From: a virus
Reading direction: 5' to 3' (one strand)
Virus record (IMG/VR): IMGVR_UViG_3300018422_000002
Span: 1 to 64,000 of that record
DNA: 64,000 nt
Positions within the stretch are counted from its first letter, which is position 1. Each line of letters begins with the position of its first letter. The notes beneath the pieces were generated by a model that saw only the letters and a list, made by a program, of their open reading frames with translations, searched no databases and was not told the DNA's origin. Positions 1-64,000 of this stretch are shown here, one piece after another. The position numbers and the translations under genes are program-made.

Positions 1-4
1 CGAC

Positions 5-376
5 CTAGTCACCGGGACCGTTCCCGGTGGTGGCGACGTCGTCGGCCGCCTGGGCCGCGTCGTTCGCCGCGAGCACCCAGTCGTCGACGAGCTGGAACGC
101 CACCTGCCGCGTGGCGTTCGGCGCGTTCACGCGGTCGAGCAGTGCGGTGAGCTGAGCGGGCCAGTCGTGAGGCAGCAGCGCGGGGATCGGCGCGGGCGGC
201 TCGTCGGACGCCGCACGAACCCAGCTGCCGACGAGCTGCTTGGCGCCCGTCAGGATGTGGTTTGGTGCGTTGAACTGACGCGCGTAGCCCTCGAGCAGGG
301 CCTCCCAGCCGCGCGGCAGGCGCGCGGAGACGAAGTCGGGGTCGGTACCGGTCTCCTGGTTCGTGACGTCGGTCAT
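5..376 (-). CDS. hypothetical protein with internal tandem duplication
   Basis: ORF 5..454 trimmed to ATG 376, which is preceded by AGGAGG. High G/C3. Two ~45-aa repeats (LP..W...L....NAPN....QLV..WV.AA.D). Confidence 0.6.
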   Translation of the reverse strand: MTDVTNQETGTDPDFVSARLPRGWEALLEGYARQFNAPNHILTGAKQLVGSWVRAASDEPPAPIPALLPHDWPAQLTALLDRVNAPNATRQVAFQLVDDWVLAANDAAQAADDVATTGNGPGD

Positions 377-420
377 GTGGTGATCCTCCTGGTGTCGTCG
401 GTCGTAACATCTTGATCGTT

Positions 421-489
421 CCGTCGCGTCGAGGCAACCGACGCGTCGTCGCACCCACTAACGGACGACGCGACCGTTCGACGCGACGG
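421..489 (-). terminator. long intergenic hairpin (possible terminator or regulatory stem-loop)
   Basis: Perfect 12-bp outer stem CCGTCGCGTCGA / TCGACGCGACGG plus an inner ~11-bp stem with one mismatch. Lies between two leftward genes. Confidence 0.4.
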
Positions 490-501
490 AACGTGGTCAG
501 T

Positions 502-783
502 CTAGCGGTCGTCGTCACCGGTCTCGGGACGAACACAGCAGCGGTCGCAGCCGTGAATCGACTCACCCCACGCCTCGTCCTCGCCGCGCGTCCGGCGGAC
601 GTAGTCGAGGTGATCCGGATCGGGGTGACCCACCCCGTGCGAGCACAGCCGCTCCATGAGCCGTCGGTCGGACCGCCAGTGCTGACGCCAACCGTACATG
701 TGATGATCGGACGGGTCGTGCACGCAGCACGGGTGACCGGCGCACGACGCGCGGTCGTGCACGTTGACGAGCATGCCTACCAC
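502..783 (-). CDS. Cys/His-rich hypothetical protein
   Basis: 93-aa ORF with high G/C3. GTG start 1 nt after the upstream stop. Many C/H residues (CAGHPCCVH...HGCDRCC). Confidence 0.5.
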   Translation of the reverse strand: MVGMLVNVHDRASCAGHPCCVHDPSDHHMYGWRQHWRSDRRLMERLCSHGVGHPDPDHLDYVRRTRGEDEAWGESIHGCDRCCVRPETGDDDR

Positions 784-784
784 G

Positions 785-1141
785 TCAGCTCTCCTCTCGT
801 CGTTCCCAATCCAGCAGCGCCAGCTCGGCGCCTCGCGACACGTGTAGCTGAACGGTCATGCCGTACAGCTCGGGACGCTGTACGCCGTACACGTAGGCAC
901 CACGCCAGAGCGACATCAGCGCGCGTGCGGACTCCATCGGACGCAGCGGCTGGAGTCCGGCGCGCGGTCCCGGGGTGAACATGGTGCGCCAGCGGTCGTC
1001 CGGTGCGTAGAGTCGCTGGAGGTACAGGTCACCGACGGTCAGTGCCCGTCGCAGCAGCGCCGCACGCAGCGGCGTGAGGTCGACGTCACGTCGTGTGTCG
1101 GCACGTGCCGTCCAGTGATGACTACGTATCATCACGCTCAT
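785..1141 (-). CDS. hypothetical protein
   Basis: ORF 785..1162 trimmed to ATG 1141, which is preceded by GGGAGG. Adjacent to the upstream stop at 1143. Confidence 0.6.
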   Translation of the reverse strand: MSVMIRSHHWTARADTRRDVDLTPLRAALLRRALTVGDLYLQRLYAPDDRWRTMFTPGPRAGLQPLRPMESARALMSLWRGAYVYGVQRPELYGMTVQLHVSRGAELALLDWERREES

Positions 1142-1142
1142 A

Positions 1143-1382
1143 CTACCTCCCGGTGGGGTCACGGGCGGTCAGCAGTCCACGCTCGAACCCGACGCGGACC
1201 GCCTCCGCCGCGTTGTGAACGTCGAGTCGCCGGTACACCCGCGACGCCTGCGTCTTGACGGTGTCGAGCGAGATGCCCAGCACGAGACCGATCTCCGCGT
1301 ACTCCAGGCCACGCGAGATCAGGTTCAGCACCTCGTGCTGACGCGGGGTCACCGGCAGCTCGCGAGGGTCGACGGCGGTCAC
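1143..1382 (-). CDS. LuxR/GerE-type HTH DNA-binding protein (HTH-only)
   Basis: 79 aa. LTPRQHEVLNLISRGLEYAEIGLVLGISLDTVKTQASRVYRRLDV matches the GerE/LuxR C-terminal HTH pattern. GTGA overlap with the upstream gene. Confidence 0.75.
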   Translation of the reverse strand: MTAVDPRELPVTPRQHEVLNLISRGLEYAEIGLVLGISLDTVKTQASRVYRRLDVHNAAEAVRVGFERGLLTARDPTGR

Positions 1383-1642
1383 GTTCGTTCCTCCAGCTGA
1401 CCGACGCGTGCGGCCAGCTCGTCCAGCGCGGAGTCCTCGACCGCGTCGAACGCGTCTAGGCGAACCCGCAGGTCGCTGACCTGGTCACGCAACTGGTCCA
1501 TACCACCGGCCAGCGCGTCGAGGGCGACGTGCAGTCGGTCGATCGCCGTCGCCTGTCGTCGCGTCGCACGATAGAGCAGTGAGCACAGACGACGGACCGC
1601 CAGTGGCACGTCGGCGAGCTTACCACGCGGCGACGGCGTCAT
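1379..1642 (-). CDS. coiled-coil hypothetical protein
   Basis: ORF 1379..1813 trimmed to ATG 1642, which overlaps the upstream stop (ATGA). Heptad-like, D/L/R-rich sequence. Confidence 0.6.
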   Translation of the reverse strand: MTPSPRGKLADVPLAVRRLCSLLYRATRRQATAIDRLHVALDALAGGMDQLRDQVSDLRVRLDAFDAVEDSALDELAARVGQLEERT

Positions 1643-2007
1643 AACAACTCCTCGATCGCCGTGGCGATCGCGGAGAACGACGGACGGTAGTCGTCGTTCA
1701 CGGTGGACAGCGACAGCTCCATTCGATCGTACGTGACGAGCGGGTCCAGCGCCGGTAGATCGGCCCAGTCGACGACCTCGCGGGGCAGAAAGTCGTCCAC
1801 ACCGGCGTACCACCGCGCGCCGAGCACGACGTCGTCGCTGACCTGTAGCTCGAGACCCGCACGCACCGCGACCTCACAGAGCACGCCCAGGCAGCAGTAG
1901 CCGTACGGCCGACCCTCCTCGTCGACACGCGTGAGCTTGCCGGTGGTCCGCGCGAACTCACCGGAGCGCAGCGCGGCGACCCACAGGTCACGTACCTCCC
2001 GTCTCAC
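1639..2007 (-). CDS. CCLGVLC-motif paralog 1 of 5 (unknown function)
   Basis: GTG 2007 overlaps the upstream stop (GTGA). Motifs WVAALRSGEF, CCLGVLCE, WADL, VNDD, FSAIATAIEELL. Confidence 0.75.
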   Translation of the reverse strand: MRREVRDLWVAALRSGEFARTTGKLTRVDEEGRPYGYCCLGVLCEVAVRAGLELQVSDDVVLGARWYAGVDDFLPREVVDWADLPALDPLVTYDRMELSLSTVNDDYRPSFSAIATAIEELL

Positions 2008-2378
2008 AGCTCCTCCTCGATCAGGGTGGCGATCACCGTGAACGTGCCCCGCTGGACACCGTATCCGTCGTTCCAGCCCGACAGCGGTAGACCTCGAACC
2101 CGAGGATCGGCTGCCCACGCATCGTCCTGCGGCAGCCCCGCCCACCGCACCACGGCGGGCGGCAGCTGACCGGTGTAGTCGCCCTCGTCGGGGTCTGCTA
2201 CCGACGTGTACGCGTTCGTCGCGAGGTCGAACGTCACGATCCCACGCTCGCGTGCCACCTCGCAGAGCACGCCTAGGCAGCAGAACTGACCCAGCGGCGA
2301 CCGCAGCTGCCCCCACCCCTGCGGGTAGTCGCCGGAGCGCAGCCGGCGCACCCACTCGTCCCGGACCGCCGGGTCCAT
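2004..2378 (-). CDS. CCLGVLC-motif paralog 2 of 5
   Basis: ATG 2378 lies 8 nt after the upstream stop. Motifs WVRRLRSGDYPQG, CCLGVLCE, WAGL, WNDG, FTVIATLIEEEL. Confidence 0.75.
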   Translation of the reverse strand: MDPAVRDEWVRRLRSGDYPQGWGQLRSPLGQFCCLGVLCEVARERGIVTFDLATNAYTSVADPDEGDYTGQLPPAVVRWAGLPQDDAWAADPRVRGLPLSGWNDGYGVQRGTFTVIATLIEEEL

Positions 2379-2386
2379 GCGCGTCG

Positions 2387-2743
2387 TCACAGGTGCCTCT
2401 CGATCAGGTGACTGATGTCGTCGAACGACGAACGCTCGGTGTCGTTCCACGTCGAGAGCAGCCGGCCACCTACCATCGGGTCACCGCTGGCCAGCCCCGC
2501 CCACTCCTTGACGTCGACCGGCAGCACGCCGTTGAGGCCGGTCTCGAGCTGCGTTGTGAGCCCGTAGAACAGCCCGTGACGGTACTCGGCCACGCCGTTG
2601 GCGGCGGCCAGCTCGCACAGCACCCCCAGGCAGCAGTGGTACGTGGTGCCGTCGGCGTCGTGACGTCGCAGTCGACCCTGGCCCTGCACGTACTCGCCGG
2701 AGCGGAGCGCGGCCAGCCAGCGGGCCTTCACGTCGGGGTTCAC
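2387..2743 (-). CDS. CCLGVLC-motif paralog 3 of 5
   Basis: GTG 2743 in a GTGA overlap. Motifs WLAALRSGEYVQG, CCLGVLCE, WAGL, WNDT, FDDISHLIERHL. Confidence 0.75.
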   Translation of the reverse strand: MNPDVKARWLAALRSGEYVQGQGRLRRHDADGTTYHCCLGVLCELAAANGVAEYRHGLFYGLTTQLETGLNGVLPVDVKEWAGLASGDPMVGGRLLSTWNDTERSSFDDISHLIERHL

Positions 2744-3144
2744 AGGTGCCTCCTGATCAGCTCGGCGATCTCGGCGAACGACCGACGCGAGTGCTCGGCT
2801 CCCACCGTCACGCTGCCGTCGTTGTGCGTCGCCAGATCGACGCTGGCCACGATGGGGTTGCCGTTCGGCAGACCGGCCCAGGTGACGACCGTGGGCGGCA
2901 GCTGCGTGGCGTAGCACTTGGCGGGAGTGATCCCCCGGTCGACGCCCACGTCGTGGTAGTAGTACCGGTCGAAGTCGAGCGTGCGGGCGATCACACCGTC
3001 CGCGTACGCCAGCTCGCACAGGACGCCGAGGCAGCAGTATCGGAACACGCCCGGTGCCACCTCACGCGCCAGCAGGTCCCGGCCCTGCGTGTACTCACCG
3101 GACGTCAGCGCGGCGAGCCACCGCGCCTTGACCTCGGGATTCAT
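2740..3144 (-). CDS. CCLGVLC-motif paralog 4 of 5
   Basis: ATG 3144. Motifs WLAALTSGEYTQG, CCLGVLCE, WAGL, HNDG, FAEIAELIRRHL. Longer central insert. Confidence 0.75.
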   Translation of the reverse strand: MNPEVKARWLAALTSGEYTQGRDLLAREVAPGVFRYCCLGVLCELAYADGVIARTLDFDRYYYHDVGVDRGITPAKCYATQLPPTVVTWAGLPNGNPIVASVDLATHNDGSVTVGAEHSRRSFAEIAELIRRHL

Positions 3145-3149
3145 CTCGG

Positions 3150-3635
3150 TCACAGGTACTCCTCGATCAGCCGCGCGATGGTATCGAAGTTCTCGGACGC
3201 GTGCGACGTGCCGTCCGCGAACGTGCTGTCCTCGCCGTCGTTCCACACGGTCAGTTCGACGCCGGCCACCACCGGACTGATCAGCGCGCCCTCGAGGCCG
3301 TCCTCGCGGACGACCAGGCCGGCCCAGCGCGCGACCGACCTCGGCAGCAGCGAGCTCTCCGGGTCCTCGTCCTTGTCGTCCTCGTCGTGATACGCGTACG
3401 TCGCGTGGTTACCGGCGGAGCCGACGACCTCGCGGGTCACCACGCCGTCACGGTACGCGAGGTCGCACAGTACGCCGAGGCAGCAGAAGCGTGGTGAGGT
3501 TCCATCGATCCCCGCGTCGTAGTGCAGCAGCTCGCGTCCCTGGACGTAGTCACCGGAGCGGAGCGCCGCGACCCAGCGCGTCTTGATCGCGGCGTTCATG
3601 CGGACGGCGGGTGGTTCGATCTGGGTAGTAGGCAC
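3150..3635 (-). CDS. CCLGVLC-motif paralog 5 of 5
   Basis: GTG 3635 lies 1 nt after the upstream stop (alternative ATG 3599). Motifs WVAALRSGDYVQG, CCLGVLCD, WAGL, WNDG, FDTIARLIEEYL. Acidic central insert. Confidence 0.75.
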   Translation of the reverse strand: MPTTQIEPPAVRMNAAIKTRWVAALRSGDYVQGRELLHYDAGIDGTSPRFCCLGVLCDLAYRDGVVTREVVGSAGNHATYAYHDEDDKDEDPESSLLPRSVARWAGLVVREDGLEGALISPVVAGVELTVWNDGEDSTFADGTSHASENFDTIARLIEEYL

Positions 3636-3636
3636 G

Positions 3637-3960
3637 CTACTCCTCGGTCGGTTCGGTCGGTAGTGGATCGGGCTCGCCGCCCGGCACCAAGAGAAGGTAC
3701 CGCGCGGCGAGCGCCACGTTCACGTCCGTGACGGTCACGAAGGTGACGTCGCGCTGGTCGTCCAGACGATCGTTCACGAGGACGCGCAGCGACGGTGCCG
3801 CCCGGTGCGCCAGCGGTCCGCGTCGGACCAGGTTGGGCGCGGCGAGCAGCGCCTGCCGGAGCGTGTGCTCCACCAGCGCGGACGCGTCGGTCGCCGTGGC
3901 GGCGTCGACGTCCGCGACCACGACGACGGCCACGCGGTGACGCGTCAGGTCGTCGGTCAC
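3637..3960 (-). CDS. hypothetical protein
   Basis: 107-aa ORF. GTG 3960 overlaps the upstream stop (GTGA). High G/C3. Confidence 0.6.
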   Translation of the reverse strand: MTDDLTRHRVAVVVVADVDAATATDASALVEHTLRQALLAAPNLVRRGPLAHRAAPSLRVLVNDRLDDQRDVTFVTVTDVNVALAARYLLLVPGGEPDPLPTEPTEE

Positions 3961-4169
3961 GGCTCGGCCCGCGCGGACTCGTCGGCGTCCAGCGGCACCG
4001 CGCCGTCGACGAGCGCGCGTCGCCGTGCCTGGACCAGCTCCAGCAGGTGCTCGCAGCCGTGGCCGTGGTCCGAGTCCTCGTCCGGGAACGCCTCGTGGAC
4101 CAGCACGGCCAGCTCGGTCAGCACCGTCAGCCGGAGGTGGTCCAGCAGCGGGTGGGGTTGCCTGGTCAC
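3957..4169 (-). CDS. hypothetical protein
   Basis: 70-aa ORF. GTG 4169 is preceded by GGAGAGG. Confidence 0.55.
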   Translation of the reverse strand: MTRQPHPLLDHLRLTVLTELAVLVHEAFPDEDSDHGHGCEHLLELVQARRRALVDGAVPLDADESARAEP

Positions 4170-4173
4170 GACG

Positions 4174-4323
4174 TCACCTCTCCAGCTCCCCGGGATCCGG
4201 CGGCGGCGTCGTGTGATCGCCGCCGATCGAGCACGTGCAGTCGTTGCTGTGCACGCCGTGCCGGTCGTACCACGTGTGGGTGTGCGTGTTCGACCCGAGG
4301 TCGCGGAACTCGTCCTCGCTCAC
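4174..4323 (-). CDS. small protein with DCTC..GG.HT motif
   Basis: 49-aa ORF, too short for the ORF track. GTG 4323 overlaps the stop of 4320..4706 (GTGA). Sequence VSEDEFRDLGSNTHTHTWYDRHGVHSNDCTCSIGGDHTTPPPDPGELER. Confidence 0.5.
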   Translation of the reverse strand: MSEDEFRDLGSNTHTHTWYDRHGVHSNDCTCSIGGDHTTPPPDPGELER

Positions 4324-4706
4324 GACGCCACGCACTCGAACTCGCGGTCCGACGCGGCGGCCTCACGTGCGCGGCGGTTCACCTCGTCGAACCAGAGGAG
4401 CTCGGACACGCGACCGGTGAACGCGGCACCCTCGGTGGGGCTGCCCAGGTGGTTACCGTACAGCCGGTCGAGGCCGAGCTCGTAGCCGCCGAACACCTGC
4501 GCCAGCAGGCAGCGGCGTGGGTCGGCCAGGTCAAGCGTGGCGCGGTCGACGCGCGTCCACCACGTCGGGTCGACGGCGTCCAGTCGGCGGGCGGCGAGCG
4601 CGACCAGGGCGCGTGTCCGGTCGTCGACGCGGGCCTGCAGGTAGCCTAGGCCGAGGAGGGTGGACGGTCGGTAGCGGGACGGTCGGCCCGTGAGTGAGGT
4701 TCGCAT
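4320..4706 (-). CDS. hypothetical protein, RLDAV..W.TRVD / RRC..QVFG.Y family (paralog a)
   Basis: 128 aa. ATG is preceded by GAAGGAG. Aligns with 4785..5162. Confidence 0.7.
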   Translation of the reverse strand: MRTSLTGRPSRYRPSTLLGLGYLQARVDDRTRALVALAARRLDAVDPTWWTRVDRATLDLADPRRCLLAQVFGGYELGLDRLYGNHLGSPTEGAAFTGRVSELLWFDEVNRRAREAAASDREFECVAS

Positions 4707-4784
4707 CGGTAGCTCCTTCGGTCGGTCAGCAGGTCGCGATCAGACTAGCCGTCGTCGGCACGTCGGTCGTGCTGATCACGTCGG

Positions 4785-5162
4785 TCACGCCGACGCGGTG
4801 ACCAGCAGCTCGCGCCACGACTCGACCGGGAACCCACCCAGGAACGCCGCGTCTCCGGGACCGTGTCCGATCGGACCGTACAGCTCGTCGACGCCCCGGC
4901 CGTAGTCACCAAACACCTGGCCGATCACGCACCGCCTGAGGTCGTCCATGTCCAGCCGATCCGGGTCGACGCGCGTCCGCCAGTCCGGGACCACGGCGTC
5001 CAGTCGGGCGACGGCGTCGGCGAGCAGCAGGTCGCAGACGGCGTTCGCGAGCCTCGCGTCCTCGTGGACGTCCGTGCAGGTGATACAGCAGAAGCGGCCG
5101 TCGTTCAGGTACGCGCGTGCGCGCTCCTCAAGGGTGGGAACCTCGGTGGTCGTCGTAGTCAC
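4785..5162 (-). CDS. hypothetical protein, RLDAV..W.TRVD / RRC..QVFG.Y family (paralog b)
   Basis: ORF 4785..5249 trimmed to GTG 5162, which is preceded by AGGAG and overlaps the upstream stop (GTGA). Confidence 0.7.
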   Translation of the reverse strand: MTTTTTEVPTLEERARAYLNDGRFCCITCTDVHEDARLANAVCDLLLADAVARLDAVVPDWRTRVDPDRLDMDDLRRCVIGQVFGDYGRGVDELYGPIGHGPGDAAFLGGFPVESWRELLVTASA

Positions 5163-5359
5163 GATGTCTCCTGGGTCGTGGGTCGTAGGAGCGTCGGGTC
5201 GGCGCTCCGGTAGACGGTCAGCGGCGCGCCCGGCGGCAGCCCGACGCACGCGCGGAGCAGCGCCTCGTCGGCGCTCCGCGTGACCGCCGCCGGAGACGGT
5301 GGCACGCGGACGCGCACGAACTCGACGACCACCGCCAGGCGGCCGGCACGCTGTGACAC
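5159..5359 (-). CDS. hypothetical protein
   Basis: 66-aa ORF. GTG is preceded by AGGAGAG. Confidence 0.5.
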   Translation of the reverse strand: MSQRAGRLAVVVEFVRVRVPPSPAAVTRSADEALLRACVGLPPGAPLTVYRSADPTLLRPTTQETS

Positions 5360-5369
5360 GGTATCTCTC

Positions 5370-5675
5370 CTAGCGGTCGCGGTCGCGGTTCAGGCCGGGC
5401 ACCGCGCCCGCGCGCGGCACTAGGTAGTCGTCGGCGTCGGCGCAGTCCCGTAGGTACGTGCCCTCGGCGCAGGTCGTCCCGGGAATCAGGTAGACCTCGT
5501 AGTCGCCGTCACCGTCCTTCACCTCGACCTTCACGCCGTTGCGGCCGGTCTCCACCTCGAGGATCTTGCCGTCCTCGTTCGGCAGACAGGCGGACGACAG
5601 ACCGCCTAGCACGACGGCCACGGCGGCCAGCGCGACGGCTCGGTACGTCCTCGTCGTCCTCGTCCTACTCATCAT
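5370..5675 (-). CDS. putative secreted protein or lipoprotein
   Basis: N-terminus is basic, then hydrophobic, then LSSAC (lipobox-like, not a perfect match). GAAGGAG upstream. ATGA overlap. Confidence 0.6.
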   Translation of the reverse strand: MMSRTRTTRTYRAVALAAVAVVLGGLSSACLPNEDGKILEVETGRNGVKVEVKDGDGDYEVYLIPGTTCAEGTYLRDCADADDYLVPRAGAVPGLNRDRDR

Positions 5676-5979
5676 AGCTCCTTCAGCTCTCGGTCGTGGG
5701 CCCCGCAGTCGCAGGGCCCGGGTCGTAGCGACGCGCAGGTGGACCGGTGCTGCGGCCCGCCGAGCGCGCCGCAGCGGAAGCCCAGCGCGACGGCGTGGGC
5801 GCGGTCGCGCGCGCCCAGGTCGGCGAACAGCACGCGGACGCGGTTCCTCACGGCGTTCTCGGACAGGCCGAGGTGACGGGCGATCCGCGCGTTCGTGTAG
5901 CCCTCGGCCAGCAGCTCCAGCACCTCGCGCAGCCGGTCGACGCGGCTCGGTGGGGGCGGACGTCGCGCGTTGGGCGTCG

Positions 5980-5983
<4 letters not shown>
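5672..5983 (-). CDS. LuxR/GerE-type HTH DNA-binding protein
   Basis: LREVLELLAEGYTNARIARHLGLSENAVRNRVRVLFADLG matches the GerE HTH pattern. GTGA overlap. Confidence 0.7.
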
Positions 5984-6219
<236 letters not shown>

Positions 6220-6235
6220 GGTCAGGTCTCCTCGG

Positions 6236-6757
6236 TTAGGCGGTAGGGGTGGTGGGAACGGTAGGGGCGACGGTGGTTCGGACGGCCCGCAGCGCGCGGA
6301 GCCCGTCGACGAGCTGCGCGGCGGCCAGCGGCCCGACGTCCGTCGCCAGGTCGACGATCACCCAGGACAGCGCGTCCGGCTGATCTACGTGGATACGTCT
6401 GGCGTACGCGTGACAGACGGCCCAGCTGGTACCAGACGGCCCGTCGCGTAGGTCGGCCCACGCCAGGTACGAACGGTCGGACGGCGGAGGCACGTCCAGC
6501 GCGGCCGGACGGAGGTGGTCGGCGGTCCGCAGCTCTAGGAGGTCGTTGTGCGTCGTCACGACGTCCCGGGCGAGCTCCTCCCAGACGGCGTAGAACATCG
6601 TGCGATCGCCCGCGTCCACGTCCTGCTCCGACGTCGGTCGATCCACGGTCGCGACCGCCCAGCCGCCGACCTCGTCGTCGCGGACGACGTACCAGGGGGC
6701 GGCGCGGAGCAGCGCGAGCTGCTCGCGGGCGAGGGCGGTCAGGTCGCTCGCGCTCAC
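6236..6757 (-). CDS. hypothetical protein
   Basis: ORF 6236..7060 trimmed to GTG 6757, which overlaps the stop of 6754..6999 (GTGA). Confidence 0.6.
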   Translation of the reverse strand: MSASDLTALAREQLALLRAAPWYVVRDDEVGGWAVATVDRPTSEQDVDAGDRTMFYAVWEELARDVVTTHNDLLELRTADHLRPAALDVPPPSDRSYLAWADLRDGPSGTSWAVCHAYARRIHVDQPDALSWVIVDLATDVGPLAAAQLVDGLRALRAVRTTVAPTVPTTPTA

Positions 6758-6999
6758 CGGCCATGCCTGCGGTTCTCGGCCTCGATCGCCTCGCGCCGCG
6801 ACCGCTCCAGGTCGGCGACGGCCGCGTCGGCGAGCCTCTGGGCGGCGGCGTCCGCCTTCGCCTTGCGCTCCGCCGCCTCGGCCTCCTGCTGGGCGGCACG
6901 TCGTCGTGCCACCTCGGCGTCGCGGGCCGCCTGCTCGGCGCGCTGGCGTTCCGCCGCCTCGCGCATCGCGGCGGCGAGTGGGTTCTCGTCCTTGGACAC
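6754..6999 (-). CDS. charged coiled-coil protein
   Basis: GTG 6999 is preceded by AGGAGG. A/E/R-rich helical sequence (REAAERQRAEQAARDAEVARRRAAQQEAEAAERKAKAD...). Confidence 0.6.
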   Translation of the reverse strand: MSKDENPLAAAMREAAERQRAEQAARDAEVARRRAAQQEAEAAERKAKADAAAQRLADAAVADLERSRREAIEAENRRHGR

Positions 7000-7028
7000 G
7001 GGTCCTCCTAGGTCGTCGGTCGGTCGGG

Positions 7029-7160
7029 TCAGGGACCGAGCAGGTCCTCGACGACGGCATCGGCGACGGCCTGGGCGGCCGTCTCGGCGGTCCAGCCCTC
7101 GTCGGTGGCGTCGTCGTCCTCGTCGCGGGACGACCGCAGTGGGTCGTGCGGCTGGGTCAT
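7029..7160 (-). CDS. small acidic hypothetical protein
   Basis: 43-aa ORF from an internal ATG of ORF 7029..7238. High G/C3, weak RBS. Confidence 0.4.
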   Translation of the reverse strand: MTQPHDPLRSSRDEDDDATDEGWTAETAAQAVADAVVEDLLGP

Positions 7161-7417
7161 CACGATGTGGTCTCTTCTCGTCCGGTCGTCGGTCGGTCGT
7201 AGCGTACGCCGGTCGGTCACCGGCGCGGTGACGCGCACGCCGGTCCGGCGACGCGCGTCCGCTCGTGTTCGAACGCGCGTCGCCGAACCTTCCTACGCCG
7301 TTCGACCGCCGCCACGCGGCGCACGAGGGGGCAGTGCGGCCCCGGTGCGCGGCGGGTCCGACCGGCGGTCGAACGACGTCGACGCTACCGGTCGACGTCA
7401 CGGTATCGGTGTCGCGC

Positions 7418-7609
7418 CTAGCCCAGCACGGTCAGCACGACGACGGCGAGGACGACGACCAGCGAGATCAGCGCGAGCAGCGTGCCGAGGCCGTCGTGTC
7501 TGATGCGCGGCTCGTCCGGGGGATCGGTGACGTCCCAGCCGGACGGCCGGACGTCGGGGCGGGTGGCCGGCTCGCGGTAGGCGCGGTGACGGCCGGGTGG
7601 TGTGGGCAT
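7418..7609 (-). CDS. small C-terminally anchored membrane protein
   Basis: ATG 7609 is preceded by GAGGAG. C-terminal hydrophobic helix LGTLLALISLVVVLAVVVLTVLG. Confidence 0.5.
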   Translation of the reverse strand: MPTPPGRHRAYREPATRPDVRPSGWDVTDPPDEPRIRHDGLGTLLALISLVVVLAVVVLTVLG

Positions 7610-7701
7610 CGGTCGGAGGCTCCTCGGTAGGTCCACGGCGTCGGTCGGTGACCGGTCCAGACTAGCGGTCGGGAGCACGGACCCGGTGCGGCGGTAGGCC
7701 G

Positions 7702-10275
7702 GTGACGTCGCGAAACACCACAAGGTGTGAGGAACGAGGGGACGGTACCGTCGGCGTCTACGCCCGGTGGGCGGCGGTAGCTGGGACGCCGCGCGTGGTC
7801 AGACGCGACGTCCCCGACCGCTACCCATCATGGGACGAACTCCGGCACAGAGGAAGGACGGCGTTCATCTTGACAGATCGTATCAGCGGACGCACAACTA
7901 CCCCGTACGGCGACGCCGCACGCGTGTACCGCGACCTGGGCTGGCGCGGCGTGCTGCCGGCGGACCTGAACGGACGACCGGGACACGTGCCGGCGGGCTT
8001 CAGCGGCGGCCACGACGTCGACCCGGACGACGACCAGGTCGCGGCGTGGGTCGCGTCGCACGGGGACCACAACGTCGCGCTGCGGCTGCCGGACGACGTG
8101 CTCGGCCTGGACGTCGACGTCTACGGCGACAAGCACGGCGATCAGACGGTGGACTACGTGGCCTACCAGCTGGGCGGCGACGGCGCGGGCGAGCTGCCGC
8201 CCACGTGGACGAGCACGGCGCGCGGCGCGGACCAGCGCAGTCGCATTCACCTGTACCGCGTGCCGGCCGGCGGGCGGTGGCGCAGCGACCTCGGGCGCGG
8301 CAGCTCCGTCGAGGTCATCCGGCGCGGCCACCGCTGGGTCCGGTGCTGGCCGTCGATCAACCGCAAGGCGCCCGGCGAGCCGGTCTACCGGTGGTACCGA
8401 CCGGACGGCACCGAGTCGGACCGGCCGCCGCGTCCGGAGGAGCTCGCCGAGCTGCCCAGCGCGTGGCTGGACGTACTGCGGGACGACGCGGCGATCCAGC
8501 TGCCCGGTCGGGCGTCGGCGGGCGACCGAGGGGATCACCGGCACGACGACGCGCCGTCCCTGGATCAGGACGGTCAACCGGTGGATCCGGATCTGATCCT
8601 CGAACGTGGCCTCGGTACGGAGGTCAACCAGCAGGTTGAGCTGTTCCGCTACATGTGCTCGCTGCGGGCACGCAACCTACGTCGGTCCGAGATGATCGCG
8701 CTCGGCATGTGCGCGCTTCAGAGGATCAGTAACGTACCGGGACACCTCAAGGGCGACTGGTGCCCCGACGACATCATCAAGCTCGTGGACCGCGTCCGAC
8801 GCGAGTACGCACCAGGTGGTGCGACGCAGCTCACGCCGGCGATGCAGGCGTTCGCCGAGCGCGTCCGCACCGGCACGATCACGGTGGACGAGCCGCCGCT
8901 CGTCGAGGAGTCGGCCACGGACCTGGGCAACAGCCTGCGGTTCGCGCGGCTCTTTCGGGACCGCGTCCGGTACGCGGCAGACGTCGAGCGGTGGTACGTC
9001 TGGGACGGTCGGCGGTGGGCGCCGGACCGCACCGGGCGCGTCGTCGACCTGACCAAGCACGTCATCGACGACGTCCGGAGGACGGCGCTCACGGAGACCG
9101 GCGACGACCAGGGACGGTGGACGCAGTGGGCGCACCAGTCGGAGTCACTAGCACGTCGCGAGGCGACGATCAAGGGCGCGCGGTCCGAGCCGGGCATCGT
9201 GGTGCAGTCGGACGTCTTCGACACCGACCCGCAGCTGCTCGTCGTGCGGAACGGCACGCTCGACCTGCTGACCGGTGAGCTACGTCCCAGCGAACCGACG
9301 GACCTGTGCAGCCAGCTCGCCGAGGTCGACTACGACCCCGACGCGACCTACGAGCGTTGGATCAGGCACGTACGGCTGCTCTGTCGCGACGACCAGGAGC
9401 TGGTGGCGTACATGGCGCGTGCGGTCGGCTACACGCTGACCGGCGACGTCGGCGCGCGGTCGTTCTTCTTCCTGGAGGGTCGCGGCTCGAACGGTAAGAA
9501 CACGTTCATCGAGCCGATCATGCAGATGATGGGGTCGTACGCGCAGACGGCGGCGCCCAGCCTGGTCGTCGGCGGCGAGGACCAGCACCCGACGGTCATC
9601 GCCGACCTACTCGGTGCGCGGCTCGTGTTCGTCGACGAGACACGCAAGGAGCAGAAGCTCAACGCGGAGCGCATCAAGGCCCTCACCGGTTCTAAGCTGC
9701 TCAAGGCGCGGCAGATGCGCAAGGACTTCTTTCAGTTCGAGGCAAGGTTCAAGCTCTGGATCGCGGGGAACGGTGCGCCTCGACTGCAGGACGACTCGGA
9801 CGGCGTCTGGAAGCGACTGCACCGCATCGTCTGTCACGGGAAGGTCACGGACGCGCAGCGCATCGACCGGTTCGGCGACGTGCTCTACCAGGAGGAGGCC
9901 GGCGGCATCCTCAACTGGGCGTTGACGGGACTGCGGGATTACCGGACGCGGCGGCTCGCGACGCCGGAGACCGTCGTCGCGGACGTGGCCAGCTTCCGGC
10001 ACGACGAGAACTACGAGCTTCAGTTCTTCGAGGAGTACGTCGAGGTCACCGGTGACCCGGCGGATCGACTCACCAGTCAGCAGCTCTTCGCGGCGTACGA
10101 GCGCTGGTGCGAGTTCAACGGCGTGCGCACACACGAGCGGAAGAACAACGTCTACCTGTCGCGGTCGGTAAGTGGGTTCGAGCTGGACGGCGTCGGTCCG
10201 GCCGAGTGGAAGATGCAGGGCAGAAAGGTCAGGGGCTTCAACGGCATCCGTTGGATCGTGTCGACCGACGACTAG
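7702..10275 (+). CDS. bifunctional DNA primase-polymerase / D5-N / P4-type SF3 helicase
   Basis: 857 aa. Prim-pol DxD (LGLDVDVYG). D5_N-like region (NSLRFARLF...WYVWDGRRW). Walker A GRGSNGKN within FFFLEGRGSNGKNTFIEPIM, and Walker B VFVDE. Confidence 0.9.
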   Translation: MTSRNTTRCEERGDGTVGVYARWAAVAGTPRVVRRDVPDRYPSWDELRHRGRTAFILTDRISGRTTTPYGDAARVYRDLGWRGVLPADLNGRPGHVPAGFSGGHDVDPDDDQVAAWVASHGDHNVALRLPDDVLGLDVDVYGDKHGDQTVDYVAYQLGGDGAGELPPTWTSTARGADQRSRIHLYRVPAGGRWRSDLGRGSSVEVIRRGHRWVRCWPSINRKAPGEPVYRWYRPDGTESDRPPRPEELAELPSAWLDVLRDDAAIQLPGRASAGDRGDHRHDDAPSLDQDGQPVDPDLILERGLGTEVNQQVELFRYMCSLRARNLRRSEMIALGMCALQRISNVPGHLKGDWCPDDIIKLVDRVRREYAPGGATQLTPAMQAFAERVRTGTITVDEPPLVEESATDLGNSLRFARLFRDRVRYAADVERWYVWDGRRWAPDRTGRVVDLTKHVIDDVRRTALTETGDDQGRWTQWAHQSESLARREATIKGARSEPGIVVQSDVFDTDPQLLVVRNGTLDLLTGELRPSEPTDLCSQLAEVDYDPDATYERWIRHVRLLCRDDQELVAYMARAVGYTLTGDVGARSFFFLEGRGSNGKNTFIEPIMQMMGSYAQTAAPSLVVGGEDQHPTVIADLLGARLVFVDETRKEQKLNAERIKALTGSKLLKARQMRKDFFQFEARFKLWIAGNGAPRLQDDSDGVWKRLHRIVCHGKVTDAQRIDRFGDVLYQEEAGGILNWALTGLRDYRTRRLATPETVVADVASFRHDENYELQFFEEYVEVTGDPADRLTSQQLFAAYERWCEFNGVRTHERKNNVYLSRSVSGFELDGVGPAEWKMQGRKVRGFNGIRWIVSTDD

Positions 10276-10327
10276 ACGACACCAGCGAGGGCGTCTGCAG
10301 GTGGCTCGACGAGCGTGATCGAAGGAC

Positions 10328-10660
10328 GGTTCCGGTACCCGAGTAGGGGGTTCCGGTAGGCGGTTCCGGTACCTAGGCGGGTACCGGAACCCGGATGGTG
10401 AGATAGGACCTAAAAATTGATAGGAGTTGGTAGTGGAACCGGGTAGTGGAACCGGTAGTGGTAACCGGTTGACCAGTACGGTTCCGGTAGTTCCGGTAGT
10501 TCCAGTAAAAATAGAGTATGTAGCGACGCGCGCGCACACGCCCGCCAGGACTTTGGCTCTACTGGCTTCATACGGTATCTACCGGAACTACCGGAACCGG
10601 ACCCAAAATCTTAGTGAGATCGGGCCCAAAAAACATCATGCGGTTCCGGTACCGGAACCG
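10328..10660. promoter_or_regulatory. iteron-like repeat array with A-rich tracts (candidate replication origin)
   Basis: At least 13 copies or variants of GGTTCCGGTA / TACCGGAACC in both orientations. Includes a perfect 20-bp palindrome at 10641-10660. A-rich tracts at 10409-10424, 10502-10523 and 10625-10640. Confidence 0.6.
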
Positions 10661-10732
10661 GGACATCTTCACGGCACCGAAGACGATCAGAGCTAGCGTC
10701 TGGACGAGGACCAGAGACGCTAGGGAGCGACC

Positions 10733-10969
10733 TTGAGCACATACGATACGAGTAGTTACGAGGGCTCGATCTTCGTCGGACAACCGTGTGACTTCTGCGG
10801 TGGACGGTTCGTCCGAGACGAGTGGTTTGTGATGTGGCGAGGATCACGTGACATACTCGGCTACCACCGCGAGTGCGCACGTGCGTTCGCGTTACACCTC
10901 ATCAAGGACTCGTTCGACGGTCCGTACCTCGGCACGTCACCGGGCGTCTCGTCGCGGTCCAGCGAGTAG
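10733..10969 (+). CDS. hypothetical protein (CxxC...HxxC)
   Basis: 78-aa ORF. TTG start is preceded by GGGAG. Confidence 0.55.
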   Translation: MSTYDTSSYEGSIFVGQPCDFCGGRFVRDEWFVMWRGSRDILGYHRECARAFALHLIKDSFDGPYLGTSPGVSSRSSE

Positions 10970-10978
10970 ACTGAGGAC

Positions 10979-11554
10979 GTGGCCGGTCGTGGATACGCGC
11001 GCAGACTCGCACTCAAGTGTCCCGAGCTGAAGCGCCGGGGCACGCGGGCCGGACGGCCGTGCCGTCTGCTGGCCGGCGAGGGCACGCGACACCGTGGGTT
11101 CGGTCCGTGCCAGGCACACGGTAGTAGTAGTCAACATCGAGCGTGGGAGCTGGCCTTGGACGTAGCACGAGAGCTGCAGGTCTCGCCCTGGGACGCGCTA
11201 CTACTGTCGACGCGACTCGCGGCGGGCCGCGTGGCCTGGGTCGACCGGCAGCTGGTGGAGGCGACGCGGGCGGACGACGGAGGCGCGGGTTCGGTAGCCG
11301 TCGGACGCTGGCTCAAGGAGTCGCGCCTGGAGCGCACGTTGCTGGCGCGGACCGCCAAGGCGGCGGTGGACGCCGGGGTCGCGGAGCGCCTGGTCAGGCA
11401 GGTGGAGCTGGAGGGTCGCCTCGTCGCCGAGGTGCTCGGCCGGACGCTGGACGCGCTCGAGCTGACCGCCGAGCAGCGGCAGGTCGCGTTCGCGGTCGCG
11501 CACCGCGAGCTGCTCCAGCTGGAGTCGGCGGACGTCGAGGGAGGTTTCGCGTGA
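10979..11554 (+). CDS. hypothetical protein with N-terminal Cys/His motif and helical C-terminus
   Basis: 191 aa. N-terminal GRPCRLLAGEGTRHRGFGPCQAHG. No confident family call. Confidence 0.6.
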   Translation: MAGRGYARRLALKCPELKRRGTRAGRPCRLLAGEGTRHRGFGPCQAHGSSSQHRAWELALDVARELQVSPWDALLLSTRLAAGRVAWVDRQLVEATRADDGGAGSVAVGRWLKESRLERTLLARTAKAAVDAGVAERLVRQVELEGRLVAEVLGRTLDALELTAEQRQVAFAVAHRELLQLESADVEGGFA

Positions 11555-11787
11555 CGTCGGGCACGGTCGGCACGTGCGGACGCTGCGCCGCCCGCTGGAC
11601 GGCGGCGGGCGCGGCGCACTGCGCGGGTTGTCACCGGACGTTCTCGACGGTGTCCGGGTTCGACAAGCATCGGACGCGGGACGACGGCTGCCTGGAGCCG
11701 ACGACGGTCGGCCTGGAGTATCGGAACGGCGCGTTCCGTGGGCCTCAGATGCCATCTGACGTGCTGGCGGCACGACTGGGTCGATAG
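11551..11787 (+). CDS. FDxHR-motif putative zinc-binding protein
   Basis: GTG 11551 in a GTGA overlap. CGRC...AHCAGCHRTFSTVSGFDKHR resembles the FDXHR zinc-binding family as I recall it. Confidence 0.6.
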   Translation: MTSGTVGTCGRCAARWTAAGAAHCAGCHRTFSTVSGFDKHRTRDDGCLEPTTVGLEYRNGAFRGPQMPSDVLAARLGR

Positions 11788-11834
11788 ACGCCGGAGGCCG
11801 CCCAGCTACGCTGGACGGCCTCTACGGGGCGGCG

Positions 11835-11975
11835 CTAACGCGGCCTCGGGTTACGCGGACGCTGCGGACAGCGCGCCACGTGCTGGACGGCCTCGTCGCT
11901 GGTCAGCGGCGTGTTACAGTGCGGACAGGTCGTGGCCGGCGTCGGTGGTGGGTCGTCCGGTCGGTCGTCGGTCAC
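11835..11975 (-). CDS. small C2HC zinc-finger protein
   Basis: 46 aa from GTG 11975 (GTGA overlap with 11972..12118). Module CPHC-x11-H-x3-C. Confidence 0.55.
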   Translation of the reverse strand: MTDDRPDDPPPTPATTCPHCNTPLTSDEAVQHVARCPQRPRNPRPR

Positions 11976-12118
11976 TCGTCGCTGTCCGGGTCGCCGGGCC
12001 TCGGGATCATGCCGGTGCTGAGCGTCTCGCCGCACACCGTGCAGCGGACGACGCGACGGTCGCCCTCGTCCTGAGGCGTGCCCTCGGTGTGGTTGCCTGG
12101 TCCGCAGCTGATCGTCAT
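11972..12118 (-). CDS. small CxxC protein
   Basis: 48-aa ORF, not in the track. ATG 12118 is preceded by GAGGAA. Sequence MTISCGPGNHTEGTPQDEGDRRVVRCTVCGETLSTGMIPRPGDPDSDE. Confidence 0.5.
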   Translation of the reverse strand: MTISCGPGNHTEGTPQDEGDRRVVRCTVCGETLSTGMIPRPGDPDSDE

Positions 12119-12133
12119 CGTGTTCGTTCCTCT

Positions 12134-12166
12134 TCTCTGGTAGACTAACTTCCTTAAGGAAGTTAG
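12134..12166 (-). promoter_or_regulatory. conserved motif copy 1: TCTCTGGTAGA + 22-bp perfect palindrome CTAACTTCCTTAAGGAAGTTAG
   Basis: Seen directly. Lies 16 nt upstream of the leftward start at 12118. Contains TAGTCT on the minus strand. Confidence 0.5.
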
Positions 12167-12360
12167 CTGGCCGGCGGCGGCTCGAACGGCTGCCGCTCGG
12201 TGACCACGGTGTGGTTACCGTCGTGGTCGCAGGTGCAGTCGTCCTGCCCGATCGACGTGTCGTAGAAGTTGCCTCGCGCGTCGGTGTACACGCGCTTAAG
12301 CTGGACCCTCTGGTGCGGCGCGCGGTGCTGGGCGCTCACGCGTCTGTCGTCTCCTCTCAT
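12163..12360 (-). CDS. small protein with DCTC..G.HT motif
   Basis: ORF 12163..12369, with ATG at 12360. Contains DDCTCDHDGNHTV. Confidence 0.5.
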   Translation of the reverse strand: MRGDDRRVSAQHRAPHQRVQLKRVYTDARGNFYDTSIGQDDCTCDHDGNHTVVTERQPFEPPPAS

Positions 12361-12433
12361 GGGGTTCAACCCGCGGGTTTCCGCTGGTCAGGAGGACACA
12401 CGTGTGAGTTCGTCCACACGTGCGTCGACCTCA

Positions 12434-12598
12434 CTAGCGGTTCTCCTCACGAAGGTCGACGGTCTCCATGAGCCGCGTGTGATCCTTGCCGCCGCTGGAG
12501 TCGCACGTGCACGTGCTGGAGCCCGTACCCGTGGTCGACCTTGTGCCGTCGACGTTGATCGTGATCCGCTGGCGGTACTCGGTGTGTGGTTCGCCCAT
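12434..12598 (-). CDS. small protein with TCTC..GG..HT motif
   Basis: 54-aa ORF, not in the track. ATG 12598 is preceded by GGAGAGGAAG. Contains STCTCDSSGGKDHT. Confidence 0.5.
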   Translation of the reverse strand: MGEPHTEYRQRITINVDGTRSTTGTGSSTCTCDSSGGKDHTRLMETVDLREENR

Positions 12599-12611
12599 CG
12601 TGCTTCCTCTC

Positions 12612-12923
12612 CTAGATCGGGTCGCCGCGCTGGATCCGCGCGACCCAGAACTCCTGCAGCCTGGACAGCTCCGTGTAGTGTTCGCTGGCTAGCCGCCTGA
12701 CTAGGTCGCCGAGCTCGTCGCGGGTCGGCGCCCGCTGGAGTCGTCGAAGCGCGACGCGGTACGACTCGGCGGTGGCGTCGACGCCGTACACGGCGTCGAC
12801 GTCGACCTCGTCGTACGCCTCGAGCAGCGCCTCGACGGCCGCCAGCGACCGCTCGCCGCGTCGCCGGTCGGCGATCACGTCGTCGAACGCCACCCGCAGG
12901 ACCGGGTGCTCACCGTTCGCCAC
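12612..12923 (-). CDS. hypothetical protein
   Basis: 103-aa ORF. GTG is preceded by GAGGAGG. Confidence 0.65.
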   Translation of the reverse strand: MANGEHPVLRVAFDDVIADRRRGERSLAAVEALLEAYDEVDVDAVYGVDATAESYRVALRRLQRAPTRDELGDLVRRLASEHYTELSRLQEFWVARIQRGDPI

Positions 12924-12942
12924 ATCGGCCTCCTCTCGTCGG

Positions 12943-12974
12943 TCTCTGGTAAACTGACCTCCTTAAGGAGGTCA
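12943..12974 (-). promoter_or_regulatory. conserved motif copy 2: TCTCTGGTAAA + 20-bp perfect palindrome TGACCTCCTTAAGGAGGTCA
   Basis: Seen directly. Lies 20 nt upstream of the leftward start at 12923. The minus strand reads TTGACC at the palindrome edge. Confidence 0.5.
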
Positions 12975-12993
12975 AGTTGCCTAGCCTCGGCCG

Positions 12994-13134
12994 TCAGCCG
13001 CCGTACGGGCAGGGCCCAAGCTGCACGTCACCCAGCGCGAGGTGTGCTACTGGGCGGCCGTCCTCGTCGGCGTTCACCGTGATGCCACAGCCCTCGCACG
13101 TGACCCGCCTGGGCTTCTCCTCGTCGTCCGCCAC
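12994..13134 (-). CDS. small CxxC protein
   Basis: ORF 12994..13182 trimmed to GTG 13134, which is preceded by GGAAGGAG. Contains VTCEGCG...GPCPYGG. Confidence 0.5.
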   Translation of the reverse strand: MADDEEKPRRVTCEGCGITVNADEDGRPVAHLALGDVQLGPCPYGG

Positions 13135-13136
13135 AC

Positions 13137-13205
13137 CTATCTCCTTCCGAGGCACGTGCCCCAGTGGCTGTGTTCGGGGCACGGTGGTTGGTCGTTGATC
13201 ACCAT
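13137..13205 (-). CDS. possible 22-aa micro-ORF
   Basis: ATG 13205 is preceded by a strong AGGAGG. Sequence MVINDQPPCPEHSHWGTCLGRR. Very short, so uncertain. Confidence 0.3.
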   Translation of the reverse strand: MVINDQPPCPEHSHWGTCLGRR

Positions 13206-13215
13206 GTGTTACCTC

Positions 13216-13377
13216 CTACTCGTCCTGCTCGGTCGACGTCGGTGGGCCCTCGACCGGACGGCTCGGGCAGGTGGCGATGTGTCCCGCCGACCAGTTCTCG
13301 GGAAAGTAGTTCCCACAGTGGGGGCACTTGTCCTGCCCCTGCGTGTTGAAGTCACCCACGTCGTTACGTCGTGGCAC
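13216..13377 (-). CDS. small C2HC zinc-finger protein
   Basis: 53-aa ORF, not in the track. GTG 13377. KCPHCGNYFPENWSAGHIATC (CPHC-x11-H-x3-C). Confidence 0.55.
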   Translation of the reverse strand: MPRRNDVGDFNTQGQDKCPHCGNYFPENWSAGHIATCPSRPVEGPPTSTEQDE

Positions 13378-13387
13378 GTGTCACCTT

Positions 13388-13534
13388 CTACTCGTCGTTC
13401 TGGTTAGTTGGGTTGCTCGCGCAGCTGTCCACGTGTGACTGCACCGTGGCCTGTGGAAAGCTCTGAGAGCAGTGCGGACACGTCTGCGGTCCCGGTGTAT
13501 AGAACGCGTGAGGTTCACGGTCGTCCCAGGACAT
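13388..13534 (-). CDS. small C2HC zinc-finger protein
   Basis: 48-aa ORF, not in the track. ATG 13534 is preceded by GAGGAGG. TCPHCSQSFPQATVQSHVDSC. Confidence 0.55.
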   Translation of the reverse strand: MSWDDREPHAFYTPGPQTCPHCSQSFPQATVQSHVDSCASNPTNQNDE

Positions 13535-13546
13535 CCTTACCTCCTC

Positions 13547-13741
13547 TCAGCAGTCGCGCAGCCGCGCCTGGTGGTAGACGACGCGGTCCACGCAGTCGTC
13601 GCTGGGCCGCGTCGTCGGCCGGTCGTCCGGCACGCCGACGGTCAGCAGTAGGTAGACCGCCAGCGCGACGCCGGACAGCGCGACCGCCAGCGGCAACGCC
13701 GATCCAGCGGGGACGCGCGACGTCGGACGACGAGGCGTCAC
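13547..13741 (-). CDS. small membrane protein
   Basis: GTG 13741 in a GTGA overlap. Hydrophobic helix LPLAVALSGVALAVYLLLTV. Confidence 0.5.
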   Translation of the reverse strand: MTPRRPTSRVPAGSALPLAVALSGVALAVYLLLTVGVPDDRPTTRPSDDCVDRVVYHQARLRDC

Positions 13742-13974
13742 GCGAGCTCCAGCCCGTTTGCCTCGCCGCAGTCGCCGTGGGCCATGACGTACGCGCCGAC
13801 CTGCGCCGGGTTCTTGAAGTGGCCCACCGGGTCGTCGACGGTGCCGGGCTCGTGGCACACCTGGCACGGGTCCTTCTCGCCGGTCTCCCGGACGAGGTCC
13901 GCGAGCGGCGTGAACCGCTCGCGGTCCGGCAGCTCGCGCGGGTGGGTCACGTCGTCGCGACGAACCGACCTCAC
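13738..13974 (-). CDS. hypothetical protein
   Basis: ORF 13738..14391 trimmed to GTG 13974 (GTGA overlap with 13971..14339). Confidence 0.55.
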   Translation of the reverse strand: MRSVRRDDVTHPRELPDRERFTPLADLVRETGEKDPCQVCHEPGTVDDPVGHFKNPAQVGAYVMAHGDCGEANGLELA

Positions 13975-14339
13975 GGGTGAATCACCCGCGTCGTCCAGGT
14001 CGGGTGTGAGTTTAGCTCGCGCTCGATCGCCTCGAGGCCGGCCGACGCCGCACGCCGCCGCTTGTACTCGACGGCCTCGGGGCCGGCGAGCACGCGGTCG
14101 TTCGCGCCGGACGGGGTCGTGCTGAGCGCGTGCAGCTCGTCGAGCGTCTCGGGCAGCGACAGCGGCGGCTTGTTCCACGCGCTGGGCGGGAACCCACCTC
14201 GGCTGAGCCACTCGTCCAGCTGCTCGAAGCGCTCCTGCAGCCACTCGCCGTGCGTGGCGCGCAGCGCGGGGGACGTCGCCTCGTCGTTCATGACCTTCAC
14301 GTGTTCGCGCAGCTCCGCGAGCGTAACGTCGGGGTCCAC
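13971..14339 (-). CDS. hypothetical protein
   Basis: 122-aa ORF. GTG start is preceded by GAGGAG. A TATGAT box lies ~45 nt upstream on the minus strand. Confidence 0.65.
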   Translation of the reverse strand: MDPDVTLAELREHVKVMNDEATSPALRATHGEWLQERFEQLDEWLSRGGFPPSAWNKPPLSLPETLDELHALSTTPSGANDRVLAGPEAVEYKRRRAASAGLEAIERELNSHPTWTTRVIHP

Positions 14340-14417
14340 CTGGTGCTCCTCTGGTCGTCGGTCGGTCTGGTCGCGCGGTCCAGTTAATCATATCACAGTC
14401 GCGTCGGCCGGAACGCG

Positions 14418-14461
14418 CCGGTCTACGATCGTTCGCTACCGCGAACGCGCCGGTAGACCGG
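14418..14461 (-). terminator. hairpin after gene 14482..15084
   Basis: 9-bp inverted repeat CCGGTCTAC / GTAGACCGG with a 26-nt interior. GAACGCGCCGGT is directly repeated. Confidence 0.35.
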
Positions 14462-14481
14462 TACGAACCGCCCGCAACGAC

Positions 14482-15084
14482 CTAACGTGACCCGCCGGGC
14501 AGGAGCGCCGCCAGGGCCGCGCTGGTCTCGGCGTCGACCACGGGTGGTGCGGGCTTCCGAAACTCGGCGAACATCTTACGGCAGACCGGCCCGATGCCGA
14601 GTTCCACCGACTTGGCGTCCTTGAGCGGGTGCCCAAACAGGCACATGCCGTACCGGATGATGAACGGCTTGGCCTCCTCCCAGGTCATCCGCTCATCCGG
14701 ATCCAGCCGGTTGAGCATCCCGGGCGCGTAGTCGAAGTCGATCTTCACGACCTCGTCCGCCGCGTTCAGGCGGCGACCACCGATCTCCACGAGCCTCTTC
14801 GCGTACAGCCGGGTCTTGTCCCGGTTGAGCTGCACGATGAAGATCGTGCCGTCGTGGCGGTAGGCTCCCGGCTGAAGTCGGTTCCCCTCGAGGTCGAGCG
14901 GTGCCTCCTTGAGCAGCTCGATCAGGTCCATCACCTGGTAGCGGTCCAGCTGACGGTTCTCTCGCATGGCGCCGAGGTTCTCGATCCGCTCCTCACCACA
15001 CGTGCCGAGCGCGGGGTACTCCCGCTCGCCGGCGAGGCCGTACACGTAGCCCCACTGCTTCTCGGTGGGCTCAACGTACGTCAC
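14482..15084 (-). CDS. DUF6011-like protein
   Basis: 200 aa. N-terminal PTEKQWGYVYGL and C-terminal GIGPVCRK resemble the DUF6011 pattern as I recall it. GTG is preceded by GAAGGAGG. Confidence 0.6.
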   Translation of the reverse strand: MTYVEPTEKQWGYVYGLAGEREYPALGTCGEERIENLGAMRENRQLDRYQVMDLIELLKEAPLDLEGNRLQPGAYRHDGTIFIVQLNRDKTRLYAKRLVEIGGRRLNAADEVVKIDFDYAPGMLNRLDPDERMTWEEAKPFIIRYGMCLFGHPLKDAKSVELGIGPVCRKMFAEFRKPAPPVVDAETSAALAALLPGGSR

Positions 15085-15112
15085 GTGACACCTCCTTCTC
15101 TTCTTCGGTCGA

Positions 15113-15149
15113 CTAACCGGTCACGGCGTGGGGCCCGCCCCGTCGGGCC
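15113..15149 (-). promoter_or_regulatory. conserved intergenic unit 1 (CTAACCGGTCACGGC + GC hairpin)
   Basis: 15-mer identical to 15497-15511. Adjacent hairpin GGCCCG/CGGGCC. Sits between a leftward stop and the next leftward start. Confidence 0.5.
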
Positions 15150-15164
15150 TCCACCGTCACCTCG

Positions 15165-15470
15165 TTAGACGTCGCGGTACTCACACGTGGCCGTGTGACC
15201 ACGGTAGATCGCACTCACGTCGTACCGGTTGCGGCAGTGTGGGCAACGCTCGTGCTCCCAGAGCAGCGCCCGCGCGATCACGACGATCATGTGTGCCTCT
15301 ACGTCGTCGTTCGCCGCGTCTAGGACGTAACCGTCCTTCGTCTCCTGCTCCTGAAAGTAGGTGATCAGGCGGTCCGCCTCGTCGCCTTGCTCGGTCTCAC
15401 GAATGTGATTGAGCGCCAACTGTCGCAGCTCGGGTGTGAGGATGGCCGTCACCTGCCCGTACTTGATCAT
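15165..15470 (-). CDS. hypothetical protein with C-terminal C2HC zinc finger
   Basis: 101 aa. The C-terminus CPHCRNRYDVSAIYRGHTATCEY is homologous to the C-terminus of 17743..18072. Confidence 0.65.
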   Translation of the reverse strand: MIKYGQVTAILTPELRQLALNHIRETEQGDEADRLITYFQEQETKDGYVLDAANDDVEAHMIVVIARALLWEHERCPHCRNRYDVSAIYRGHTATCEYRDV

Positions 15471-15496
15471 CTGTGTTCCCTAGGGTCGTGTTCCGT

Positions 15497-15540
15497 CTAA
15501 CCGGTCACGGCCTGGGCTCCGTCCGCGTGGGACGGAGCCC
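15497..15540 (-). promoter_or_regulatory. conserved intergenic unit 2 (CTAACCGGTCACGGC + 11-bp hairpin)
   Basis: Hairpin GGGCTCCGTCC-gcgtg-GGACGGAGCCC, a likely terminator for 15554..16132. It is followed by the shared 15-mer upstream of the start at 15470. Confidence 0.55.
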
Positions 15541-15553
15541 GACCGTCGCCGGA

Positions 15554-16132
15554 TCAGGCGGTGGCGACGACCTCGGCGGGAGCCTCGACCGGCGTGCCGA
15601 CCAGCGCGTCGCGCGCGGCCTGCACGACCTCGCGCAGCTGCTTGATCGACTTGGCGTCCTCCGTGGACAGCGCGGCGACCGCCGCGTCGATCTTGGCCTG
15701 CAGGTCGGCCCGGACCTCGTCGAGCTGACGCTGGACGTCCTCGATCTTGGGCTTGGCCTGCCTGCTGCCCGGCGCGGGCAGGAAGTTGCCGGCCTCGTCG
15801 CGCGGCAGGCTCTGGAAGTACGCGAGCCACGGCTGGACCTCGTGCAGCTGCGCCTTGGCGCGCTGCGCCAGGTACACGCGGCTGTCGTTGAAGCCGGTCA
15901 CCGCGCTGATCATCGGGCGGGTGTAGCCCGCCGCACGGATCAACGCGTGGAGGTCCGCGATCACCTTGCGGTCCGCCTCGCTGGCCCAGGCGGCGTTACC
16001 GGTCCGGGGCGCGGGGGCCACCGGGACGACGACCGGCGCGGGGGCCGGGGCCTCGGGGGCCGGCGTCGGCGTGGACGAGGTGACGGGGTGCTGCTCGTCG
16101 GTCTCGGGCACGGTGTCGATCATGTTCGTCAT
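15554..16132 (-). CDS. hypothetical protein
   Basis: 192-aa ORF. P/A-rich linker and a helical C-terminus. Confidence 0.65.
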   Translation of the reverse strand: MTNMIDTVPETDEQHPVTSSTPTPAPEAPAPAPVVVPVAPAPRTGNAAWASEADRKVIADLHALIRAAGYTRPMISAVTGFNDSRVYLAQRAKAQLHEVQPWLAYFQSLPRDEAGNFLPAPGSRQAKPKIEDVQRQLDEVRADLQAKIDAAVAALSTEDAKSIKQLREVVQAARDALVGTPVEAPAEVVATA

Positions 16133-16324
16133 GCTGATCTCCTTGGGTCGTCGATCGCGGTTCGGCCGGTCTGCCGTTCCGTTCCTGCTACGACCAGTCT
16201 AGCACACGTCGTGAGTTATTGACCCAGACGTTTCAAGATTCTTTAGCTGACTGGTCCCACCGACCGACCCGGCGTCGCCGGGCCGACTGGTCGGACCAGG
16301 CGGGTTACCCACCCGCCGGTCCGG

Positions 16325-16642
16325 TCACTCGAGGTCGTCCGTGTCGGTACCCGTCGTGCGGTACCAGCCGTACCGGACGCCGTCGACGTCCACGGACGCG
16401 TAGACGACGTCCGAGAACCTCGGGACGACGTCCTGCGCGGCCTTGCGGAGCCGTGCGGCGCGGTCGAGCGTCGAGTTCCGGCCGTTGGCCTCCTGCTCGA
16501 GGAACGCGGCCTCCACGAGCATGGCGGTCTGAAGCTTGCCGCGCGCTCGCGCGGCGTTCGTCGCCACGCCGAGTTCGGTGTGGGCGACGGCGCCGGCCTC
16601 ACCGATCACGGCGCGGGTTCGCCGCGCCAGGTAGTACCTCAC
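16325..16642 (-). CDS. hypothetical protein
   Basis: ORF 16325..16726 trimmed to GTG 16642 (GTGA overlap). Confidence 0.6.
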   Translation of the reverse strand: MRYYLARRTRAVIGEAGAVAHTELGVATNAARARGKLQTAMLVEAAFLEQEANGRNSTLDRAARLRKAAQDVVPRFSDVVYASVDVDGVRYGWYRTTGTDTDDLE

Positions 16643-16779
16643 GGGACCTCCTTGAGGATCTCGGACAACTCCAGCAGGCGGACGAGCTCGCGGGCCCACC
16701 ACTCGGCCTGTTCGTCGTTGCCGCACTGCTTATACGCCATCGCCTTCGCGAGCGCGCGGTTGATCAGCGATCGGTCCAC
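16639..16779 (-). CDS. small hypothetical protein
   Basis: GTG 16779 lies 8 nt after AAGGAGG. 46 aa. Confidence 0.5.
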   Translation of the reverse strand: MDRSLINRALAKAMAYKQCGNDEQAEWWARELVRLLELSEILKEVP

Positions 16780-16870
16780 GAACCTCACCTCCTTGATCGA
16801 GTTCTGACGGCCATCGTCAGGCAGCGCCTCACGCTGCGACGTCGCAGGTTCGCGACGTTTCGGCCTTGGG

Positions 16871-17125
16871 TCAGAGGTAGCTGAGCGGTTGTTCGGGCGC
16901 ACTCGGCAGGTGGAACCGCTCGCCGAGTTCGTCCGACCGTGGCCAGTCGACGATCATGATCGTCGCGTAGTTCGGGTTCGCACGCATCCAGTTCGTCTGG
17001 ATGAGGTGTCCGAACGCCTCGACGTCGTCCTGATCACCCGCCATGCGGAAGGCGACCAGCTGTCGCGTCGACAGGTCGGGAAGGACCTGTAGGATCTTGA
17101 CGCGGTGAATGAGGTTCGAGCTCAC
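16871..17125 (-). CDS. hypothetical protein
   Basis: ORF 16871..17176 trimmed to GTG 17125, which is preceded by AGGAGGAAG. Confidence 0.6.
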   Translation of the reverse strand: MSSNLIHRVKILQVLPDLSTRQLVAFRMAGDQDDVEAFGHLIQTNWMRANPNYATIMIVDWPRSDELGERFHLPSAPEQPLSYL

Positions 17126-17191
17126 GATCTTCCTCCTAGATCTTGGTCCAGGAACGTGGTCGAGTTCGTCGACCACGAACCTCGCGCAAGA

Positions 17192-17335
17192 TCAGCGGCA
17201 GGAGTGCGCGGCCACGCGACTACGTGACGCGCAGGCCAGGCACGGCGGCTTGACCTTGACGCGTTCGCGCACGACCGTGGGGTCGACGCGCCTACCCGCC
17301 CGTCGGGGGGACTGGGTTCGTTGCGTGTTGATCAT
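17192..17335 (-). CDS. small basic hypothetical protein
   Basis: 47-aa ORF, not in the track. ATG 17335 is preceded by AAGGGAGAG. Confidence 0.4.
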   Translation of the reverse strand: MINTQRTQSPRRAGRRVDPTVVRERVKVKPPCLACASRSRVAAHSCR

Positions 17336-17409
17336 CTACTCTCCCTTGATCGGGTACCTCAGGCCCGCGACCGGGCGGGTTCGTCCGGTCACCAGCCTCA
17401 AGCACAAGA

Positions 17410-17631
17410 TCAGGGGGTCACCCGGACGATCACGTAGGTGTTCGTGTAGGTGTTCCACCTCGGGGTGCAGCTGTCCTCCGTGGGGCAGTAGAGTTCCGTC
17501 ACCTCGCGGTCGTCACGCTTGATCGTCCCGGGGGTGGCGGGTTCGGTCGGGCTCGTCACCGTGGCGACGTAGCCGAACAGCACGCCGACACTCAGCGCCG
17601 CGCTGACGATCGTGGCCTTGATCTTGGTCAT
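17410..17631 (-). CDS. small secreted or membrane-anchored protein
   Basis: 73 aa. N-terminal hydrophobic segment IVSAALSVGVLFGYVATV. Confidence 0.6.
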   Translation of the reverse strand: MTKIKATIVSAALSVGVLFGYVATVTSPTEPATPGTIKRDDREVTELYCPTEDSCTPRWNTYTNTYVIVRVTP

Positions 17632-17742
17632 AGGTCGATGCTCCTTGGGTCGGGTTCGCTGAACCGAACGATCCAGCTAGCGCGGGCGCAGGTGTGCGAG
17701 TTCGTCGACACGTGCGCCACGCTAGGTGTTCGTGCAAGTTCG

Positions 17743-18072
17743 TCAGTTGTCCGCGTAGTCGCAGTCGAGGGCGTGACCGCCGTATGGGCGTGCGCCGTCG
17801 TAGCGGTTACCGCAGTCGTCGCAGGTGTCACGACCGTCCGAGTTCAACGCGGCGTCGATGACGTCACGTAACCAGTCGGCGGGTGTGAGTTCGCCGGGTT
17901 CGCGCGGCATCAGTGCGTGCAACGCCGGGTCGGCGAATATCTGTCGTGCGATGGGTTCGCCGTCGACGTCGAAGACGACCAACGCGATGTCGTCACGCGC
18001 GCCGCCGTCGACGTTGAACGCGTCGACGCGGTACAAGGTGCCACGTGTGTCCGGGTCGTACGGAACGTCCAT
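17743..18072 (-). CDS. hypothetical protein with C-terminal C2HC zinc finger
   Basis: 109 aa. C-terminus is CDDCGNRYDGARPYGGHALDCDY. Confidence 0.65.
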   Translation of the reverse strand: MDVPYDPDTRGTLYRVDAFNVDGGARDDIALVVFDVDGEPIARQIFADPALHALMPREPGELTPADWLRDVIDAALNSDGRDTCDDCGNRYDGARPYGGHALDCDYADN

Positions 18073-18144
18073 GATCAGCCAATCTGTAGTCGGTACGTCC
18101 AGACCGATACGCGTACGCGACGCGTACCAGTCCGGTCGTACCGG

Positions 18145-18399
18145 CTACAGACCGCGCGCTACCGCGCGCTGCTGGTCCAGCGTCCGAACGGCGGACGGAT
18201 CGATCCGACTGGTAACGGCGGACGCGGTACGCCGCGTCGTACGGCGCGGTCGCGCCGGTCGGATCGGTCGCGGTCGCGGACGCCGGTATTCGACGTCGGT
18301 CCAGTAGATGTCGGTCGGACGCCAGGCAAAGTCGTCCGTACCGTCTACGTCGCGGGTCGTGAACGCGGAACCAACCGCGTACGCGCGTAACGTGGTCAT
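18145..18399 (-). CDS. hypothetical protein (first leftward gene of the block)
   Basis: ORF 18145..18462 trimmed to ATG 18399. The longer N-terminus would run into repeat DNA. Confidence 0.55.
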   Translation of the reverse strand: MTTLRAYAVGSAFTTRDVDGTDDFAWRPTDIYWTDVEYRRPRPRPIRPARPRRTTRRTASAVTSRIDPSAVRTLDQQRAVARGL

Positions 18400-18720
18400 G
18401 ATCTTACACGCCAATCTATCGGTCAAAGATCGTCGGTCATTGATCAACTGCTGGTAGATCAACTAGCTGGTCTAGATCAACTAGCCGGTCCGCCGTCGCG
18501 GTCTGCGGTCCGATCTGGCTGTTCCGTTTTCCGCTGTACCAGTAGTCTAGCAGACGGGTAAGATCAATAGCGTGAAAATCCAGATTTTCAGATAACGGAT
18601 ATGTAACTAACAAACGATCTTGCACGCCCGATGATCTTACACGGGATGCAAGATCATCATTGCATATGCAAACATGATCTTGCCGAATCGGTAAGATCGT
18701 TTTTCACAAGATCAACTGCC
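18398..18720. promoter_or_regulatory. AT-richer divergent regulatory hub with two repeat families
   Basis: About 8 copies of ATGATCTT(A/G)C or its complement G(T/C)AAGATCA. Four copies of GATCAACT(N)GC. Palindrome TTGCATATGCAA. Confidence 0.6.
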
Positions 18721-18736
18721 CAGGTGGGCGTCGGCA

Positions 18737-18807
18737 ACCGCTGATATTATGCGTCCAAGAACTTTGACCCGTGAGCAATGACGACCGCTGATGTTGTGCG
18801 TTCAAGA
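18737..18807 (+). promoter_or_regulatory. duplicated 24-nt box carrying an extended -10 (TGATATTAT)
   Basis: ACCGCTGATATTATGCGTCCAAGA (18737-18760) and ACCGCTGATGTTGTGCGTTCAAGA (18784-18807) match at 21 of 24 positions. TGnTATTAT at 18742-18750. Confidence 0.5.
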
Positions 18808-19270
18808 GATCCCAGGTGTGATTAACTTGCCCTCTCCCTCCCCATCTCCCTCCGCCGGTACCCGCGTCCGTACCACCCGCCGTGGACCTCGACGTCGTGG
18901 CTGCGCCCGGGCCGCGCTGGTACTCCTCGGTGCGTCGTCCCTCCTGGTCCTCGCGACGTTCCAGCTGGTACGCCGCCGTGGTGCGTGATCGGGTACCGCA
19001 CCGCACCGCCGTCGTCGACGACTACCGTCCGCCGTATGACCGAGACCAGACGACCCGTCGACCTCACATCACGCTACCGCCGCCCGCTGTGGCTGGACGC
19101 CGCCTTCACGCTCGCGCTGGTCCTGGACGCCGCCCTCACCGTGCGCCTCCTGGTCCGCCGGGTCCGTGCGTCGCGTCCGACCCGCGACGCGCCGCGCTAG
19201 TCTGCCGCCACCGTCCGTCCCACCCGCCGTCGCCACCTCACCGTGCGCGTCGGTAGAGAGCGAGCCCCCG

Positions 19271-19951
19271 ATGCCCCGCGAGTACGTCCACGCGAACTAC
19301 GTCACCGTGCGCGCCGGTGACCTGTCTGCCGTCCCGCCGTCCCAGCTGGACCCACACGTCGTGTCCTCCGACGTCGTCGCCCGCGACCTCCTAGGCCGCC
19401 TACGCCGCCAGCTGGACGTGCACCGTGCCTTCGAGGCGGCCGCCCGCGCCACGCTGGACGGCCTGGCGACCGACGCGGACGACGCCACCCACGGCGAGCT
19501 GCGTCACGCCGTCGACGCGCTGCGCCGCCGGGTGGTCGAGCTGGACCGCTCCCTCGCCCACGCCACCTCACACGCCACCGCCGTCCGCACCGGCGGTGAG
19601 GACGGTGACACCGGCGACGACACCGGTGACGACGACGGAGGCGAGGAGAGCGACCGGTCCCTCGGTTCCGGCCTCGACGTCGGCCCCGACCTAGACCACG
19701 TGGAGGCGGCCCTCGCCGAGGCCGGCCACCCGGCCGCCGCGACCGACGCGCCCCGGCGCCTCCAGCTCCGCGTCTCCCTGACCTGGGAGTCGGGTGGCGG
19801 CCAGGTCGTCCTCGGCGTCGACGGCGTCGCCCCCGACGGCACCCCCGTGAACCTCGGCGGGTACCACGCGGCGCTGGACTGGCGCGCGTCCAACCTCCTG
19901 GTGGCCACCGCCCGGACCGCCCGCGACGGCGCGAACGGCACCCCGGCGTGA
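19271..19951 (+). CDS. hypothetical protein
   Basis: ORF 19166..19951 trimmed to ATG 19271. TAGTCT box at 19198-19203. Confidence 0.6.
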   Translation: MPREYVHANYVTVRAGDLSAVPPSQLDPHVVSSDVVARDLLGRLRRQLDVHRAFEAAARATLDGLATDADDATHGELRHAVDALRRRVVELDRSLAHATSHATAVRTGGEDGDTGDDTGDDDGGEESDRSLGSGLDVGPDLDHVEAALAEAGHPAAATDAPRRLQLRVSLTWESGGGQVVLGVDGVAPDGTPVNLGGYHAALDWRASNLLVATARTARDGANGTPA

Positions 19952-20163
19952 CCTCCCCGCCACCCACCCAGCCGTCGTCCACCCAACCGTCGCCCTCACC
20001 GGACGCGTGGCGCGTCGAGGTGACGCTGCCGGACGTCCCGACCGCGCGCCGCGACGAGCTGCTGGACCGGCTGTTCGCGCTGCTGCGCGACTGGGCACCC
20101 GCCGACCTGGACTGGGATCCCATGGTGGTCACGCGTCCCGTCTCCGCCGACGAGGTGCCGTGA
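19948..20163 (+). CDS. hypothetical protein
   Basis: 71 aa. GTGA overlap with the upstream gene. Confidence 0.55.
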   Translation: MTSPPPTQPSSTQPSPSPDAWRVEVTLPDVPTARRDELLDRLFALLRDWAPADLDWDPMVVTRPVSADEVP

Positions 20164-20249
20164 CCTCCGGCCTACCGCCGGGTACCGCACCGGTACGGTG
20201 ACGCCGACCGGTAGCGTTCCGACCGACGCGACCGACCAACCGAGGACCC

Positions 20250-20432
20250 GTGATGATCCCGACCCCGACCCCGACCCACCGCCCGGACCCACCGCGACCA
20301 CGCCGCGACTCGCCGCGCCGCGACGGCCCGCTGGAGGCCCTCGGCCGCCTCCTGCTGCTCGCGCTGGTCGTCGCGCTGGTCGTGGCCGTCCTCGCCGCCG
20401 TCCTCGCCGCGTCCTACGGCTTCCGACCCTGA
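20250..20432 (+). CDS. small membrane protein
   Basis: GAGGA precedes GTGATG. Hydrophobic segment LLLLALVVALVVAVLAAVLAA. Confidence 0.5.
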   Translation: MMIPTPTPTHRPDPPRPRRDSPRRDGPLEALGRLLLLALVVALVVAVLAAVLAASYGFRP

Positions 20433-20482
20433 CCCCGCCCCGACCTGACACGTCCCACCTGACCCCGACCCCAGGAGCCCCC

Positions 20483-20617
20483 GTGACCGGCTACCAGCTT
20501 CAGTCCGTGCTCATCGCCGTCGCGATCTGCGCGTGCGTAGCCGCCGTCGCCGAGGCCCAGCTGGAGCTGGCCCAGCTGGACGCCGAGCTCAGCACCATCG
20601 AGGAGACCCAGCCGTGA
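20483..20617 (+). CDS. small membrane protein
   Basis: GTG is preceded by AGGAG. 44 aa with a hydrophobic N-terminus. Confidence 0.5.
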   Translation: MTGYQLQSVLIAVAICACVAAVAEAQLELAQLDAELSTIEETQP

Positions 20618-20877
20618 CCTTGCCTCACGAGCCCCCGCCGCCGAACCCGCTGGCCGGGCCCGCGCCGGACCCCCGCGTCCTGACCGCCGGCGAGCGCGAT
20701 CGCCTGGACGAGCTGCGTGACTCGCACGCGTGGTACCTGACCCAGGGACGCGACGACGCGCGCGTGGGAGATCTGCTGCGCGTGCTGGACCGCCTAGCCT
20801 CGTCCCCCGAGGAGCCGTCCCCCGACGACGTCCACCGTCACCTAGTCGAGGCGAACGCCGACGAGGAGTCCCCGTGA
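20614..20877 (+). CDS. hypothetical protein
   Basis: GTGA overlap. 87 aa. Confidence 0.6.
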   Translation: MTLPHEPPPPNPLAGPAPDPRVLTAGERDRLDELRDSHAWYLTQGRDDARVGDLLRVLDRLASSPEEPSPDDVHRHLVEANADEESP

Positions 20878-21068
20878 CCCAGTCTCCCGACGCCGTCCGA
20901 CTCGCCCAGCTGATCAAGGACCTGTGGTACCTGTGGACGCCTACGTCGCGCGGCCACTACCCAGACCTCGTCGTCACGCTGGGTGACGGTCGTCACGCCG
21001 AGCTGCTGAAGGTGACGTACGAGGACGTCGCCGACGTGCTGGTGCTGCACGTCGAGGAGCCGTCGTGA
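20874..21068 (+). CDS. hypothetical protein
   Basis: GTGA overlap. 64 aa. Confidence 0.6.
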   Translation: MTQSPDAVRLAQLIKDLWYLWTPTSRGHYPDLVVTLGDGRHAELLKVTYEDVADVLVLHVEEPS

Positions 21069-21142
21069 CCGCCCGGACGTTCCTGCTGGTCCTCGGCCTC
21101 GTGCTGCTGGTCGCGAACCTACCACCGGGAGCGACGCCGTGA
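21065..21142 (+). CDS. possible 25-aa hydrophobic peptide
   Basis: GTGA overlaps at both ends keep the coupling chain continuous. Sequence VTARTFLLVLGLVLLVANLPPGATP. Confidence 0.4.
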   Translation: MTARTFLLVLGLVLLVANLPPGATP

Positions 21143-21582
21143 CCCCCACCGCCGCCGACCCACCGCCGGACCCGACCGGCGGCTACGAGCCCGCCACCGA
21201 CGCGCACCGCCCGCGCCCGGACGTTCCTACCCAGGCGGCCGTAGCCGCCGCCCGCGACCTGCTGACGTCCGGCGACGCGCCACGCGTGCGCCGTCCGACG
21301 GTACCTCCGCCGCTCCCCCGGACCCGGCCGAGCGGTCCCGCCGTGGACCGGACGTCCGACCTCGGCGAGGCGGTCGTCACCGTGGTTCGGTGCTACGCGT
21401 CGCCGCTGCGACTGGTCCTGGACCACGCCCGGGTGTACCTCGAGGACGACGAGCACGGCCCCGGCAGCTCCCTGCTGGAGCTGGACCGCGACGAGGTCCA
21501 CGACCTGGCCGCCGGCCTGGTGCTGCTCCTGGGCGAGCTGGACCGCGCGACCCGCGACGACCTAGGAGGAGACCCACCGTGA
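21139..21582 (+). CDS. hypothetical protein
   Basis: 147-aa ORF with a GTGA overlap. Confidence 0.6.
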   Translation: MTPTAADPPPDPTGGYEPATDAHRPRPDVPTQAAVAAARDLLTSGDAPRVRRPTVPPPLPRTRPSGPAVDRTSDLGEAVVTVVRCYASPLRLVLDHARVYLEDDEHGPGSSLLELDRDEVHDLAAGLVLLLGELDRATRDDLGGDPP

Positions 21583-22157
21583 GGCTGATCGACGACGTCC
21601 GGACGCGCCTGCGCGCCGACGACGACCGCGTCCCACTGGTGGAGCGCCGGCTGCTCGGCGCGCGCCTGGGCCTGACCGGCGACGACCTGGACCTGCTGCT
21701 GAACACGACCGTGACCGACCTGCTGGAGCTGCCGGCGTCCGTGACGCTCACCAGCGGGGCGTCGCGGCTGCTCGCCGAGCTGGACGCCCACGTGGCCCGG
21801 GCCCACCCGGTGGACCTCAGCTACCCCCACGACCGGGAGGGCGAGGACGCGCCGCCCGGCGTGGTCGTGGCCACGGTACCCGTGGGCGACGACGACGACG
21901 TGCTGCGGCTGACCCTCGAGGACGGTGCCGTCTACGTGCCGTACGGTGTCACCGGTGGTGACCGACCGCTCGCCGATCGCTACGACGCGGACGACGCCGA
22001 GGCCCTCGCCTACGCGCTGCTGCGGCTGGTGAACCTGGGCCGCGCCCAGGCCGCCGACCGCGACCCGGGCCGCGCCGAGCTGGCCGCCGCCTACGCCGCG
22101 CACCGCGACGGCTCGCTCCGCCGCCGCGTCGAGACCGAGCTGGCGGAGGAGCTGTGA
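21579..22157 (+). CDS. hypothetical protein
   Basis: GTG 21579 in a GTGA overlap. 192 aa. Confidence 0.65.
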   Translation: MRLIDDVRTRLRADDDRVPLVERRLLGARLGLTGDDLDLLLNTTVTDLLELPASVTLTSGASRLLAELDAHVARAHPVDLSYPHDREGEDAPPGVVVATVPVGDDDDVLRLTLEDGAVYVPYGVTGGDRPLADRYDADDAEALAYALLRLVNLGRAQAADRDPGRAELAAAYAAHRDGSLRRRVETELAEEL

Positions 22158-22306
22158 CACCGGAGCTGCGCGTGTGGCTGGCTACCCTGCTGGACGCCGT
22201 CGAGAACACCGACGACCCGGCGTACGTAGGCACGCTGGTCTCGCACCTACGCGGTGAGCTGTATCGGCTGCCGCTGACCGACCCCGCCGACGAGGAGGAA
22301 CCGTGA
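22154..22306 (+). CDS. small hypothetical protein
   Basis: 50 aa. GTGA overlaps at both ends. Confidence 0.5.
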   Translation: MTPELRVWLATLLDAVENTDDPAYVGTLVSHLRGELYRLPLTDPADEEEP

Positions 22307-23067
22307 GCGACTACCGCCCGTGGCGTGAGGTCCGCGACGAGGCCGCGCGGCTGCGCGCCGCGCACGACGCCGGCACGTGCCCGGGTACCCCGCACCGAGG
22401 TCACGCGTCGTCCGACGCGTCGTGCCCGCTGGAGCGACCGGATCTTAAGTTGCTGGCCGCCGAGCGCCTCACCGACCCGCGCGACCGCTACGACCCGCTG
22501 GCCGATCACACCGACGCGGCCGGCGTCCTCCACCGCTACCGGCACGTCACCGACCCCGGACCGGCGGGCCGCCTCGGCTGGTACCACCCGGCCGGCGTCA
22601 CCTGCGGGGACACGACGTGCCCCGGTAACGACGAGCTCCTGGAGCGGCTGGACGTCACGTCGACGAACGTGGTGGAGACGCGCCTGGTCGAGGCCGACCT
22701 AGGCGCGCGCTACCGGTATGGTCACACATACGAGGCGACGACCGGCGACGGCGTGCGGGTCCGGCTGGTGCCGCACCGCGTCCGCGTGTTCTACCGCCGT
22801 CCACGTCCTGACGCCTGCCCGCTGGCCTCCGACCCGTGGGTCGTCACGCAGGTGATGGTGATCGGCCGTAACCTGACCCGACTGGTGCGCTGGGACGCGC
22901 ACGCGCGGTTCTGTCGCCTCGACGCACACCACGTGTGCGGCTACCCCCGGCCGTCCGAGCGGCAGCGGTCGTTCACCGACCTAGCTACCGCGCCCGCATG
23001 GGTGGGTGACGTCGTCCGCGCGCTGGCCGTCGCCCGACCGCCGACCACCGACGAGGAGCACCTGTGA
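22303..23067 (+). CDS. hypothetical protein
   Basis: 254-aa ORF with high G/C3. Confidence 0.7.
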   Translation: MSDYRPWREVRDEAARLRAAHDAGTCPGTPHRGHASSDASCPLERPDLKLLAAERLTDPRDRYDPLADHTDAAGVLHRYRHVTDPGPAGRLGWYHPAGVTCGDTTCPGNDELLERLDVTSTNVVETRLVEADLGARYRYGHTYEATTGDGVRVRLVPHRVRVFYRRPRPDACPLASDPWVVTQVMVIGRNLTRLVRWDAHARFCRLDAHHVCGYPRPSERQRSFTDLATAPAWVGDVVRALAVARPPTTDEEHL

Positions 23068-23150
23068 GCCCCGCGATCTGCGAGCTGTGCGAGCGGCTGC
23101 TGGAGCAGTGCAACTGCACCGGCGACCGACAGGACCAGAAGAAGAACTGA
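23064..23150 (+). CDS. possible 28-aa Cys-rich peptide
   Basis: GTGA overlap. Sequence VSPAICELCERLLEQCNCTGDRQDQKKN. Confidence 0.4.
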   Translation: MSPAICELCERLLEQCNCTGDRQDQKKN

Positions 23151-23186
23151 CCGACGACGCACCGACGACGACGAGAGGAGCACGAC

Positions 23187-23429
23187 GTGAGTAGACACGA
23201 CGACGACTACGAGGCGCGGATGCGCGAGGACGCGCGCCGCGAGCGCGACGCGATCATCCAGCGGAACGTCGAGCTGGCGCGCGAGCGGTACGAGGAGGAG
23301 CAGCGCCAGCGGCGTGAGGCCGAGGAGGCCCGCGAGCGTGCGCGTGTTAGGCGCGAGCACGAGGAGTCCCTGCGGGCGGCCAGGGAGCTGGCCGAGCGCG
23401 AGGGCCGTGAGTTCCGGTGGGATCAATGA
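23187..23429 (+). CDS. E/R-rich charged helical protein
   Basis: GTG is preceded by GAGAGGAG. Contains ERYEEEQRQRREAEEARERARVRREHEE. Confidence 0.6.
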   Translation: MSRHDDDYEARMREDARRERDAIIQRNVELARERYEEEQRQRREAEEARERARVRREHEESLRAARELAEREGREFRWDQ

Positions 23430-23614
23430 GCAGCCAGGACGACGCGCTGCGGAAGCTCGAGGAGGAGCGTCAGGCCGCCGCGAAGGCGGCGCGGGAGGCC
23501 GAGGACGAGAGGGAACGCGAGCGACAGCGGGAGGTGGCCGAGCACCGGGCCCTGCAGCAGGCGATGATCCAGGCCGCCGCCGAGGAGGAGCGCCGACGCC
23601 GGGAGGGCCGCTAG
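23426..23614 (+). CDS. E/R/A-rich charged helical protein
   Basis: ATG 23426 in an ATGA overlap. Contains EEERQAAAKAAREAEDERERERQREVAE. Confidence 0.6.
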   Translation: MSSQDDALRKLEEERQAAAKAAREAEDERERERQREVAEHRALQQAMIQAAAEEERRRREGR

Positions 23615-23959
23615 GTGGCACCGGTCGACCCCGACCGACCGCGCTACCGCGTGCTCGCCCAGCCGATCTACGACCACGAGCCGGACGCGCGGCCCGAGCA
23701 CCCGGACGGTGCTGGTCACGACCGCGACTGCGCCGCCGGCTACGAGCTGCTCATCTACCGCGTGGACCGCTACACGCCGGCTCCCAACGAGGTCCTCGGC
23801 GTCACCCAGACACCGGGTCGCGACGCCGGTGGGTTCCGGACCACGAGTGCCCGGCAGGCGGTGTGCGACTACGTGCGGCTGCGCTCCGAGCCGCTGAGTA
23901 GCCGGATCGAGCCGTCGGACGTCGAGCTGTACCTACTGGTACCGGAGGAGCTACCGTGA
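23615..23959 (+). CDS. hypothetical protein
   Basis: GTG immediately follows the upstream TAG. 114 aa. Confidence 0.6.
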   Translation: MAPVDPDRPRYRVLAQPIYDHEPDARPEHPDGAGHDRDCAAGYELLIYRVDRYTPAPNEVLGVTQTPGRDAGGFRTTSARQAVCDYVRLRSEPLSSRIEPSDVELYLLVPEELP

Positions 23960-24066
23960 GCCCCGCCGGACGACGCGTACCGTGCGTCTGGAGCTGCCCG
24001 TGCCTGTGTCACGATGGGTGGGGAGGTGCGCACCCGAACCGAGACTGTCGCGACCGAGGAGGTACC

Positions 24067-24282
24067 GTGAGTGAGAAGGACGAGCTGTACCGCGACCCGC
24101 CGCTGACCACCAGCGTGGACGACGTCGTGCACCGGCTGGATAGGTTGTTGGTCCGCGTCCGCGCGGGCGATCCCGGTCGTGCCACCGGCGGCCGGCGACC
24201 GATCGTGTTAGATCCCGCGCTGGTGGACGACCTGTACGACCGACTGCGCGACCTGCGCGACGCGCTCGAGGAGGCCCCGTGA
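24067..24282 (+). CDS. hypothetical protein
   Basis: GTG 24067 is preceded by GAGGAGG. An alternative coupled start is GTG 23956. Confidence 0.5.
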   Translation: MSEKDELYRDPPLTTSVDDVVHRLDRLLVRVRAGDPGRATGGRRPIVLDPALVDDLYDRLRDLRDALEEAP

Positions 24283-24566
24283 TGTTCAGCTCACGCGACG
24301 ACTACGAGCGGGTGATCAAGCTGCTGCTCGCCGCGCTCCACAGCTCGGCGTCCGCGTACGACACCACGCCGCTGCTGACGTACGACGAGGACGCCGACGG
24401 CAACCCACGTGTGACGTTCACCGACCGTCAGTTGACCCGGTCCGATCGCTACCGGCTGGACGTCACCCAGCGACCCGACGGACGTCACGCGCCCGCCGAG
24501 CTGGAACTGCGCCTACTGCCGGACGACGGCTGGGCTCCCGGCTACCTCGACGAGGAGGATCCGTGA
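24279..24566 (+). CDS. hypothetical protein
   Basis: 95 aa with a start/stop overlap. Confidence 0.6.
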   Translation: MMFSSRDDYERVIKLLLAALHSSASAYDTTPLLTYDEDADGNPRVTFTDRQLTRSDRYRLDVTQRPDGRHAPAELELRLLPDDGWAPGYLDEEDP

Positions 24567-24778
24567 CGAGTCCGCTACCGTCGTCTGGCGGTTCACCACT
24601 GACCGCGACGTCGCTGGAGTTCGAACGACCGCTGCTCGGCGTGGGTACGCTGCGGATGTCGCTGCACCTGGCGTCGGACGTGGACGTGCTGTACGTCCAG
24701 CGGCGCCTGCTGGAGGTCGTCGAGGAGCTCAACGACGGGTACCTAGCGCACCGTGCATGTGAGGAGGATAGATCGTGA
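24563..24778 (+). CDS. hypothetical protein
   Basis: 71 aa with a GTGA overlap. Confidence 0.55.
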   Translation: MTSPLPSSGGSPLTATSLEFERPLLGVGTLRMSLHLASDVDVLYVQRRLLEVVEELNDGYLAHRACEEDRS

Positions 24779-25323
24779 GCACCACCGTTACCGTGGGGCA
24801 CTTCCTGCTGGGCTTCGGCGCGTCCGTGACGTTCGTCTCGGCCGCGCTGAACATGGCCACGCACGACGGAACGGCCGTCCGCGCGATCGGTCGTGCCGTC
24901 AACGCCGTCGTGGGCCCGCTGACTCGGCCGGTCCGCGCGTTCCACCGGCGGCTGGGCGAGTCGCCGGTCGCGCGGTGCGCCCGGCAGAACGCGCACGTGC
25001 CGCGCTGGGACAACTACCACGAGCGCTGCGCGCGGTGCGGTCGGATGCTGCTCGACGTGGTCGTCGACGACGTGGGTACGGTGCGCGAGGAGTGGGTCTA
25101 CCGCGACGACCCACGGATCGTGCCCGAGCCGGTGTTGCCGCTGAGGTCGCCCTCGGGAGTAAGCACGCTCGCCGACGACCTCCGACGATCGTCGAACCGG
25201 TTCGTCGAGGCGTGGGTCGCCGAGGCGGGGCGCGCGCTCGACGAGGCGCGCTACGCACGACCGATCGAGTACGGTCGCCGGGTCGACCCGCTGCGACGTG
25301 TTCGGATCGATCGTGATCGCTAG
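24775..25323 (+). CDS. membrane protein with CAR..HVP...ERC.RCG zinc-ribbon (DUF1660-like)
   Basis: N-terminal hydrophobic helix. CARQNAHVPRWDNYHERCARCG. GAGGAGG upstream. Confidence 0.65.
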   Translation: MSTTVTVGHFLLGFGASVTFVSAALNMATHDGTAVRAIGRAVNAVVGPLTRPVRAFHRRLGESPVARCARQNAHVPRWDNYHERCARCGRMLLDVVVDDVGTVREEWVYRDDPRIVPEPVLPLRSPSGVSTLADDLRRSSNRFVEAWVAEAGRALDEARYARPIEYGRRVDPLRRVRIDRDR

Positions 25324-25330
25324 GAGGTAC

Positions 25331-25531
25331 ATGAACACCAAGAGCTGCCGGTGCGCGCCGGTGCGCGCCGGTCACCACCACGTGGGCACCAACTGGTACG
25401 AGCGTTGTCCCGAGCACGGGATCGGTACCGACTGGTTCGAGGAGCACATGCGCGAGCGTTACGAGTCGTTTCGGCGACGCGTCTTTCCGACGCTGCCCGC
25501 CAGCTGGACCGCCGAGGACGACCTCGTCTAG
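25331..25531 (+). CDS. small Cys/His-rich protein
   Basis: ATG is preceded by AGGAGG. 66 aa. Confidence 0.6.
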   Translation: MNTKSCRCAPVRAGHHHVGTNWYERCPEHGIGTDWFEEHMRERYESFRRRVFPTLPASWTAEDDLV

Positions 25532-25569
25532 GTCCCGAGAACGGTGACGACGAGCGGTAGCGTAGTCAC

Positions 25570-25779
25570 GTGACCGTCGTTACCCTGACCGCCGCTACCG
25601 ACGCCGGCAACAACACCGGCGTCCTCGTCCTCGTCCTCGTCGGACTCGCGCTCTGGCTCGGCCTACGCGTGATCGGTCGGCGGGCGCGCACGTGCGCTCG
25701 TCACGGACACGTGCCCGATCCCGACACGATCGGCAGCTGGAACGAGCGTTGTAGACGCTGTGGAGGAAGGATCTCGTAA
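25570..25779 (+). CDS. membrane protein with CAR..HVP...ERC.RCG zinc-ribbon (DUF1660-like)
   Basis: Hydrophobic helix VLVLVLVGLALWLGLRVI, then CARHGHVPDPDTIGSWNERCRRCG. Confidence 0.6.
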   Translation: MTVVTLTAATDAGNNTGVLVLVLVGLALWLGLRVIGRRARTCARHGHVPDPDTIGSWNERCRRCGGRIS

Positions 25780-25845
25780 ACGAGAGCGCGTCACACCTCG
25801 GCGTGTCCGACGCGGGTCCGTCACCGACGTGGTGACGACGTTCGA

Positions 25846-25857
25846 TATGATCTATCC
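25846..25857 (+). promoter_or_regulatory. TATGATCTATCC box (-10-like)
   Basis: 12-mer identical to 27731-27742. Intergenic, ~140 nt upstream of 25994. Confidence 0.45.
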
Positions 25858-25993
25858 GTCGCGCCGCCGTTCGATCGGAACTGAACCTCGACCGGTCGTC
25901 CTTCCCCTCGGCGGCGCGACGCGCCGGGGTCGCGGCGTGCGGTATCATCCCGCCGCACGCCGCGACCGACGATGATGATGATAGGAGCTCCAG

Positions 25994-26170
25994 GTGTTGA
26001 ACACCTTTCTTCGACAGACGATCGGAACCGAGGTGCCGTCGTGTAAGAAGGAGGACGGCAAGGTCGTCGAGAACTGCGGTAAGTGCAGCTGTAACGACTC
26101 GGGCGTATCGCACAGCTACAGCATGGGCGTCTGCGTGGGCTGCGGTAAGATCTCACCGGGTAACAGGTAG
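25994..26170 (+). CDS. small Cys-rich protein (CxxCxC ... CxxCGKI)
   Basis: 58-aa ORF, not in the track. GTG is preceded by AGGAG. Paralog of 26235..26405. Confidence 0.5.
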   Translation: MLNTFLRQTIGTEVPSCKKEDGKVVENCGKCSCNDSGVSHSYSMGVCVGCGKISPGNR

Positions 26171-26198
26171 GTCTCATCGCGACGTTACGTTGCGATCG

Positions 26199-26205
26199 TA
26201 TGATC
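26199..26205 (+). promoter_or_regulatory. TATGATC box
   Basis: Intergenic, 30 nt upstream of ATG 26235. Follows an imperfect hairpin at 26176-26196. Confidence 0.35.
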
Positions 26206-26234
26206 GAGACCTAGAAGAGCGAGTCTGACCACGT

Positions 26235-26405
26235 ATGTGTACTAGACGGTTCGACGACGGCCTTGACCCACCTCAGTGGGTCAGGGACGACTGCATGAGG
26301 TGCGACTGTTCCACGAGGCAGAGCAGCCAGTACGGGAACCACAGCCCCGGTACCGTCGACAAGGACGGTAACGTCTTCTGCGAGAGCTGCGGGAATAAGA
26401 TCTAG
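26235..26405 (+). CDS. small Cys-rich protein (CxxCxC ... CxxCGNKI)
   Basis: 56-aa ORF, not in the track. DCMRCDCS...FCESCGNKI. Confidence 0.5.
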   Translation: MCTRRFDDGLDPPQWVRDDCMRCDCSTRQSSQYGNHSPGTVDKDGNVFCESCGNKI

Positions 26406-26426
26406 GACCACCCAGGAGGATGACCG

Positions 26427-26993
26427 ATGACCGACGCCACCGACCTACCGTTCTTTCCGCCCGACGTCCGACCACGTCGCTGGCCGGTGACCAGCCACCC
26501 GACGCTCCACGGCTCGGGCGTCACGCGACTCGACTCGATGCAGGGCCAGGACCTGATCGTGATCCTGGACGGTCGACCCGGCGGTAACGCCGAGGGCTCG
26601 CCGCTGTGTCAACTGGGCATCCTCATGGACCCCGGTAAGGTGTCGACGCCGCACGTGCACGACGAGACGGACGTCTACGTCCGCCTCGAGGAGTGTGGAC
26701 CGCAGGGCGTCCTGACGCTGTACGGCGACGCCCTCGAGAACGAGGAGTGGCTCTTCGCCGGTGGGACGCTCTGGCTGCCACCCGGCGTGCCACACGTCGC
26801 CGTCTACCCTCGGCTTCACGACGCACCGACCGCCGTCGGGATCGAGACGCGCACGACGCCGGACCCGTTCGCGGACGTCCGGCCGCTGCCCGAGTTGTGG
26901 GGCTCGCTGGCACGTAACCTGAACGTGCTGTCGTTGTACGACCACGTCGACGCACCGCCGGCCGCCGGTGACGCGTGGCAGGTGCGTGCGTGA
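26427..26993 (+). CDS. cupin-domain protein
   Basis: 188 aa. GKVSTPHVHDETDVYV and GGTLWLPPGVPHVAVY approximate the two cupin motifs. AGGAGG upstream. Confidence 0.65.
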   Translation: MTDATDLPFFPPDVRPRRWPVTSHPTLHGSGVTRLDSMQGQDLIVILDGRPGGNAEGSPLCQLGILMDPGKVSTPHVHDETDVYVRLEECGPQGVLTLYGDALENEEWLFAGGTLWLPPGVPHVAVYPRLHDAPTAVGIETRTTPDPFADVRPLPELWGSLARNLNVLSLYDHVDAPPAAGDAWQVRA

Positions 26994-27226
26994 TCACCGC
27001 GACGTTGTTCCAGCTGCTGGGGGTCGTCGTCGGTGCACTGGTGTGCACCGGCGTCGTCGCGCTGGGGCTGACGTGGTTGTCGAGCCTCGACGAGTTCGTG
27101 GCACGACCGAACCACGACCTAACCGGTCTCGTGTACGAGGCGCTCAACTACGGAGGTTACCTGTTCGTGTGTCTCGGCGCGGCGGGATTGCTCGGCGTCG
27201 CACGTAGGTTGGCGGTGTGGCTCTAG
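26990..27226 (+). CDS. multi-pass small membrane protein
   Basis: GTG 26990 in a GTGA overlap. Three hydrophobic segments. Confidence 0.6.
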   Translation: MITATLFQLLGVVVGALVCTGVVALGLTWLSSLDEFVARPNHDLTGLVYEALNYGGYLFVCLGAAGLLGVARRLAVWL

Positions 27227-27633
27227 GACGTCACGTCGTCGCAGCCGCCACTGATCTGCCTAACCTCGTCGGTACCGTCCGTGTAGTGGATCGTCGCCGT
27301 GCACGTGGTCGTGTCCACGTCCAGCGCGGCGACTCCTCGACGGGACAGCCCGAGCCGCGCGGCGCGCTCGAGGCTGAGCTGTCGGTCCAGCGCGTCGATG
27401 TCGCGTCGAAGGTCGCGGATCTTAACGTTGAGCTCCGACAGCTCGGCGTCGTGGTCACGGTTGAGCCGCTCGATCGCCGCCGCGTGAAGCCGGTCCTGCC
27501 GGTCCAACGCGGCGGCGTGTGCGGCCTCGACGCGCGACTCACGACGGATCAGGATCACGATGATGACGACCAGTAGACCACCGACGCCCCAGCTGGGTGC
27601 GTACTGTAGGACGGCGGGTAAGATCGTGTCCAC
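27223..27633 (-). CDS. N-terminally anchored coiled-coil membrane protein (opposite strand)
   Basis: 136 aa. GTG is preceded by GGAGG. TM segment WGVGGLLVVIIVILI, heptad-like D/R/L-rich middle, two C-terminal Cys. Confidence 0.7.
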   Translation of the reverse strand: MDTILPAVLQYAPSWGVGGLLVVIIVILIRRESRVEAAHAAALDRQDRLHAAAIERLNRDHDAELSELNVKIRDLRRDIDALDRQLSLERAARLGLSRRGVAALDVDTTTCTATIHYTDGTDEVRQISGGCDDVTS

Positions 27634-27730
27634 GACACCTCCGATCGCTCGTCACGAGGGTCGCGACGTCGTCAGTCTGTCAAACGGACCGTGTGATCGT
27701 GTTCGTCACAATGACGACGATGCGTCGTAG

Positions 27731-27742
27731 TATGATCTATCC
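27731..27742 (+). promoter_or_regulatory. TATGATCTATCC box (-10-like)
   Basis: Identical to 25846-25857. Lies in the divergent intergenic region, 52 nt upstream of GTG 27794. Confidence 0.45.
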
Positions 27743-27793
27743 AGCAACGACGACCGACGACCTGCCACCGGTCGAGATGACCAAGGGGAACGA

Positions 27794-28063
27794 GTGACCG
27801 ACGACCGCTACGACGGGGATGACGCCGACGAGCACGCACGTACGCACCCACCGACGTGGTCCGACCGCGTGACGACGCTGCGCTACACGCTGTGGCCGAC
27901 GCTCTACGTGGACGAGCACAGCGACACGTCCGACCTACTGTGGCAGCAGGTGCTCGAGCAGCGGGGGATCCGCAGCTGGCTCGCTGCGCTCACCGTCGTG
28001 CTTCTCGCCGTCGGTGCGCTGCTGCTCGCCGGACTGGTCGTGCTCGTCGCGCTGGTCCGCTGA
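27794..28063 (+). CDS. C-terminally anchored membrane protein
   Basis: 89 aa. AAGGGGAA upstream. C-terminal hydrophobic stretch. Confidence 0.6.
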   Translation: MTDDRYDGDDADEHARTHPPTWSDRVTTLRYTLWPTLYVDEHSDTSDLLWQQVLEQRGIRSWLAALTVVLLAVGALLLAGLVVLVALVR

Positions 28064-28078
28064 CCTAGGAGGAACGAC

Positions 28079-28288
28079 ATGAGGACCACGATCGTGGCGC
28101 TCGTCGCGCTCGCGGCCACCGTCGCGCTGTGCGCGCGACTGCTGCGTGAGCTCGCCGAGGCCGCGCACGGCGACGTACCGACCGTGCTCGACGACGTCGA
28201 GGAACCGGACGACGTGAGGTCGTACGCCTCGCCGTCGCACGGCTACCTGCCGACCGAGGCCGACGTGCTGAGCGGACGAGTAGTGTGA
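28079..28288 (+). CDS. N-terminally anchored small protein
   Basis: 69 aa. GGAGGAA upstream. Confidence 0.6.
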   Translation: MRTTIVALVALAATVALCARLLRELAEAAHGDVPTVLDDVEEPDDVRSYASPSHGYLPTEADVLSGRVV

Positions 28289-28476
28289 TTCCCGAGTACC
28301 AACGCGGTGTGACGCTGGCGGGCTACGACCAGGCGTACGAGGTGCAGCAGCGACGACGTGCCGTGTTGGCCGTCTGCTGGCTCGCCCAGGACGCCGACGA
28401 CGCCGATCACGTACTGGAGGTACTCGGACTGCGACCGCACGAGGGACGACCGACGAGGGACGACCGATGTTCGTGA
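28285..28476 (+). CDS. hypothetical protein
   Basis: 63 aa with a GTGA overlap. Confidence 0.55.
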   Translation: MIPEYQRGVTLAGYDQAYEVQQRRRAVLAVCWLAQDADDADHVLEVLGLRPHEGRPTRDDRCS

Positions 28477-29072
28477 CCAGGGAGACGCTCGAGCAGCTCG
28501 ACGCGTGCGACGACTACCGCGACGCGTTCGACGTCCTGTTTCCGAACGGTGCGCTCGTCACGCCCGAACTCTGCGTGAAACACAGCGACAGCTTCCAGTG
28601 GGGGTGGGCCGTCGAGGAGCTGCTGTCCAGCGACGGGCAGCGTAGGTTCTGGCAGGCGTTCAGCCCAGAGACCGACGCCGAGGTAGCCGTGCTCGACCGA
28701 CGTCGTGACAGGATCAACGAGGACTGGCGGACGTTCGTCACCGAGTGGTCCGCCCACCACGGCATCGACGCGAGTCGCATGTACTGGCGAGAGTCAGCCA
28801 CGTCAGGTGCGACTCACGAGTACGACCAGCAACTTAGGAGGCGACGCCACGCGGGTGCGCTCATCGAGCGAGACCTCACGAGGATCCGCGCCCAGCTCTT
28901 CGGCGAGCTGGCCGGTACCTACGAGGCCAACCGTGTGCGCTGGGCGACCGAGGAGACGCGGCTCGACGACATCTACGACACCGAGGCGTACCTGACCACC
29001 GAGACACCGACGACGGCACCGACGCCGCCGTCCGACCAAGAGAAGAACGAACAAGGAGAGTTGACCACATGA
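28467..29072 (+). CDS. TL..L.AC..Y / F.W.WA.E..LSS.G family protein (paralog a)
   Basis: 201 aa. The N-terminal ~65 aa aligns with 29069..29974. Confidence 0.7.
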   Translation: MFVTRETLEQLDACDDYRDAFDVLFPNGALVTPELCVKHSDSFQWGWAVEELLSSDGQRRFWQAFSPETDAEVAVLDRRRDRINEDWRTFVTEWSAHHGIDASRMYWRESATSGATHEYDQQLRRRRHAGALIERDLTRIRAQLFGELAGTYEANRVRWATEETRLDDIYDTEAYLTTETPTTAPTPPSDQEKNEQGELTT

Positions 29073-29974
29073 GAATGACGCAGGACACACTCGCGAACCT
29101 CAATGCGTGTGGGACGTACCTGAACGTGTTTCGTAGCGAGTTCCCCGAGACGGACGAGCGGTACGTCGACGGCGTCGAGATGACCGCCGAGGTCTGCGAG
29201 TCCCGCTACGACAAGTTCGACTGGTCCTGGGCGTCCGAGATCATCCTGTCCTCGGAGGGCAACGCCGAGTGGAACAAGTTGACCCGGACGCGCAACAAGG
29301 GCATGACCGACATCCGCAAGGAGCAGGACGAGGCTCGCGAGGCGCACGACGCGACGATCAAGGCGTGGCAGACGAAGCACGAGCAGCCGTACGACTACCC
29401 GTCCAGCAGCGCGACGCGCGCTGCTCACGACGAGTGGAACGAGCTTCAGCGGTCGTGGTCCAAGGTCGAGGCGGAGTTCGAGGACCGGCGCAGCAAGCTG
29501 CGTGCGACGTCGTTCGGTCAGCTCGCCCAGGACGACAAGAACCTCTCCCAGCGGTACCACGACGCCGTCAAGCTCGGGATCACGCGACGTTACCAGCGCC
29601 GTCGTGAGGAGCTCACGCTCGTGGAGCGTGAGCTGGAGAACGTCCTGTACGGCATCCGTGAGAACGAGTCGCGCGTCGTCCGGCATCAGCGCGAGGTGGA
29701 CCGGCTTACCGAGCAGCGGCCGGCCATCGAGGAGCGACTGACACGGCAGCGCGCCACGTTCGCGAGGTTCGAGGTCGAGCACACCAAGGAAGAGGCCGAG
29801 CGTACCGCCCGCGAGGCACAGCTCGCCGCCGAGCGCGCCGCGCAGGCGGCCAAGACGGCGCAGGACCGGATCGCCGAGATCGAGGCGAAGGCCGAGGCGG
29901 CCGTCCAGGCCGTCGCCGCGCTGGACGCGAAGGCGACCGCGACCGCGACCGACGACGCCCAGGTCACCGCGTAG
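29069..29974 (+). CDS. TL..L.AC..Y / F.W.WA.E..LSS.G family protein with long coiled-coil tail (paralog b)
   Basis: 301 aa. ATGA overlap. C-terminal E/R/A-rich coiled coil. Confidence 0.7.
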   Translation: MRMTQDTLANLNACGTYLNVFRSEFPETDERYVDGVEMTAEVCESRYDKFDWSWASEIILSSEGNAEWNKLTRTRNKGMTDIRKEQDEAREAHDATIKAWQTKHEQPYDYPSSSATRAAHDEWNELQRSWSKVEAEFEDRRSKLRATSFGQLAQDDKNLSQRYHDAVKLGITRRYQRRREELTLVERELENVLYGIRENESRVVRHQREVDRLTEQRPAIEERLTRQRATFARFEVEHTKEEAERTAREAQLAAERAAQAAKTAQDRIAEIEAKAEAAVQAVAALDAKATATATDDAQVTA

Positions 29975-29975
29975 C

Positions 29976-30305
29976 GTGTTCGGACGAGCACGTCGCGGCA
30001 ACCCGCTCGACGTAGACGCGTCCCGGTTTCGGCAGCCCAGCCGGGACCGGGACGCGTCGTCGGGTAAGCAGGAGTTCACGGTCACGTGCGACGTCGGTGG
30101 CTTCGGTTCGGTTAAGATACCTTGGCTGGGGGTCGACGAGGTCGATGCCGGTAACAGCTTTCTCGACTACCTATTCGACGACGAGGCGTACGGTGACGTC
30201 GAGGGTCGGCACCCGAACATACGAATGTTGTACGTTCGGTTCAACGGTCAACCGAAGCTACTTACGTTCCGAACCGACTGGATCGCGGGCTTCACGGTAC
30301 ACTAG
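29976..30305 (+). CDS. hypothetical protein
   Basis: 109-aa ORF. GTG lies 1 nt after the upstream stop. Confidence 0.55.
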   Translation: MFGRARRGNPLDVDASRFRQPSRDRDASSGKQEFTVTCDVGGFGSVKIPWLGVDEVDAGNSFLDYLFDDEAYGDVEGRHPNIRMLYVRFNGQPKLLTFRTDWIAGFTVH

Positions 30306-30316
30306 GAGGAGACGTC

Positions 30317-30514
30317 GTGGCCGATGACCACGTCGACGTACGGATCACCGGCACCGAGGAGCAGATACTCGGGGTCGAGAAGACGCTCGGAACGGACACG
30401 ATCTACAAGCTGGCCCAGGCCGCCCGCACACACGACGTCATGATCTCGATCACCGTCACGCCGTACGCGGACGACGTACCGGAGGAGACGGATCGTGGTC
30501 CAGACGAGCGCTAA
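30317..30514 (+). CDS. hypothetical protein
   Basis: 65 aa. AGGAGGAG upstream. Confidence 0.6.
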   Translation: MADDHVDVRITGTEEQILGVEKTLGTDTIYKLAQAARTHDVMISITVTPYADDVPEETDRGPDER

Positions 30515-30650
30515 ACCCACGGTACTACGACGCGTCGTCCGAACGTTGCTACTGACGTTCACGACGGTCGTGGTCGCGCCGCTGGTGCTGCTCGGCGCGT
30601 CGCTGCTGGGATTGTACGCCGTCCAGCTCATCTGCGAGCTGCTCGACTGA
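30495..30650 (+). CDS. small membrane protein
   Basis: 51-aa ORF, not in the track. GGAGGAG upstream. Hydrophobic core TVVVAPLVLLGASLLGLYAV. Confidence 0.45.
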   Translation: MVQTSAKPTVLRRVVRTLLLTFTTVVVAPLVLLGASLLGLYAVQLICELLD

Positions 30651-30682
30651 CGTAGTTGACCGACCTACCGACCGGAGTCACG

Positions 30683-31090
30683 ATGCCAAAGATTCGACTA
30701 GCCCCACTACCTGCCGACGACGTCCCGATCTGGGATGCGCTGGTCGCCGAGCTCGGCGACCCACGACCCTACGAACCGACCGAGGTCGGTACCGTCACCG
30801 TCACCGACGAGCCGTGCGTCGACGACGGCGGCTTCGACGACGCGTTGACCGACCTCGACGACGAGGTCGAGCGGTTCTGTCACTACGCCGATGAGCTCAC
30901 CTTCGACGCGAGCAACGAGCTCGACGACCTCGTCGCCGAGTTTCAGCTCAAGCACGGCATCGTCGTGCTTGAGCGCCTCGTCACCTCGACCGTCGGCGAC
31001 GCCACGATCATGGCACCGGCGCTCGGCGTCCTCGACCAGCTGAACCACCCGATCGACCAGACCCAGGAGCTTCCGAGATGGCCGTCCTGA
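30683..31090 (+). CDS. acidic hypothetical protein
   Basis: ORF 30656..31090 trimmed to ATG 30683, which is preceded by GGAG. Confidence 0.6.
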   Translation: MPKIRLAPLPADDVPIWDALVAELGDPRPYEPTEVGTVTVTDEPCVDDGGFDDALTDLDDEVERFCHYADELTFDASNELDDLVAEFQLKHGIVVLERLVTSTVGDATIMAPALGVLDQLNHPIDQTQELPRWPS

Positions 31091-31341
31091 TCGTCCTCGC
31101 GTTCGTTATCAGCGTCGCCATCGGCGCCGTCGTCCAGGTGCTGTCCGACCAGTACCCACGCGGTCGGACGTCGCCTCGCGATCGACTGCTACGAAACAAC
31201 CCGGCGCTGGTCGGACGCGACGTCCGCTGGACGCGCGCCGCGCGTCGCGTTCGGTTCGGTCGACTGACCGCGTTGGCGGTCAGCGTCGCGCTGTACGTCG
31301 CGTTCCAACGTCCGGCTACGCCGACCGTCGACGCTAGATGA
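31078..31341 (+). CDS. small membrane protein
   Basis: 87 aa with two hydrophobic segments. Confidence 0.6.
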   Translation: MAVLIVLAFVISVAIGAVVQVLSDQYPRGRTSPRDRLLRNNPALVGRDVRWTRAARRVRFGRLTALAVSVALYVAFQRPATPTVDAR

Positions 31342-31408
31342 TCTTGAACGTCGTGCCGACGACGACTACGATCGTCGTAGTTGATCATCGACACGAGGGA
31401 CGGGATCG

Positions 31409-31606
31409 TTGACAGATGACTTTGACGTTGATGAACTTGACGGTACCGGCGCGATCGAGCCGAGCGCGAGTCAGCGTGGATCGGCGAGGGTGCTCTACAG
31501 CACGTTCGTGGCGTTAGTTCAGGCTGGGTTTACCGACGAGCAGGCACTCGCCGTCGTCGTCGGTATGATCCACTCGGTGGACGACGTGATCGACACCGAG
31601 CGGTAG
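31409..31606 (+). CDS. hypothetical protein
   Basis: 65-aa ORF with a TTG start. Contains a TATGAT box near its 3' end (31564-31569). Confidence 0.5.
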   Translation: MTDDFDVDELDGTGAIEPSASQRGSARVLYSTFVALVQAGFTDEQALAVVVGMIHSVDDVIDTER

Positions 31607-31612
31607 ATGACC

Positions 31613-31734
31613 TGCGCTGGACGCGTCAAGCCGTGCCGACAACCTGACATTGAGACACGGTAAGGCCGTTCGGAGGGATTCGTATGTCGGTATTCTTGCC
31701 CTCTGACATGAACGCGTCCTGCGCGTCCAGCGCA
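31613..31734 (+). ncRNA. structured element copy A (three-helix candidate RNA, or a packaging-region DNA structure)
   Basis: 13-bp closing stem 31613-31625/31722-31734. P2 is 31631-31635/31656-31660. P3 is 31670-31677/31699-31706. Shares sequence blocks and helix geometry with copy B. Confidence 0.45.
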
Positions 31735-31910
31735 CCTACCACCGCGTGATCGTCACCAGATCGATGACGCGTACTGCTATGATTATCTCATAACAACAGA
31801 ACGACGTCGGACCGCCGATGCGCGAGGTACCCCCAGCTCGTGCGTCGGTTCGTCGGCCGCAGACGGCCTCGTAACCTGGCAGGGCGAGGCGGTCACCCCG
31901 GCGGTCGACC

Positions 31911-31993
31911 GCGTCTCATCGTCTAAGCGAAGGACGGCGACCAGGGACCGCAGCCTGGTCGACGGTCTGGGGCTCGAGGCCCCAGTGAGACGC
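31911..31993 (+). ncRNA. structured element D
   Basis: 8-bp stem GCGTCTCA/TGAGACGC encloses two 7-bp hairpins (GACCAGG/CCTGGTC and CTGGGGC/GCCCCAG). Lies directly upstream of the RBS of 32017. Confidence 0.35.
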
Positions 31994-32016
31994 ACCTAAC
32001 GTGAAGGAGCAGTGAG

Positions 32017-32409
32017 ATGGACTGGGCGTTCTGGGTCGGTACCACGATCTTCGTCGGTACCGTCGGTGGACTGTTCTGGATGCGGAACCATCCTCTGGTC
32101 GACGAGCACGGACGTCGTCTTCCATCGCTCGACCGGTCGACGCGCGCCGTCCTAGACGAGCTGCTGGACACCGACGACGCGCCGCGCTCCGCGTACGAGC
32201 TACGTCGACGTGTACGGTTGACGCCGGACCGCTTCAACGACCTGATGGGTCGCATGACCCTCGACGGCCTGGTCAACTGGCGACCTCCGCACAGCGTGCT
32301 CGGTAACCCGATGATCGCGCCTCACGGTCGTTATGAGTTGACCAGGGCTGGGATCGCTAGGGGTCTCGGACTCGACCGCGCGGTGGGGCGCGGTCGACAC
32401 CGCGCGTAG
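32017..32409 (+). CDS. membrane-anchored winged-helix-like protein
   Basis: 130 aa. GAAGGAG upstream. N-terminal hydrophobic helix, then a region resembling a MarR/PadR-type wHTH (weak call). Confidence 0.65.
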   Translation: MDWAFWVGTTIFVGTVGGLFWMRNHPLVDEHGRRLPSLDRSTRAVLDELLDTDDAPRSAYELRRRVRLTPDRFNDLMGRMTLDGLVNWRPPHSVLGNPMIAPHGRYELTRAGIARGLGLDRAVGRGRHRA

Positions 32410-32536
32410 CGCGAGGTCGGACACCCCGGTAGGACCGGTACTAGGACGCTGACGAGCGCGTCGTTCGCGACGAACGTGCTCACGGGGTGGTTGGGCGTTC
32501 TCTACGCAACCTGGTACCGGTCACCTCGCGCTACGC
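32404..32536 (+). ncRNA. structured element C
   Basis: Perfect 14-bp stem GCGTAGCGCGAGGT / ACCTCGCGCTACGC. Inner 7-bp stem CACCCCG/CGGGGTG. Confidence 0.35.
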
Positions 32537-32554
32537 TGCGTCGTTCACAACCCC

Positions 32555-32679
32555 GTGCTAGGTGCGTCAAGCCGTCCCGGTAGCTGACATTCAGGCGGTA
32601 AGACTCGTTCGGGAGCTTCCGAAAGACTAGGTACCGGGCCCTCCAGCTCCTGTTATGAGCGTCTCTGCGCACCTAGCAC
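32555..32679 (+). ncRNA. structured element copy B
   Basis: 12-bp closing stem 32555-32566/32668-32679. P2 is 32572-32576/32594-32598. P3 is 32610-32617/32645-32652. Ends 24 nt before the terL ATG. Confidence 0.45.
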
Positions 32680-32703
32680 ATTCCTCGCGTTACGCTGACG
32701 AGC

Positions 32704-34059
32704 ATGACCAACGAGCGCGACGTGGCAGCGGCGACCGCCCGCGCGTTCGAGCAGTACATGCTCCGGCCGCCGGAGTGGAAGCCGCACCCGCACCAGGTTC
32801 CTCCGGAGGGGGACTGGTACGGCTGGCTGTTGCTCGCTGGTCGTGGTTCCGGTAAGACCGACGCGTGCTCGAACTACGTCGCGAACCACGTCAAGGGACC
32901 GCCGTGCCTCGGCGGCGCGGCCCCCCACTGGATCAACATCATCGCGCCGACGCTCGGTGACGCCGTCACCGCCTGCTACAGCGGTCCGTCCGGCATCCGC
33001 AACCACAGCCCCGACGCGAAGATGGTTCAGACCGCCGGTGGTACCATCATTCGCTGGCCGAACGGCAGCCAGGCCAAGCTGCTGGGCGCGTCCAGTCCTG
33101 AGGACGTCGAGCGACTGCGCGCCGCCGGTAACTCGTGTGTGACGTGGGCGGAGGAGCTCGCCGCCTGGCGCTACCTAGAGCAGTGCTGGCAGCAGATGCG
33201 CTTCGGCCTCCGCTCCGGTCCGCGACCTCACTGGATCGGCAGCACGACGCCGAAGCCGCGACCGCTCATTAAGAAGCTCGCCAAGGAGACGCCGCACAAC
33301 GTCGTCGTCGTACGCGCGACGACCGACGACAACCCGTACCTAGAGTCGCACGTCCGCGAGGCCCTGTACGACGAATACGGCGGCCTGCAGATCGGTCGAC
33401 AGGAACTCTACGCGGAGATCCTCGACGAGGACAAGAACGCACTCTGGCGTCGTCAGAACATCGACGACTACCGGATCAAGCCACGTGATATGCCGTCGTT
33501 CGGTAGGATCAGCGTCGGCGTCGACCCGTCCGGTGGTGCCGGCGAGCAGGGCATCATCGTCGTCGGCAAGAGCATCAGCAACTTCATCGAGGACGGTAAG
33601 ATGAAGACGCGGATCCAGGGCTACGTCCTAGACGACCGGACCGTGACCGAGTCACCGGACGGCTGGGGTCGTGCTGTCGTCCGTGCCGCCGTCGACTGGG
33701 AGGCCGACGACGTCGTCGTCGAGGTGAACTTCGGCGGTGACATGGCCGTCGCCACCATCGCCGGTGCCGCCGAGAAGCTCGGCATCAACATCCCCGTGCG
33801 TCAGACGCGCGCGTCGCGAGGCAAGCGCGTTCGCGCCGAGCCGGTCGCCGCGCTGTCCGAGCGTGGCTACTGGCATCACGTCGGTACGTTCGAGGAGCTC
33901 GAGGACCAGCTGGTCACCTGGACCGAGGAGCTCGGCTTCTCGCCGGACCGCCTCGACGCCATGGTCTGGCCGGCGTGGCACCAGCGGATGGTGTCCGCGA
34001 GTCTACGTGGTGAGGCGAAGTTCGGTGGAGGTGTCGCCCGCCTGCAGATCGTCAGGTAG
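32704..34059 (+). CDS. terL: terminase large subunit
   Basis: 451 aa. Walker A LLAGRGSGKTDA. Position upstream of the portal gene. No SD before the ATG. Confidence 0.9.
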   Translation: MTNERDVAAATARAFEQYMLRPPEWKPHPHQVPPEGDWYGWLLLAGRGSGKTDACSNYVANHVKGPPCLGGAAPHWINIIAPTLGDAVTACYSGPSGIRNHSPDAKMVQTAGGTIIRWPNGSQAKLLGASSPEDVERLRAAGNSCVTWAEELAAWRYLEQCWQQMRFGLRSGPRPHWIGSTTPKPRPLIKKLAKETPHNVVVVRATTDDNPYLESHVREALYDEYGGLQIGRQELYAEILDEDKNALWRRQNIDDYRIKPRDMPSFGRISVGVDPSGGAGEQGIIVVGKSISNFIEDGKMKTRIQGYVLDDRTVTESPDGWGRAVVRAAVDWEADDVVVEVNFGGDMAVATIAGAAEKLGINIPVRQTRASRGKRVRAEPVAALSERGYWHHVGTFEELEDQLVTWTEELGFSPDRLDAMVWPAWHQRMVSASLRGEAKFGGGVARLQIVR

Positions 34060-34112
34060 CGACGGTATCGTTGCGATCGGCGATACCGTTCACGACACAG
34101 TGGGGGACACTG

Positions 34113-34514
34113 ATGGCCGAACACACACGACAACTTGCTGAGATCGCAAAGATCCTCGTCGACACGGCGGCGACGCTGAACGCGCGAGGTTCCGAGCTGC
34201 TCGCCATGCTGATCGACGAGCTGCCGCCGGACGAGGAGCCGGCCGCGCTGACCGCCGACGTCGCGGAGGACACCACCGACGCGACGCGCATGACGGCGCT
34301 GCTCACCTGGGACAACTCCGGTACCGACAACCACGTGACGATCGACTGGGGCGGCACCGACACCGTCGACGACGACGAGCCGGCGACCGGTACGGCCTCG
34401 TTCCAGTACGCGACGGCGGGTACCTACGACATCACGGTGACCGACCTCGAGGACAACACGCGGTACGTGACCGTCGACGTCACCGTGCCGTTTACCGTCA
34501 CCGGCGCTCCGTAA
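34113..34514 (+). CDS. PKD/Ig-like domain protein
   Basis: ORF 34071..34514 trimmed to ATG 34113. ATGTASFQYATAGTYDITVTDLEDNTRYVTVDVTV resembles a PKD domain. Confidence 0.55.
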   Translation: MAEHTRQLAEIAKILVDTAATLNARGSELLAMLIDELPPDEEPAALTADVAEDTTDATRMTALLTWDNSGTDNHVTIDWGGTDTVDDDEPATGTASFQYATAGTYDITVTDLEDNTRYVTVDVTVPFTVTGAP

Positions 34515-34534
34515 CCAGCACGTACAATACCGCG

Positions 34535-34565
34535 TGAGGACCTTCCACGTCGTGGGAGGTCCTCA
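34535..34565 (+). terminator. strong hairpin (14-bp stem, 3-nt loop)
   Basis: TGAGGACCTTCCAC-gtc-GTGGGAGGTCCTCA with one G-U pair. Lies 21 nt after the stop of 34113..34514. Confidence 0.6.
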
Positions 34566-34624
34566 TCGTCTCGACGTGAGATCGATAGCGTAGTCTGTCA
34601 CCGACACCTAGCGGAGGGACGACG

Positions 34625-35059
34625 ATGGCCGGCCAGACCAGCGGTAAGACCCGGACGACGGCGACGCCGGACAAGACCGTCACCGATACGGTGAGGACCG
34701 AGACGACGTCGCAGCGAACGACCGCGCCGACTACCGATCGACCGGCGACGACCGACCAGCGGACCGACCAGCCGGCTGCGCCGACGTCGACGCGTCCGGA
34801 ACCGTCGCGTCGCGTCGCGGTAGACGTCAGCGCGGCGACGGTCGCGACCGCGTTCGCGACCGGCGACGCGTCGCAGTCCGTTGGCTTCGTACAGCACATG
34901 CTTCGGTCGCGTGGGTTCGAGCCGGGCAACGTGAACGGCATCGCGGACCACGATACACGCGTGGCGTACGCGCGCTACCAGGAGAGCATCGGTGAGCCTC
35001 CGACCGGACTTCCGACCGCGTTCTCGCTCGACTACCTGGGGTTCGACGTCATCGGCTAG
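34625..35059 (+). CDS. protein with C-terminal peptidoglycan-binding domain
   Basis: T/P/R-rich N-terminus. C-terminal GDASQSVGFVQHMLRSRGFEPGNVNGIADHDTRVAYARYQ resembles PG_binding_1. Confidence 0.65.
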   Translation: MAGQTSGKTRTTATPDKTVTDTVRTETTSQRTTAPTTDRPATTDQRTDQPAAPTSTRPEPSRRVAVDVSAATVATAFATGDASQSVGFVQHMLRSRGFEPGNVNGIADHDTRVAYARYQESIGEPPTGLPTAFSLDYLGFDVIG

Positions 35060-35067
35060 GAGGTAAC

Positions 35068-35397
35068 GTGGCGTTCGGCTGGTTGTTCACGCTCGTCGCG
35101 TTGACGTCGTACCGTGTGACGCGACTGCTGGTCGTCGACAACTTTCCGCCGATCCTCTGGGTAAGAACTAAGTTAACCGGTGACGACGACGAGGGCGTTC
35201 GACCGGCCGCGTGGGTCCCATGGTGGCTCGAGTACCTGGCCGGCTGCTACTGGTGCGTGTCCGTGTGGGTGTCCGGTCTGGTCACTCTCGTTGTAACGTT
35301 GGCGAGCGACCTACCGTACCCGCTGCTCGTCTGGGGCGGGGCCGCCGCCGTGGCACCGTGGTTGTCGCACCTTGAGGAGTACCTGACGCGTAGGTAG
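35068..35397 (+). CDS. DUF1360-like membrane protein
   Basis: YRVTRLLVVDNFPP and CYWCVSVW motifs. Multi-pass membrane protein. Confidence 0.6.
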   Translation: MAFGWLFTLVALTSYRVTRLLVVDNFPPILWVRTKLTGDDDEGVRPAAWVPWWLEYLAGCYWCVSVWVSGLVTLVVTLASDLPYPLLVWGGAAAVAPWLSHLEEYLTRR

Positions 35398-35405
35398 GAG
35401 TGGAC

Positions 35406-37298
35406 ATGGCGTGGCCGTTCCGGCGTCGCTCCTGGACCCGTCAACACGCCGCCGCACCGTTCGTCGCGGACCCAGCGGTGACGTCGCTGGCCGACCTACC
35501 ACCGGTACCTCCCGTCGTGACCGCGACCCAGCCTGAGAGCATGACGGCCGCCGCGCTGGCGCTGACGTCGATGATCGGTGGTCGCCGCGCGCTGGTCCCG
35601 CAGTACGAGTCCTGGCAGCGTGAGCTCTGGGACTACTACGACGAGATGGGCGACTTCGGCTACGCCGTCACGTGGCGCTCGAACATGGTCTCGCGCGTTC
35701 GACTGCGGGCCGGTAAGATCGAGGCCGGCAACGACGAGCCGACCATCGTCGACGACGGCCCCGCCGCCGAGATCGTCGCCGAGCTTTCGAACGACCTGAG
35801 CAGTACCGCCGACCTAATGTCGTCGCTGTCGGTCCACCTGGACATTCCGGGTGAGGGCTGGCTCATCGGTGAGGTCATCAACGGGCGAAACCGCTGGCAG
35901 GTTCGCTCCAACGACGAACTTCGTCGTCGGGTCGAGACGTTCGAGGTGATCAGCGAGACGTCCGCGCTCGGCAACATCGAGTGGCGGCCGCTCGCGCCTG
36001 AGCACTTCATCGTCCGCATCTGGCGACCGCATAAGCGCTACCGTCACCTGCCGTACTCGCCGGCCAAGGCGGCGCGCTCGGCGATGCGTGAGCTGGAGCT
36101 CGCCAACCGTCACATTCAGGCGCAGTACCTGTCGCGCCTCGCGTCGGCCGGCGTCGTCATCTTCCCAGACGAGATCACGTTCCCGGTCCGTCCCGAGTTT
36201 CAGGACGCCGTCGACCCGTTCGTCCGCGAGTGGATCGAGACCGCGTCTGAGGCGATCAAGACGCCGGGTACCGCCGCCTCCGTCGTGCCGATCCCGATCC
36301 GCGTACCCGGCGAGTACATCGACAAGATCAAGCACATCGACTTCACGCTGAAGCTCGACGAGAAGATCATCGAGAAGCGAGACGCGGCGCGACGGGCGCT
36401 CGCGTCGATGATCAACGTCCCGACCGAGCTGCTCTTCGACGCTGGCTCGTTGAACCACTGGGGACTGTGGCAGCTCGAGGAGTCGGCGATCAAGGTGCAC
36501 ATCGCGCCGGACGTCGAGATCATGACCAACGGTCTGACCGTCGGCTACCTTCATCCACGACTGCGCGCGGAGGGCGTCGAGGACTGGGAGGACTGGGTCG
36601 TCTGGTACGACGCGTCCGAGATCATCGCGCGTCCGGACCGGTCGAACAACGTGCTCAAGGCGTACGACCGCTTTGAGGTCAACGGTAAGACGCTACGTCG
36701 AGAGATCGGACTCACCGAGGACGACGCACCCACCGACACCGAGCTGCAGGAGATGGTGCTGAAGCGACTGGCGTCGAACCCACAGATCGGCTTCCTGGTG
36801 TTGCACGAGCTGACCGGTATGCCGCTACCGGAGGAGTACCTGGCGCAGCAGCCGGACACCGACGTCACCGGCCAGCGGAACGCGAACCACCAGCGATCGG
36901 ACGCGCTTCCGGACCGGGACGACGACTACCAGGAGGGCGACGCCGGCTCGACCGGCGCCGACTCGACGAAGGCGCCGGGTGACGACCTCGACAACGTGGC
37001 GGCCCAGGTGGAGCGACGCGACGCGTTCGTGATCCTACAGGCACGATCGCAGCACGTCATGGAGTTCAACGTCACCGGCTGGAAGCTTAAGCACCCGCTG
37101 CTGTGTCAGGAGCACCTGTTCTCGTGTCCGTTCACGTACGCGACTCGCGACGGTGTGACGATCCGACCGGGAACGTCGGGCAACTACGAGTGCTTCCTCG
37201 ACGGCGGCGGCGACGTCCGGATCGGACGTCGAATCTTTGCGCGCGACGACGAGCTGCTGCCTACCGAACCGGAGCGCGTTAATGGCCACCGACGCTAG
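35406..37298 (+). CDS. portal protein
   Basis: ~630 aa, lying between terL and the protease. ATG 35406 lies 5 nt after GGAG, whereas the track start GTG 35400 abuts the SD. Confidence 0.75.
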   Translation: MAWPFRRRSWTRQHAAAPFVADPAVTSLADLPPVPPVVTATQPESMTAAALALTSMIGGRRALVPQYESWQRELWDYYDEMGDFGYAVTWRSNMVSRVRLRAGKIEAGNDEPTIVDDGPAAEIVAELSNDLSSTADLMSSLSVHLDIPGEGWLIGEVINGRNRWQVRSNDELRRRVETFEVISETSALGNIEWRPLAPEHFIVRIWRPHKRYRHLPYSPAKAARSAMRELELANRHIQAQYLSRLASAGVVIFPDEITFPVRPEFQDAVDPFVREWIETASEAIKTPGTAASVVPIPIRVPGEYIDKIKHIDFTLKLDEKIIEKRDAARRALASMINVPTELLFDAGSLNHWGLWQLEESAIKVHIAPDVEIMTNGLTVGYLHPRLRAEGVEDWEDWVVWYDASEIIARPDRSNNVLKAYDRFEVNGKTLRREIGLTEDDAPTDTELQEMVLKRLASNPQIGFLVLHELTGMPLPEEYLAQQPDTDVTGQRNANHQRSDALPDRDDDYQEGDAGSTGADSTKAPGDDLDNVAAQVERRDAFVILQARSQHVMEFNVTGWKLKHPLLCQEHLFSCPFTYATRDGVTIRPGTSGNYECFLDGGGDVRIGRRIFARDDELLPTEPERVNGHRR

Positions 37299-39795
37299 TC
37301 ACACCGGCGCGATGATCGCGCTGGTGCCGTCTGAGGCGGATCTCGACCGCCTCGTGGTCGACGGCGGTGAACCGCGTGACGAGCTACACCTGACGCTCTA
37401 CTACCTTGGTGACGCGGCCGACGTCGACGACGAGGTACGTAGGAGCATGATCACGGCGATCGGTAGCAAGATCACCGATCGCGATGAGCAGCCCGTTCAC
37501 GCGGTCGCGTTCGGCGTCGCCCAGTGGAACCCGACGAGCGACGACCCCGCGTGGGTGCTCAACGTCGGTGACTCGCCAGAGGGTGAGTCGTTGGGTTACG
37601 TCCGTGGTATGGTCGGTGAGGCGCTGTACGACGGTGGGATCGACGTCAAGATGCCGATCCAGCACACACCGTGGCAGCCGCACATCTGCCTCATCTACTC
37701 GGCCGATCAGGATCGGCACGCTGACCTACTGCGTCGCCTCGGTGATGTGACCTTTGATCGTGTAAGACTTGCGTTCGGCGGTGAGGTTACGAACCTGCCG
37801 CTGGGACGTGCTGCTACCGTAGCCTCGACGTCAGGAGGTACCATCGTGCCGTGGCACATCGTCCAGGGTCACGCCGAGTGCCCCGAGGGAAGCCCGTGGG
37901 CCGTCGTGAAGGACGCCGACGGTTCGGTGGCGGGCTGTCACGCGTCCGAGGCCGCCGCGAACGACCAGCTCGCCGCGCTGTACGCGTCCGAGAACGAGGC
38001 CACCGTGACCGACTCGATCGCCTACGTCGGTGAGACAGGTCCCGAACTAACCATGCCACCCGTCAGGACGTACGTCACACCCGTCGTCACCAACACGGCG
38101 ACGGCCACGGTCGCCGCTGCCGAGACGCTCGCATGCGCGACCGACGACTGTCCCGAGGGCCACCGGCGACTGCCGAACGGCGAGTGCCTGTCGCCCGAGG
38201 AGTACGCGACGCGCGCCGCGTGGCACGGCGTCCTCGTCGTCGAGGGCGTCACGACCGGCGACGGTCGCGAGTTCGGCGTCGACGCGCTGACCTGGGCGGA
38301 CAACGCGCTGCTTCGCTGGCAGAAGGAGGGCTCGCACGGCGGCGACCACGACGTGACGGTGTCCGTCGGTCGGATCGACGAGGTGTGGCGCGTCGGTAAC
38401 CAGGTCCGAGGTCGCGGCATGTTCGACATCGAGTCCGCCGACGGCTTCGAGATCGCACGACGCATGAAGGACAACTTCGCCGGTGGCATCTCGATCGACG
38501 CCGACGACATCCAGGACGCCGACGTCGAGTTCGTCTGGGCCGAGAACCCGGAGGGCGTCGACGAGGACGACCCACTGCTGATGCTCTTTGGTCGACCGGA
38601 GAAGGTCATCTACAACGGAGGTCGCGTTCGCGCGGCCACGCTGTGCGACATCCCGGCGTTCGTCGAGGCACGCATCCAGCTCGGCGTACCGGACGACGCG
38701 CTCATCTCTAGTGTGGTGAGCACGACCATCTCACCGGCCGTCGTCCTCGCGCACCAGACGGAGACGACCGACGGACCGTGGGACGCGACCGCGTGGCGGC
38801 GACTTCCCAACATCATGCCGTTGGCACAGGCTCGACAGGCGTACGCCTGGGTCGACGAGCCGGTCGGTGAACGCGTCGGAAAGATCAACTGTGACTACCT
38901 ACATCACGAGGTTCACGACGGTAAGGTACTCGGCGCGAACCTGACCGCGTGTGCCGTCGCCATCGCCACACTGCGAACCTCGGCGCACGGTCCTGAGGAC
39001 CGAGCCGCGATCTACGCGCACCTCGCACAGCACCTGCGCGACGCCGGCCAGGAGCCACCGCCGCTGGACGAGACCGACGCGGTGACCGCCGCGATCACGC
39101 TGGACGCGTGGCGACCGGAGCGCGCGTGGTTCGAGGATCCGCAGTTCTCGGTGCACACCGGCATCACGGTGACGGACGAGGGCCGCGTCTACGGACACGC
39201 CGCACCGTGGGGCGAGTGCCACATCGGTCACCAGCAGGAGTGCATCACGCTACCGCGCGAGGACGCGCACCCGTACTTCATGACCGGTGAGGTCGTCTGC
39301 GCCGACGGCTCACGCGTAGGCGTCGGACAGATCACGGTCGGAACCGGACACGCGCCGCTGGGCTACCGCGCGTCGCACGCGGCGGAACACTACGACAACA
39401 CGGGCGCGGCCGTCGCCGACGTCACCGTGGGCAACGACCAGTTCGGACTCTGGGTCGCCGGTGCGATCCGCCCGTCCGTGGCCGCGTCGCGCGTTCACGA
39501 GCTGCGTGCGTCCGGTCGACTGTCCGGCGACTGGCGTCGCATCGGAGGTAAGCTGCGTCTCGTCGGCCTACTGGCCGTCAACGTCCCGGGCTTCCCGCTG
39601 TCGCCACCGCGTGCACGCGTCGCGTCCGGAGCACCGCTGGCGCTGGTCGCGGCCGGTGCCGGTGCCGCACTGGGACCGGGTAACCGCATGGTCGAGCTCA
39701 CCGAGGACGACCTCAACCGCGAGGCGATGCGACGCGTCATGAACGTGCTCGCGACGCGTGTACGCCGGAACGAACACGAGATGGAGGGAGCGTAG
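37282..39795 (+). CDS. capsid maturation protease/scaffold-like fusion with N-terminal 2H-phosphoesterase (LigT)-like domain
   Basis: ATG 37282. N-terminus has HLTL and PHICL motifs ~130 aa apart. The middle and C-terminus resemble prohead protease regions (position-based call). Confidence 0.65.
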   Translation: MATDASHTGAMIALVPSEADLDRLVVDGGEPRDELHLTLYYLGDAADVDDEVRRSMITAIGSKITDRDEQPVHAVAFGVAQWNPTSDDPAWVLNVGDSPEGESLGYVRGMVGEALYDGGIDVKMPIQHTPWQPHICLIYSADQDRHADLLRRLGDVTFDRVRLAFGGEVTNLPLGRAATVASTSGGTIVPWHIVQGHAECPEGSPWAVVKDADGSVAGCHASEAAANDQLAALYASENEATVTDSIAYVGETGPELTMPPVRTYVTPVVTNTATATVAAAETLACATDDCPEGHRRLPNGECLSPEEYATRAAWHGVLVVEGVTTGDGREFGVDALTWADNALLRWQKEGSHGGDHDVTVSVGRIDEVWRVGNQVRGRGMFDIESADGFEIARRMKDNFAGGISIDADDIQDADVEFVWAENPEGVDEDDPLLMLFGRPEKVIYNGGRVRAATLCDIPAFVEARIQLGVPDDALISSVVSTTISPAVVLAHQTETTDGPWDATAWRRLPNIMPLAQARQAYAWVDEPVGERVGKINCDYLHHEVHDGKVLGANLTACAVAIATLRTSAHGPEDRAAIYAHLAQHLRDAGQEPPPLDETDAVTAAITLDAWRPERAWFEDPQFSVHTGITVTDEGRVYGHAAPWGECHIGHQQECITLPREDAHPYFMTGEVVCADGSRVGVGQITVGTGHAPLGYRASHAAEHYDNTGAAVADVTVGNDQFGLWVAGAIRPSVAASRVHELRASGRLSGDWRRIGGKLRLVGLLAVNVPGFPLSPPRARVASGAPLALVAAGAGAALGPGNRMVELTEDDLNREAMRRVMNVLATRVRRNEHEMEGA

Positions 39796-39796
39796 C

Positions 39797-39937
39797 ATGT
39801 GTAACTGTCGTAAGAGGCGTCGTCCGGTACTGACGCCGCAGGAGGTACCCACACCGGTTCCCGCGACGTCCACCGTCGCACCGGCCGTCACCGCCGGCGG
39901 GCAGCCTACCCCGGTACCCTCACCGGAGCGACGTTAG
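39797..39937 (+). CDS. small basic/Pro-rich protein
   Basis: 46-aa ORF, not in the track. ATG lies 1 nt after the upstream stop. Confidence 0.4.
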   Translation: MCNCRKRRRPVLTPQEVPTPVPATSTVAPAVTAGGQPTPVPSPERR

Positions 39938-40003
39938 CCTGTTAGTCTGCAACATATAGAGTCAAGCGGGAGTGCCCGCACGCTCTTCATCTAGGAGGTA
40001 GGT

Positions 40004-41788
40004 ATGGGCGACAAGCCCGAGGAGCTGGTGCACGTCCCGCAGGACCTCACGCTCGTCAGCGACGCGGAGCTCGAGAGCTACGGGACCCAGGCGGTTGCCG
40101 AGTTCGATCGTATCAACGCCATCGCGGACGTTACCTCCGACACCATCCAGTACGGCCTGCGACTCGCCGACGACATCGACCGCGTTCGCGCCGAGGTGGC
40201 CGCGCGTAACGCCCGCGTCGCGCAGCAGGCCGAGGCGAGCCGGGCTAAGCTGCTCAAGGATCAGGCGAACCTGCAGGCTCGCGTTCACGGTGCTGACGGC
40301 GACGCTACCGGCACGCAGACGTCGCCGGACAAGAGCGCGCCCGTCGACGTCGAGGCCATCGCCGCTGCCGCCGCGCGAGGTGTGACCTCCGCGATGGTCA
40401 ACGTGCTGGGTGACCGCGTCGCCGGTCGTGCGCTGACCCAGGTGATCGAACGTCCGTCGCTCGCCGACGCACGTCAGTTCGCACCGCAGGGCGCCGAGGC
40501 ACCGCCGGCTCGACTGTCCGTCACCGCCAGCGTCGACATCCCGGGCGTCGCACGCGGCGAGGGCGTCAACGACCTCGAGCGTATGGTCGACCTGTTCCAG
40601 CGCAAGGCCAAGTCGATGCCGGTCACCAGCGGCAACGAGAACTACCAGCTCGTAGCCTCGATCCGCAACGAGTATGAGCACACCATCGACGATCGCACCT
40701 CGCCGGCCGCCGTGGACGAGCTCATCAAGCACATTACGTCGAGCGACCGGAAGGACGCGCTGGTCGCGGGCGGCGGCTGGTGCGCCCCGTCGGAGATCCG
40801 CTACGACTTCTTCAACATCGCCTGCGAGGACGGTCTCATCGACGTGCCGACGTTCGGCGTGTCGCGTGGCGGCATCTCGTTCCCGACCTCGCCGTCGCTG
40901 GCCGACGTCTTCGGTACGACCAACCAGGCGTTCGGTGGGTTCAGCGTCTCGTTCAACAACAGCTCGATCCCGTGGCTGTGGACCGAGGCCGACGACATCG
41001 CCACCGTCACCGGTGCACCGAACAAGCCGTGCATCCGCGTCCCATGTCCTACCTTCAGCGAGGAGCGACTGGAGTGTTACGGCGTCTGCGTCACCGCCGG
41101 TAACCTCACCGACGACGCGTACCCCGAGGCCACGCGTAACTTCCTGCAGCTGATCATGTCCGCGCACGCGCACGCGATGAACGGACGACTGATCTCGCTG
41201 ATGGCGGCGCGGTCGACGGCGTCCATCGACACCGGTGGGTTCGCCGTGACCGGACAGCCGGTCTACCAGCAGGTGTACGGCGGTCTGTCGCTCGCGGCTA
41301 CCGACTACCGCGCCCGCTACGGCATGTGTCAGGACGACGTCCTCGAGGCGGTCGCGCCCTTCTGGGTCAAGGACACCATCAAGGCCGACCTCGCGTGGCG
41401 CAACGGCGTCGAGGTGCGACAGATCTCGGACGCCGAGGTCAACCAGCACTTCGCCGCGCTGAACATCCGCGTCCAGTGGGTCAACGACTGGCAGGTGCGC
41501 GGCGCCGGTCAGTTCGGTAACGCGACCGCGATGACCGCGTGGCCGACCTCCGCGATCTTCATGCTGTACGCCGCCGGTACGTTCATCCAGGGTAACGGCC
41601 TCGACCTGAACCTGGGCGTCGTCCGTGACAGCGTGCTCAACGCCGAGAACGACCACACCGCCGCCTGGTCCGAGGAGTGTCACCTGATCGCCCGCGTCGG
41701 CCACGAGTCGCGCAGGTACACGATCAACTTCTGCGTCAACGGTAAGACCGGTGCGCAGCTCGCCTCGACCAGTGGTTGCAACCTGTAG
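40004..41788 (+). CDS. major capsid protein (with N-terminal coiled-coil delta/scaffold-like region)
   Basis: 594 aa. AGGAGG upstream. GGGWCAPSE motif. Position after the protease. Confidence 0.8.
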   Translation: MGDKPEELVHVPQDLTLVSDAELESYGTQAVAEFDRINAIADVTSDTIQYGLRLADDIDRVRAEVAARNARVAQQAEASRAKLLKDQANLQARVHGADGDATGTQTSPDKSAPVDVEAIAAAAARGVTSAMVNVLGDRVAGRALTQVIERPSLADARQFAPQGAEAPPARLSVTASVDIPGVARGEGVNDLERMVDLFQRKAKSMPVTSGNENYQLVASIRNEYEHTIDDRTSPAAVDELIKHITSSDRKDALVAGGGWCAPSEIRYDFFNIACEDGLIDVPTFGVSRGGISFPTSPSLADVFGTTNQAFGGFSVSFNNSSIPWLWTEADDIATVTGAPNKPCIRVPCPTFSEERLECYGVCVTAGNLTDDAYPEATRNFLQLIMSAHAHAMNGRLISLMAARSTASIDTGGFAVTGQPVYQQVYGGLSLAATDYRARYGMCQDDVLEAVAPFWVKDTIKADLAWRNGVEVRQISDAEVNQHFAALNIRVQWVNDWQVRGAGQFGNATAMTAWPTSAIFMLYAAGTFIQGNGLDLNLGVVRDSVLNAENDHTAAWSEECHLIARVGHESRRYTINFCVNGKTGAQLASTSGCNL

Positions 41789-41834
41789 TCGGTAACGTCC
41801 TCGACATAGCTACAGCCTGAAGGAGGTGACGTAG

Positions 41835-42761
41835 GTGGCCGGACCTCGGCAGCTCGTCGACGCACCTACGTTCACCCCCTCCCGGTACGGACTGTTGAGC
41901 GTCGTCCAGCGGCCTGATGTGACGTCGCCACACTGGCAGAACGGCGTCACCTGGGACTCACACTGTCCCGAGAACATGGGCGACACGACGTACGACGAGT
42001 GCATCGCCACGACCGGTGCGCCCGAGGGCGCTGTGCCGGAACCCTCGGCTAAGACCGCGAACGTCGAACGCTCGCACCGTGGTGCGACGCCGTTCACGGC
42101 GTATACGCGATTCGACTGCTCGCCGGTCGGCAACGAGGAGGCTCAACGGATCGCTACGGCCGCGCTCTCGCAGGTCGAGGAGTGGCAGGTCGAGTACACG
42201 TTCTGGACCGGTCTCGTCGACGATCGAACGCTGGCGTTTCCCCACTTGGCGTCGACGACGACGGTACTGGACAACGACGGGATCATACTTCAGCCCACGA
42301 CGTCCACGGCCGTGACCGGGGTGGCGGTCGACGTCGCCACCGGACTCGGTCGACTGGAGAAGGCGCTCGCGGACTGCTACGGCGGACGCGGCGTGATCCA
42401 CGTACCGATCGAGGCGCTGCCCACGCTGGTGGCGTACGAGCTCGTCGAGCAGGTCGGCGGACGTGACGTTGGTTCGGGGCAGTTCGGTCGACAACTTCAG
42501 ACGAAGGCGGGCAACCTCGTCGCCGTCGGTGCCGGCTACCCGGGTACCGGACCGGACGGCATCGATCCCGGTACCACGACCACGTGGTTGTACGGCACCG
42601 GACCTGTGTTTATGTACCGCTCGGACGTCTTCGTCGCACCGTTTACGTCGGCACTCGACCGCACCAACAACACGGTACAAATGATCGCGGAGCGCACCTA
42701 CGTGCTGGGGTTCGACTGCTGCCTACACGCGGTGCAGGTCGAGCTCGGCGTACCCAGCTAA
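41835..42761 (+). CDS. second capsid-like (HK97-fold-like) structural protein
   Basis: 308 aa. AAGGAGG upstream. The C-terminus NNTVQMIAERTYVLGFD resembles HK97-type capsid C-termini. Confidence 0.5.
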   Translation: MAGPRQLVDAPTFTPSRYGLLSVVQRPDVTSPHWQNGVTWDSHCPENMGDTTYDECIATTGAPEGAVPEPSAKTANVERSHRGATPFTAYTRFDCSPVGNEEAQRIATAALSQVEEWQVEYTFWTGLVDDRTLAFPHLASTTTVLDNDGIILQPTTSTAVTGVAVDVATGLGRLEKALADCYGGRGVIHVPIEALPTLVAYELVEQVGGRDVGSGQFGRQLQTKAGNLVAVGAGYPGTGPDGIDPGTTTTWLYGTGPVFMYRSDVFVAPFTSALDRTNNTVQMIAERTYVLGFDCCLHAVQVELGVPS

Positions 42762-42781
42762 CCTTGATAGGGAGTTAAGTT

Positions 42782-43453
42782 ATGGCCATCTGCGCGGCCC
42801 CCATCAAGGGATCGCACCTGAGGATCGTCGCGGTCGACGACTGCGGGGTTCCCGTCACCGGGGCCGGATCGTTGACCGTCGTCACCAAGGGCTTCGTCCA
42901 GGTGGTCAGCGAGCCGGACTACGAGGACGGCGAGGAGTTCGTCGAACGGAACGCGGACGGTGAGCTCTGCGTCAACCAGAAGGATCGACCGTCGCTGAAG
43001 CGCTTCGCGCTGACCGTCGACTGGTGTGAGGTCGACCCCGTACTCGCCGCGTACGTCATGTCCGCGCGCCTGCTGGACACCGCGTCGCCGGCCGTCACCG
43101 GTACCGGCTGGGCGATGTCCGAGGGCGAGCCGGACAACAAGTTCTCCATGGAGGTCTGGCAGCGCGTCGCCGGCTCCGGCGCGTGCGATCCGTCCGGCGT
43201 CCAGCGGTACATCTACAACGCGTGGCCTCACGTCGGCAACACGCAGGTCGGCTCGTACACGATCGAGAACGCCCGGTCCACGCTTCAGTTCATCGCAGAG
43301 ACGTTCCCCGCGTCCGCGACGTGGGGCGACGGTCCGGGAACGACGTCGTGGTTGCCGGTAGGTACGCTCATCGAGGACACCGAGCACTGGGCCTGGAACA
43401 TTACCACCGAGCCACCGCCTACCCCGGCGTGCGGCCCGACCACGCTGACGTAG
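42782..43453 (+). CDS. virion structural protein (role unknown)
   Basis: 223-aa ORF in the head/tail module. GGGAG upstream. Confidence 0.6.
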   Translation: MAICAAPIKGSHLRIVAVDDCGVPVTGAGSLTVVTKGFVQVVSEPDYEDGEEFVERNADGELCVNQKDRPSLKRFALTVDWCEVDPVLAAYVMSARLLDTASPAVTGTGWAMSEGEPDNKFSMEVWQRVAGSGACDPSGVQRYIYNAWPHVGNTQVGSYTIENARSTLQFIAETFPASATWGDGPGTTSWLPVGTLIEDTEHWAWNITTEPPPTPACGPTTLT

Positions 43454-43460
43454 GAACATT

Positions 43461-43721
43461 ATGCCAGAAGCGATCGGAATCACAGCTAGCGCTGGCACCG
43501 CAGCAGGCGGAATTACCGTTAGACCACCTAACGTTGTGCTTACTAACGTTGATGCGTTTAACACGTTCTACGTTGGCTTTGCTGACACAGTTACAGTGGG
43601 AAATGGTTTTCCCGTACGACCCGGTGACACGATTCATTTTAACGTATCACAAGAACAAACTATATGGGTGATTGCCGCTACCACCGTGATAATTCGCGGC
43701 ATTACATATGCTGAGGAGTAG
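43461..43721 (+). CDS. hypothetical protein encoded in a low-GC island
   Basis: 86 aa. Codon usage is visibly A/T-richer than that of the neighbouring genes. Confidence 0.6.
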   Translation: MPEAIGITASAGTAAGGITVRPPNVVLTNVDAFNTFYVGFADTVTVGNGFPVRPGDTIHFNVSQEQTIWVIAATTVIIRGITYAEE

Positions 43722-43723
43722 GC

Positions 43724-44089
43724 GTGGCCGTAGGTTGGTCATCTACAGCAGGTAATGCTGCGTTAACGACCTTAATTGGTGATTACGACTGGGTGCAGCT
43801 ACACGTCGGCGACCCGGGCGCGAACGGCACGGCCAACGTCGCCGTCGAGACCGACCGGGTCCAGGTGACGTGGGGCTCGGTCGCGGCCGGTGCGGTCTCG
43901 AACTCGGCGCTGCTTCAGTGGCTGACCGTCGCCGGAAGTGAGGACTTTACGCACTTCTCGGTCTGGACCGCGTCGTCGGCCGGCACGTTTGGGTTCAGCG
44001 GCACGATCACCGCCAACGCCGTCGTGGCTGGCGACACGTTCACGATCCCGACGGGAGACCTCGACGTCTCACTAGCGCTCGCGGCGTAG
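43724..44089 (+). CDS. structural-module protein with LHVGDPGANGTAN motif
   Basis: 121 aa. GAGGAG upstream. Confidence 0.6.
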   Translation: MAVGWSSTAGNAALTTLIGDYDWVQLHVGDPGANGTANVAVETDRVQVTWGSVAAGAVSNSALLQWLTVAGSEDFTHFSVWTASSAGTFGFSGTITANAVVAGDTFTIPTGDLDVSLALAA

Positions 44090-44100
44090 GGAGGCGGATC

Positions 44101-45078
44101 GTGGCCGTCCGCTTCGACCTCGCGACCGACCGGATCTCGCTGCTGACGGCGATCCCGGACCCGGCGGCCGGAATCACGATCGCCGGTTGGGCCTACGTGT
44201 CCGTGGACACGAACAACAACGCGGTGTTCGTCCGGGTTCACGCGTCCGACGGGGCGTCGACGACACTCAACTTCGCGACGGAGTCCGACGGGCTGGCTGG
44301 TCCCGGCTACTTCACCGGTGGCGGCTCGCTCGTCGCGGCGACGGGCATGGCCGTCGGTGCGTGGCGCAAGGTCGCGATCACGTGCACCGGAACGACCGGG
44401 ACCCTCTACGTCGCCACACCGGGTGGTGCTACCGAGGTAGACGGCGGCACGGTCGGTGGTGCGGCGTCCCCGACCGGTCTAACGTTCGGCGCACGTGCGC
44501 ACAACGACGGCGACGAGCCGTTGAACGGACGGCTCGCGTACTGGCGTCTGTGGTCGGCCGTGCTCACGCAGACGCAGGTCGAGGCCGAGTGGCTGTCGAC
44601 CACGCCGGTCATCACGGCGAACCTGTGGGCGGACTGGCCGCTGTCGTCCGCCGCTGACCTGATCGACCACTCGGGCAACGGACGTGACCTGAGCGCCGGT
44701 TCGACGTCCGTCACGACCGAGGACGGACCTCCGCTGGCGGCCGAGGTGACCGGAACCGCGCAGGCGACGCTCGGTGCGTTGACCGGAATCGCGACCGGCG
44801 TGCGCGTCATCACCTCGGTGATGGTCGGACAGCTCGGCGCGCTGACCGCGACCGGTAACGGTACGCGGACGGTCGTCGGTACGTCCGTAGCCAGTCTAGG
44901 AGCGCTGGTCGGTACGGCGGTCGGCAGTCGCGCGACCACCGGAACCGCCGTCGCGTCGCTCGGACAGCTACGAGCTACGATCACGTTGGCGGCGCCACTT
45001 CCGCCGACCCGACTGCGTGCGTCTGGTCGTGAACCACGCCACCGCGTCGCCGGTCGTGAGCCTAGGAGTGTGATCTAG
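44101..45078 (+). CDS. LamG/concanavalin-like domain protein with C-terminal LGAL repeats
   Basis: GRLAYWRLWSAVLTQTQVEAEW resembles Laminin_G_3. Four ~17-21-aa repeats span aa 215-296. Confidence 0.6.
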   Translation: MAVRFDLATDRISLLTAIPDPAAGITIAGWAYVSVDTNNNAVFVRVHASDGASTTLNFATESDGLAGPGYFTGGGSLVAATGMAVGAWRKVAITCTGTTGTLYVATPGGATEVDGGTVGGAASPTGLTFGARAHNDGDEPLNGRLAYWRLWSAVLTQTQVEAEWLSTTPVITANLWADWPLSSAADLIDHSGNGRDLSAGSTSVTTEDGPPLAAEVTGTAQATLGALTGIATGVRVITSVMVGQLGALTATGNGTRTVVGTSVASLGALVGTAVGSRATTGTAVASLGQLRATITLAAPLPPTRLRASGREPRHRVAGREPRSVI

Positions 45079-45428
45079 TGAGGTCGACCGTCGCACTGGG
45101 CTCGTTCGTCGTCGGTGAGGTCCCTCCTCCGCTGGAGTACCAGTTCCTCGACGCGGACGGTGTGGCAATCGACCTCACCGGATTCACCACGGTGACGTTT
45201 CAGTGGAGCGAGGTCGTCCAGGGGCAGTTCGTCTCGCCGGTCGTCGAGACCGGTTCGGTCACCGACGCCGTCAACGGTAAGGTCACGTACGTCTGGGACG
45301 GTGACGAGTTCGACGCGCCCGGCGAGTACGCCGCGTTGTTCTACGTCAACGACGGGACCACGCAGTACGCGTCGATCCTAATCACGTGGCACGTCTGTCT
45401 CTCCATCGGGACACCTCCCGACGTGTAG
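45078..45428 (+). CDS. Ig-like (BppU_N-like) domain protein
   Basis: 116 aa. Pattern DLTGFTTVTFQW...GKVTYVW...GEY. Confidence 0.5.
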   Translation: MRSTVALGSFVVGEVPPPLEYQFLDADGVAIDLTGFTTVTFQWSEVVQGQFVSPVVETGSVTDAVNGKVTYVWDGDEFDAPGEYAALFYVNDGTTQYASILITWHVCLSIGTPPDV

Positions 45429-45456
45429 CCGCTACGCTGGTCTCGGAGGTTACACG

Positions 45457-46248
45457 ATGGTGTCAACGTATGGACCGTGCGAAAACTGGTCCGTCCGCTG
45501 GGTCTGTGACGTGTCCTGCGAGTCGCCTACCGTCACCGGCGAGGCCGTCACCCTGGCCACCGAGGTCGTCTGGGCACTCTCCGGCCGACAGTTCGGCCTA
45601 TGCACCGTGACGCTGCGACCGTGTCGCCGCGAGTGCAACGACGTACCGTGGCCGTCCGGCAGCTACCCGCAGTGGGCCGGCACCAGTTGGATCAGTCCGT
45701 CGCTCATCAACGGGGCGTGGTTCAACGTCGTCTGCGGACGCTGTACGACCGGGTGCTCGTGCTCGTCGATCTCCGAGGTGCTGCTGCCCGCGCCGGTGCA
45801 CAGCATCGTCGAGGTTAAGATCGACGGCGTCGTCGTGTCCGGCGGTGAGTACCGACTCGACGACAACCGACTCCTGGTCCTCCTCAACGGCGAGTGGCCG
45901 ACCTGCAACGACCTAAACCTAGCGGACACTGAACCCAACACGTGGTCGATCACGGCACGCTACGGCCTCGAGGTACCGGAGGGCGGCGCGTGGGCCGTCG
46001 GTGAGCTCGCCTGCGAGTTGATCCGCGCACGAAACGGCGAGGACTGTCGCCTACCACGTAACGTCACACAGCTCGTTCGACAGGGTGTCACGATCCAGTT
46101 CCCCAACGTCATTGAGCTGATCCGGGAGGGACTGACCGGTCTATACCTGGTCGACCAGTTCATCTCGACCTGGAACCCGTCTGGTCTAAAGCGTCGCTCT
46201 GGCGTGTACAGCGTCGATCATCCACCGCACCGAAGGGCGGGGTCGTAG
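45457..46248 (+). CDS. Cys-rich head-tail connector-like protein
   Basis: 263 aa. Call rests on position. Contains CENWSVRWVCDVSCE...ALSGRQFGLCTVTLRPC. Confidence 0.5.
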   Translation: MVSTYGPCENWSVRWVCDVSCESPTVTGEAVTLATEVVWALSGRQFGLCTVTLRPCRRECNDVPWPSGSYPQWAGTSWISPSLINGAWFNVVCGRCTTGCSCSSISEVLLPAPVHSIVEVKIDGVVVSGGEYRLDDNRLLVLLNGEWPTCNDLNLADTEPNTWSITARYGLEVPEGGAWAVGELACELIRARNGEDCRLPRNVTQLVRQGVTIQFPNVIELIREGLTGLYLVDQFISTWNPSGLKRRSGVYSVDHPPHRRAGS

Positions 46249-46781
46249 TGGTGCAGCTTCGTGGGCCTACCGGCTTCTATCAGGTGGCGCAGCTGCTGGT
46301 AACCGAGGTCGAGGCCGCGCTCGCCGTCAGCCTCGGCGGACCCGTCGAGCGTGCCTGCGTGGTTCCCGGTGAGATCGTCTGGGACGGCTGCAACTGCGGC
46401 CTGCTGGCCGTGTCCGTGCGTCGTTGGTTCGTAACGGACAGCTTTCCGGAGGGATCCGTCGGCATCGGCAACAGCGCCACGATACGTGCGACCCCGTGCG
46501 ACATGCCGTGGCTTGTCGGTGAGTTGCGCCTGCAGGTCGTCCGGTGCGCGCCGATCCCCGAGGGCAACGCGATCAGCGTCCCGTGCTCTGAGCTGGACGC
46601 GAGCGCGCAGGTGCTGCTGTCGGACGCCTACGTGGTGCTCACCGAGACCGTCTCGACGCTGTGCGCGCTCCGCGAGACGGATCAGATCATCGACTACGTC
46701 CTCGGTGACCAGGAGACCCAGGGGCCCGCGGGCGACTGCGTCGGCAGCGAGCTGCTGGCGCAGGTCGGACTGATGAGGTAA
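46248..46781 (+). CDS. head-tail connector-like protein
   Basis: 177 aa. Contains VPGEIVWDGCNCGLLAV. Call rests on position. Confidence 0.5.
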   Translation: MVQLRGPTGFYQVAQLLVTEVEAALAVSLGGPVERACVVPGEIVWDGCNCGLLAVSVRRWFVTDSFPEGSVGIGNSATIRATPCDMPWLVGELRLQVVRCAPIPEGNAISVPCSELDASAQVLLSDAYVVLTETVSTLCALRETDQIIDYVLGDQETQGPAGDCVGSELLAQVGLMR

Positions 46782-46783
46782 CC

Positions 46784-47185
46784 GTGGCCGTCAGCATTCG
46801 CATCGACGTCAACAACCGACTGATCAACCGACTCCTACGCAGTCCCGCCGGTCCGTTGGCGCGCAACATGCTGACGCGCGGCAACCGCGTTCGACGTGAG
46901 GCACGTCGTCGGATCAACTCGCAGAGCGGGGCGCTTGCGCGGTCGATCACCGTGGACGTCGTCGTCGAGAACGGCGGTGCCGGCGTACGCGTCGGCACGT
47001 CGCTACACTACGCGCGCTACGTGCACGACGGTACGGGCATCTACGGACCTCGGCACCGACCGATCAAGCCGACGCGTAAGAAGGCGCTCGCGTTCTCGGC
47101 GGGAGCCGACACGGTGATCGTCGCCAGCTCGCCCGGCCAGCGGGGCACGCAGTTCCTACGTGAGGCGCTCAGCGCGGCCGGGTAG
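46784..47185 (+). CDS. HK97 gp10-like head-tail joining protein
   Basis: 133 aa. SGALARSITVDVV...VGTSLHYARYVHDGTG resembles the HK97 gp10 family. Confidence 0.6.
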   Translation: MAVSIRIDVNNRLINRLLRSPAGPLARNMLTRGNRVRREARRRINSQSGALARSITVDVVVENGGAGVRVGTSLHYARYVHDGTGIYGPRHRPIKPTRKKALAFSAGADTVIVASSPGQRGTQFLREALSAAG

Positions 47186-47229
47186 GACACTAAGTAGGTT
47201 AGACCACCTCGACCGGTTACGCTAACTAC

Positions 47230-47649
47230 GTGACTGAACCTACGGCAACCGTCGCCGTCGATGATGAGATCATGGACTTCTCGTCGCCGCGCCGTTCCCT
47301 CAAGTTTCGTGTAGACGAGGACGTCTTTGAGGCCGCACCTGACATTGCCGCCGAGCTGATGCTGAGGTACGCCGACATGGTCGAGCGACTCAGCGGCGAC
47401 GACGCTACCAACGAACAGCAGAAGGAGATCATCCACGCGCTGTTCCGCATGGTGTTGTTCCCGGACTCCGCCGAGCGGTTCATTAAGCGGCTGAGCGATC
47501 AGCGTCATCCGATCGGTCAGGTGAAGATCGCTAAGATCACACGTTGGTTGTTCGAGGAGTACGGGCTCCGCCCTACCGAATCGGACTCAGTATCCTTCAC
47601 TGGGTCCGAGAACCGGGACGCTGGCACGAGCTTGACGGTGAGTACCTAG
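47230..47649 (+). CDS. tail assembly chaperone (G-like)
   Basis: 139 aa, immediately upstream of the tape measure gene. Confidence 0.6.
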   Translation: MTEPTATVAVDDEIMDFSSPRRSLKFRVDEDVFEAAPDIAAELMLRYADMVERLSGDDATNEQQKEIIHALFRMVLFPDSAERFIKRLSDQRHPIGQVKIAKITRWLFEEYGLRPTESDSVSFTGSENRDAGTSLTVST

Positions 47650-47918
47650 GACGAGGGGTTGACCTTCGGACGCTGGCGTTCGATCGATTTCTTAACGTGA
47701 TGTACTACGAGATGACACGGCGACTGGAGCACGACGAGAAGAACCCACGTCGACCACGGCGGGAGCTTGATCAGAAGCTGGAGGTAGGAGCCTGGCAGCT
47801 GCCGGGGGGCGCGTACCGTCGACGTCGAGAGACGTCGAACGCACCTACGTGGTGGCGAGGTGATGAGGACGCTTCGCAGACGTTCCTCCACGCGATGGGA
47901 GTAGTGAGTCTAACGTGA
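47544..47918 (+). CDS. tail assembly chaperone -1 frame extension (T-like)
   Basis: Overlaps 47230..47649 by 106 nt in the -1 frame. Ends in a GTGA overlap with the tape measure gene. No canonical slippery heptamer seen. Confidence 0.5.
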   Translation: MVVRGVRAPPYRIGLSILHWVREPGRWHELDGEYLGRGVDLRTLAFDRFLNVMYYEMTRRLEHDEKNPRRPRRELDQKLEVGAWQLPGGAYRRRRETSNAPTWWRGDEDASQTFLHAMGVVSLT

Positions 47919-50875
47919 CCTCACCCGGTGGCGTCATCGCGACCGTCTACGTGGACGTACTTCCGACGGTTCGTGACTTCTCGCGGCAGCTTCGTCAGCA
48001 GCTGCGTGCGTCGAGTCGTCAGCTTCGAACCATCGACCGCGAGCTGGAACCGGTCACACGTGGACTCGCGTCGATCGGTCGCGTCGCCACCGGCATCGTA
48101 CCCGGCATCCGCCTGGCCACCCAGTCGCTCCTGACACTGGGTGGACACGCGGTCGTCGGTGGCCTGCTGTCGGCGGCCGGTGCGGCGGCCACGCTGTCTG
48201 GCGCGCTCGGTACCGTACCGGCCCTCGGCGTGGCGGCGGCGTCTGTCATGGGTACGCTCACGGTCGGGTTACGAGGCGTCGAGGACGCACTCAAGGACTT
48301 TCGTGACGTCGAGGACTTCAACGAGGCGCTCGAGGACCTATCTGAGAACGCCCGTGCCACGCTGGGTGTTCTCAACGAGTTCCGTGGTCAGATCGAGGAC
48401 TTTCAGGACGCGGTTCAAGATCGACTCTTCGCGGGACTGGAGGACGTCGGTAGGTCGTTGATCGAGACGTTTCTGCCACGTCTGACGTCTCACTTCGGTA
48501 ACCTCGCCGACATCATCAACCTAGGTGCGAAGGACCTCGCGGCGTTCGCACAGACTGGTGCGACGCTGGCCGACGTCGACGAGGTGGCGTCGAACACCGA
48601 GGTTGCCTTTGGAATGCTCCGGCAGGCACTGGTACCGGCGGCCACCGCGTTGCGGGACGTCGTCACGGTCGGCTCACGGTTCCTGCCGCTGATCGCGCTC
48701 GAGGTCGGACGCATCGTCCAGCAGTTCAGCAACTGGATCCAGGTCATGCGGGCGACCGGGCAGCTCCAGTCGTTCATCAACTCTGGGCTGCAGGCGCTGC
48801 GTCAGGTCGGTCAGATCATCGGTAACCTCGGTAGCGCGATCGGTTCCGTGCTGGGAGCCGCACGTGAGTCGGGTAACGGACTGCTCGACACGCTGGAGGA
48901 GCTCACCGGTAAGCTCGCGGACTTCCTTGGGTCCGCACGCGGACAGAACGCGATCAAGGACTTTCTCGACTCGGCACGCGAGGCGGCCAACACACTGACA
49001 CCGGTCATCGTCGCACTAGGTGACCTGTTCTTCAACCACATCTTTCCGATCTTCGAGCGCTTCGCCAAGGCGGTCGGACCGGCGGTCGCGGAGTTCTTCC
49101 TAGCGCTTGGAGACGCACTCGACGTCGCGGCACCAGGCATCGTCGAGTTCGCACGTGGTTTCGCGTCGTTCATCCAGTCGATCATTCCCGCGCTGCCGGC
49201 CGTGGCGCAGCTGGTCGGACAGATCGGGCAGTTTGTCAGCGTCCTAGCGATCCGACTCGGACCCATCATCGCGGACATCGTGGTCACGATCAGTAACCTA
49301 CTGATTCCGATCCTCAACGTGTTGACGGGCATCTTCACGTTGCTGCCCGACCCGATCCTCAAGCTTGCCGTCGTGTTCGCGATCGTCATCGCGGCGGTCG
49401 CCGGGTTCGTCACGATCATCCGCAGTGTTCAGGCAGTCACCATTCTGTTTGCTGGTGCTCTCGAACTACTTACCACGAACCTCGGTAGGACACGAGGAGG
49501 CGTGACCGGTCTGGTCGGCTTCCTGAGCGGCCCGTGGGGCGTCGCGCTGGGTCTGGCCACGGTCGCGCTCGGACTGTTCCTGTCGTCGTCGAACGACGCC
49601 GGTGAGGAGCAGCGGCAGCTCGCCGTCGCGGCGTCCGACCTCAACGACGTCATCCGCGAGCAGAACGGCATCATCAACCAGAACGTTCGTCAGAAGGCCG
49701 CGCAGCAGCTCGAGGAGAAGGGCGCGCTTCAGCTAGCTCGTGAGCTGGGCATCTCGGCCAAGGATCTCACCGACGCGTACCTACAGCAGGGCGACGCGCT
49801 GGAGGGCATCCGAGGACAGTTGCAGGCGAACATCGCCGCCCTCACGGAGCAGCAGGAGAAGGCTCAGAGCGTCCGGGGTGGACGTGCACGCGCGCTGGAG
49901 ATCCAGGAGGAGATCGACCGAAACCAGAAGCTGCTTGACCTGCTGAACGGATTGGTCGGTGCGCGGAACGCCGACGCCGAGGCAACACGTCGTGAGGCCG
50001 AGGCAGCTAACCAGGCACGTACGCCGATGGAGGCGTGGCGTCAGGTCGTCGAGGGTACCACGTTCGCCATCAACGCGCTCGTCGGCGCACAAACACGCTC
50101 GCAGCAACAGCAGCTCGAGGCGCTCAACTCTCAGCTTGGCTACCTCAACCAGCTCGAACGCACGCGGGTCGAGCTAGCCGAGGGCACGATGACCCTCGAC
50201 ATCAACACACAGGCGGGTCGCGACAACCTCGGTTCGATCACGCAACTGGTCGCCGCCGGCAACAAGCGCATCCAGGATCTACAAGGTCAGAACGCGAGTA
50301 CCGAGCAGATCACCGCCGCCACGCAGCAGTTCCAGGATGAGCTGATCTCCCTAGTGCAGCCGTTCTTCTCGAATCGCGACGCGGCACGTGCGTTCCTACT
50401 TCAGCTCGGCCTACTGCCCGACACCGTCTCGGTCACGATCCTGACGAACCTAGGGCAGGTCACCGCAGCCGCGCAGGCGGCGGCGAACGCCATCGCCGGC
50501 ATCGCGAGGTTCGGCGCCGGTAACCGCGCGCGAGGTGGTCCCGTCCGGCCAGGCGAGTGGACCTGGGTCGGTGAGGAGGGTCCCGAGCTAGTGCGGTTCG
50601 GTCGGTCCGCTCGTGTGTTCTCGGAGGATGAGTCAAAACGCATGGTCCGCGACGTCAACTCGCTCGATGGCATGACCACGCGCGGTGCGACGGTGGCGGC
50701 GTCCGCCGTCCGCGACGAGCGGCCGATCCAGGTGGACAACCAGGTCGACGTCTATCCGACCGTCCAGGTCTACGTCGACGGCCGTGAGGTACGTGCCGTC
50801 GTGCAGAACGTGATGAACGAACGTGATCGAACGTTGACGCGACTCGTGACCAGCAACGCCGGAGGTCGACGTTAG
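47915..50875 (+). CDS. tape measure protein
   Basis: 986 aa. Central hydrophobic block and long helical A/Q/L-rich regions. Position after the chaperones. Confidence 0.9.
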   Translation: MTSPGGVIATVYVDVLPTVRDFSRQLRQQLRASSRQLRTIDRELEPVTRGLASIGRVATGIVPGIRLATQSLLTLGGHAVVGGLLSAAGAAATLSGALGTVPALGVAAASVMGTLTVGLRGVEDALKDFRDVEDFNEALEDLSENARATLGVLNEFRGQIEDFQDAVQDRLFAGLEDVGRSLIETFLPRLTSHFGNLADIINLGAKDLAAFAQTGATLADVDEVASNTEVAFGMLRQALVPAATALRDVVTVGSRFLPLIALEVGRIVQQFSNWIQVMRATGQLQSFINSGLQALRQVGQIIGNLGSAIGSVLGAARESGNGLLDTLEELTGKLADFLGSARGQNAIKDFLDSAREAANTLTPVIVALGDLFFNHIFPIFERFAKAVGPAVAEFFLALGDALDVAAPGIVEFARGFASFIQSIIPALPAVAQLVGQIGQFVSVLAIRLGPIIADIVVTISNLLIPILNVLTGIFTLLPDPILKLAVVFAIVIAAVAGFVTIIRSVQAVTILFAGALELLTTNLGRTRGGVTGLVGFLSGPWGVALGLATVALGLFLSSSNDAGEEQRQLAVAASDLNDVIREQNGIINQNVRQKAAQQLEEKGALQLARELGISAKDLTDAYLQQGDALEGIRGQLQANIAALTEQQEKAQSVRGGRARALEIQEEIDRNQKLLDLLNGLVGARNADAEATRREAEAANQARTPMEAWRQVVEGTTFAINALVGAQTRSQQQQLEALNSQLGYLNQLERTRVELAEGTMTLDINTQAGRDNLGSITQLVAAGNKRIQDLQGQNASTEQITAATQQFQDELISLVQPFFSNRDAARAFLLQLGLLPDTVSVTILTNLGQVTAAAQAAANAIAGIARFGAGNRARGGPVRPGEWTWVGEEGPELVRFGRSARVFSEDESKRMVRDVNSLDGMTTRGATVAASAVRDERPIQVDNQVDVYPTVQVYVDGREVRAVVQNVMNERDRTLTRLVTSNAGGRR

Positions 50876-51534
50876 TGACCGGACCACTTGAGCTCGGTCA
50901 GGTGCTCGCGCAGGCGCACTCGGCCGCCAACACACCGGCGACGGTCGACTTTCACATCGGTCAGGTCATCTTTTGGGACAGTGACACGGCGACCAACAGC
51001 GTTCGTGTGCTCGGTACCATCATGCAGAACCTACCGGTCCTGACGTCCGCCGGCTCGGTCGGTCTGGAGAACGGCATCGCCGTCGGCATCCTTAAGGTGC
51101 GGACACAGTACTTCATCCTCGGCCGGATCGTCGACCAGAGCTCGGGGTTGGTCAACCCACAGTTCCCGATCATCCTCTACCCGATCTTCATATCGAACGG
51201 GACCGCCAGTACGTTGGGACAGTCACGCGTCAACACCGGTGTCCTGGCCACGTGGGAGGGTCGGATCAAGGTGACGTTCCCATACGTCGAGATCGACGGT
51301 GTGTGGGGTAACCTCAGCGGTAGCGGTTCGACGACGTATGAGATCAAGCTCGGTGGCAACACCGTAGGTAGCTGGACAGAGACGACGTTGACCGTGGCAC
51401 GTCGAGGCCCGTTCGACATCACGGACTACATCGGTCAGGACTGGTTGAAGATCGAGCTCGCGATCACCGTGAGTACTGGTACCGGCGAGAAGGCGATCCA
51501 GCCACTGGGTTGCTACTTCCGCGACACGCAGTAG
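50875..51534 (+). CDS. minor tail protein
   Basis: 219 aa, directly after the tape measure gene. Confidence 0.65.
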   Translation: MTGPLELGQVLAQAHSAANTPATVDFHIGQVIFWDSDTATNSVRVLGTIMQNLPVLTSAGSVGLENGIAVGILKVRTQYFILGRIVDQSSGLVNPQFPIILYPIFISNGTASTLGQSRVNTGVLATWEGRIKVTFPYVEIDGVWGNLSGSGSTTYEIKLGGNTVGSWTETTLTVARRGPFDITDYIGQDWLKIELAITVSTGTGEKAIQPLGCYFRDTQ

Positions 51535-51543
51535 GGAGAAGAC

Positions 51544-52968
51544 GTGGCCTGCTCGCTGACGTACGACGACCAGCTCTCACGCGTGCGGATCGACGCGGAT
51601 GGACTGTGCGTCACCGGCTACGCTGACACATTTACGCGGATAGAGAGCAACGGCTGGGGCGCCGCCGACACGGGTCAGACGTACACCGTGATCGGCGACG
51701 CGGCGTCGAACTACCTGGTCACCGGCGGCGCGGGTCATCACGAAGGTGATACCGAGAACGTCTTCTACAACTCAGTGCTGCCGATCGGCTCACCCGACTG
51801 CGACTACCGCGTGTCGTTCCAAACGAACAAGCTCGCCGTCGGCAACGCACAGGTCGTCGAGGTCTCTGGTCGGTTCACCGACATCCTGAACATGTACGGC
51901 GTTCGTGTCTTGATCAACACCAACCAGACCATCGAGTTCGACCTACGAAAGCGCGTCGCCAACGTACAGACCGTGCTCGATACCGTCGTCACGTCACTGA
52001 CACACGCCGCCAGCACCACCTTTCGTGTTCGTCTCCAACTCGCCGGAACGACCCTACGAGGTAAGATCTGGTTGGCATCCGGTACGGAACCCGACGCGTG
52101 GACGGTCGAGGCCGTCGACGGCGACCTCACGACCGGCGATAACATCGCACTGCGATCGATGGTTCCGACCGGAACGTCCAACGAACCGATCCAGTACTCG
52201 TTTGACGACCTCGACTCGATCAATGTGACGCACGCGGTTGTGGAACGATCGACCAACGGGGTCAACTACACGATCGTGCGTGGTGCGTCGGAGGTCGGTG
52301 TCACCACCGGTTGCGAGCTCGAGCGGATCGTCGACGACTACGAGTTTCCCGTCGGTCAGCTGGTGACGTACCGCGTAAGCAGTGTGTCCGAGGACGGGAC
52401 GACCGTGGCGTCGACGACGTGTCAGATAACCGTGAACCTCGACGACGTCTGGATCAAGAGCATCGGTAGGCCGTTCCTCAACCAGGTGCTCAACTGCGTC
52501 GGCAACCCAACGCCGGTAACACGTCGGGCACGTAACAACATCTCACCGATCGTCAACCGTAGCTTTCCGGTGGCGGTGACCGACGTCCGTGGGTCGCGTG
52601 AGCTCCCCCTACCGGTGATCACGCGAACCACCCAGGAACGCGAGGACCTCGACCTACTGCTCGCGTCCGGTGACCCCGTGTTTCTTCACGCACCGGCCGG
52701 TCACCCGCTGCCGACCATGTACGCGGTGATCGAGGACACCATCGAGGCACGTCCGGTGCGTAACCGGAACTGCGACAACGACTGGCGACTGTTCACGTTA
52801 CCGCTCGTCGAGGTGGCCGCACCGGGACCCGACGTGGTGGGCAGTACGAGCACCTGGCAGACGGTGCTCAACACATACGCCACGTGGGCCGACGTACTGA
52901 TGGCGCACCCAACGTGGGCGGACCTACTGGAGTTGATCGGCGACGGTAACGAGGTCATAGTTCCATGA
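51544..52968 (+). CDS. minor tail protein
   Basis: 474 aa. GGGAGAAG upstream. Confidence 0.65.
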   Translation: MACSLTYDDQLSRVRIDADGLCVTGYADTFTRIESNGWGAADTGQTYTVIGDAASNYLVTGGAGHHEGDTENVFYNSVLPIGSPDCDYRVSFQTNKLAVGNAQVVEVSGRFTDILNMYGVRVLINTNQTIEFDLRKRVANVQTVLDTVVTSLTHAASTTFRVRLQLAGTTLRGKIWLASGTEPDAWTVEAVDGDLTTGDNIALRSMVPTGTSNEPIQYSFDDLDSINVTHAVVERSTNGVNYTIVRGASEVGVTTGCELERIVDDYEFPVGQLVTYRVSSVSEDGTTVASTTCQITVNLDDVWIKSIGRPFLNQVLNCVGNPTPVTRRARNNISPIVNRSFPVAVTDVRGSRELPLPVITRTTQEREDLDLLLASGDPVFLHAPAGHPLPTMYAVIEDTIEARPVRNRNCDNDWRLFTLPLVEVAAPGPDVVGSTSTWQTVLNTYATWADVLMAHPTWADLLELIGDGNEVIVP

Positions 52969-52981
52969 GTAGGCATGCATC

Positions 52982-54106
52982 ATGAGACCGGTAAGCGACG
53001 CGTTTCTTCGTACCCTGGCGGGCAGTCACCGAATCTTCTCTCGCGTCAAGGTCCTGACGTCGTTTCAAAGCGGTGTGATGCCGACGGGTACGGAGATCCC
53101 GATCGTCGACGGCAACGTGCGCGCCGACGCGGCGTCGGATACCCGAACGACGCTGGACCTGACGACGAGCGGCGACGGTATGTGGCCGTTGCGAACGACG
53201 GACCTACTGGCGCCGTACGGCAACGAGCTGTTCGTCGAGCGCGGCGTCGACTACACCAACGGCACGGTCGAGATCGTCAGCCTCGGCTACTTTCGCATCA
53301 ACGAGACCAACCAGGCGGACGGTCCCAACGGTGAGATCCAGCTGACCGCCAGCGACCGGATGTCGAGCATCATAGACGGCAGGCTGCCGTTTCCGAGGCA
53401 GTACGTGGCCGGAACGTCGGTCGAGACCGTGTTCGAGGAACTCGTCCAGGAGATCTATCCGAGCGCGACGATCGAGTTTGACTTCAACGCAGCGGCGTCG
53501 ACGTTCGACACGGCGCACGTCGTCGAGGAGGATCGCTACGGGTTCCTACACGACGTCGCGCAGTCACGCGGAAAGATCATGTACTGGGACTACCGAGGCG
53601 TACTTCGCGTCGAGAGTCCTCCCGACCCGGCCACACCGGTCTACACGATCAACGCTGGACGCAACGGCACCATGATCTCACTATCGCGAAAGTTGACGCG
53701 GCAGGGCGTCTACAACGCGGTCGTCGCCAGCGGCGAGGCCACGCCCGATCAGCTGCCGGTGACGTCGTTGGTGATCGACAACAACCCCAACAGCCCGACC
53801 TACTGGAACGGTAGGTTTGGGCGTGTCCCACGGTTCTACTACTCACCGTTCATCACCACCGTCGCGGCGGCGACCTCGGCGGCGACGTCGATCCTACAGC
53901 AGGCGATAGGGCTGCCGTACAGCATCAACCTCAACGCGGTTCCTAACCCCGCGCTGGAGCCGTACGACGCGATCGAGATCGTCGCACCGGACACGACGGA
54001 CATCCACGTCATCGACTCGATCATCATCCCGTTGAGCACCAGCGGTGTCATGACCGGTACGACGCGTAAGTTGATCACCTTCACCCAGAACGAACAGCTC
54101 GCGTAG
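52982..54106 (+). CDS. minor tail protein (DUF5047-like N-terminus)
   Basis: 374 aa. The N-terminus VSDAFLRTLAGSHRIFSRVKVL resembles a recurrent actinophage tail-protein N-terminus. Confidence 0.65.
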   Translation: MRPVSDAFLRTLAGSHRIFSRVKVLTSFQSGVMPTGTEIPIVDGNVRADAASDTRTTLDLTTSGDGMWPLRTTDLLAPYGNELFVERGVDYTNGTVEIVSLGYFRINETNQADGPNGEIQLTASDRMSSIIDGRLPFPRQYVAGTSVETVFEELVQEIYPSATIEFDFNAAASTFDTAHVVEEDRYGFLHDVAQSRGKIMYWDYRGVLRVESPPDPATPVYTINAGRNGTMISLSRKLTRQGVYNAVVASGEATPDQLPVTSLVIDNNPNSPTYWNGRFGRVPRFYYSPFITTVAAATSAATSILQQAIGLPYSINLNAVPNPALEPYDAIEIVAPDTTDIHVIDSIIIPLSTSGVMTGTTRKLITFTQNEQLA

Positions 54107-54117
54107 CGGAGGACACG

Positions 54118-54690
54118 ATGCCTACCACACCGACGTACGGTCTGCCGTACCCACAGTTGTCCGATCCACCAGACGGTCCCGCGCAGTTCCAGGCGCTCGC
54201 CGACGAGGTCGAGGTTGAGCTGACCCGCGTCGACGCGCGGATCGCCAACGGTGAGCAGCTGCTGGCCGGCTTCGCCGCACCGACGCAGACTGGCAGCGGC
54301 ACGCTGTCGGTCGGTGGAACGGGTGCGACCATCATGACGGTCGCCATCGCGGATCCGGGATTCTCATACTACATCATCGCGGGCGGCTCGATAGGATGGG
54401 CCGTGATCGCCGCGACGTCGCCGGGTAACCTCCTGGAGGGATCTGTCACGATCGACTCGACCACCTACACCACGAACCGACTGGCAGGCGGGTTCAGCAT
54501 CTCACACTCGCTTGGTGCGGGGTTCACGCAGCCGACGCTGGTCGTTCCGGTTAAACGAAGTGACTCGTTCGGCGTTCTCAGCGGCGCACATACCGTTCGA
54601 CTGATCGCACGCAACTCCGGCGGTACCAACATGACGATTCCGGCGAGTGGCGTGGATACGACGCTGACGGTGCGTATCGTAAGGTCGTAA
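54118..54690 (+). CDS. minor tail protein
   Basis: 190 aa. The N-terminus PTYGLPYPQLSDPPDG is typical of actinophage minor tail proteins as I recall them. Confidence 0.6.
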   Translation: MPTTPTYGLPYPQLSDPPDGPAQFQALADEVEVELTRVDARIANGEQLLAGFAAPTQTGSGTLSVGGTGATIMTVAIADPGFSYYIIAGGSIGWAVIAATSPGNLLEGSVTIDSTTYTTNRLAGGFSISHSLGAGFTQPTLVVPVKRSDSFGVLSGAHTVRLIARNSGGTNMTIPASGVDTTLTVRIVRS

Positions 54691-54691
54691 C

Positions 54692-55375
54692 GTGATCTCC
54701 GTACTGCTTCCTACGCGTGGTCGACCCACGAACGTCGCGCGACTACTGTCGTCGGCGTTCGACACGTCCGAGACCGAGGTAGAGTTCGTCCTCTACGTCG
54801 ACGAGGACGACCCACTGGGTGACCAGACGCTCGACGTCGCAGCGCGTGAGGGCGCGACGGTTAAGATCGGTCCTCGCGTGACGCTGTCCGAGATGTGGAA
54901 TGAGTGCTGGAAGCTGGCCCGGTTCGACGTCGCGATGCACTGCGGCGACGACATCATCTTTAGGACGCCGGACTGGGACGTCCGCGTCCTCGAGGCGTTC
55001 GACCGCTACCCGGACCGGATCGCGTTCGTCCACGGCCGTGACGGCTTTCAGGACGCTAGGATCGGCACGCACGGATTTCTTCATCGTTGCTGGATCGAGA
55101 CCGTCGGCTACATGGTGCCGCCGTACTTCAGCAGTGACTACAACGACCTGTGGGTGACTGAGGTTGCTGACATGTTGGGACGTCGTGTCTACCTACCGAA
55201 CGTCTACACCGAGCACATGCATCCGGTCGCCGGTAAGGGTGAGTGGGACCAGACACACCAAGAGCGACTTTTACGTCATCAACGAGATAATGTTGATCAA
55301 CTTTATCGATCACTACATGCTGAACGTATTAGTGATGTCGAAAAGTTAAAAGCAGCGATTGCAAAACATGAATAA
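54692..55375 (+). CDS. glycosyltransferase (GT-A/GT2-like)
   Basis: ISVLLPTRGRP...VEFVLYVDEDD. The last ~38 codons lie in low-GC DNA. Confidence 0.65.
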   Translation: MISVLLPTRGRPTNVARLLSSAFDTSETEVEFVLYVDEDDPLGDQTLDVAAREGATVKIGPRVTLSEMWNECWKLARFDVAMHCGDDIIFRTPDWDVRVLEAFDRYPDRIAFVHGRDGFQDARIGTHGFLHRCWIETVGYMVPPYFSSDYNDLWVTEVADMLGRRVYLPNVYTEHMHPVAGKGEWDQTHQERLLRHQRDNVDQLYRSLHAERISDVEKLKAAIAKHE

Positions 55376-55907
55376 GTTGATCGTAGAGGTAGGTCAACGG
55401 TTCAATCGCTGGACGGTTCTCGGTGAGTGTCGTACTAGTCCTACGGCTTCGTTACCTCGTGGACGTCGAGGCGCTAGATGTCAATGTGACTGTGGTGTTA
55501 TCCGTGTGGTTGCGCTAATTAATCTCTTTGGTAGATCGCAGTCCTGTGGTTGTCTACGTAGTGAAGTAGTAGGTAGATTAAATAGGCAACTTAAGGCTAC
55601 ACAGATCCGAACTCATGGGTTATCACATTCATATCTCTACACGACGTGGCGTGGTATGATGAGAAGGTGCCACGAGGTAGGTAGTACGAACTATGAGTAC
55701 TACGGGGGTCGTGGCATTAAGGTAGATGAATCTTGGCACGACTTTAAGATCTTTGTCGATTACGTGCTTACTGAGCTAGGTGAGCGACCTACCGGATGTA
55801 CGCTTGATCGAATCAACAACGAAGGTTGCTACGAACCTAACAACGTACGTTGGGCGGATCGGTCAACACAACGCCGTAACAGTCGTCCACGACGAAGGCG
55901 AAGTTAA
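55368..55907 (+). CDS. HNH_3-like (degenerate) DNA-binding/nuclease-like protein in a low-GC island
   Basis: CQCDCG...SCGC, YGGRGIKVDESW, and LDRINNEGCYEPNNVRWADRSTQRRN. A/T-rich codons. Confidence 0.55.
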   Translation: MNKLIVEVGQRFNRWTVLGECRTSPTASLPRGRRGARCQCDCGVIRVVALINLFGRSQSCGCLRSEVVGRLNRQLKATQIRTHGLSHSYLYTTWRGMMRRCHEVGSTNYEYYGGRGIKVDESWHDFKIFVDYVLTELGERPTGCTLDRINNEGCYEPNNVRWADRSTQRRNSRPRRRRS

Positions 55908-55908
55908 G

Positions 55909-56595
55909 TTGGGTACGACTGGGTTTAACTACGCGGGCGCGGTGCGCTACCGACCTGACGAGGTGATCCTCGAGGTGGGTAGCGGCGAGTCGACGTTTCA
56001 CCTTGCCGAGGTCGGATCGCCCGTCGTGACGATCGACGTGAACGCCGTGACGGCCAACTGGGTGTCGACGTTGGATAACGTTGAGGTACGTCACGGTCGC
56101 GCCGAGGACGTGCTTCGTGACTGGAACCGACCGATCGGGTTCGCCTGGTTGGACGGTCACGACTGGCCATACACCGGTAACCTACCTGGGTACTATCACG
56201 ACCAGCGGGTGCACTACGAGAGCACCGGCCTTCCGTACTCGCAGGACGCGAGTCGTCGCTCACACCTCGCCGTCGCACGACTGATCGTCGATCACGCCCG
56301 CGTGATCGCGTTCGACGACACGTGGCGAACCCACGCGTATCGTGCGACCGACGACGGGTGCGGCGAACCGGTACCACCGGCTACGACACCGGCTCCCGCG
56401 CTCGCGATGAACGAGCCCATCAACCGATCGACCTGCGGACTGACGGCAGACCACCCACATCACGACGACCCAGATCGCGGCTGGAACGGTAAGGGCGGCA
56501 CCGCGATACCGTACCTACTGGAGCGTGGCTTCGAGGTCGTCGAGTACGGCCTAGGCCTGGTGGTACTTCGGCGAACCGAGGACGGTGCGACGTGA
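55909..56595 (+). CDS. class I SAM-dependent methyltransferase-like protein
   Basis: ORF 55780..56595 trimmed to TTG 55909, just after the upstream stop (start uncertain). Contains ILEVGSGESTFHLA and GFAWLDGHDW. Confidence 0.5.
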   Translation: MGTTGFNYAGAVRYRPDEVILEVGSGESTFHLAEVGSPVVTIDVNAVTANWVSTLDNVEVRHGRAEDVLRDWNRPIGFAWLDGHDWPYTGNLPGYYHDQRVHYESTGLPYSQDASRRSHLAVARLIVDHARVIAFDDTWRTHAYRATDDGCGEPVPPATTPAPALAMNEPINRSTCGLTADHPHHDDPDRGWNGKGGTAIPYLLERGFEVVEYGLGLVVLRRTEDGAT

Positions 56596-57230
56596 CGTGG
56601 ACCATCCTAGTGGCGACGCTCGGCCAGCGCGCCGCGCGCTTCGAGCGCCTACTGTCACAGCTGCTACCGCAGACCGAGTCCTACGACGGTGCGGTGACGG
56701 TCTGCGCGTTCTACAACCACGGTGAGCGACCGCTCGGCTACGTTAGGCAGGCGCTGGTCGAGCACGCGACGTCGGACTACGTCTCGTTCGTGGACGACGA
56801 CGACGAGCTGCCGGACTACTTCGTCAAGGAGGTCGTCTCGAGGCTCGGCGACGTCGACTACGTCGGCTGGCAGATGCAGTGCTACGCGAACGGCGTCACC
56901 CTAAAGCCGACCTACCACAGCCTGCGCTACGACCACTGGTGGGACGACAACGACGGGTACTACCGCGACGTCAGTCACCTAAACCCGGTTCGCACCGAGC
57001 TGGCGCGACGTGGGGACTTCAGACGCGGGGCGCCACCGGAGGACGTCAGCTGGGCCGACCAGGTTAGGCCACACGTGCACACCGAGGCGTACGTCGATCG
57101 GATCATGTACCACTACCACGCGTCGTCCGGTGACTCGACGTGGCGTGGTGACGGCGTTCAACGCGTGTGGCACCTACGGCCACACGTGGATCATCCTTAC
57201 TTCTCCTACCACCCAGAGAGCAGCGAGTGA
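56592..57230 (+). CDS. glycosyltransferase family 2-like
   Basis: WTILVATLGQR...YVSFVDDDDELP (DxD). GTGA overlap. Confidence 0.7.
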   Translation: MTWTILVATLGQRAARFERLLSQLLPQTESYDGAVTVCAFYNHGERPLGYVRQALVEHATSDYVSFVDDDDELPDYFVKEVVSRLGDVDYVGWQMQCYANGVTLKPTYHSLRYDHWWDDNDGYYRDVSHLNPVRTELARRGDFRRGAPPEDVSWADQVRPHVHTEAYVDRIMYHYHASSGDSTWRGDGVQRVWHLRPHVDHPYFSYHPESSE

Positions 57231-58207
57231 CTAGGACCGTTCTCGTTACCGGCGTCGGTGGCTTCGTCGGTAGTCACGTCGTCGAGGTGTTGCTCGAGCG
57301 CACCGACTGGCACGTCGTCGGCGTCGACTCGTTTCGACACAACGGTGACTTCGTCAACCTCGTGAACGCGGCCGAACACGATACGTCGCGCGTCGGCGTC
57401 GTCGTTCACGACCTGACGGTACCGTTCACGGCGCGTCGTCTTCGTGAACTTAAGGACCTCGACGTCGACTACGTGATCAACGTGGCCTCACGGTCGCACG
57501 TCGACGAGAGCGTCCGCGAGCCGGTCGACTTCGTCCTCAACAACGTCCAGCTCGGTCTCAACGTGCTCGAGCTGTGTCGCGTCATCAACCCACGTCGTCT
57601 ACTGCACATGTCCACCGACGAGGTGTACGGTCCAGGAGGCGGAGGCACGACCGAGCATCGTCCGTCCAGCCCGTACGCCGCGTCGAAGGCAGCTCAGAAC
57701 GATCTCATCTGGGCGTACGCGCGAACGTACGACGTCCGCGCGACCGTCGTGGTCAGCGCCAACATGTTTGGTGAACGCCAGTGTGACACGGCCTACGTTC
57801 CGCTGGTCGTTAGGTCGCTGCTCGCCAGACGTGAGCTCAACGTGCACTACGCCGGTGATCGACCGGGCGAACGAAGTTACACGTACGTCGTCAACGTCGC
57901 GCACCGGATCGTAGACGAGCTGCTCGTCGACGCCGAGCGTGATCAGCTGGGATCGGGTAGCGTCGACTACGTCACGCTGACCGGTCAGCGGCGGATCGAC
58001 AACCTCACGCTCGCCAGCCGGATCTCGAACATCGCCGGACTTCCGCTCGAGGTACGCGTGGTCCAGGGGACGACGTCGCGTCCCGGGTACGACCCCACGT
58101 ACGCGTCGCTGGACGACGTGTGGACACCGCGCGTCGACCTCGACGAGGGGCTTAGACGGACCGTGCGCTGGGGACTCGCGCACTACGCCGACGAGGACGA
58201 CCGATGA
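57227..58207 (+). CDS. NAD-dependent nucleotide-sugar epimerase/4,6-dehydratase
   Basis: VLVTGVGGFVGSH (GxxGxxG), STDEVYG, and YAASKAAQ (YxxxK). GTG 57227 in a GTGA overlap. Confidence 0.85.
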   Translation: MTRTVLVTGVGGFVGSHVVEVLLERTDWHVVGVDSFRHNGDFVNLVNAAEHDTSRVGVVVHDLTVPFTARRLRELKDLDVDYVINVASRSHVDESVREPVDFVLNNVQLGLNVLELCRVINPRRLLHMSTDEVYGPGGGGTTEHRPSSPYAASKAAQNDLIWAYARTYDVRATVVVSANMFGERQCDTAYVPLVVRSLLARRELNVHYAGDRPGERSYTYVVNVAHRIVDELLVDAERDQLGSGSVDYVTLTGQRRIDNLTLASRISNIAGLPLEVRVVQGTTSRPGYDPTYASLDDVWTPRVDLDEGLRRTVRWGLAHYADEDDR

Positions 58208-58773
58208 ACGATCGACTGACGTTAGCCTCACGTCACGACGAGGTGTACGACTGGGCGGGACTACACGTTCGTGACCTGGTACGTGCGCGGCACGGTACCA
58301 CGGCAACCGTCCTCGACGTCGGCGCGGGACGCGGTAAGTACCGACTGCTGCTTCACGACTACCCAGACGTCGACGCCTGCGAGGTCTGGGCGCCGACCGT
58401 CGACGCCGAGAACCTACGGTCGCTCTACCGGTTCGTTCACGTCTGCGACGTCTACGACCTGGTGACGTCGTCGAACTGGAACGACGTGTGGTACAGCGTG
58501 GTGATCATGGGCGACGTGTTAGAGCACATGACGGTCGAGCGCGCGACGGCGGCACTTGAACGGCTCGGCGAGCGTAGCACGACCGTGATCGTCGTCGTAC
58601 CGTACCTCTACCCGCAGGACGAGGAGGACGGTAACGTCTACCAACGTCACATTCAGGACGACCTGACGCCGGAGCAGATGACCGTCCGCTACCCGACGCT
58701 GCGGCTGATCGCGGTAGAGACGCGAGGTCACCGTCCGTTTAAGGGCGTCTACGTGAGGAGTGGTAGTGAGTAA
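58204..58773 (+). CDS. class I SAM-dependent methyltransferase
   Basis: VLDVGAGRGKY motif I and VIMGDVLEHM. Confidence 0.75.
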   Translation: MNDRLTLASRHDEVYDWAGLHVRDLVRARHGTTATVLDVGAGRGKYRLLLHDYPDVDACEVWAPTVDAENLRSLYRFVHVCDVYDLVTSSNWNDVWYSVVIMGDVLEHMTVERATAALERLGERSTTVIVVVPYLYPQDEEDGNVYQRHIQDDLTPEQMTVRYPTLRLIAVETRGHRPFKGVYVRSGSE

Positions 58774-59977
58774 GGTCGGCTGGATCGGGCTCGGTAAGCT
58801 TGGTGGTCCGTGTGCCGCCGCGCTGGCGCACCACGGATCGCACAAGGTCTGGGGCTACGACGTCCGTGGTACGGACGCGGCGGACTACGACTTTGCCGGG
58901 CTGCCACCGGTCGAGTTGACCGAGACGATCGACGACGTGGTTCGAAACACCGGTGGCGTGATCTACGTCGCCGTCCAGACACCACACTCGTCGACGTACG
59001 GCGGCGAGGTCCCGGTGCCCGCCGAACCGCGTGAGTTCGAGTACGCGTACCTGGTCAACGCCGTGCGTGCCGTCGTCCAGGCGGCGGATCGACAGCGCAA
59101 GGACGTCACGCTCGTCGTGGTCTCGACCGTGCTACCCGGCACGTTCGATCGCCTGCTGCGCCCGCTGGTCGGACCGAGCGAGTACGTGATGGCCGTCTAC
59201 CACCCGTTCTTCATCGCCATGGGAACGGTCGTCCAGGACTTCATCCGACCGGAGATGACCCTGTTCGGCGCCGACGATCCGACCGACGTCGACGACGTGC
59301 GTGAACTCTACCGGCCGATCCACGAGGCGCCGGCACCGATCATGTCCGTCGCGTCCGCCGAGCTGACGAAGGTCGCCTACAACACGTTCATCAGCATGAA
59401 GATCGTGTACGCGAACCTGCTCGCCGAGATGTGCGACGCCACGGGTGCCGACGTCGACGAGGTCACCGACGCGCTGGCGCAGGCGACCGACCGGATCATC
59501 TCGTCACGCTACCTCCGCGCCGGCATGGGGGACGGTGGCGCGTGTCACCCACGTGATAACGTGGCGCTCTCGGCGCTCGCCCAGCGACACGGACTGTCGT
59601 CCGACCTGATGGGCTTCCTCAACGGCGCACGCGACCGCCAGGCCTACCGGTTCGCCGACCTGATCGAGCACTGGCACCGGCTGACCGGCCTGCCCGTGGT
59701 GCTGCTCGGCCGGTCGTACAAGCCCAACGTCAACCTCACGGACGGCTCGCCGGCCCTGCTGCTGGCGCACGCGCTGGTCGACCTGAACATCGCGTTCAGT
59801 CACTACGACCGCGTACCCATCGTCGATCGACCGGCTGTGTTCTTCGTCGCGACCGCGCACGACGAGTGCGCTAGGTTTCCGTACCCACCGGGCAGCGTCG
59901 TGATCGATCCGTTCGGGATCGTCCCAGCGAGCGTCGACACGTCCTACACGTTGGTCACACCGGGGAGAAGGCGGTGA
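58766..59977 (+). CDS. nucleotide-sugar (UDP-glucose/GDP-mannose type) 6-dehydrogenase
   Basis: VGWIGLGKLGG, ELTKVAYNTFISMKIVYANLLAEMCD, and GGACHPRDN. GTG 58766 lies 5 nt after GAGGAG. Confidence 0.85.
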   Translation: MSKVGWIGLGKLGGPCAAALAHHGSHKVWGYDVRGTDAADYDFAGLPPVELTETIDDVVRNTGGVIYVAVQTPHSSTYGGEVPVPAEPREFEYAYLVNAVRAVVQAADRQRKDVTLVVVSTVLPGTFDRLLRPLVGPSEYVMAVYHPFFIAMGTVVQDFIRPEMTLFGADDPTDVDDVRELYRPIHEAPAPIMSVASAELTKVAYNTFISMKIVYANLLAEMCDATGADVDEVTDALAQATDRIISSRYLRAGMGDGGACHPRDNVALSALAQRHGLSSDLMGFLNGARDRQAYRFADLIEHWHRLTGLPVVLLGRSYKPNVNLTDGSPALLLAHALVDLNIAFSHYDRVPIVDRPAVFFVATAHDECARFPYPPGSVVIDPFGIVPASVDTSYTLVTPGRRR

Positions 59978-60609
59978 GCGACGTCACGGTCTGCGTGCCG
60001 ACCATTCCCGCGCGCGAGGACCTACTTCGTCGCGCACGAACGTCGGTCCAGCAGCAGACGTACGCGTGCGACCTGTCCGTCTACCTCGACGAGAGCGGCG
60101 ACGGCGCGGCGACCACGCGCAACCACGCGTGGCAGCAGGCCGAGACCGACTGGGTGGCGTTCCTGGACGACGACGACGTCCTACGACCGGACCACGTCGA
60201 GCTCTGCCGGCAACGTGCGCTGGACACCGGTGCGGACCTGGTGTACCCGTGGTTCAACATCCACAACCACGGGGGTAACGACATCACGGCCAACGACCCC
60301 CTGCGCGTACCGGTCGACGGACACTACGTGTCACCCTACGGCGTGATGTTCAACGATGACCTACGACGCGAGCTCATGACCCGCAACAACTTCATTCCAG
60401 TGACCGTGCTGGTCCGACGTAGTCTGCTCGAGGACGTCGGTGGCTTTCCGATCCCCGGCACACCTGAGTGGGGGGACGACTGCTGCGAGGACTGGGGACT
60501 GTGGCGTCGCCTGCTGAACGTGGGGGCGCGGTTCGAGCACCTACCGCGTCGCACGTGGATCTGGACGTGGCACGGGGCCAACACGTCCGGTCGCTCCTGG
60601 AGGAGGTAA
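59974..60609 (+). CDS. glycosyltransferase family 2-like
   Basis: VTVCVPTIPAR...WVAFLDDDDVLRPDH. GTGA overlap. Confidence 0.75.
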   Translation: MSDVTVCVPTIPAREDLLRRARTSVQQQTYACDLSVYLDESGDGAATTRNHAWQQAETDWVAFLDDDDVLRPDHVELCRQRALDTGADLVYPWFNIHNHGGNDITANDPLRVPVDGHYVSPYGVMFNDDLRRELMTRNNFIPVTVLVRRSLLEDVGGFPIPGTPEWGDDCCEDWGLWRRLLNVGARFEHLPRRTWIWTWHGANTSGRSWRR

Positions 60610-60610
60610 C

Positions 60611-61711
60611 GTGAGGGTAGCGGTGTACCCGGCCGACCGCTGGGGATGTGGGCACTTGCGCATGATCTGGCCGGCGGAGGTACTTCGTCGGCAGGGCCAC
60701 GACGTCGACATCGTGACCGCGCAGAACCGACACCTTGAGATGGTCGTCGACAACCGCGACGACCGCGTGGTCGACGTCCGCGTACCCGACGGCGTCGACG
60801 TCGTCGTCTTACAGCGCGTTACGCACCGCTACCTGACGCAGGCCATCACGGTGATGCGTGAGAGGGGTGTCACGGTCGTCGTGGACGTCGACGACGACCT
60901 CAGCACGATCCACCCGGACAACCCCGCGTGGCAGCACCTTCATCCTAAGGCGGACGAACGTCGCCTAGGTAGGAACGTCGGCATGCACACGTGGACCCAC
61001 CTAGGCCAGGCGTGTCGCGCGGCGTCGCTGGTCACCGCGACGACCCCCGCGCTGGTCGAACGCTACGGACACGGGCACGGCGTCGTCCTACCGAACTACC
61101 TGGCGGATCACTACTTCGCCACGACACACGTCGACTCGGACGTCCTGGGTTGGCCCGCGTCGCTACGGTCGCACCCGAACGACCCGGCGGTCGTCGGCAA
61201 CGCCGTCGCACGACTGGTGGACGCCGGCTACGCGTTCCGGGTGCCCAGCGTCGCCGAGGACGTCGGTCGCGCGTTCGGGCTCGGCGGTGACGAGGCCGTC
61301 CAGCGCGTCGAGCATACGGTGCCGCTGTACGACTGGCCGGACGAGCTGGCACGACTGGGCGTCGGCATGGCGCCGCTGGCCGACACGAAGTTCAACGCGG
61401 CTAAGTCGTGGTTGAAACCACTCGAGCTATCGGCCGTCGGCGTGCCGTGGGTCGGTTCGCCGCGCGCCGACTACGTCCGTCTTTATCAGCTGGGCTGCGG
61501 CGTACTGGTTGATCGACCAAAGGACTGGTTTCGCGTGCTGAGATCGCTGCTGACGGACGAACGACGTCGGTCTGAACTGTCGGACGCCGGACGCGCGGTA
61601 GCCGCTACGTTGAGGATAGACGACCACGCCTGGAGGTGGGCCGAGGCGTGGTCGGACGCCCTCGCGCGCGATCGAGGACGGTCGCGCGCGACGACGGTCG
61701 TCGCTCAGTAG
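60611..61711 (+). CDS. glycosyltransferase (GT-B-like)
   Basis: 366 aa. GGAGGAGG upstream. Two Rossmann-like halves are suggested (weak call). Confidence 0.55.
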   Translation: MRVAVYPADRWGCGHLRMIWPAEVLRRQGHDVDIVTAQNRHLEMVVDNRDDRVVDVRVPDGVDVVVLQRVTHRYLTQAITVMRERGVTVVVDVDDDLSTIHPDNPAWQHLHPKADERRLGRNVGMHTWTHLGQACRAASLVTATTPALVERYGHGHGVVLPNYLADHYFATTHVDSDVLGWPASLRSHPNDPAVVGNAVARLVDAGYAFRVPSVAEDVGRAFGLGGDEAVQRVEHTVPLYDWPDELARLGVGMAPLADTKFNAAKSWLKPLELSAVGVPWVGSPRADYVRLYQLGCGVLVDRPKDWFRVLRSLLTDERRRSELSDAGRAVAATLRIDDHAWRWAEAWSDALARDRGRSRATTVVAQ

Positions 61712-61715
61712 ACGA

Positions 61716-61735
61716 CGCCGGCTAGGTAGCCGGCG
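61716..61735. terminator. convergent-junction hairpin
   Basis: CGCCGGCTA-gg-TAGCCGGCG. Lies 5 nt after the stop at 61711. Confidence 0.45.
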
Positions 61736-61883
61736 CACGAGACCAGTAGGACCAGTAGGGACAACGCGACCAGTAGGGCGCGCCAGTAGCGCAGCACAGC
61801 GTTCCTTTATCATCATCGTAGTTCCGGCGAACGACGCAACCGTATCGGAACGACGGTCGCGTCGTTCGCCGGTACAGAACACG

Positions 61884-62636
61884 CTACGACGTGATCTGAC
61901 GTCGTTCGGTAGTCGGCTGCGTATCGCCTACGTCGGCACGTCTACCGGCATCGTAGCCGGCATCGGCGGCCGATCGGACGCCCGGCTTCAGTCGCGTCTT
62001 GATGGTACGCAGCTGATAGTTGGCCTCCAGGTAGACGTCGACGTCGGCACGTCGGTGCGCCAGCGCCAGTGCGGTCGACTCGTCGATACCCAGTGCGACG
62101 CGACGTGCCTCCTCGATTCGGTTCTGCGCACCGATCACGAAGTTCATCAGGAACTGCCGCCGAGCCTTGTAGCCGGCCATGCCACGTAGGTGGGCACGTT
62201 CCTCGGAGTCGTTCCACCAGTCGCGCATCGCCGTCATGGCCTGCACGAGCAGCGACGTGATCAACATCTTCAGATAGCGCACCTCGCTCTTCGCGCCGAC
62301 CAGGACGACGTACTCGGTGGCGCCGTCCTTCACGGTGAACGATCGCCCGGACGTGTGATACACCGTCGCCAGCTGGTTGAACCGCACGGCGAGCGCGACC
62401 CGGTAGATGCCGGTGAGCTCCACCCACTCGGACTCGATCGGCTCGCGCTCGGCGAACGACCTCGTGATCGCCAGCTTAGCCGCGTCGATGCCGTACTTGA
62501 GGATGATTCGTTCGGCGTTGGCGAGGGTCGAGTCGGCCTCGCCGTCGTCACCGCGACTCCGCAGGTCCTTCGCGCGGTCGAGCAGCAGCTGGACGCGACG
62601 CTCCATGCCCTGTAGATCGTTCTCGGTCGTGGTCAT
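61884..62636 (-). CDS. DUF2786-like protein
   Basis: 250 aa. N-terminus RVQLLLDRAKDLRSRGDDGEADSTLANAERIILKYGID resembles DUF2786. Confidence 0.65.
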   Translation of the reverse strand: MTTTENDLQGMERRVQLLLDRAKDLRSRGDDGEADSTLANAERIILKYGIDAAKLAITRSFAEREPIESEWVELTGIYRVALAVRFNQLATVYHTSGRSFTVKDGATEYVVLVGAKSEVRYLKMLITSLLVQAMTAMRDWWNDSEERAHLRGMAGYKARRQFLMNFVIGAQNRIEEARRVALGIDESTALALAHRRADVDVYLEANYQLRTIKTRLKPGVRSAADAGYDAGRRADVGDTQPTTERRQITS

Positions 62637-63064
62637 ATCGCGTCCCCGTCCTTGTTCAGCGTGATGCCCATCGAGTGCGCGATCTCGATCGCACGTGTTG
62701 TCACCGTGTCCTGAAACTGCGACACGACGTCGGTCAGTTGCGTGACGTCCGCGCGTTGCCTGAGCTCCTCCAGTGCCGCCCGTCGTGCGTACCAGCGCAT
62801 GTTCAGAAACACGTTGTGCACGAAGTGCTCGACGTTGACGTCGATCCCATTGAGCTGGATCGTCATGACGACGTTCTTGAAGTCGTCGCTCGCCTCACCG
62901 ACGCGGTTCAGCACGTGATCCATGTCGGCGCGGGTCTGGTGGTCGTCGTCGTGCTCCGACAGCAGCGTCGGAACCATCCACTTAAGAAACTCGTCACCGT
63001 GGTAATCGCTGTGCTCGTCGAGCGCGTGCCAGTTGAACGTGTATCCCTGGTCCTGATCGGTCAT
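62633..63064 (-). CDS. acidic hypothetical protein
   Basis: 143 aa. GAGGA upstream. ATGA overlap with the downstream gene. Confidence 0.6.
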   Translation of the reverse strand: MTDQDQGYTFNWHALDEHSDYHGDEFLKWMVPTLLSEHDDDHQTRADMDHVLNRVGEASDDFKNVVMTIQLNGIDVNVEHFVHNVFLNMRWYARRAALEELRQRADVTQLTDVVSQFQDTVTTRAIEIAHSMGITLNKDGDAI

Positions 63065-63085
63065 CGTGATCCTCGATCTGTTGAA

Positions 63086-63463
63086 CTATAAGATGTCCCA
63101 GGAGAGTCCGCAGGCTAGGCAGATCTCCTTCTTCTGGGTGTTGTTCTTAACGACGTCGGTCGACTGACACCGCACACACTGCTTGCGGACGATCTTCTTG
63201 GTCAGCAGCTGACGCTCGTACCCTGTGGTACCGGCGAAGACGCCGAACTCCTCGTCGATGAACCGGTCGAGACACTGACCGGCGACCGGGCACCGACGAC
63301 AGATCTCCTTGACCTCCGGTGACGCGAGCGGTGGCTCCTCGCCGTCCGCACCTCCGGGAAAGAACAGGTCAGGGTCCGCGTCACGGCAGGCGGCGTCGGT
63401 GAACAGATCCTCCTCCGGCTCGTCGTTCGGTCGCCAGCGCGCACGTGGCAGGAACGTGGTCAC
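63086..63463 (-). CDS. whiB: WhiB-family protein with C-terminal CxxC..CxxC extension
   Basis: AACRDADPDLFFP...EICRRCPVAGQCL...GVFAGT (four-Cys WhiB pattern). Extension is CVRCQ...CLACG. Confidence 0.8.
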   Translation of the reverse strand: MTTFLPRARWRPNDEPEEDLFTDAACRDADPDLFFPGGADGEEPPLASPEVKEICRRCPVAGQCLDRFIDEEFGVFAGTTGYERQLLTKKIVRKQCVRCQSTDVVKNNTQKKEICLACGLSWDIL

Positions 63464-63480
63464 GGGCCTCTCTCCCTAGG

Positions 63481-63978
63481 TCAGAGCGGGGTGGCGCGGT
63501 ACATGTTGTTGTCGCCGTCACGGATGATGATCGTGTCACCGGCGGTTCCGACCTCCTCGAACAGTCGGACGTCGTCGGTCGACGGGTCGACCGACGCCGG
63601 TACCGTCTTTCGTGATTGACGTACCGGTGTCACCGGCGGTGTTGGTATCGATGACGGTGTCGCTACCGGTGATCTGTACGGATGCCAGTTAGGAGGCGGG
63701 TCGAACCGCCACATCTGCCCCTGGATCAACGTCACGACGTACGGCGTGAAGTTACCGTTACTCTTGATGTGCTTCATGTTGTTGACGCCGACCTTGATCT
63801 GATCGGGTCGTCGTCCCGTGTACGCGACCAGGTCATCGACCGTGACCGGTGTATGTGGTCGCTCGATCAGGTACTGTCGGATCAACGACACCAGAGGTTG
63901 AGATGGGTCGGCGGCACTCTCTCCGTTCGAGCTGACGAGCGGCTGACTCGGCGTGTAGCGCCACGCGTTGCCGCGCAT
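63481..63978 (-). CDS. hypothetical protein
   Basis: 165-aa ORF. SQPLVS occurs twice near the N-terminus. Confidence 0.6.
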   Translation of the reverse strand: MRGNAWRYTPSQPLVSSNGESAADPSQPLVSLIRQYLIERPHTPVTVDDLVAYTGRRPDQIKVGVNNMKHIKSNGNFTPYVVTLIQGQMWRFDPPPNWHPYRSPVATPSSIPTPPVTPVRQSRKTVPASVDPSTDDVRLFEEVGTAGDTIIIRDGDNNMYRATPL

Positions 63979-64000
63979 GACCGTCTCGATCTCCGCGCCG

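Follow-up and report, generated by a model that had tools for sequence, protein, structure and literature searches.

The cassette and its place in the genome

The window analysed here is a stretch of 64,000 nucleotides (positions 1 to 64,000 of the record IMGVR_UViG_3300018422_000002) that derives from an uncultured actinobacterial siphophage of ~93 kb, with Streptomyces or a related actinomycete as its likely host. The span 54692-61711 holds nine ORFs, all on the + strand, which encode eight enzymes with intact catalytic motifs and one HNH-type endonuclease (Table 1). A sequence-only reading had placed these nine genes directly behind the tail genes, and both the coordinates and the position hold: every ORF is present, and the gene that precedes GT_A, like those upstream of it, is a tail gene. 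An identical metagenome contig with independent gene calls gives the same starts for the SDR and dehydrogenase genes.

Table 1. Features of the cassette, its boundaries and the candidate acceptor proteins.
Feature	Position	Strand	Assignment and evidence
Major head protein	40004..41788	+	candidate acceptor; phrog_777 at 5e-129
Major tail (tube) protein	42782..43453	+	candidate acceptor; phrog_792
Last tail gene, 190 aa	54118..54690	+	left cassette boundary; next after tail protein phrog_1887
GT_A, 227 aa	54692..55375	+	GT-A/GT2-like glycosyltransferase; phrog_14945 'glycosyltransferase' at 1e-42
HNH gene	55368..55907	+	HNH-type homing endonuclease; phrog_374 at 5e-49
X228, 228 aa	55909..56595	+	class I SAM methyltransferase fold, sugar-O-MT-like; AF2 model pLDDT 88
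GT_B, 212 aa	56592..57230	+	GT2 glycosyltransferase; PF00535 at 2.6e-7; phrog_14775 at 3e-43
SDR, 326 aa	57227..58207	+	RmlB-like NDP-hexose 4,6-dehydratase; PF01370 at 1e-42
MT2, 189 aa	58204..58773	+	class I SAM-dependent methyltransferase; profile match to PDB methyltransferase 3cc8, 1.5e-5
DH, 403-405 aa	58766..59977	+	nucleotide-sugar 6-dehydrogenase; PF00984 at 2e-22; PF03721 at 1e-12
GT_C, 211 aa	59974..60609	+	GT2 glycosyltransferase; PF00535 at 9e-13
GT_D, 366 aa	60611..61711	+	GT-B fold, GT4-like glycosyltransferase; phrog_7162 at 7e-27
Weak terminator-like hairpin	61788..61803	+	consensus match only; after last cassette gene

Neighbouring cassette genes are separated by 1-nt gaps or overlap by 4-14 nt (56592/56595, 57227/57230, 58204/58207 and 59974/59977), a spacing typical of a single translationally coupled operon. 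Overlapping or abutting genes run from the last tail gene through the cassette, and the stop of that tail gene, whose product keeps ~40 N-terminal residues among relatives and varies at its C-terminus, lies 1 nt before the start of GT_A. The cassette has no promoter-like site of its own, and from 50000 to 62500 the + strand has a single terminator-like site, the hairpin after GT_D, in a convergent gap ahead of - strand genes. Given this packing, and since no + strand terminator-like site in that interval precedes 61788, the cassette and the tail genes form one operon. Membrane-spanning segments are absent from all cassette proteins, and the enzymes are thus soluble.

The HNH gene is selfish and stands outside the sugar pathway. 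Its ORF begins with the TTG at 55359 and contains an ATG at 55368, and its composition (GC 0.48, GC3 0.40, versus ~0.8 in the neighbouring genes) marks it as a recent low-GC insertion; in the closest relative the gene is missing, and GT_A directly adjoins the X228 homologue.

Assignment of the eight enzymes

The sequence-only reading had named three GT2-like glycosyltransferases with DxD motifs, a larger GT-B-like protein, two SAM methyltransferase-like proteins, an SDR epimerase/4,6-dehydratase and a nucleotide-sugar 6-dehydrogenase, along with the HNH-like insert, and had proposed profile searches as the test of the glycosyltransferase and methyltransferase calls; all of these family assignments held up under profile or fold analysis. 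GT_B scores 31.2 bits against PF00535 (cut-off 23.3 bits) and the match of GT_A is weak and under the cut-off at 16.6 bits, while hhalign aligns GT_A with the N-terminal domain of Pas34 of phage phiAsp2 at 100% probability. DDD and GDD in GT_A and LDDDD in GT_C are conserved in relatives, and the DxD motifs CGDDI, VDDDD (GT_B) and LDDDD are invariant in 12-15 of them. The AF2 model of GT_D (pLDDT 86.7) has a GT-B/GT4 fold, matching MshA, BshA, PimA and ManT in Foldseek at TM 0.64-0.67 and a viral 'Glycosyl transferases group 1' protein at TM 0.77. GT_D has more than 951 homologues, the best 120 of which are 56-86% identical, and in one relative an intein lies within an invariant motif; this high conservation and the placing of the intein suggest that GT_D matters to the phage.

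Neither methyltransferase is recognised directly by any curated library. X228, with no match in Pfam, PHROG or NCBIfam, has 76 homologues of ~227 aa each and was assigned by fold, its best Foldseek match being the sugar O-methyltransferase MeT1 of M. hassiacum (6G80/6G7D, E 1e-6), followed by WbdD and EvdMO1. MT2 was assigned from its PDB profile match and its 168 homologues, many of which bear PF13489, PF08241 or PF13649; it carries the motifs LDVGAGxGKY and MGDVLEH.

The SDR carries GxxGxxG, STDEVYG and YxxxK, and its best PDB matches are dTDP-glucose 4,6-dehydratases (2hun at 2.7e-31), with which STDEVYG and YAASK align; both motifs are invariant in 12 relatives. The dehydrogenase is most similar in the PDB to UDP-Glc and GDP-Man dehydrogenases, and its catalytic Cys, within GGACHPRD, is invariant in 15 relatives. 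The substrates of the two enzymes are uncertain because their scores lie under the curated equivalog or subfamily cut-offs (the SDR against TIGR01181 despite 3e-46, the dehydrogenase at 166 bits against the 190 of TIGR03026) and because the dehydrogenase has no match to the C-terminal PF03720, and hence no recognisable C-terminal nucleotide-binding domain.

Distribution among relatives and comparison with known systems

The cassette is not unique to the window: its genes have been conserved together throughout a large clade of phages, and it is found in many metagenomic actinophage contigs of 80-110 kb; GT_A-GT_B-SDR-DH is kept in ~12 IMG/VR and metagenome loci, most of them with MT2. Two layouts occur, either the entire set behind the tail genes or most of it directly upstream of the terminase with GT_D remaining at the tail end, and cassette loci are found only at these two positions beside structural genes. 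GT_D is the conserved core gene of the lineage, and the rest is an accessory module. Methyltransferase content differs from relative to relative, as expected of an exposed, diversifying surface structure. The earlier description of an eight-gene cassette stands in that all eight enzymes are present, but the set is not one fixed unit, because the accessory module relocates in relatives and the methyltransferases vary. Its position where many actinophages keep lysis genes, to which the same reading drew attention, carries no weight, since most of the set lies upstream of the terminase in relatives.

PMC12619734, PMC12363180 and PMC11600133, each citing Freeman et al. 2023, describe virions of the mycobacteriophages Che8 and Corndog as bearing, at the C-termini of the capsid and tail tube, glycans made by phage glycosyltransferases. 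Che8 gp110 and Corndog gp38 are reported as essential for capsid glycosylation. Like the cassette, Che8 gp108-110 (upstream of the terminase, across the genome ends) and Corndog gp35-38 (between portal and protease) combine soluble phage glycosyltransferases with a methyltransferase and lie within or next to the structural operon. Remote homology links GT_B and GT_C to the glycosyltransferase domain of Che8 gp108 (hhalign 99.3% for GT_B with the N-domain and 91.7% for GT_C), and GT_C also to Corndog gp37 (84%); the link to mycobacteriophage virion glycosylation made in the sequence-only reading is therefore reasonable. The four window glycosyltransferases include no detectable relative of Che8 gp110 or Corndog gp38 (hhalign probability <3%), and the Corndog gp35 O-methyltransferase shows no detectable relation to those of the cassette. 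A GT4-fold enzyme, a 4,6-dehydratase, a 6-dehydrogenase and a second methyltransferase are found in the window but not in these two operons. [quoted passage not shown]

The sole DNA-level match in the phage collection searched is the Actinoplanes phage phiAsp2, in which pas33-pas35, of putative function, encode a glycosyltransferase, a glycosyltransferase-O-methyltransferase fusion and a further glycosyltransferase directly behind the tail genes, as in the cassette. GT_B and Pas33 share 42% identity, and GT_A is homologous to the Pas34 N-domain; unlike the cassette, the phiAsp2 set has only three genes, with no detected homologues of the SDR, dehydrogenase or GT4 enzyme. The Streptomyces phages Zuko and KimJongPhill (gp4-gp5, which in Zuko immediately precede the terminase) and the Arthrobacter phages Racecar, Mimi and Atuin carry homologues of the SDR (~35% identity) and GT_D (26-30%), to which Racecar adds a GT_A homologue and a nucleotidyltransferase; these sets are minimal or dispersed, unlike the cassette. 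Homologues of the 6-dehydrogenase or X228 were found in none of the cultured actinophages searched. Metagenomic phages commonly carry the cassette, and SDR and GT4 pairs are present in cultured phages of Streptomyces and Arthrobacter; the cassette is thus less exceptional than first appeared.

Further afield, chloroviruses and mimivirus supply their own enzymes of nucleotide-sugar metabolism, 4,6-dehydratases among them, with glycosyltransferases and methyltransferases, and make unusual methylated capsid glycans in the cytoplasm; they differ from this phage in their eukaryotic hosts and unrelated capsids, and homology has been demonstrated only at the level of enzyme superfamilies. Gtr cassettes and S. 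aureus TarP represent phage glycosyltransferases that alter surface glycans. Gtr systems require membrane proteins, of which the cassette has none, and the Gtr and TarP genes are morons expressed in lysogeny, in contrast to the late-operon genes described here.

A model for the product and its acceptor

We propose, at about an even chance of being right, that the cassette is expressed late and works in the cytoplasm, assembling a methylated heteroglycan on proteins of the virion. The 6-dehydrogenase would oxidise a host NDP-hexose, probably UDP-glucose, to a uronic acid; separately, the RmlB-like dehydratase would convert NDP-glucose to NDP-4-keto-6-deoxyhexose, which host RmlC/RmlD-type enzymes may complete, no 4-ketoreductase or epimerase that would finish this pathway being found within the cassette. 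Because the dehydrogenase and the dehydratase cannot share the same C6, at least two special donor sugars would be supplied. Stepwise addition of sugars to the acceptor would fall to GT_D and the three GT2-like enzymes with DxD motifs, and the two SAM methyltransferases may O-methylate or cap the chain. The sequence-only reading had envisaged a bespoke methylated glycan for which the cassette tailors its own nucleotide sugars, and this is reasonable; all enzyme families were confirmed by profile, motif or fold.

Analogy with Che8 and Corndog, together with gene position, makes the virion the most likely acceptor, through its tail tube, capsid or tail proteins. The sequence-only reading had rightly kept virion proteins, the host envelope and phage DNA all as candidate targets. 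The C-terminus of the tail tube protein, ...NITTEPPPTPACGPTTLT, is Thr-rich and conserved in L108 and in the Streptomyces-associated L113, and is a possible acceptor site; the major head protein ends in ...NGKTGAQLASTSGCNL.

An unlikely alternative is that the soluble enzymes remodel the host envelope, altering a lipid-linked or nascent wall glycopolymer (teichoic or teichuronic acid-like, or arabinogalactan-like) in the infected or lysogenic cell, much as the staphylococcal prophage enzyme TarP does; receptors would then be masked, leading to superinfection exclusion or sparing progeny from adsorption to debris. Soluble glycosyltransferases can also act on lipid-linked wall polymers, and enzymes of the TarP type do not need membrane segments. 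The fold matches of GT_D include the wall-polymer enzymes TarM, PimA and WaaG, in NCBIfam the dehydrogenase and GT_C give weak matches to TuaD and TuaG, enzymes of teichuronic acid, and GT_D homologues (30-38% identity) occur in Blastococcus, Geodermatophilus and Modestobacter chromosomes. The presence of related elements in assemblies of Streptomyces isolates makes a carrier or lysogenic state possible, but no integrase or repressor was seen among the window ORFs scanned, and in every relative the genes adjoin structural genes, never a moron or lysogeny region. Placement within the late structural operon, with no promoter-like site of its own, also suits the cassette poorly to altering the wall of a cell soon to lyse, and it encodes neither a flippase nor a polyprenyl-phosphate transferase, nor any other membrane protein.

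It is improbable that the methylated, uronic-acid-containing glycan is placed on a modified base of the phage DNA in order to evade restriction, as in T-even glucosylation or the glucuronolactone-bearing base of Bacillus phage SP-15. SP-15, whose DNA is hypermodified, likewise encodes a UDP-glucose dehydrogenase homologue. GT_A homologues in cultured Streptomyces BE-cluster phages sit among DNA-metabolism genes, adjoining a nucleotidyltransferase among dNMP kinase, exonuclease and resolvase genes, and the phage glycosyltransferases known to glycosylate DNA are described as diverse (Pyle 2024, cited in PMC12619734). Against this, a scan of the window ORFs of ~180 aa or more, with ~29 kb of the genome lying beyond the window, gave no match to a thymidylate-synthase-like hydroxymethylase or base kinase; in orientation and coupling the cassette goes with the tail genes rather than the replication genes, and four glycosyltransferases and two methyltransferases imply a glycan unusually long for DNA.

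Least probable is a small-molecule or free-oligosaccharide target, whether a host metabolite (for instance an anti-phage antibiotic of the actinomycete host, inactivated by the modification) or a cytoplasmic polymethylated oligosaccharide like the methylmannose polysaccharide of mycobacteria and Streptomyces: MeT1 and ManT, matched by X228 and GT_D, both belong to the methylmannose-polysaccharide pathway, actinomycete deoxysugar pathways typically pair a dTDP-glucose 4,6-dehydratase with sugar methyltransferases, and MT2 has sub-threshold similarity to sugar N-methyltransferases, but these fold matches are generic to the GT4 and class I methyltransferase folds (TM only ~0.5 for X228), natural-product glycosyltransferases are not usually of the GT2 type, the cassette has no aminotransferase, ketoreductase or nucleotidyltransferase, and the strict linkage to structural operons is left unexplained.

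The outcome of virion glycosylation would be a methylated glycan coat specific to the lineage. The cassette would represent a larger relative of the mycobacteriophage coat-glycosylation genes, with its chain most likely decorating the phage particle.

Enzymes encoded by the cassette

The cassette consists of nine plus-strand ORFs, separated by 1-nt gaps or overlapping by 4-14 nt, and begins one base past the stop codon of the last tail gene. The gene starts proposed in the sequence-only reading for the RmlB-like protein (SDR) and the nucleotide-sugar 6-dehydrogenase (DH) match independent gene calls on an identical contig. For X228, one of two predicted methyltransferases, the public gene call is a 271-aa ORF (55780-56595), which reaches 43 codons into an HNH gene that the caller missed; the later start is preferred because homologues of X228 are ~227 aa long. 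The HNH gene matches PHROG families (5e-49), and has a GC content of 0.48 and a GC3 of 0.40, against a GC3 of ~0.8 in the neighboring genes. The closest relative, a JGI contig of 89.9 kb, carries GT_A, X228, GT_B, SDR, MT2, DH, GT_C and GT_D in that order and without the HNH gene, which is an intruder in the cassette. A single mobile unit made up of the HNH gene and X228 is ruled out, as this relative has X228 without its HNH neighbor.

Positions and content of features in the window and in loci (L-numbers) on other contigs or genomes
Feature	Locus	Position	Content
Prim-Pol/D5 helicase	window	7702-10275	inside left, mostly reverse-strand region
Large terminase	window	32704-34059	
Portal	window	35400-37298	
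Fusion protein	window	37237-39795	852 aa
Major head protein	window		594 aa
Major tail protein	window		
Tail tube ending	window	43390-43453	
Tail tube ending	L108	~3290-3355	
Tail tube ending	L113	~180-240	
Tape measure protein	window		986 aa
Minor tail proteins	window	reaching 54690	
Cassette	window	54692-61711	plus strand
GT_A	window	from 54692	GT2-like glycosyltransferase (predicted)
HNH gene	window	55359-55907	
X228	window	from 55909	methyltransferase (predicted)
GT_B	window	from 56592	GT2-like glycosyltransferase (predicted)
SDR	window	from 57227	RmlB-like (predicted)
MT2	window	from 58204	methyltransferase (predicted)
DH	window	from 58766	nucleotide-sugar 6-dehydrogenase (predicted)
GT_C	window	from 59974	GT2-like glycosyltransferase (predicted)
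GT_D	window	from 60611	GT4-like glycosyltransferase (predicted)
Tail-end layout	window, L004/L087, L084, L088		whole set after tail genes
Terminase layout	L003, L005-L011		GT_C-GT_A-GT_B-SDR-MT2-DH immediately upstream of large terminase
Methyltransferases	window and closest relatives		X228 and MT2
Methyltransferases	L004/L087		MT2 only, without X228
Methyltransferases	L084		X228 only, without MT2
Methyltransferase	L088	12423-13172	unrelated class I enzyme, 249 aa, VLDFGCGVG, in X228 slot between GT_A and GT_B; without MT2
Intein-bearing GT_D homologue	L091	11176-13413	745 aa
Distant X228 homologues	L085	10001-10603	~200 aa, 37-43% identity
Large-terminase match	L006	11963-13500	in two pieces
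GT_A homologue gp76 and neighbors	L153 (Streptomyces phage Annadreamy)	57524-59248	

GT_B and GT_C score 31.2 and 48.9 bits against PF00535, above its gathering cut-off of 23.3 bits. GT_A falls below this cut-off at 16.6 bits and is linked through its PHROG glycosyltransferase family (1e-42) and through hhalign, in which its full length aligns with the N-terminal domain of Pas34 from Actinoplanes phage phiAsp2. The DxD motif of each of these proteins is invariant across 12-15 relatives, and all three are predicted to be GT2 glycosyltransferases with a GT-A fold. GT_D has no sequence match in the PDB, even as a profile, and its only Glycos_transf_1-type sequence match is a sub-threshold hit to PF13524 (20.8 bits; cut-off 25). 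Its predicted model (pLDDT 86.7) displays a two-Rossmann-domain GT-B fold, and matches the retaining GT4 enzymes MshA, BshA and PimA and methylmannose-polysaccharide mannosyltransferase with TM 0.64-0.67, and the 'group 1' glycosyltransferases of uncultured phages with TM 0.77. Inspection of the GT_D sequence by eye did not make evident the canonical first Glu of EX7E. The model points to a GT4-like glycosyltransferase of GT-B fold.

The best structural alignments of SDR are to dTDP-glucose 4,6-dehydratases. Its GVGGFVGS, STDEVYG (containing the Thr-Asp-Glu triad) and YAASK motifs can be aligned with RmlB structures and do not vary among relatives, while its score against the RmlB equivalog TIGR01181 (157.9 bits) lies far under the cut-off of 365.1. 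It is best described as a putative RmlB-like protein. A UDP-glucuronate decarboxylase or 4-epimerase acting after DH was rejected as the best reading, as SDR carries the Thr-Asp-Glu triad of the 4,6-dehydratases, which are also its top structural relatives. DH matches PF03721 (NAD-binding, 48.4 bits) and PF00984 (central domain, 79.5 bits), and its catalytic Cys, in GGACHPRD, aligns to that of UGDH. The window protein does not match PF03720, the C-terminal nucleotide-sugar-binding domain, which relatives match only faintly, and its score against TIGR03026 (166.4) is just under the cut-off of 189.8. Membership of the UDP-glucose/GDP-mannose 6-dehydrogenase family is supported by the NAD-binding and central domains and the Cys, not by PF03720 or TIGR03026.

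Neither MT2 nor X228 has any match in Pfam, PHROG or NCBIfam, or any significant match in single-sequence searches of the PDB, and both were identified only via homologue profiles and structure prediction. Among the 168 homologues of MT2, many contain methyltransferase domains recognized by Pfam, and the MT2 profile matches methyltransferases in the PDB; MT2 itself carries LDVGAGxGKY and an invariant E60. X228 carries ILEVGSG and TID, and its model (pLDDT 88) has a class I methyltransferase fold, with Foldseek probability 1.0 to many SAM methyltransferases at TM ~0.5. The best fold matches are the sugar O-methyltransferases M. hassiacum MeT1, WbdD and EvdMO1; with a TM of only ~0.5, the fold is supported and the substrate only suggested. 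MT2, from its homologues, and X228, from its model, are predicted class I SAM-dependent methyltransferases. No membrane segment was found in the cassette proteins, the maximum 19-residue hydrophobicity being 1.78 at a Rossmann strand of SDR, and none of them matches a PADLOC defence-system model.

Phage setting and architecture in relatives

A near-identity search of 50,697 deposited phage records found no close relative of the window at the DNA level, and the sole DNA-level match in a distant search is 300 bp in the glycosyltransferase gene pas33 of phiAsp2. Metagenome contigs of 45 and 93 kb carry a stretch identical to the window, which is thus part of an uncultured phage of ~93 kb. Three features point to an actinobacterial host: the GC content of 0.63-0.73, a WhiB gene downstream of the cassette, and GT_D homologues (46-56% identity) that occupy the equivalent tail-end/WhiB position in isolate assemblies of Streptomyces and Micromonospora, on contigs of 92-110 kb. 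Among loci from assemblies of these two genera (L111-L126), GT_D homologues have tail genes on one side and a reverse-strand WhiB gene on the other; several are on isolate-genome contigs of 92-110 kb and others within contigs of 280-446 kb. Streptomyces isolates with related elements on contigs of 92-110 kb include S. africanus NRRL B-24243 and Streptomyces sp. A012304. Their placement suggests that phages related to the window persist in, or integrate into, Streptomyces. Distant GT_D homologues (30-38%) are found in chromosomes of Blastococcus, Geodermatophilus and Modestobacter. Within the window, GC is ~0.68-0.74 over positions 1-24000, where genes are small and mostly on the reverse strand, and 0.63-0.67 over the structural region (30000-64000). 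In the 852-aa fusion protein, the N-terminal part resembles RNA-ligase (2H-like) PHROGs and is joined to a part that matches prohead protease families and portal-associated ones.

About a dozen viral contigs carry the GT_A-GT_B-SDR-DH set, most of these loci also having MT2, and the set is found in two layouts. Contigs with the terminase layout keep GT_D at the end of the tail operon (L091, L108). Of the cassette members, GT_D is both the best conserved and the most widely distributed, with more than 951 homologues, the best 120 of which are 56-86% identical; in the Streptomyces-associated elements no other cassette member was detected within 10 kb of the tail-end GT_D. The varied methyltransferase sets of L088, L084 and L004/L087 show that methyltransferase content is modular among relatives and, together with the two layouts, define the unit as a GT4 core plus a movable, modular accessory set. 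Core and accessory set are always attached to structural genes. The suggestion in the sequence-only reading that the cassette sits where many actinophages keep their lysis genes carries no weight, as in relatives most of the set lies elsewhere; the scanned window ORFs included no lysin.

The GT_D homologue of L091 contains an intein with a Cys start, a His-Asn|Ser end and a homing-endonuclease-like middle, placed exactly inside the invariant FNAAK|SWLKPLE motif, which marks this motif as functionally critical. An intein in a phage glycosyltransferase is unusual. The large-terminase match in L006 is split, perhaps by a further intein, or an intron, within this phage group. The distant X228 homologues at L085 belong to other phages of 95 kb, where they lie by themselves among small early genes with no glycosyltransferase nearby; thus the X228 family is not limited to glycan cassettes. 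In Annadreamy, gp76 shares its neighborhood with a second glycosyltransferase and a nucleotidyltransferase of heptose type; this cluster lies ~3 kb upstream of the terminase, surrounded by genes for resolvase, exonuclease, dNMP kinase and phosphatase functions.

Proposed glycan pathway and its acceptor

SDR and DH would both act on hexose C6, and so not on the same molecule; the phage would thus probably supply two special donors, which family membership suggests are a hexuronic acid and a 4-keto-6-deoxyhexose. The cassette has no reductase or epimerase, and host enzymes may finish the latter sugar. From their families, the four soluble glycosyltransferases (three of inverting GT-A type and one of retaining GT-B type) would assemble a short heteroglycan in the cytoplasm, which the two methyltransferases may then decorate or cap.

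We favor virion proteins as the most likely acceptor of this glycan. Both layouts couple the cassette genes to the late structural operon, and the plus strand has no terminator-like site before 61788. The virion-glycosylation operons of the mycobacteriophages Che8 (108-110) and Corndog (35-38), together with pas33-35 of phiAsp2 and gp4-5 of Streptomyces phage Zuko, all lie in or beside head or tail genes; likewise, the cassette glycosyltransferases flank the structural operon, adjoining the last tail gene here and lying after the tail genes or upstream of the terminase in relatives. GT_B and GT_C are remote homologues of Che8 gp108 (hhalign probability: GT_B against the gp108 N-domain 99.3%, GT_C against gp108 91.7%), and GT_C also aligns with Corndog gp37 (83.9%). 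The Che8 and Corndog virions carry glycans on capsid and tail tube C-termini that are made by phage glycosyltransferases (PMC12619734, PMC12363180, PMC11600133); Che8 gp110 and Corndog gp38 are the glycosyltransferases reported to be essential for capsid glycosylation. Finally, modularity in the methyltransferases is in keeping with a structure that is exposed and diversifying.

The parallel with these mycobacteriophages has its differences. In hhalign the GT_A to GT_D profiles gave probabilities below 3%, or no match above 50% probability, to Che8 gp110 and Corndog gp38, and the cassette methyltransferases are not detectably related to the Corndog O-methyltransferase. In Che8 and Corndog, the proteins of the capsid and tail tube terminate in GS, DGS or GDS, whereas the window C-termini differ, and no shared C-terminal motif was found on comparison. 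The tail tube of the window has a conserved, Thr-rich C-terminus of its own (WxWN(I/V)TT...AC(G/D)PTTL(T/AA), in the window ...ACGPTTLT), shared with L108 and L113, which is compatible with virion glycosylation and is no proof of it.

Soluble glycosyltransferases could instead modify lipid-linked wall polymers of the host envelope. TarP is a soluble glycosyltransferase that acts on a wall polymer, and some weak matches of the cassette are to teichuronic-acid enzymes; however, the placement in a late operon and the lack of any membrane component make this target improbable. The cassette also differs from Gtr-type seroconversion cassettes, which require a membrane flippase, a bactoprenol glycosyltransferase and a polytopic glycosyltransferase, in having no TM-helix-like window. 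Attachment of the glycan to a base of the phage DNA is very unlikely, though it gains some weight from the DH homologue of Bacillus phage SP-15 and from the DNA-metabolism context of GT_A homologues in Streptomyces BE-cluster phages. No hydroxymethylase-like or other base-activating companion was found among the scanned window ORFs of at least ~180 aa, the window covering ~64 of the ~93 kb.

Implications for actinophage virion glycosylation

Phage-encoded virion glycosylation is already known, as are small glycosyltransferase/methyltransferase cassettes after tail genes (phiAsp2) and pairs of SDR and GT4 genes in cultured Streptomyces and Arthrobacter phages. What sets the window apart is the presence in one place of four glycosyltransferases, two methyltransferases and two nucleotide-sugar enzymes, and, across a large uncultured clade, the core-plus-accessory architecture of the set. 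No homologue of the 6-dehydrogenase or of X228 was found in deposited actinophages. To our knowledge, the demonstration of virion glycosylation in phages is recent and limited to a few mycobacteriophages, whose operons contain glycosyltransferases alone or with a methyltransferase. The cassette suggests a further step in many uncultured actinophages, which may synthesize the donors themselves (uronic acid and 6-deoxy-4-keto hexose) and add methyl groups to the glycan, in a manner resembling that of the giant viruses infecting algae and amoebae.

Should the particle carry the glycan, the cassette would offer a tractable family of soluble enzymes that may glycosylate proteins, along with sugar methyltransferases; GT_D would be a marker for glycosylated phages in metagenomes, and the phage a test case for the function of a glycan coat in soil phages. 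Were the target DNA or the host wall, the cassette would be an unusually elaborate example of either. Tentatively, and as a possibility we regard as somewhat doubtful, GT_D may be a clade-wide virion-protein O-glycosyltransferase, important enough to host an intein, and the accessory set (the GT2s, dehydratase, dehydrogenase and interchangeable methyltransferases) a swappable 'glycan serotype' module that gives each lineage its own methylated uronic-acid/deoxy-sugar coat; its bearers would form a large group of Streptomyces-type soil phages, uncultured and with genomes of ~90-110 kb. If so, glycosylation of phage particles would be an ancient, widespread and diversifying trait, with a natural role unrelated to antibodies, which might be particle stability, soil or hyphal adhesion, or the avoidance of host surface traps.
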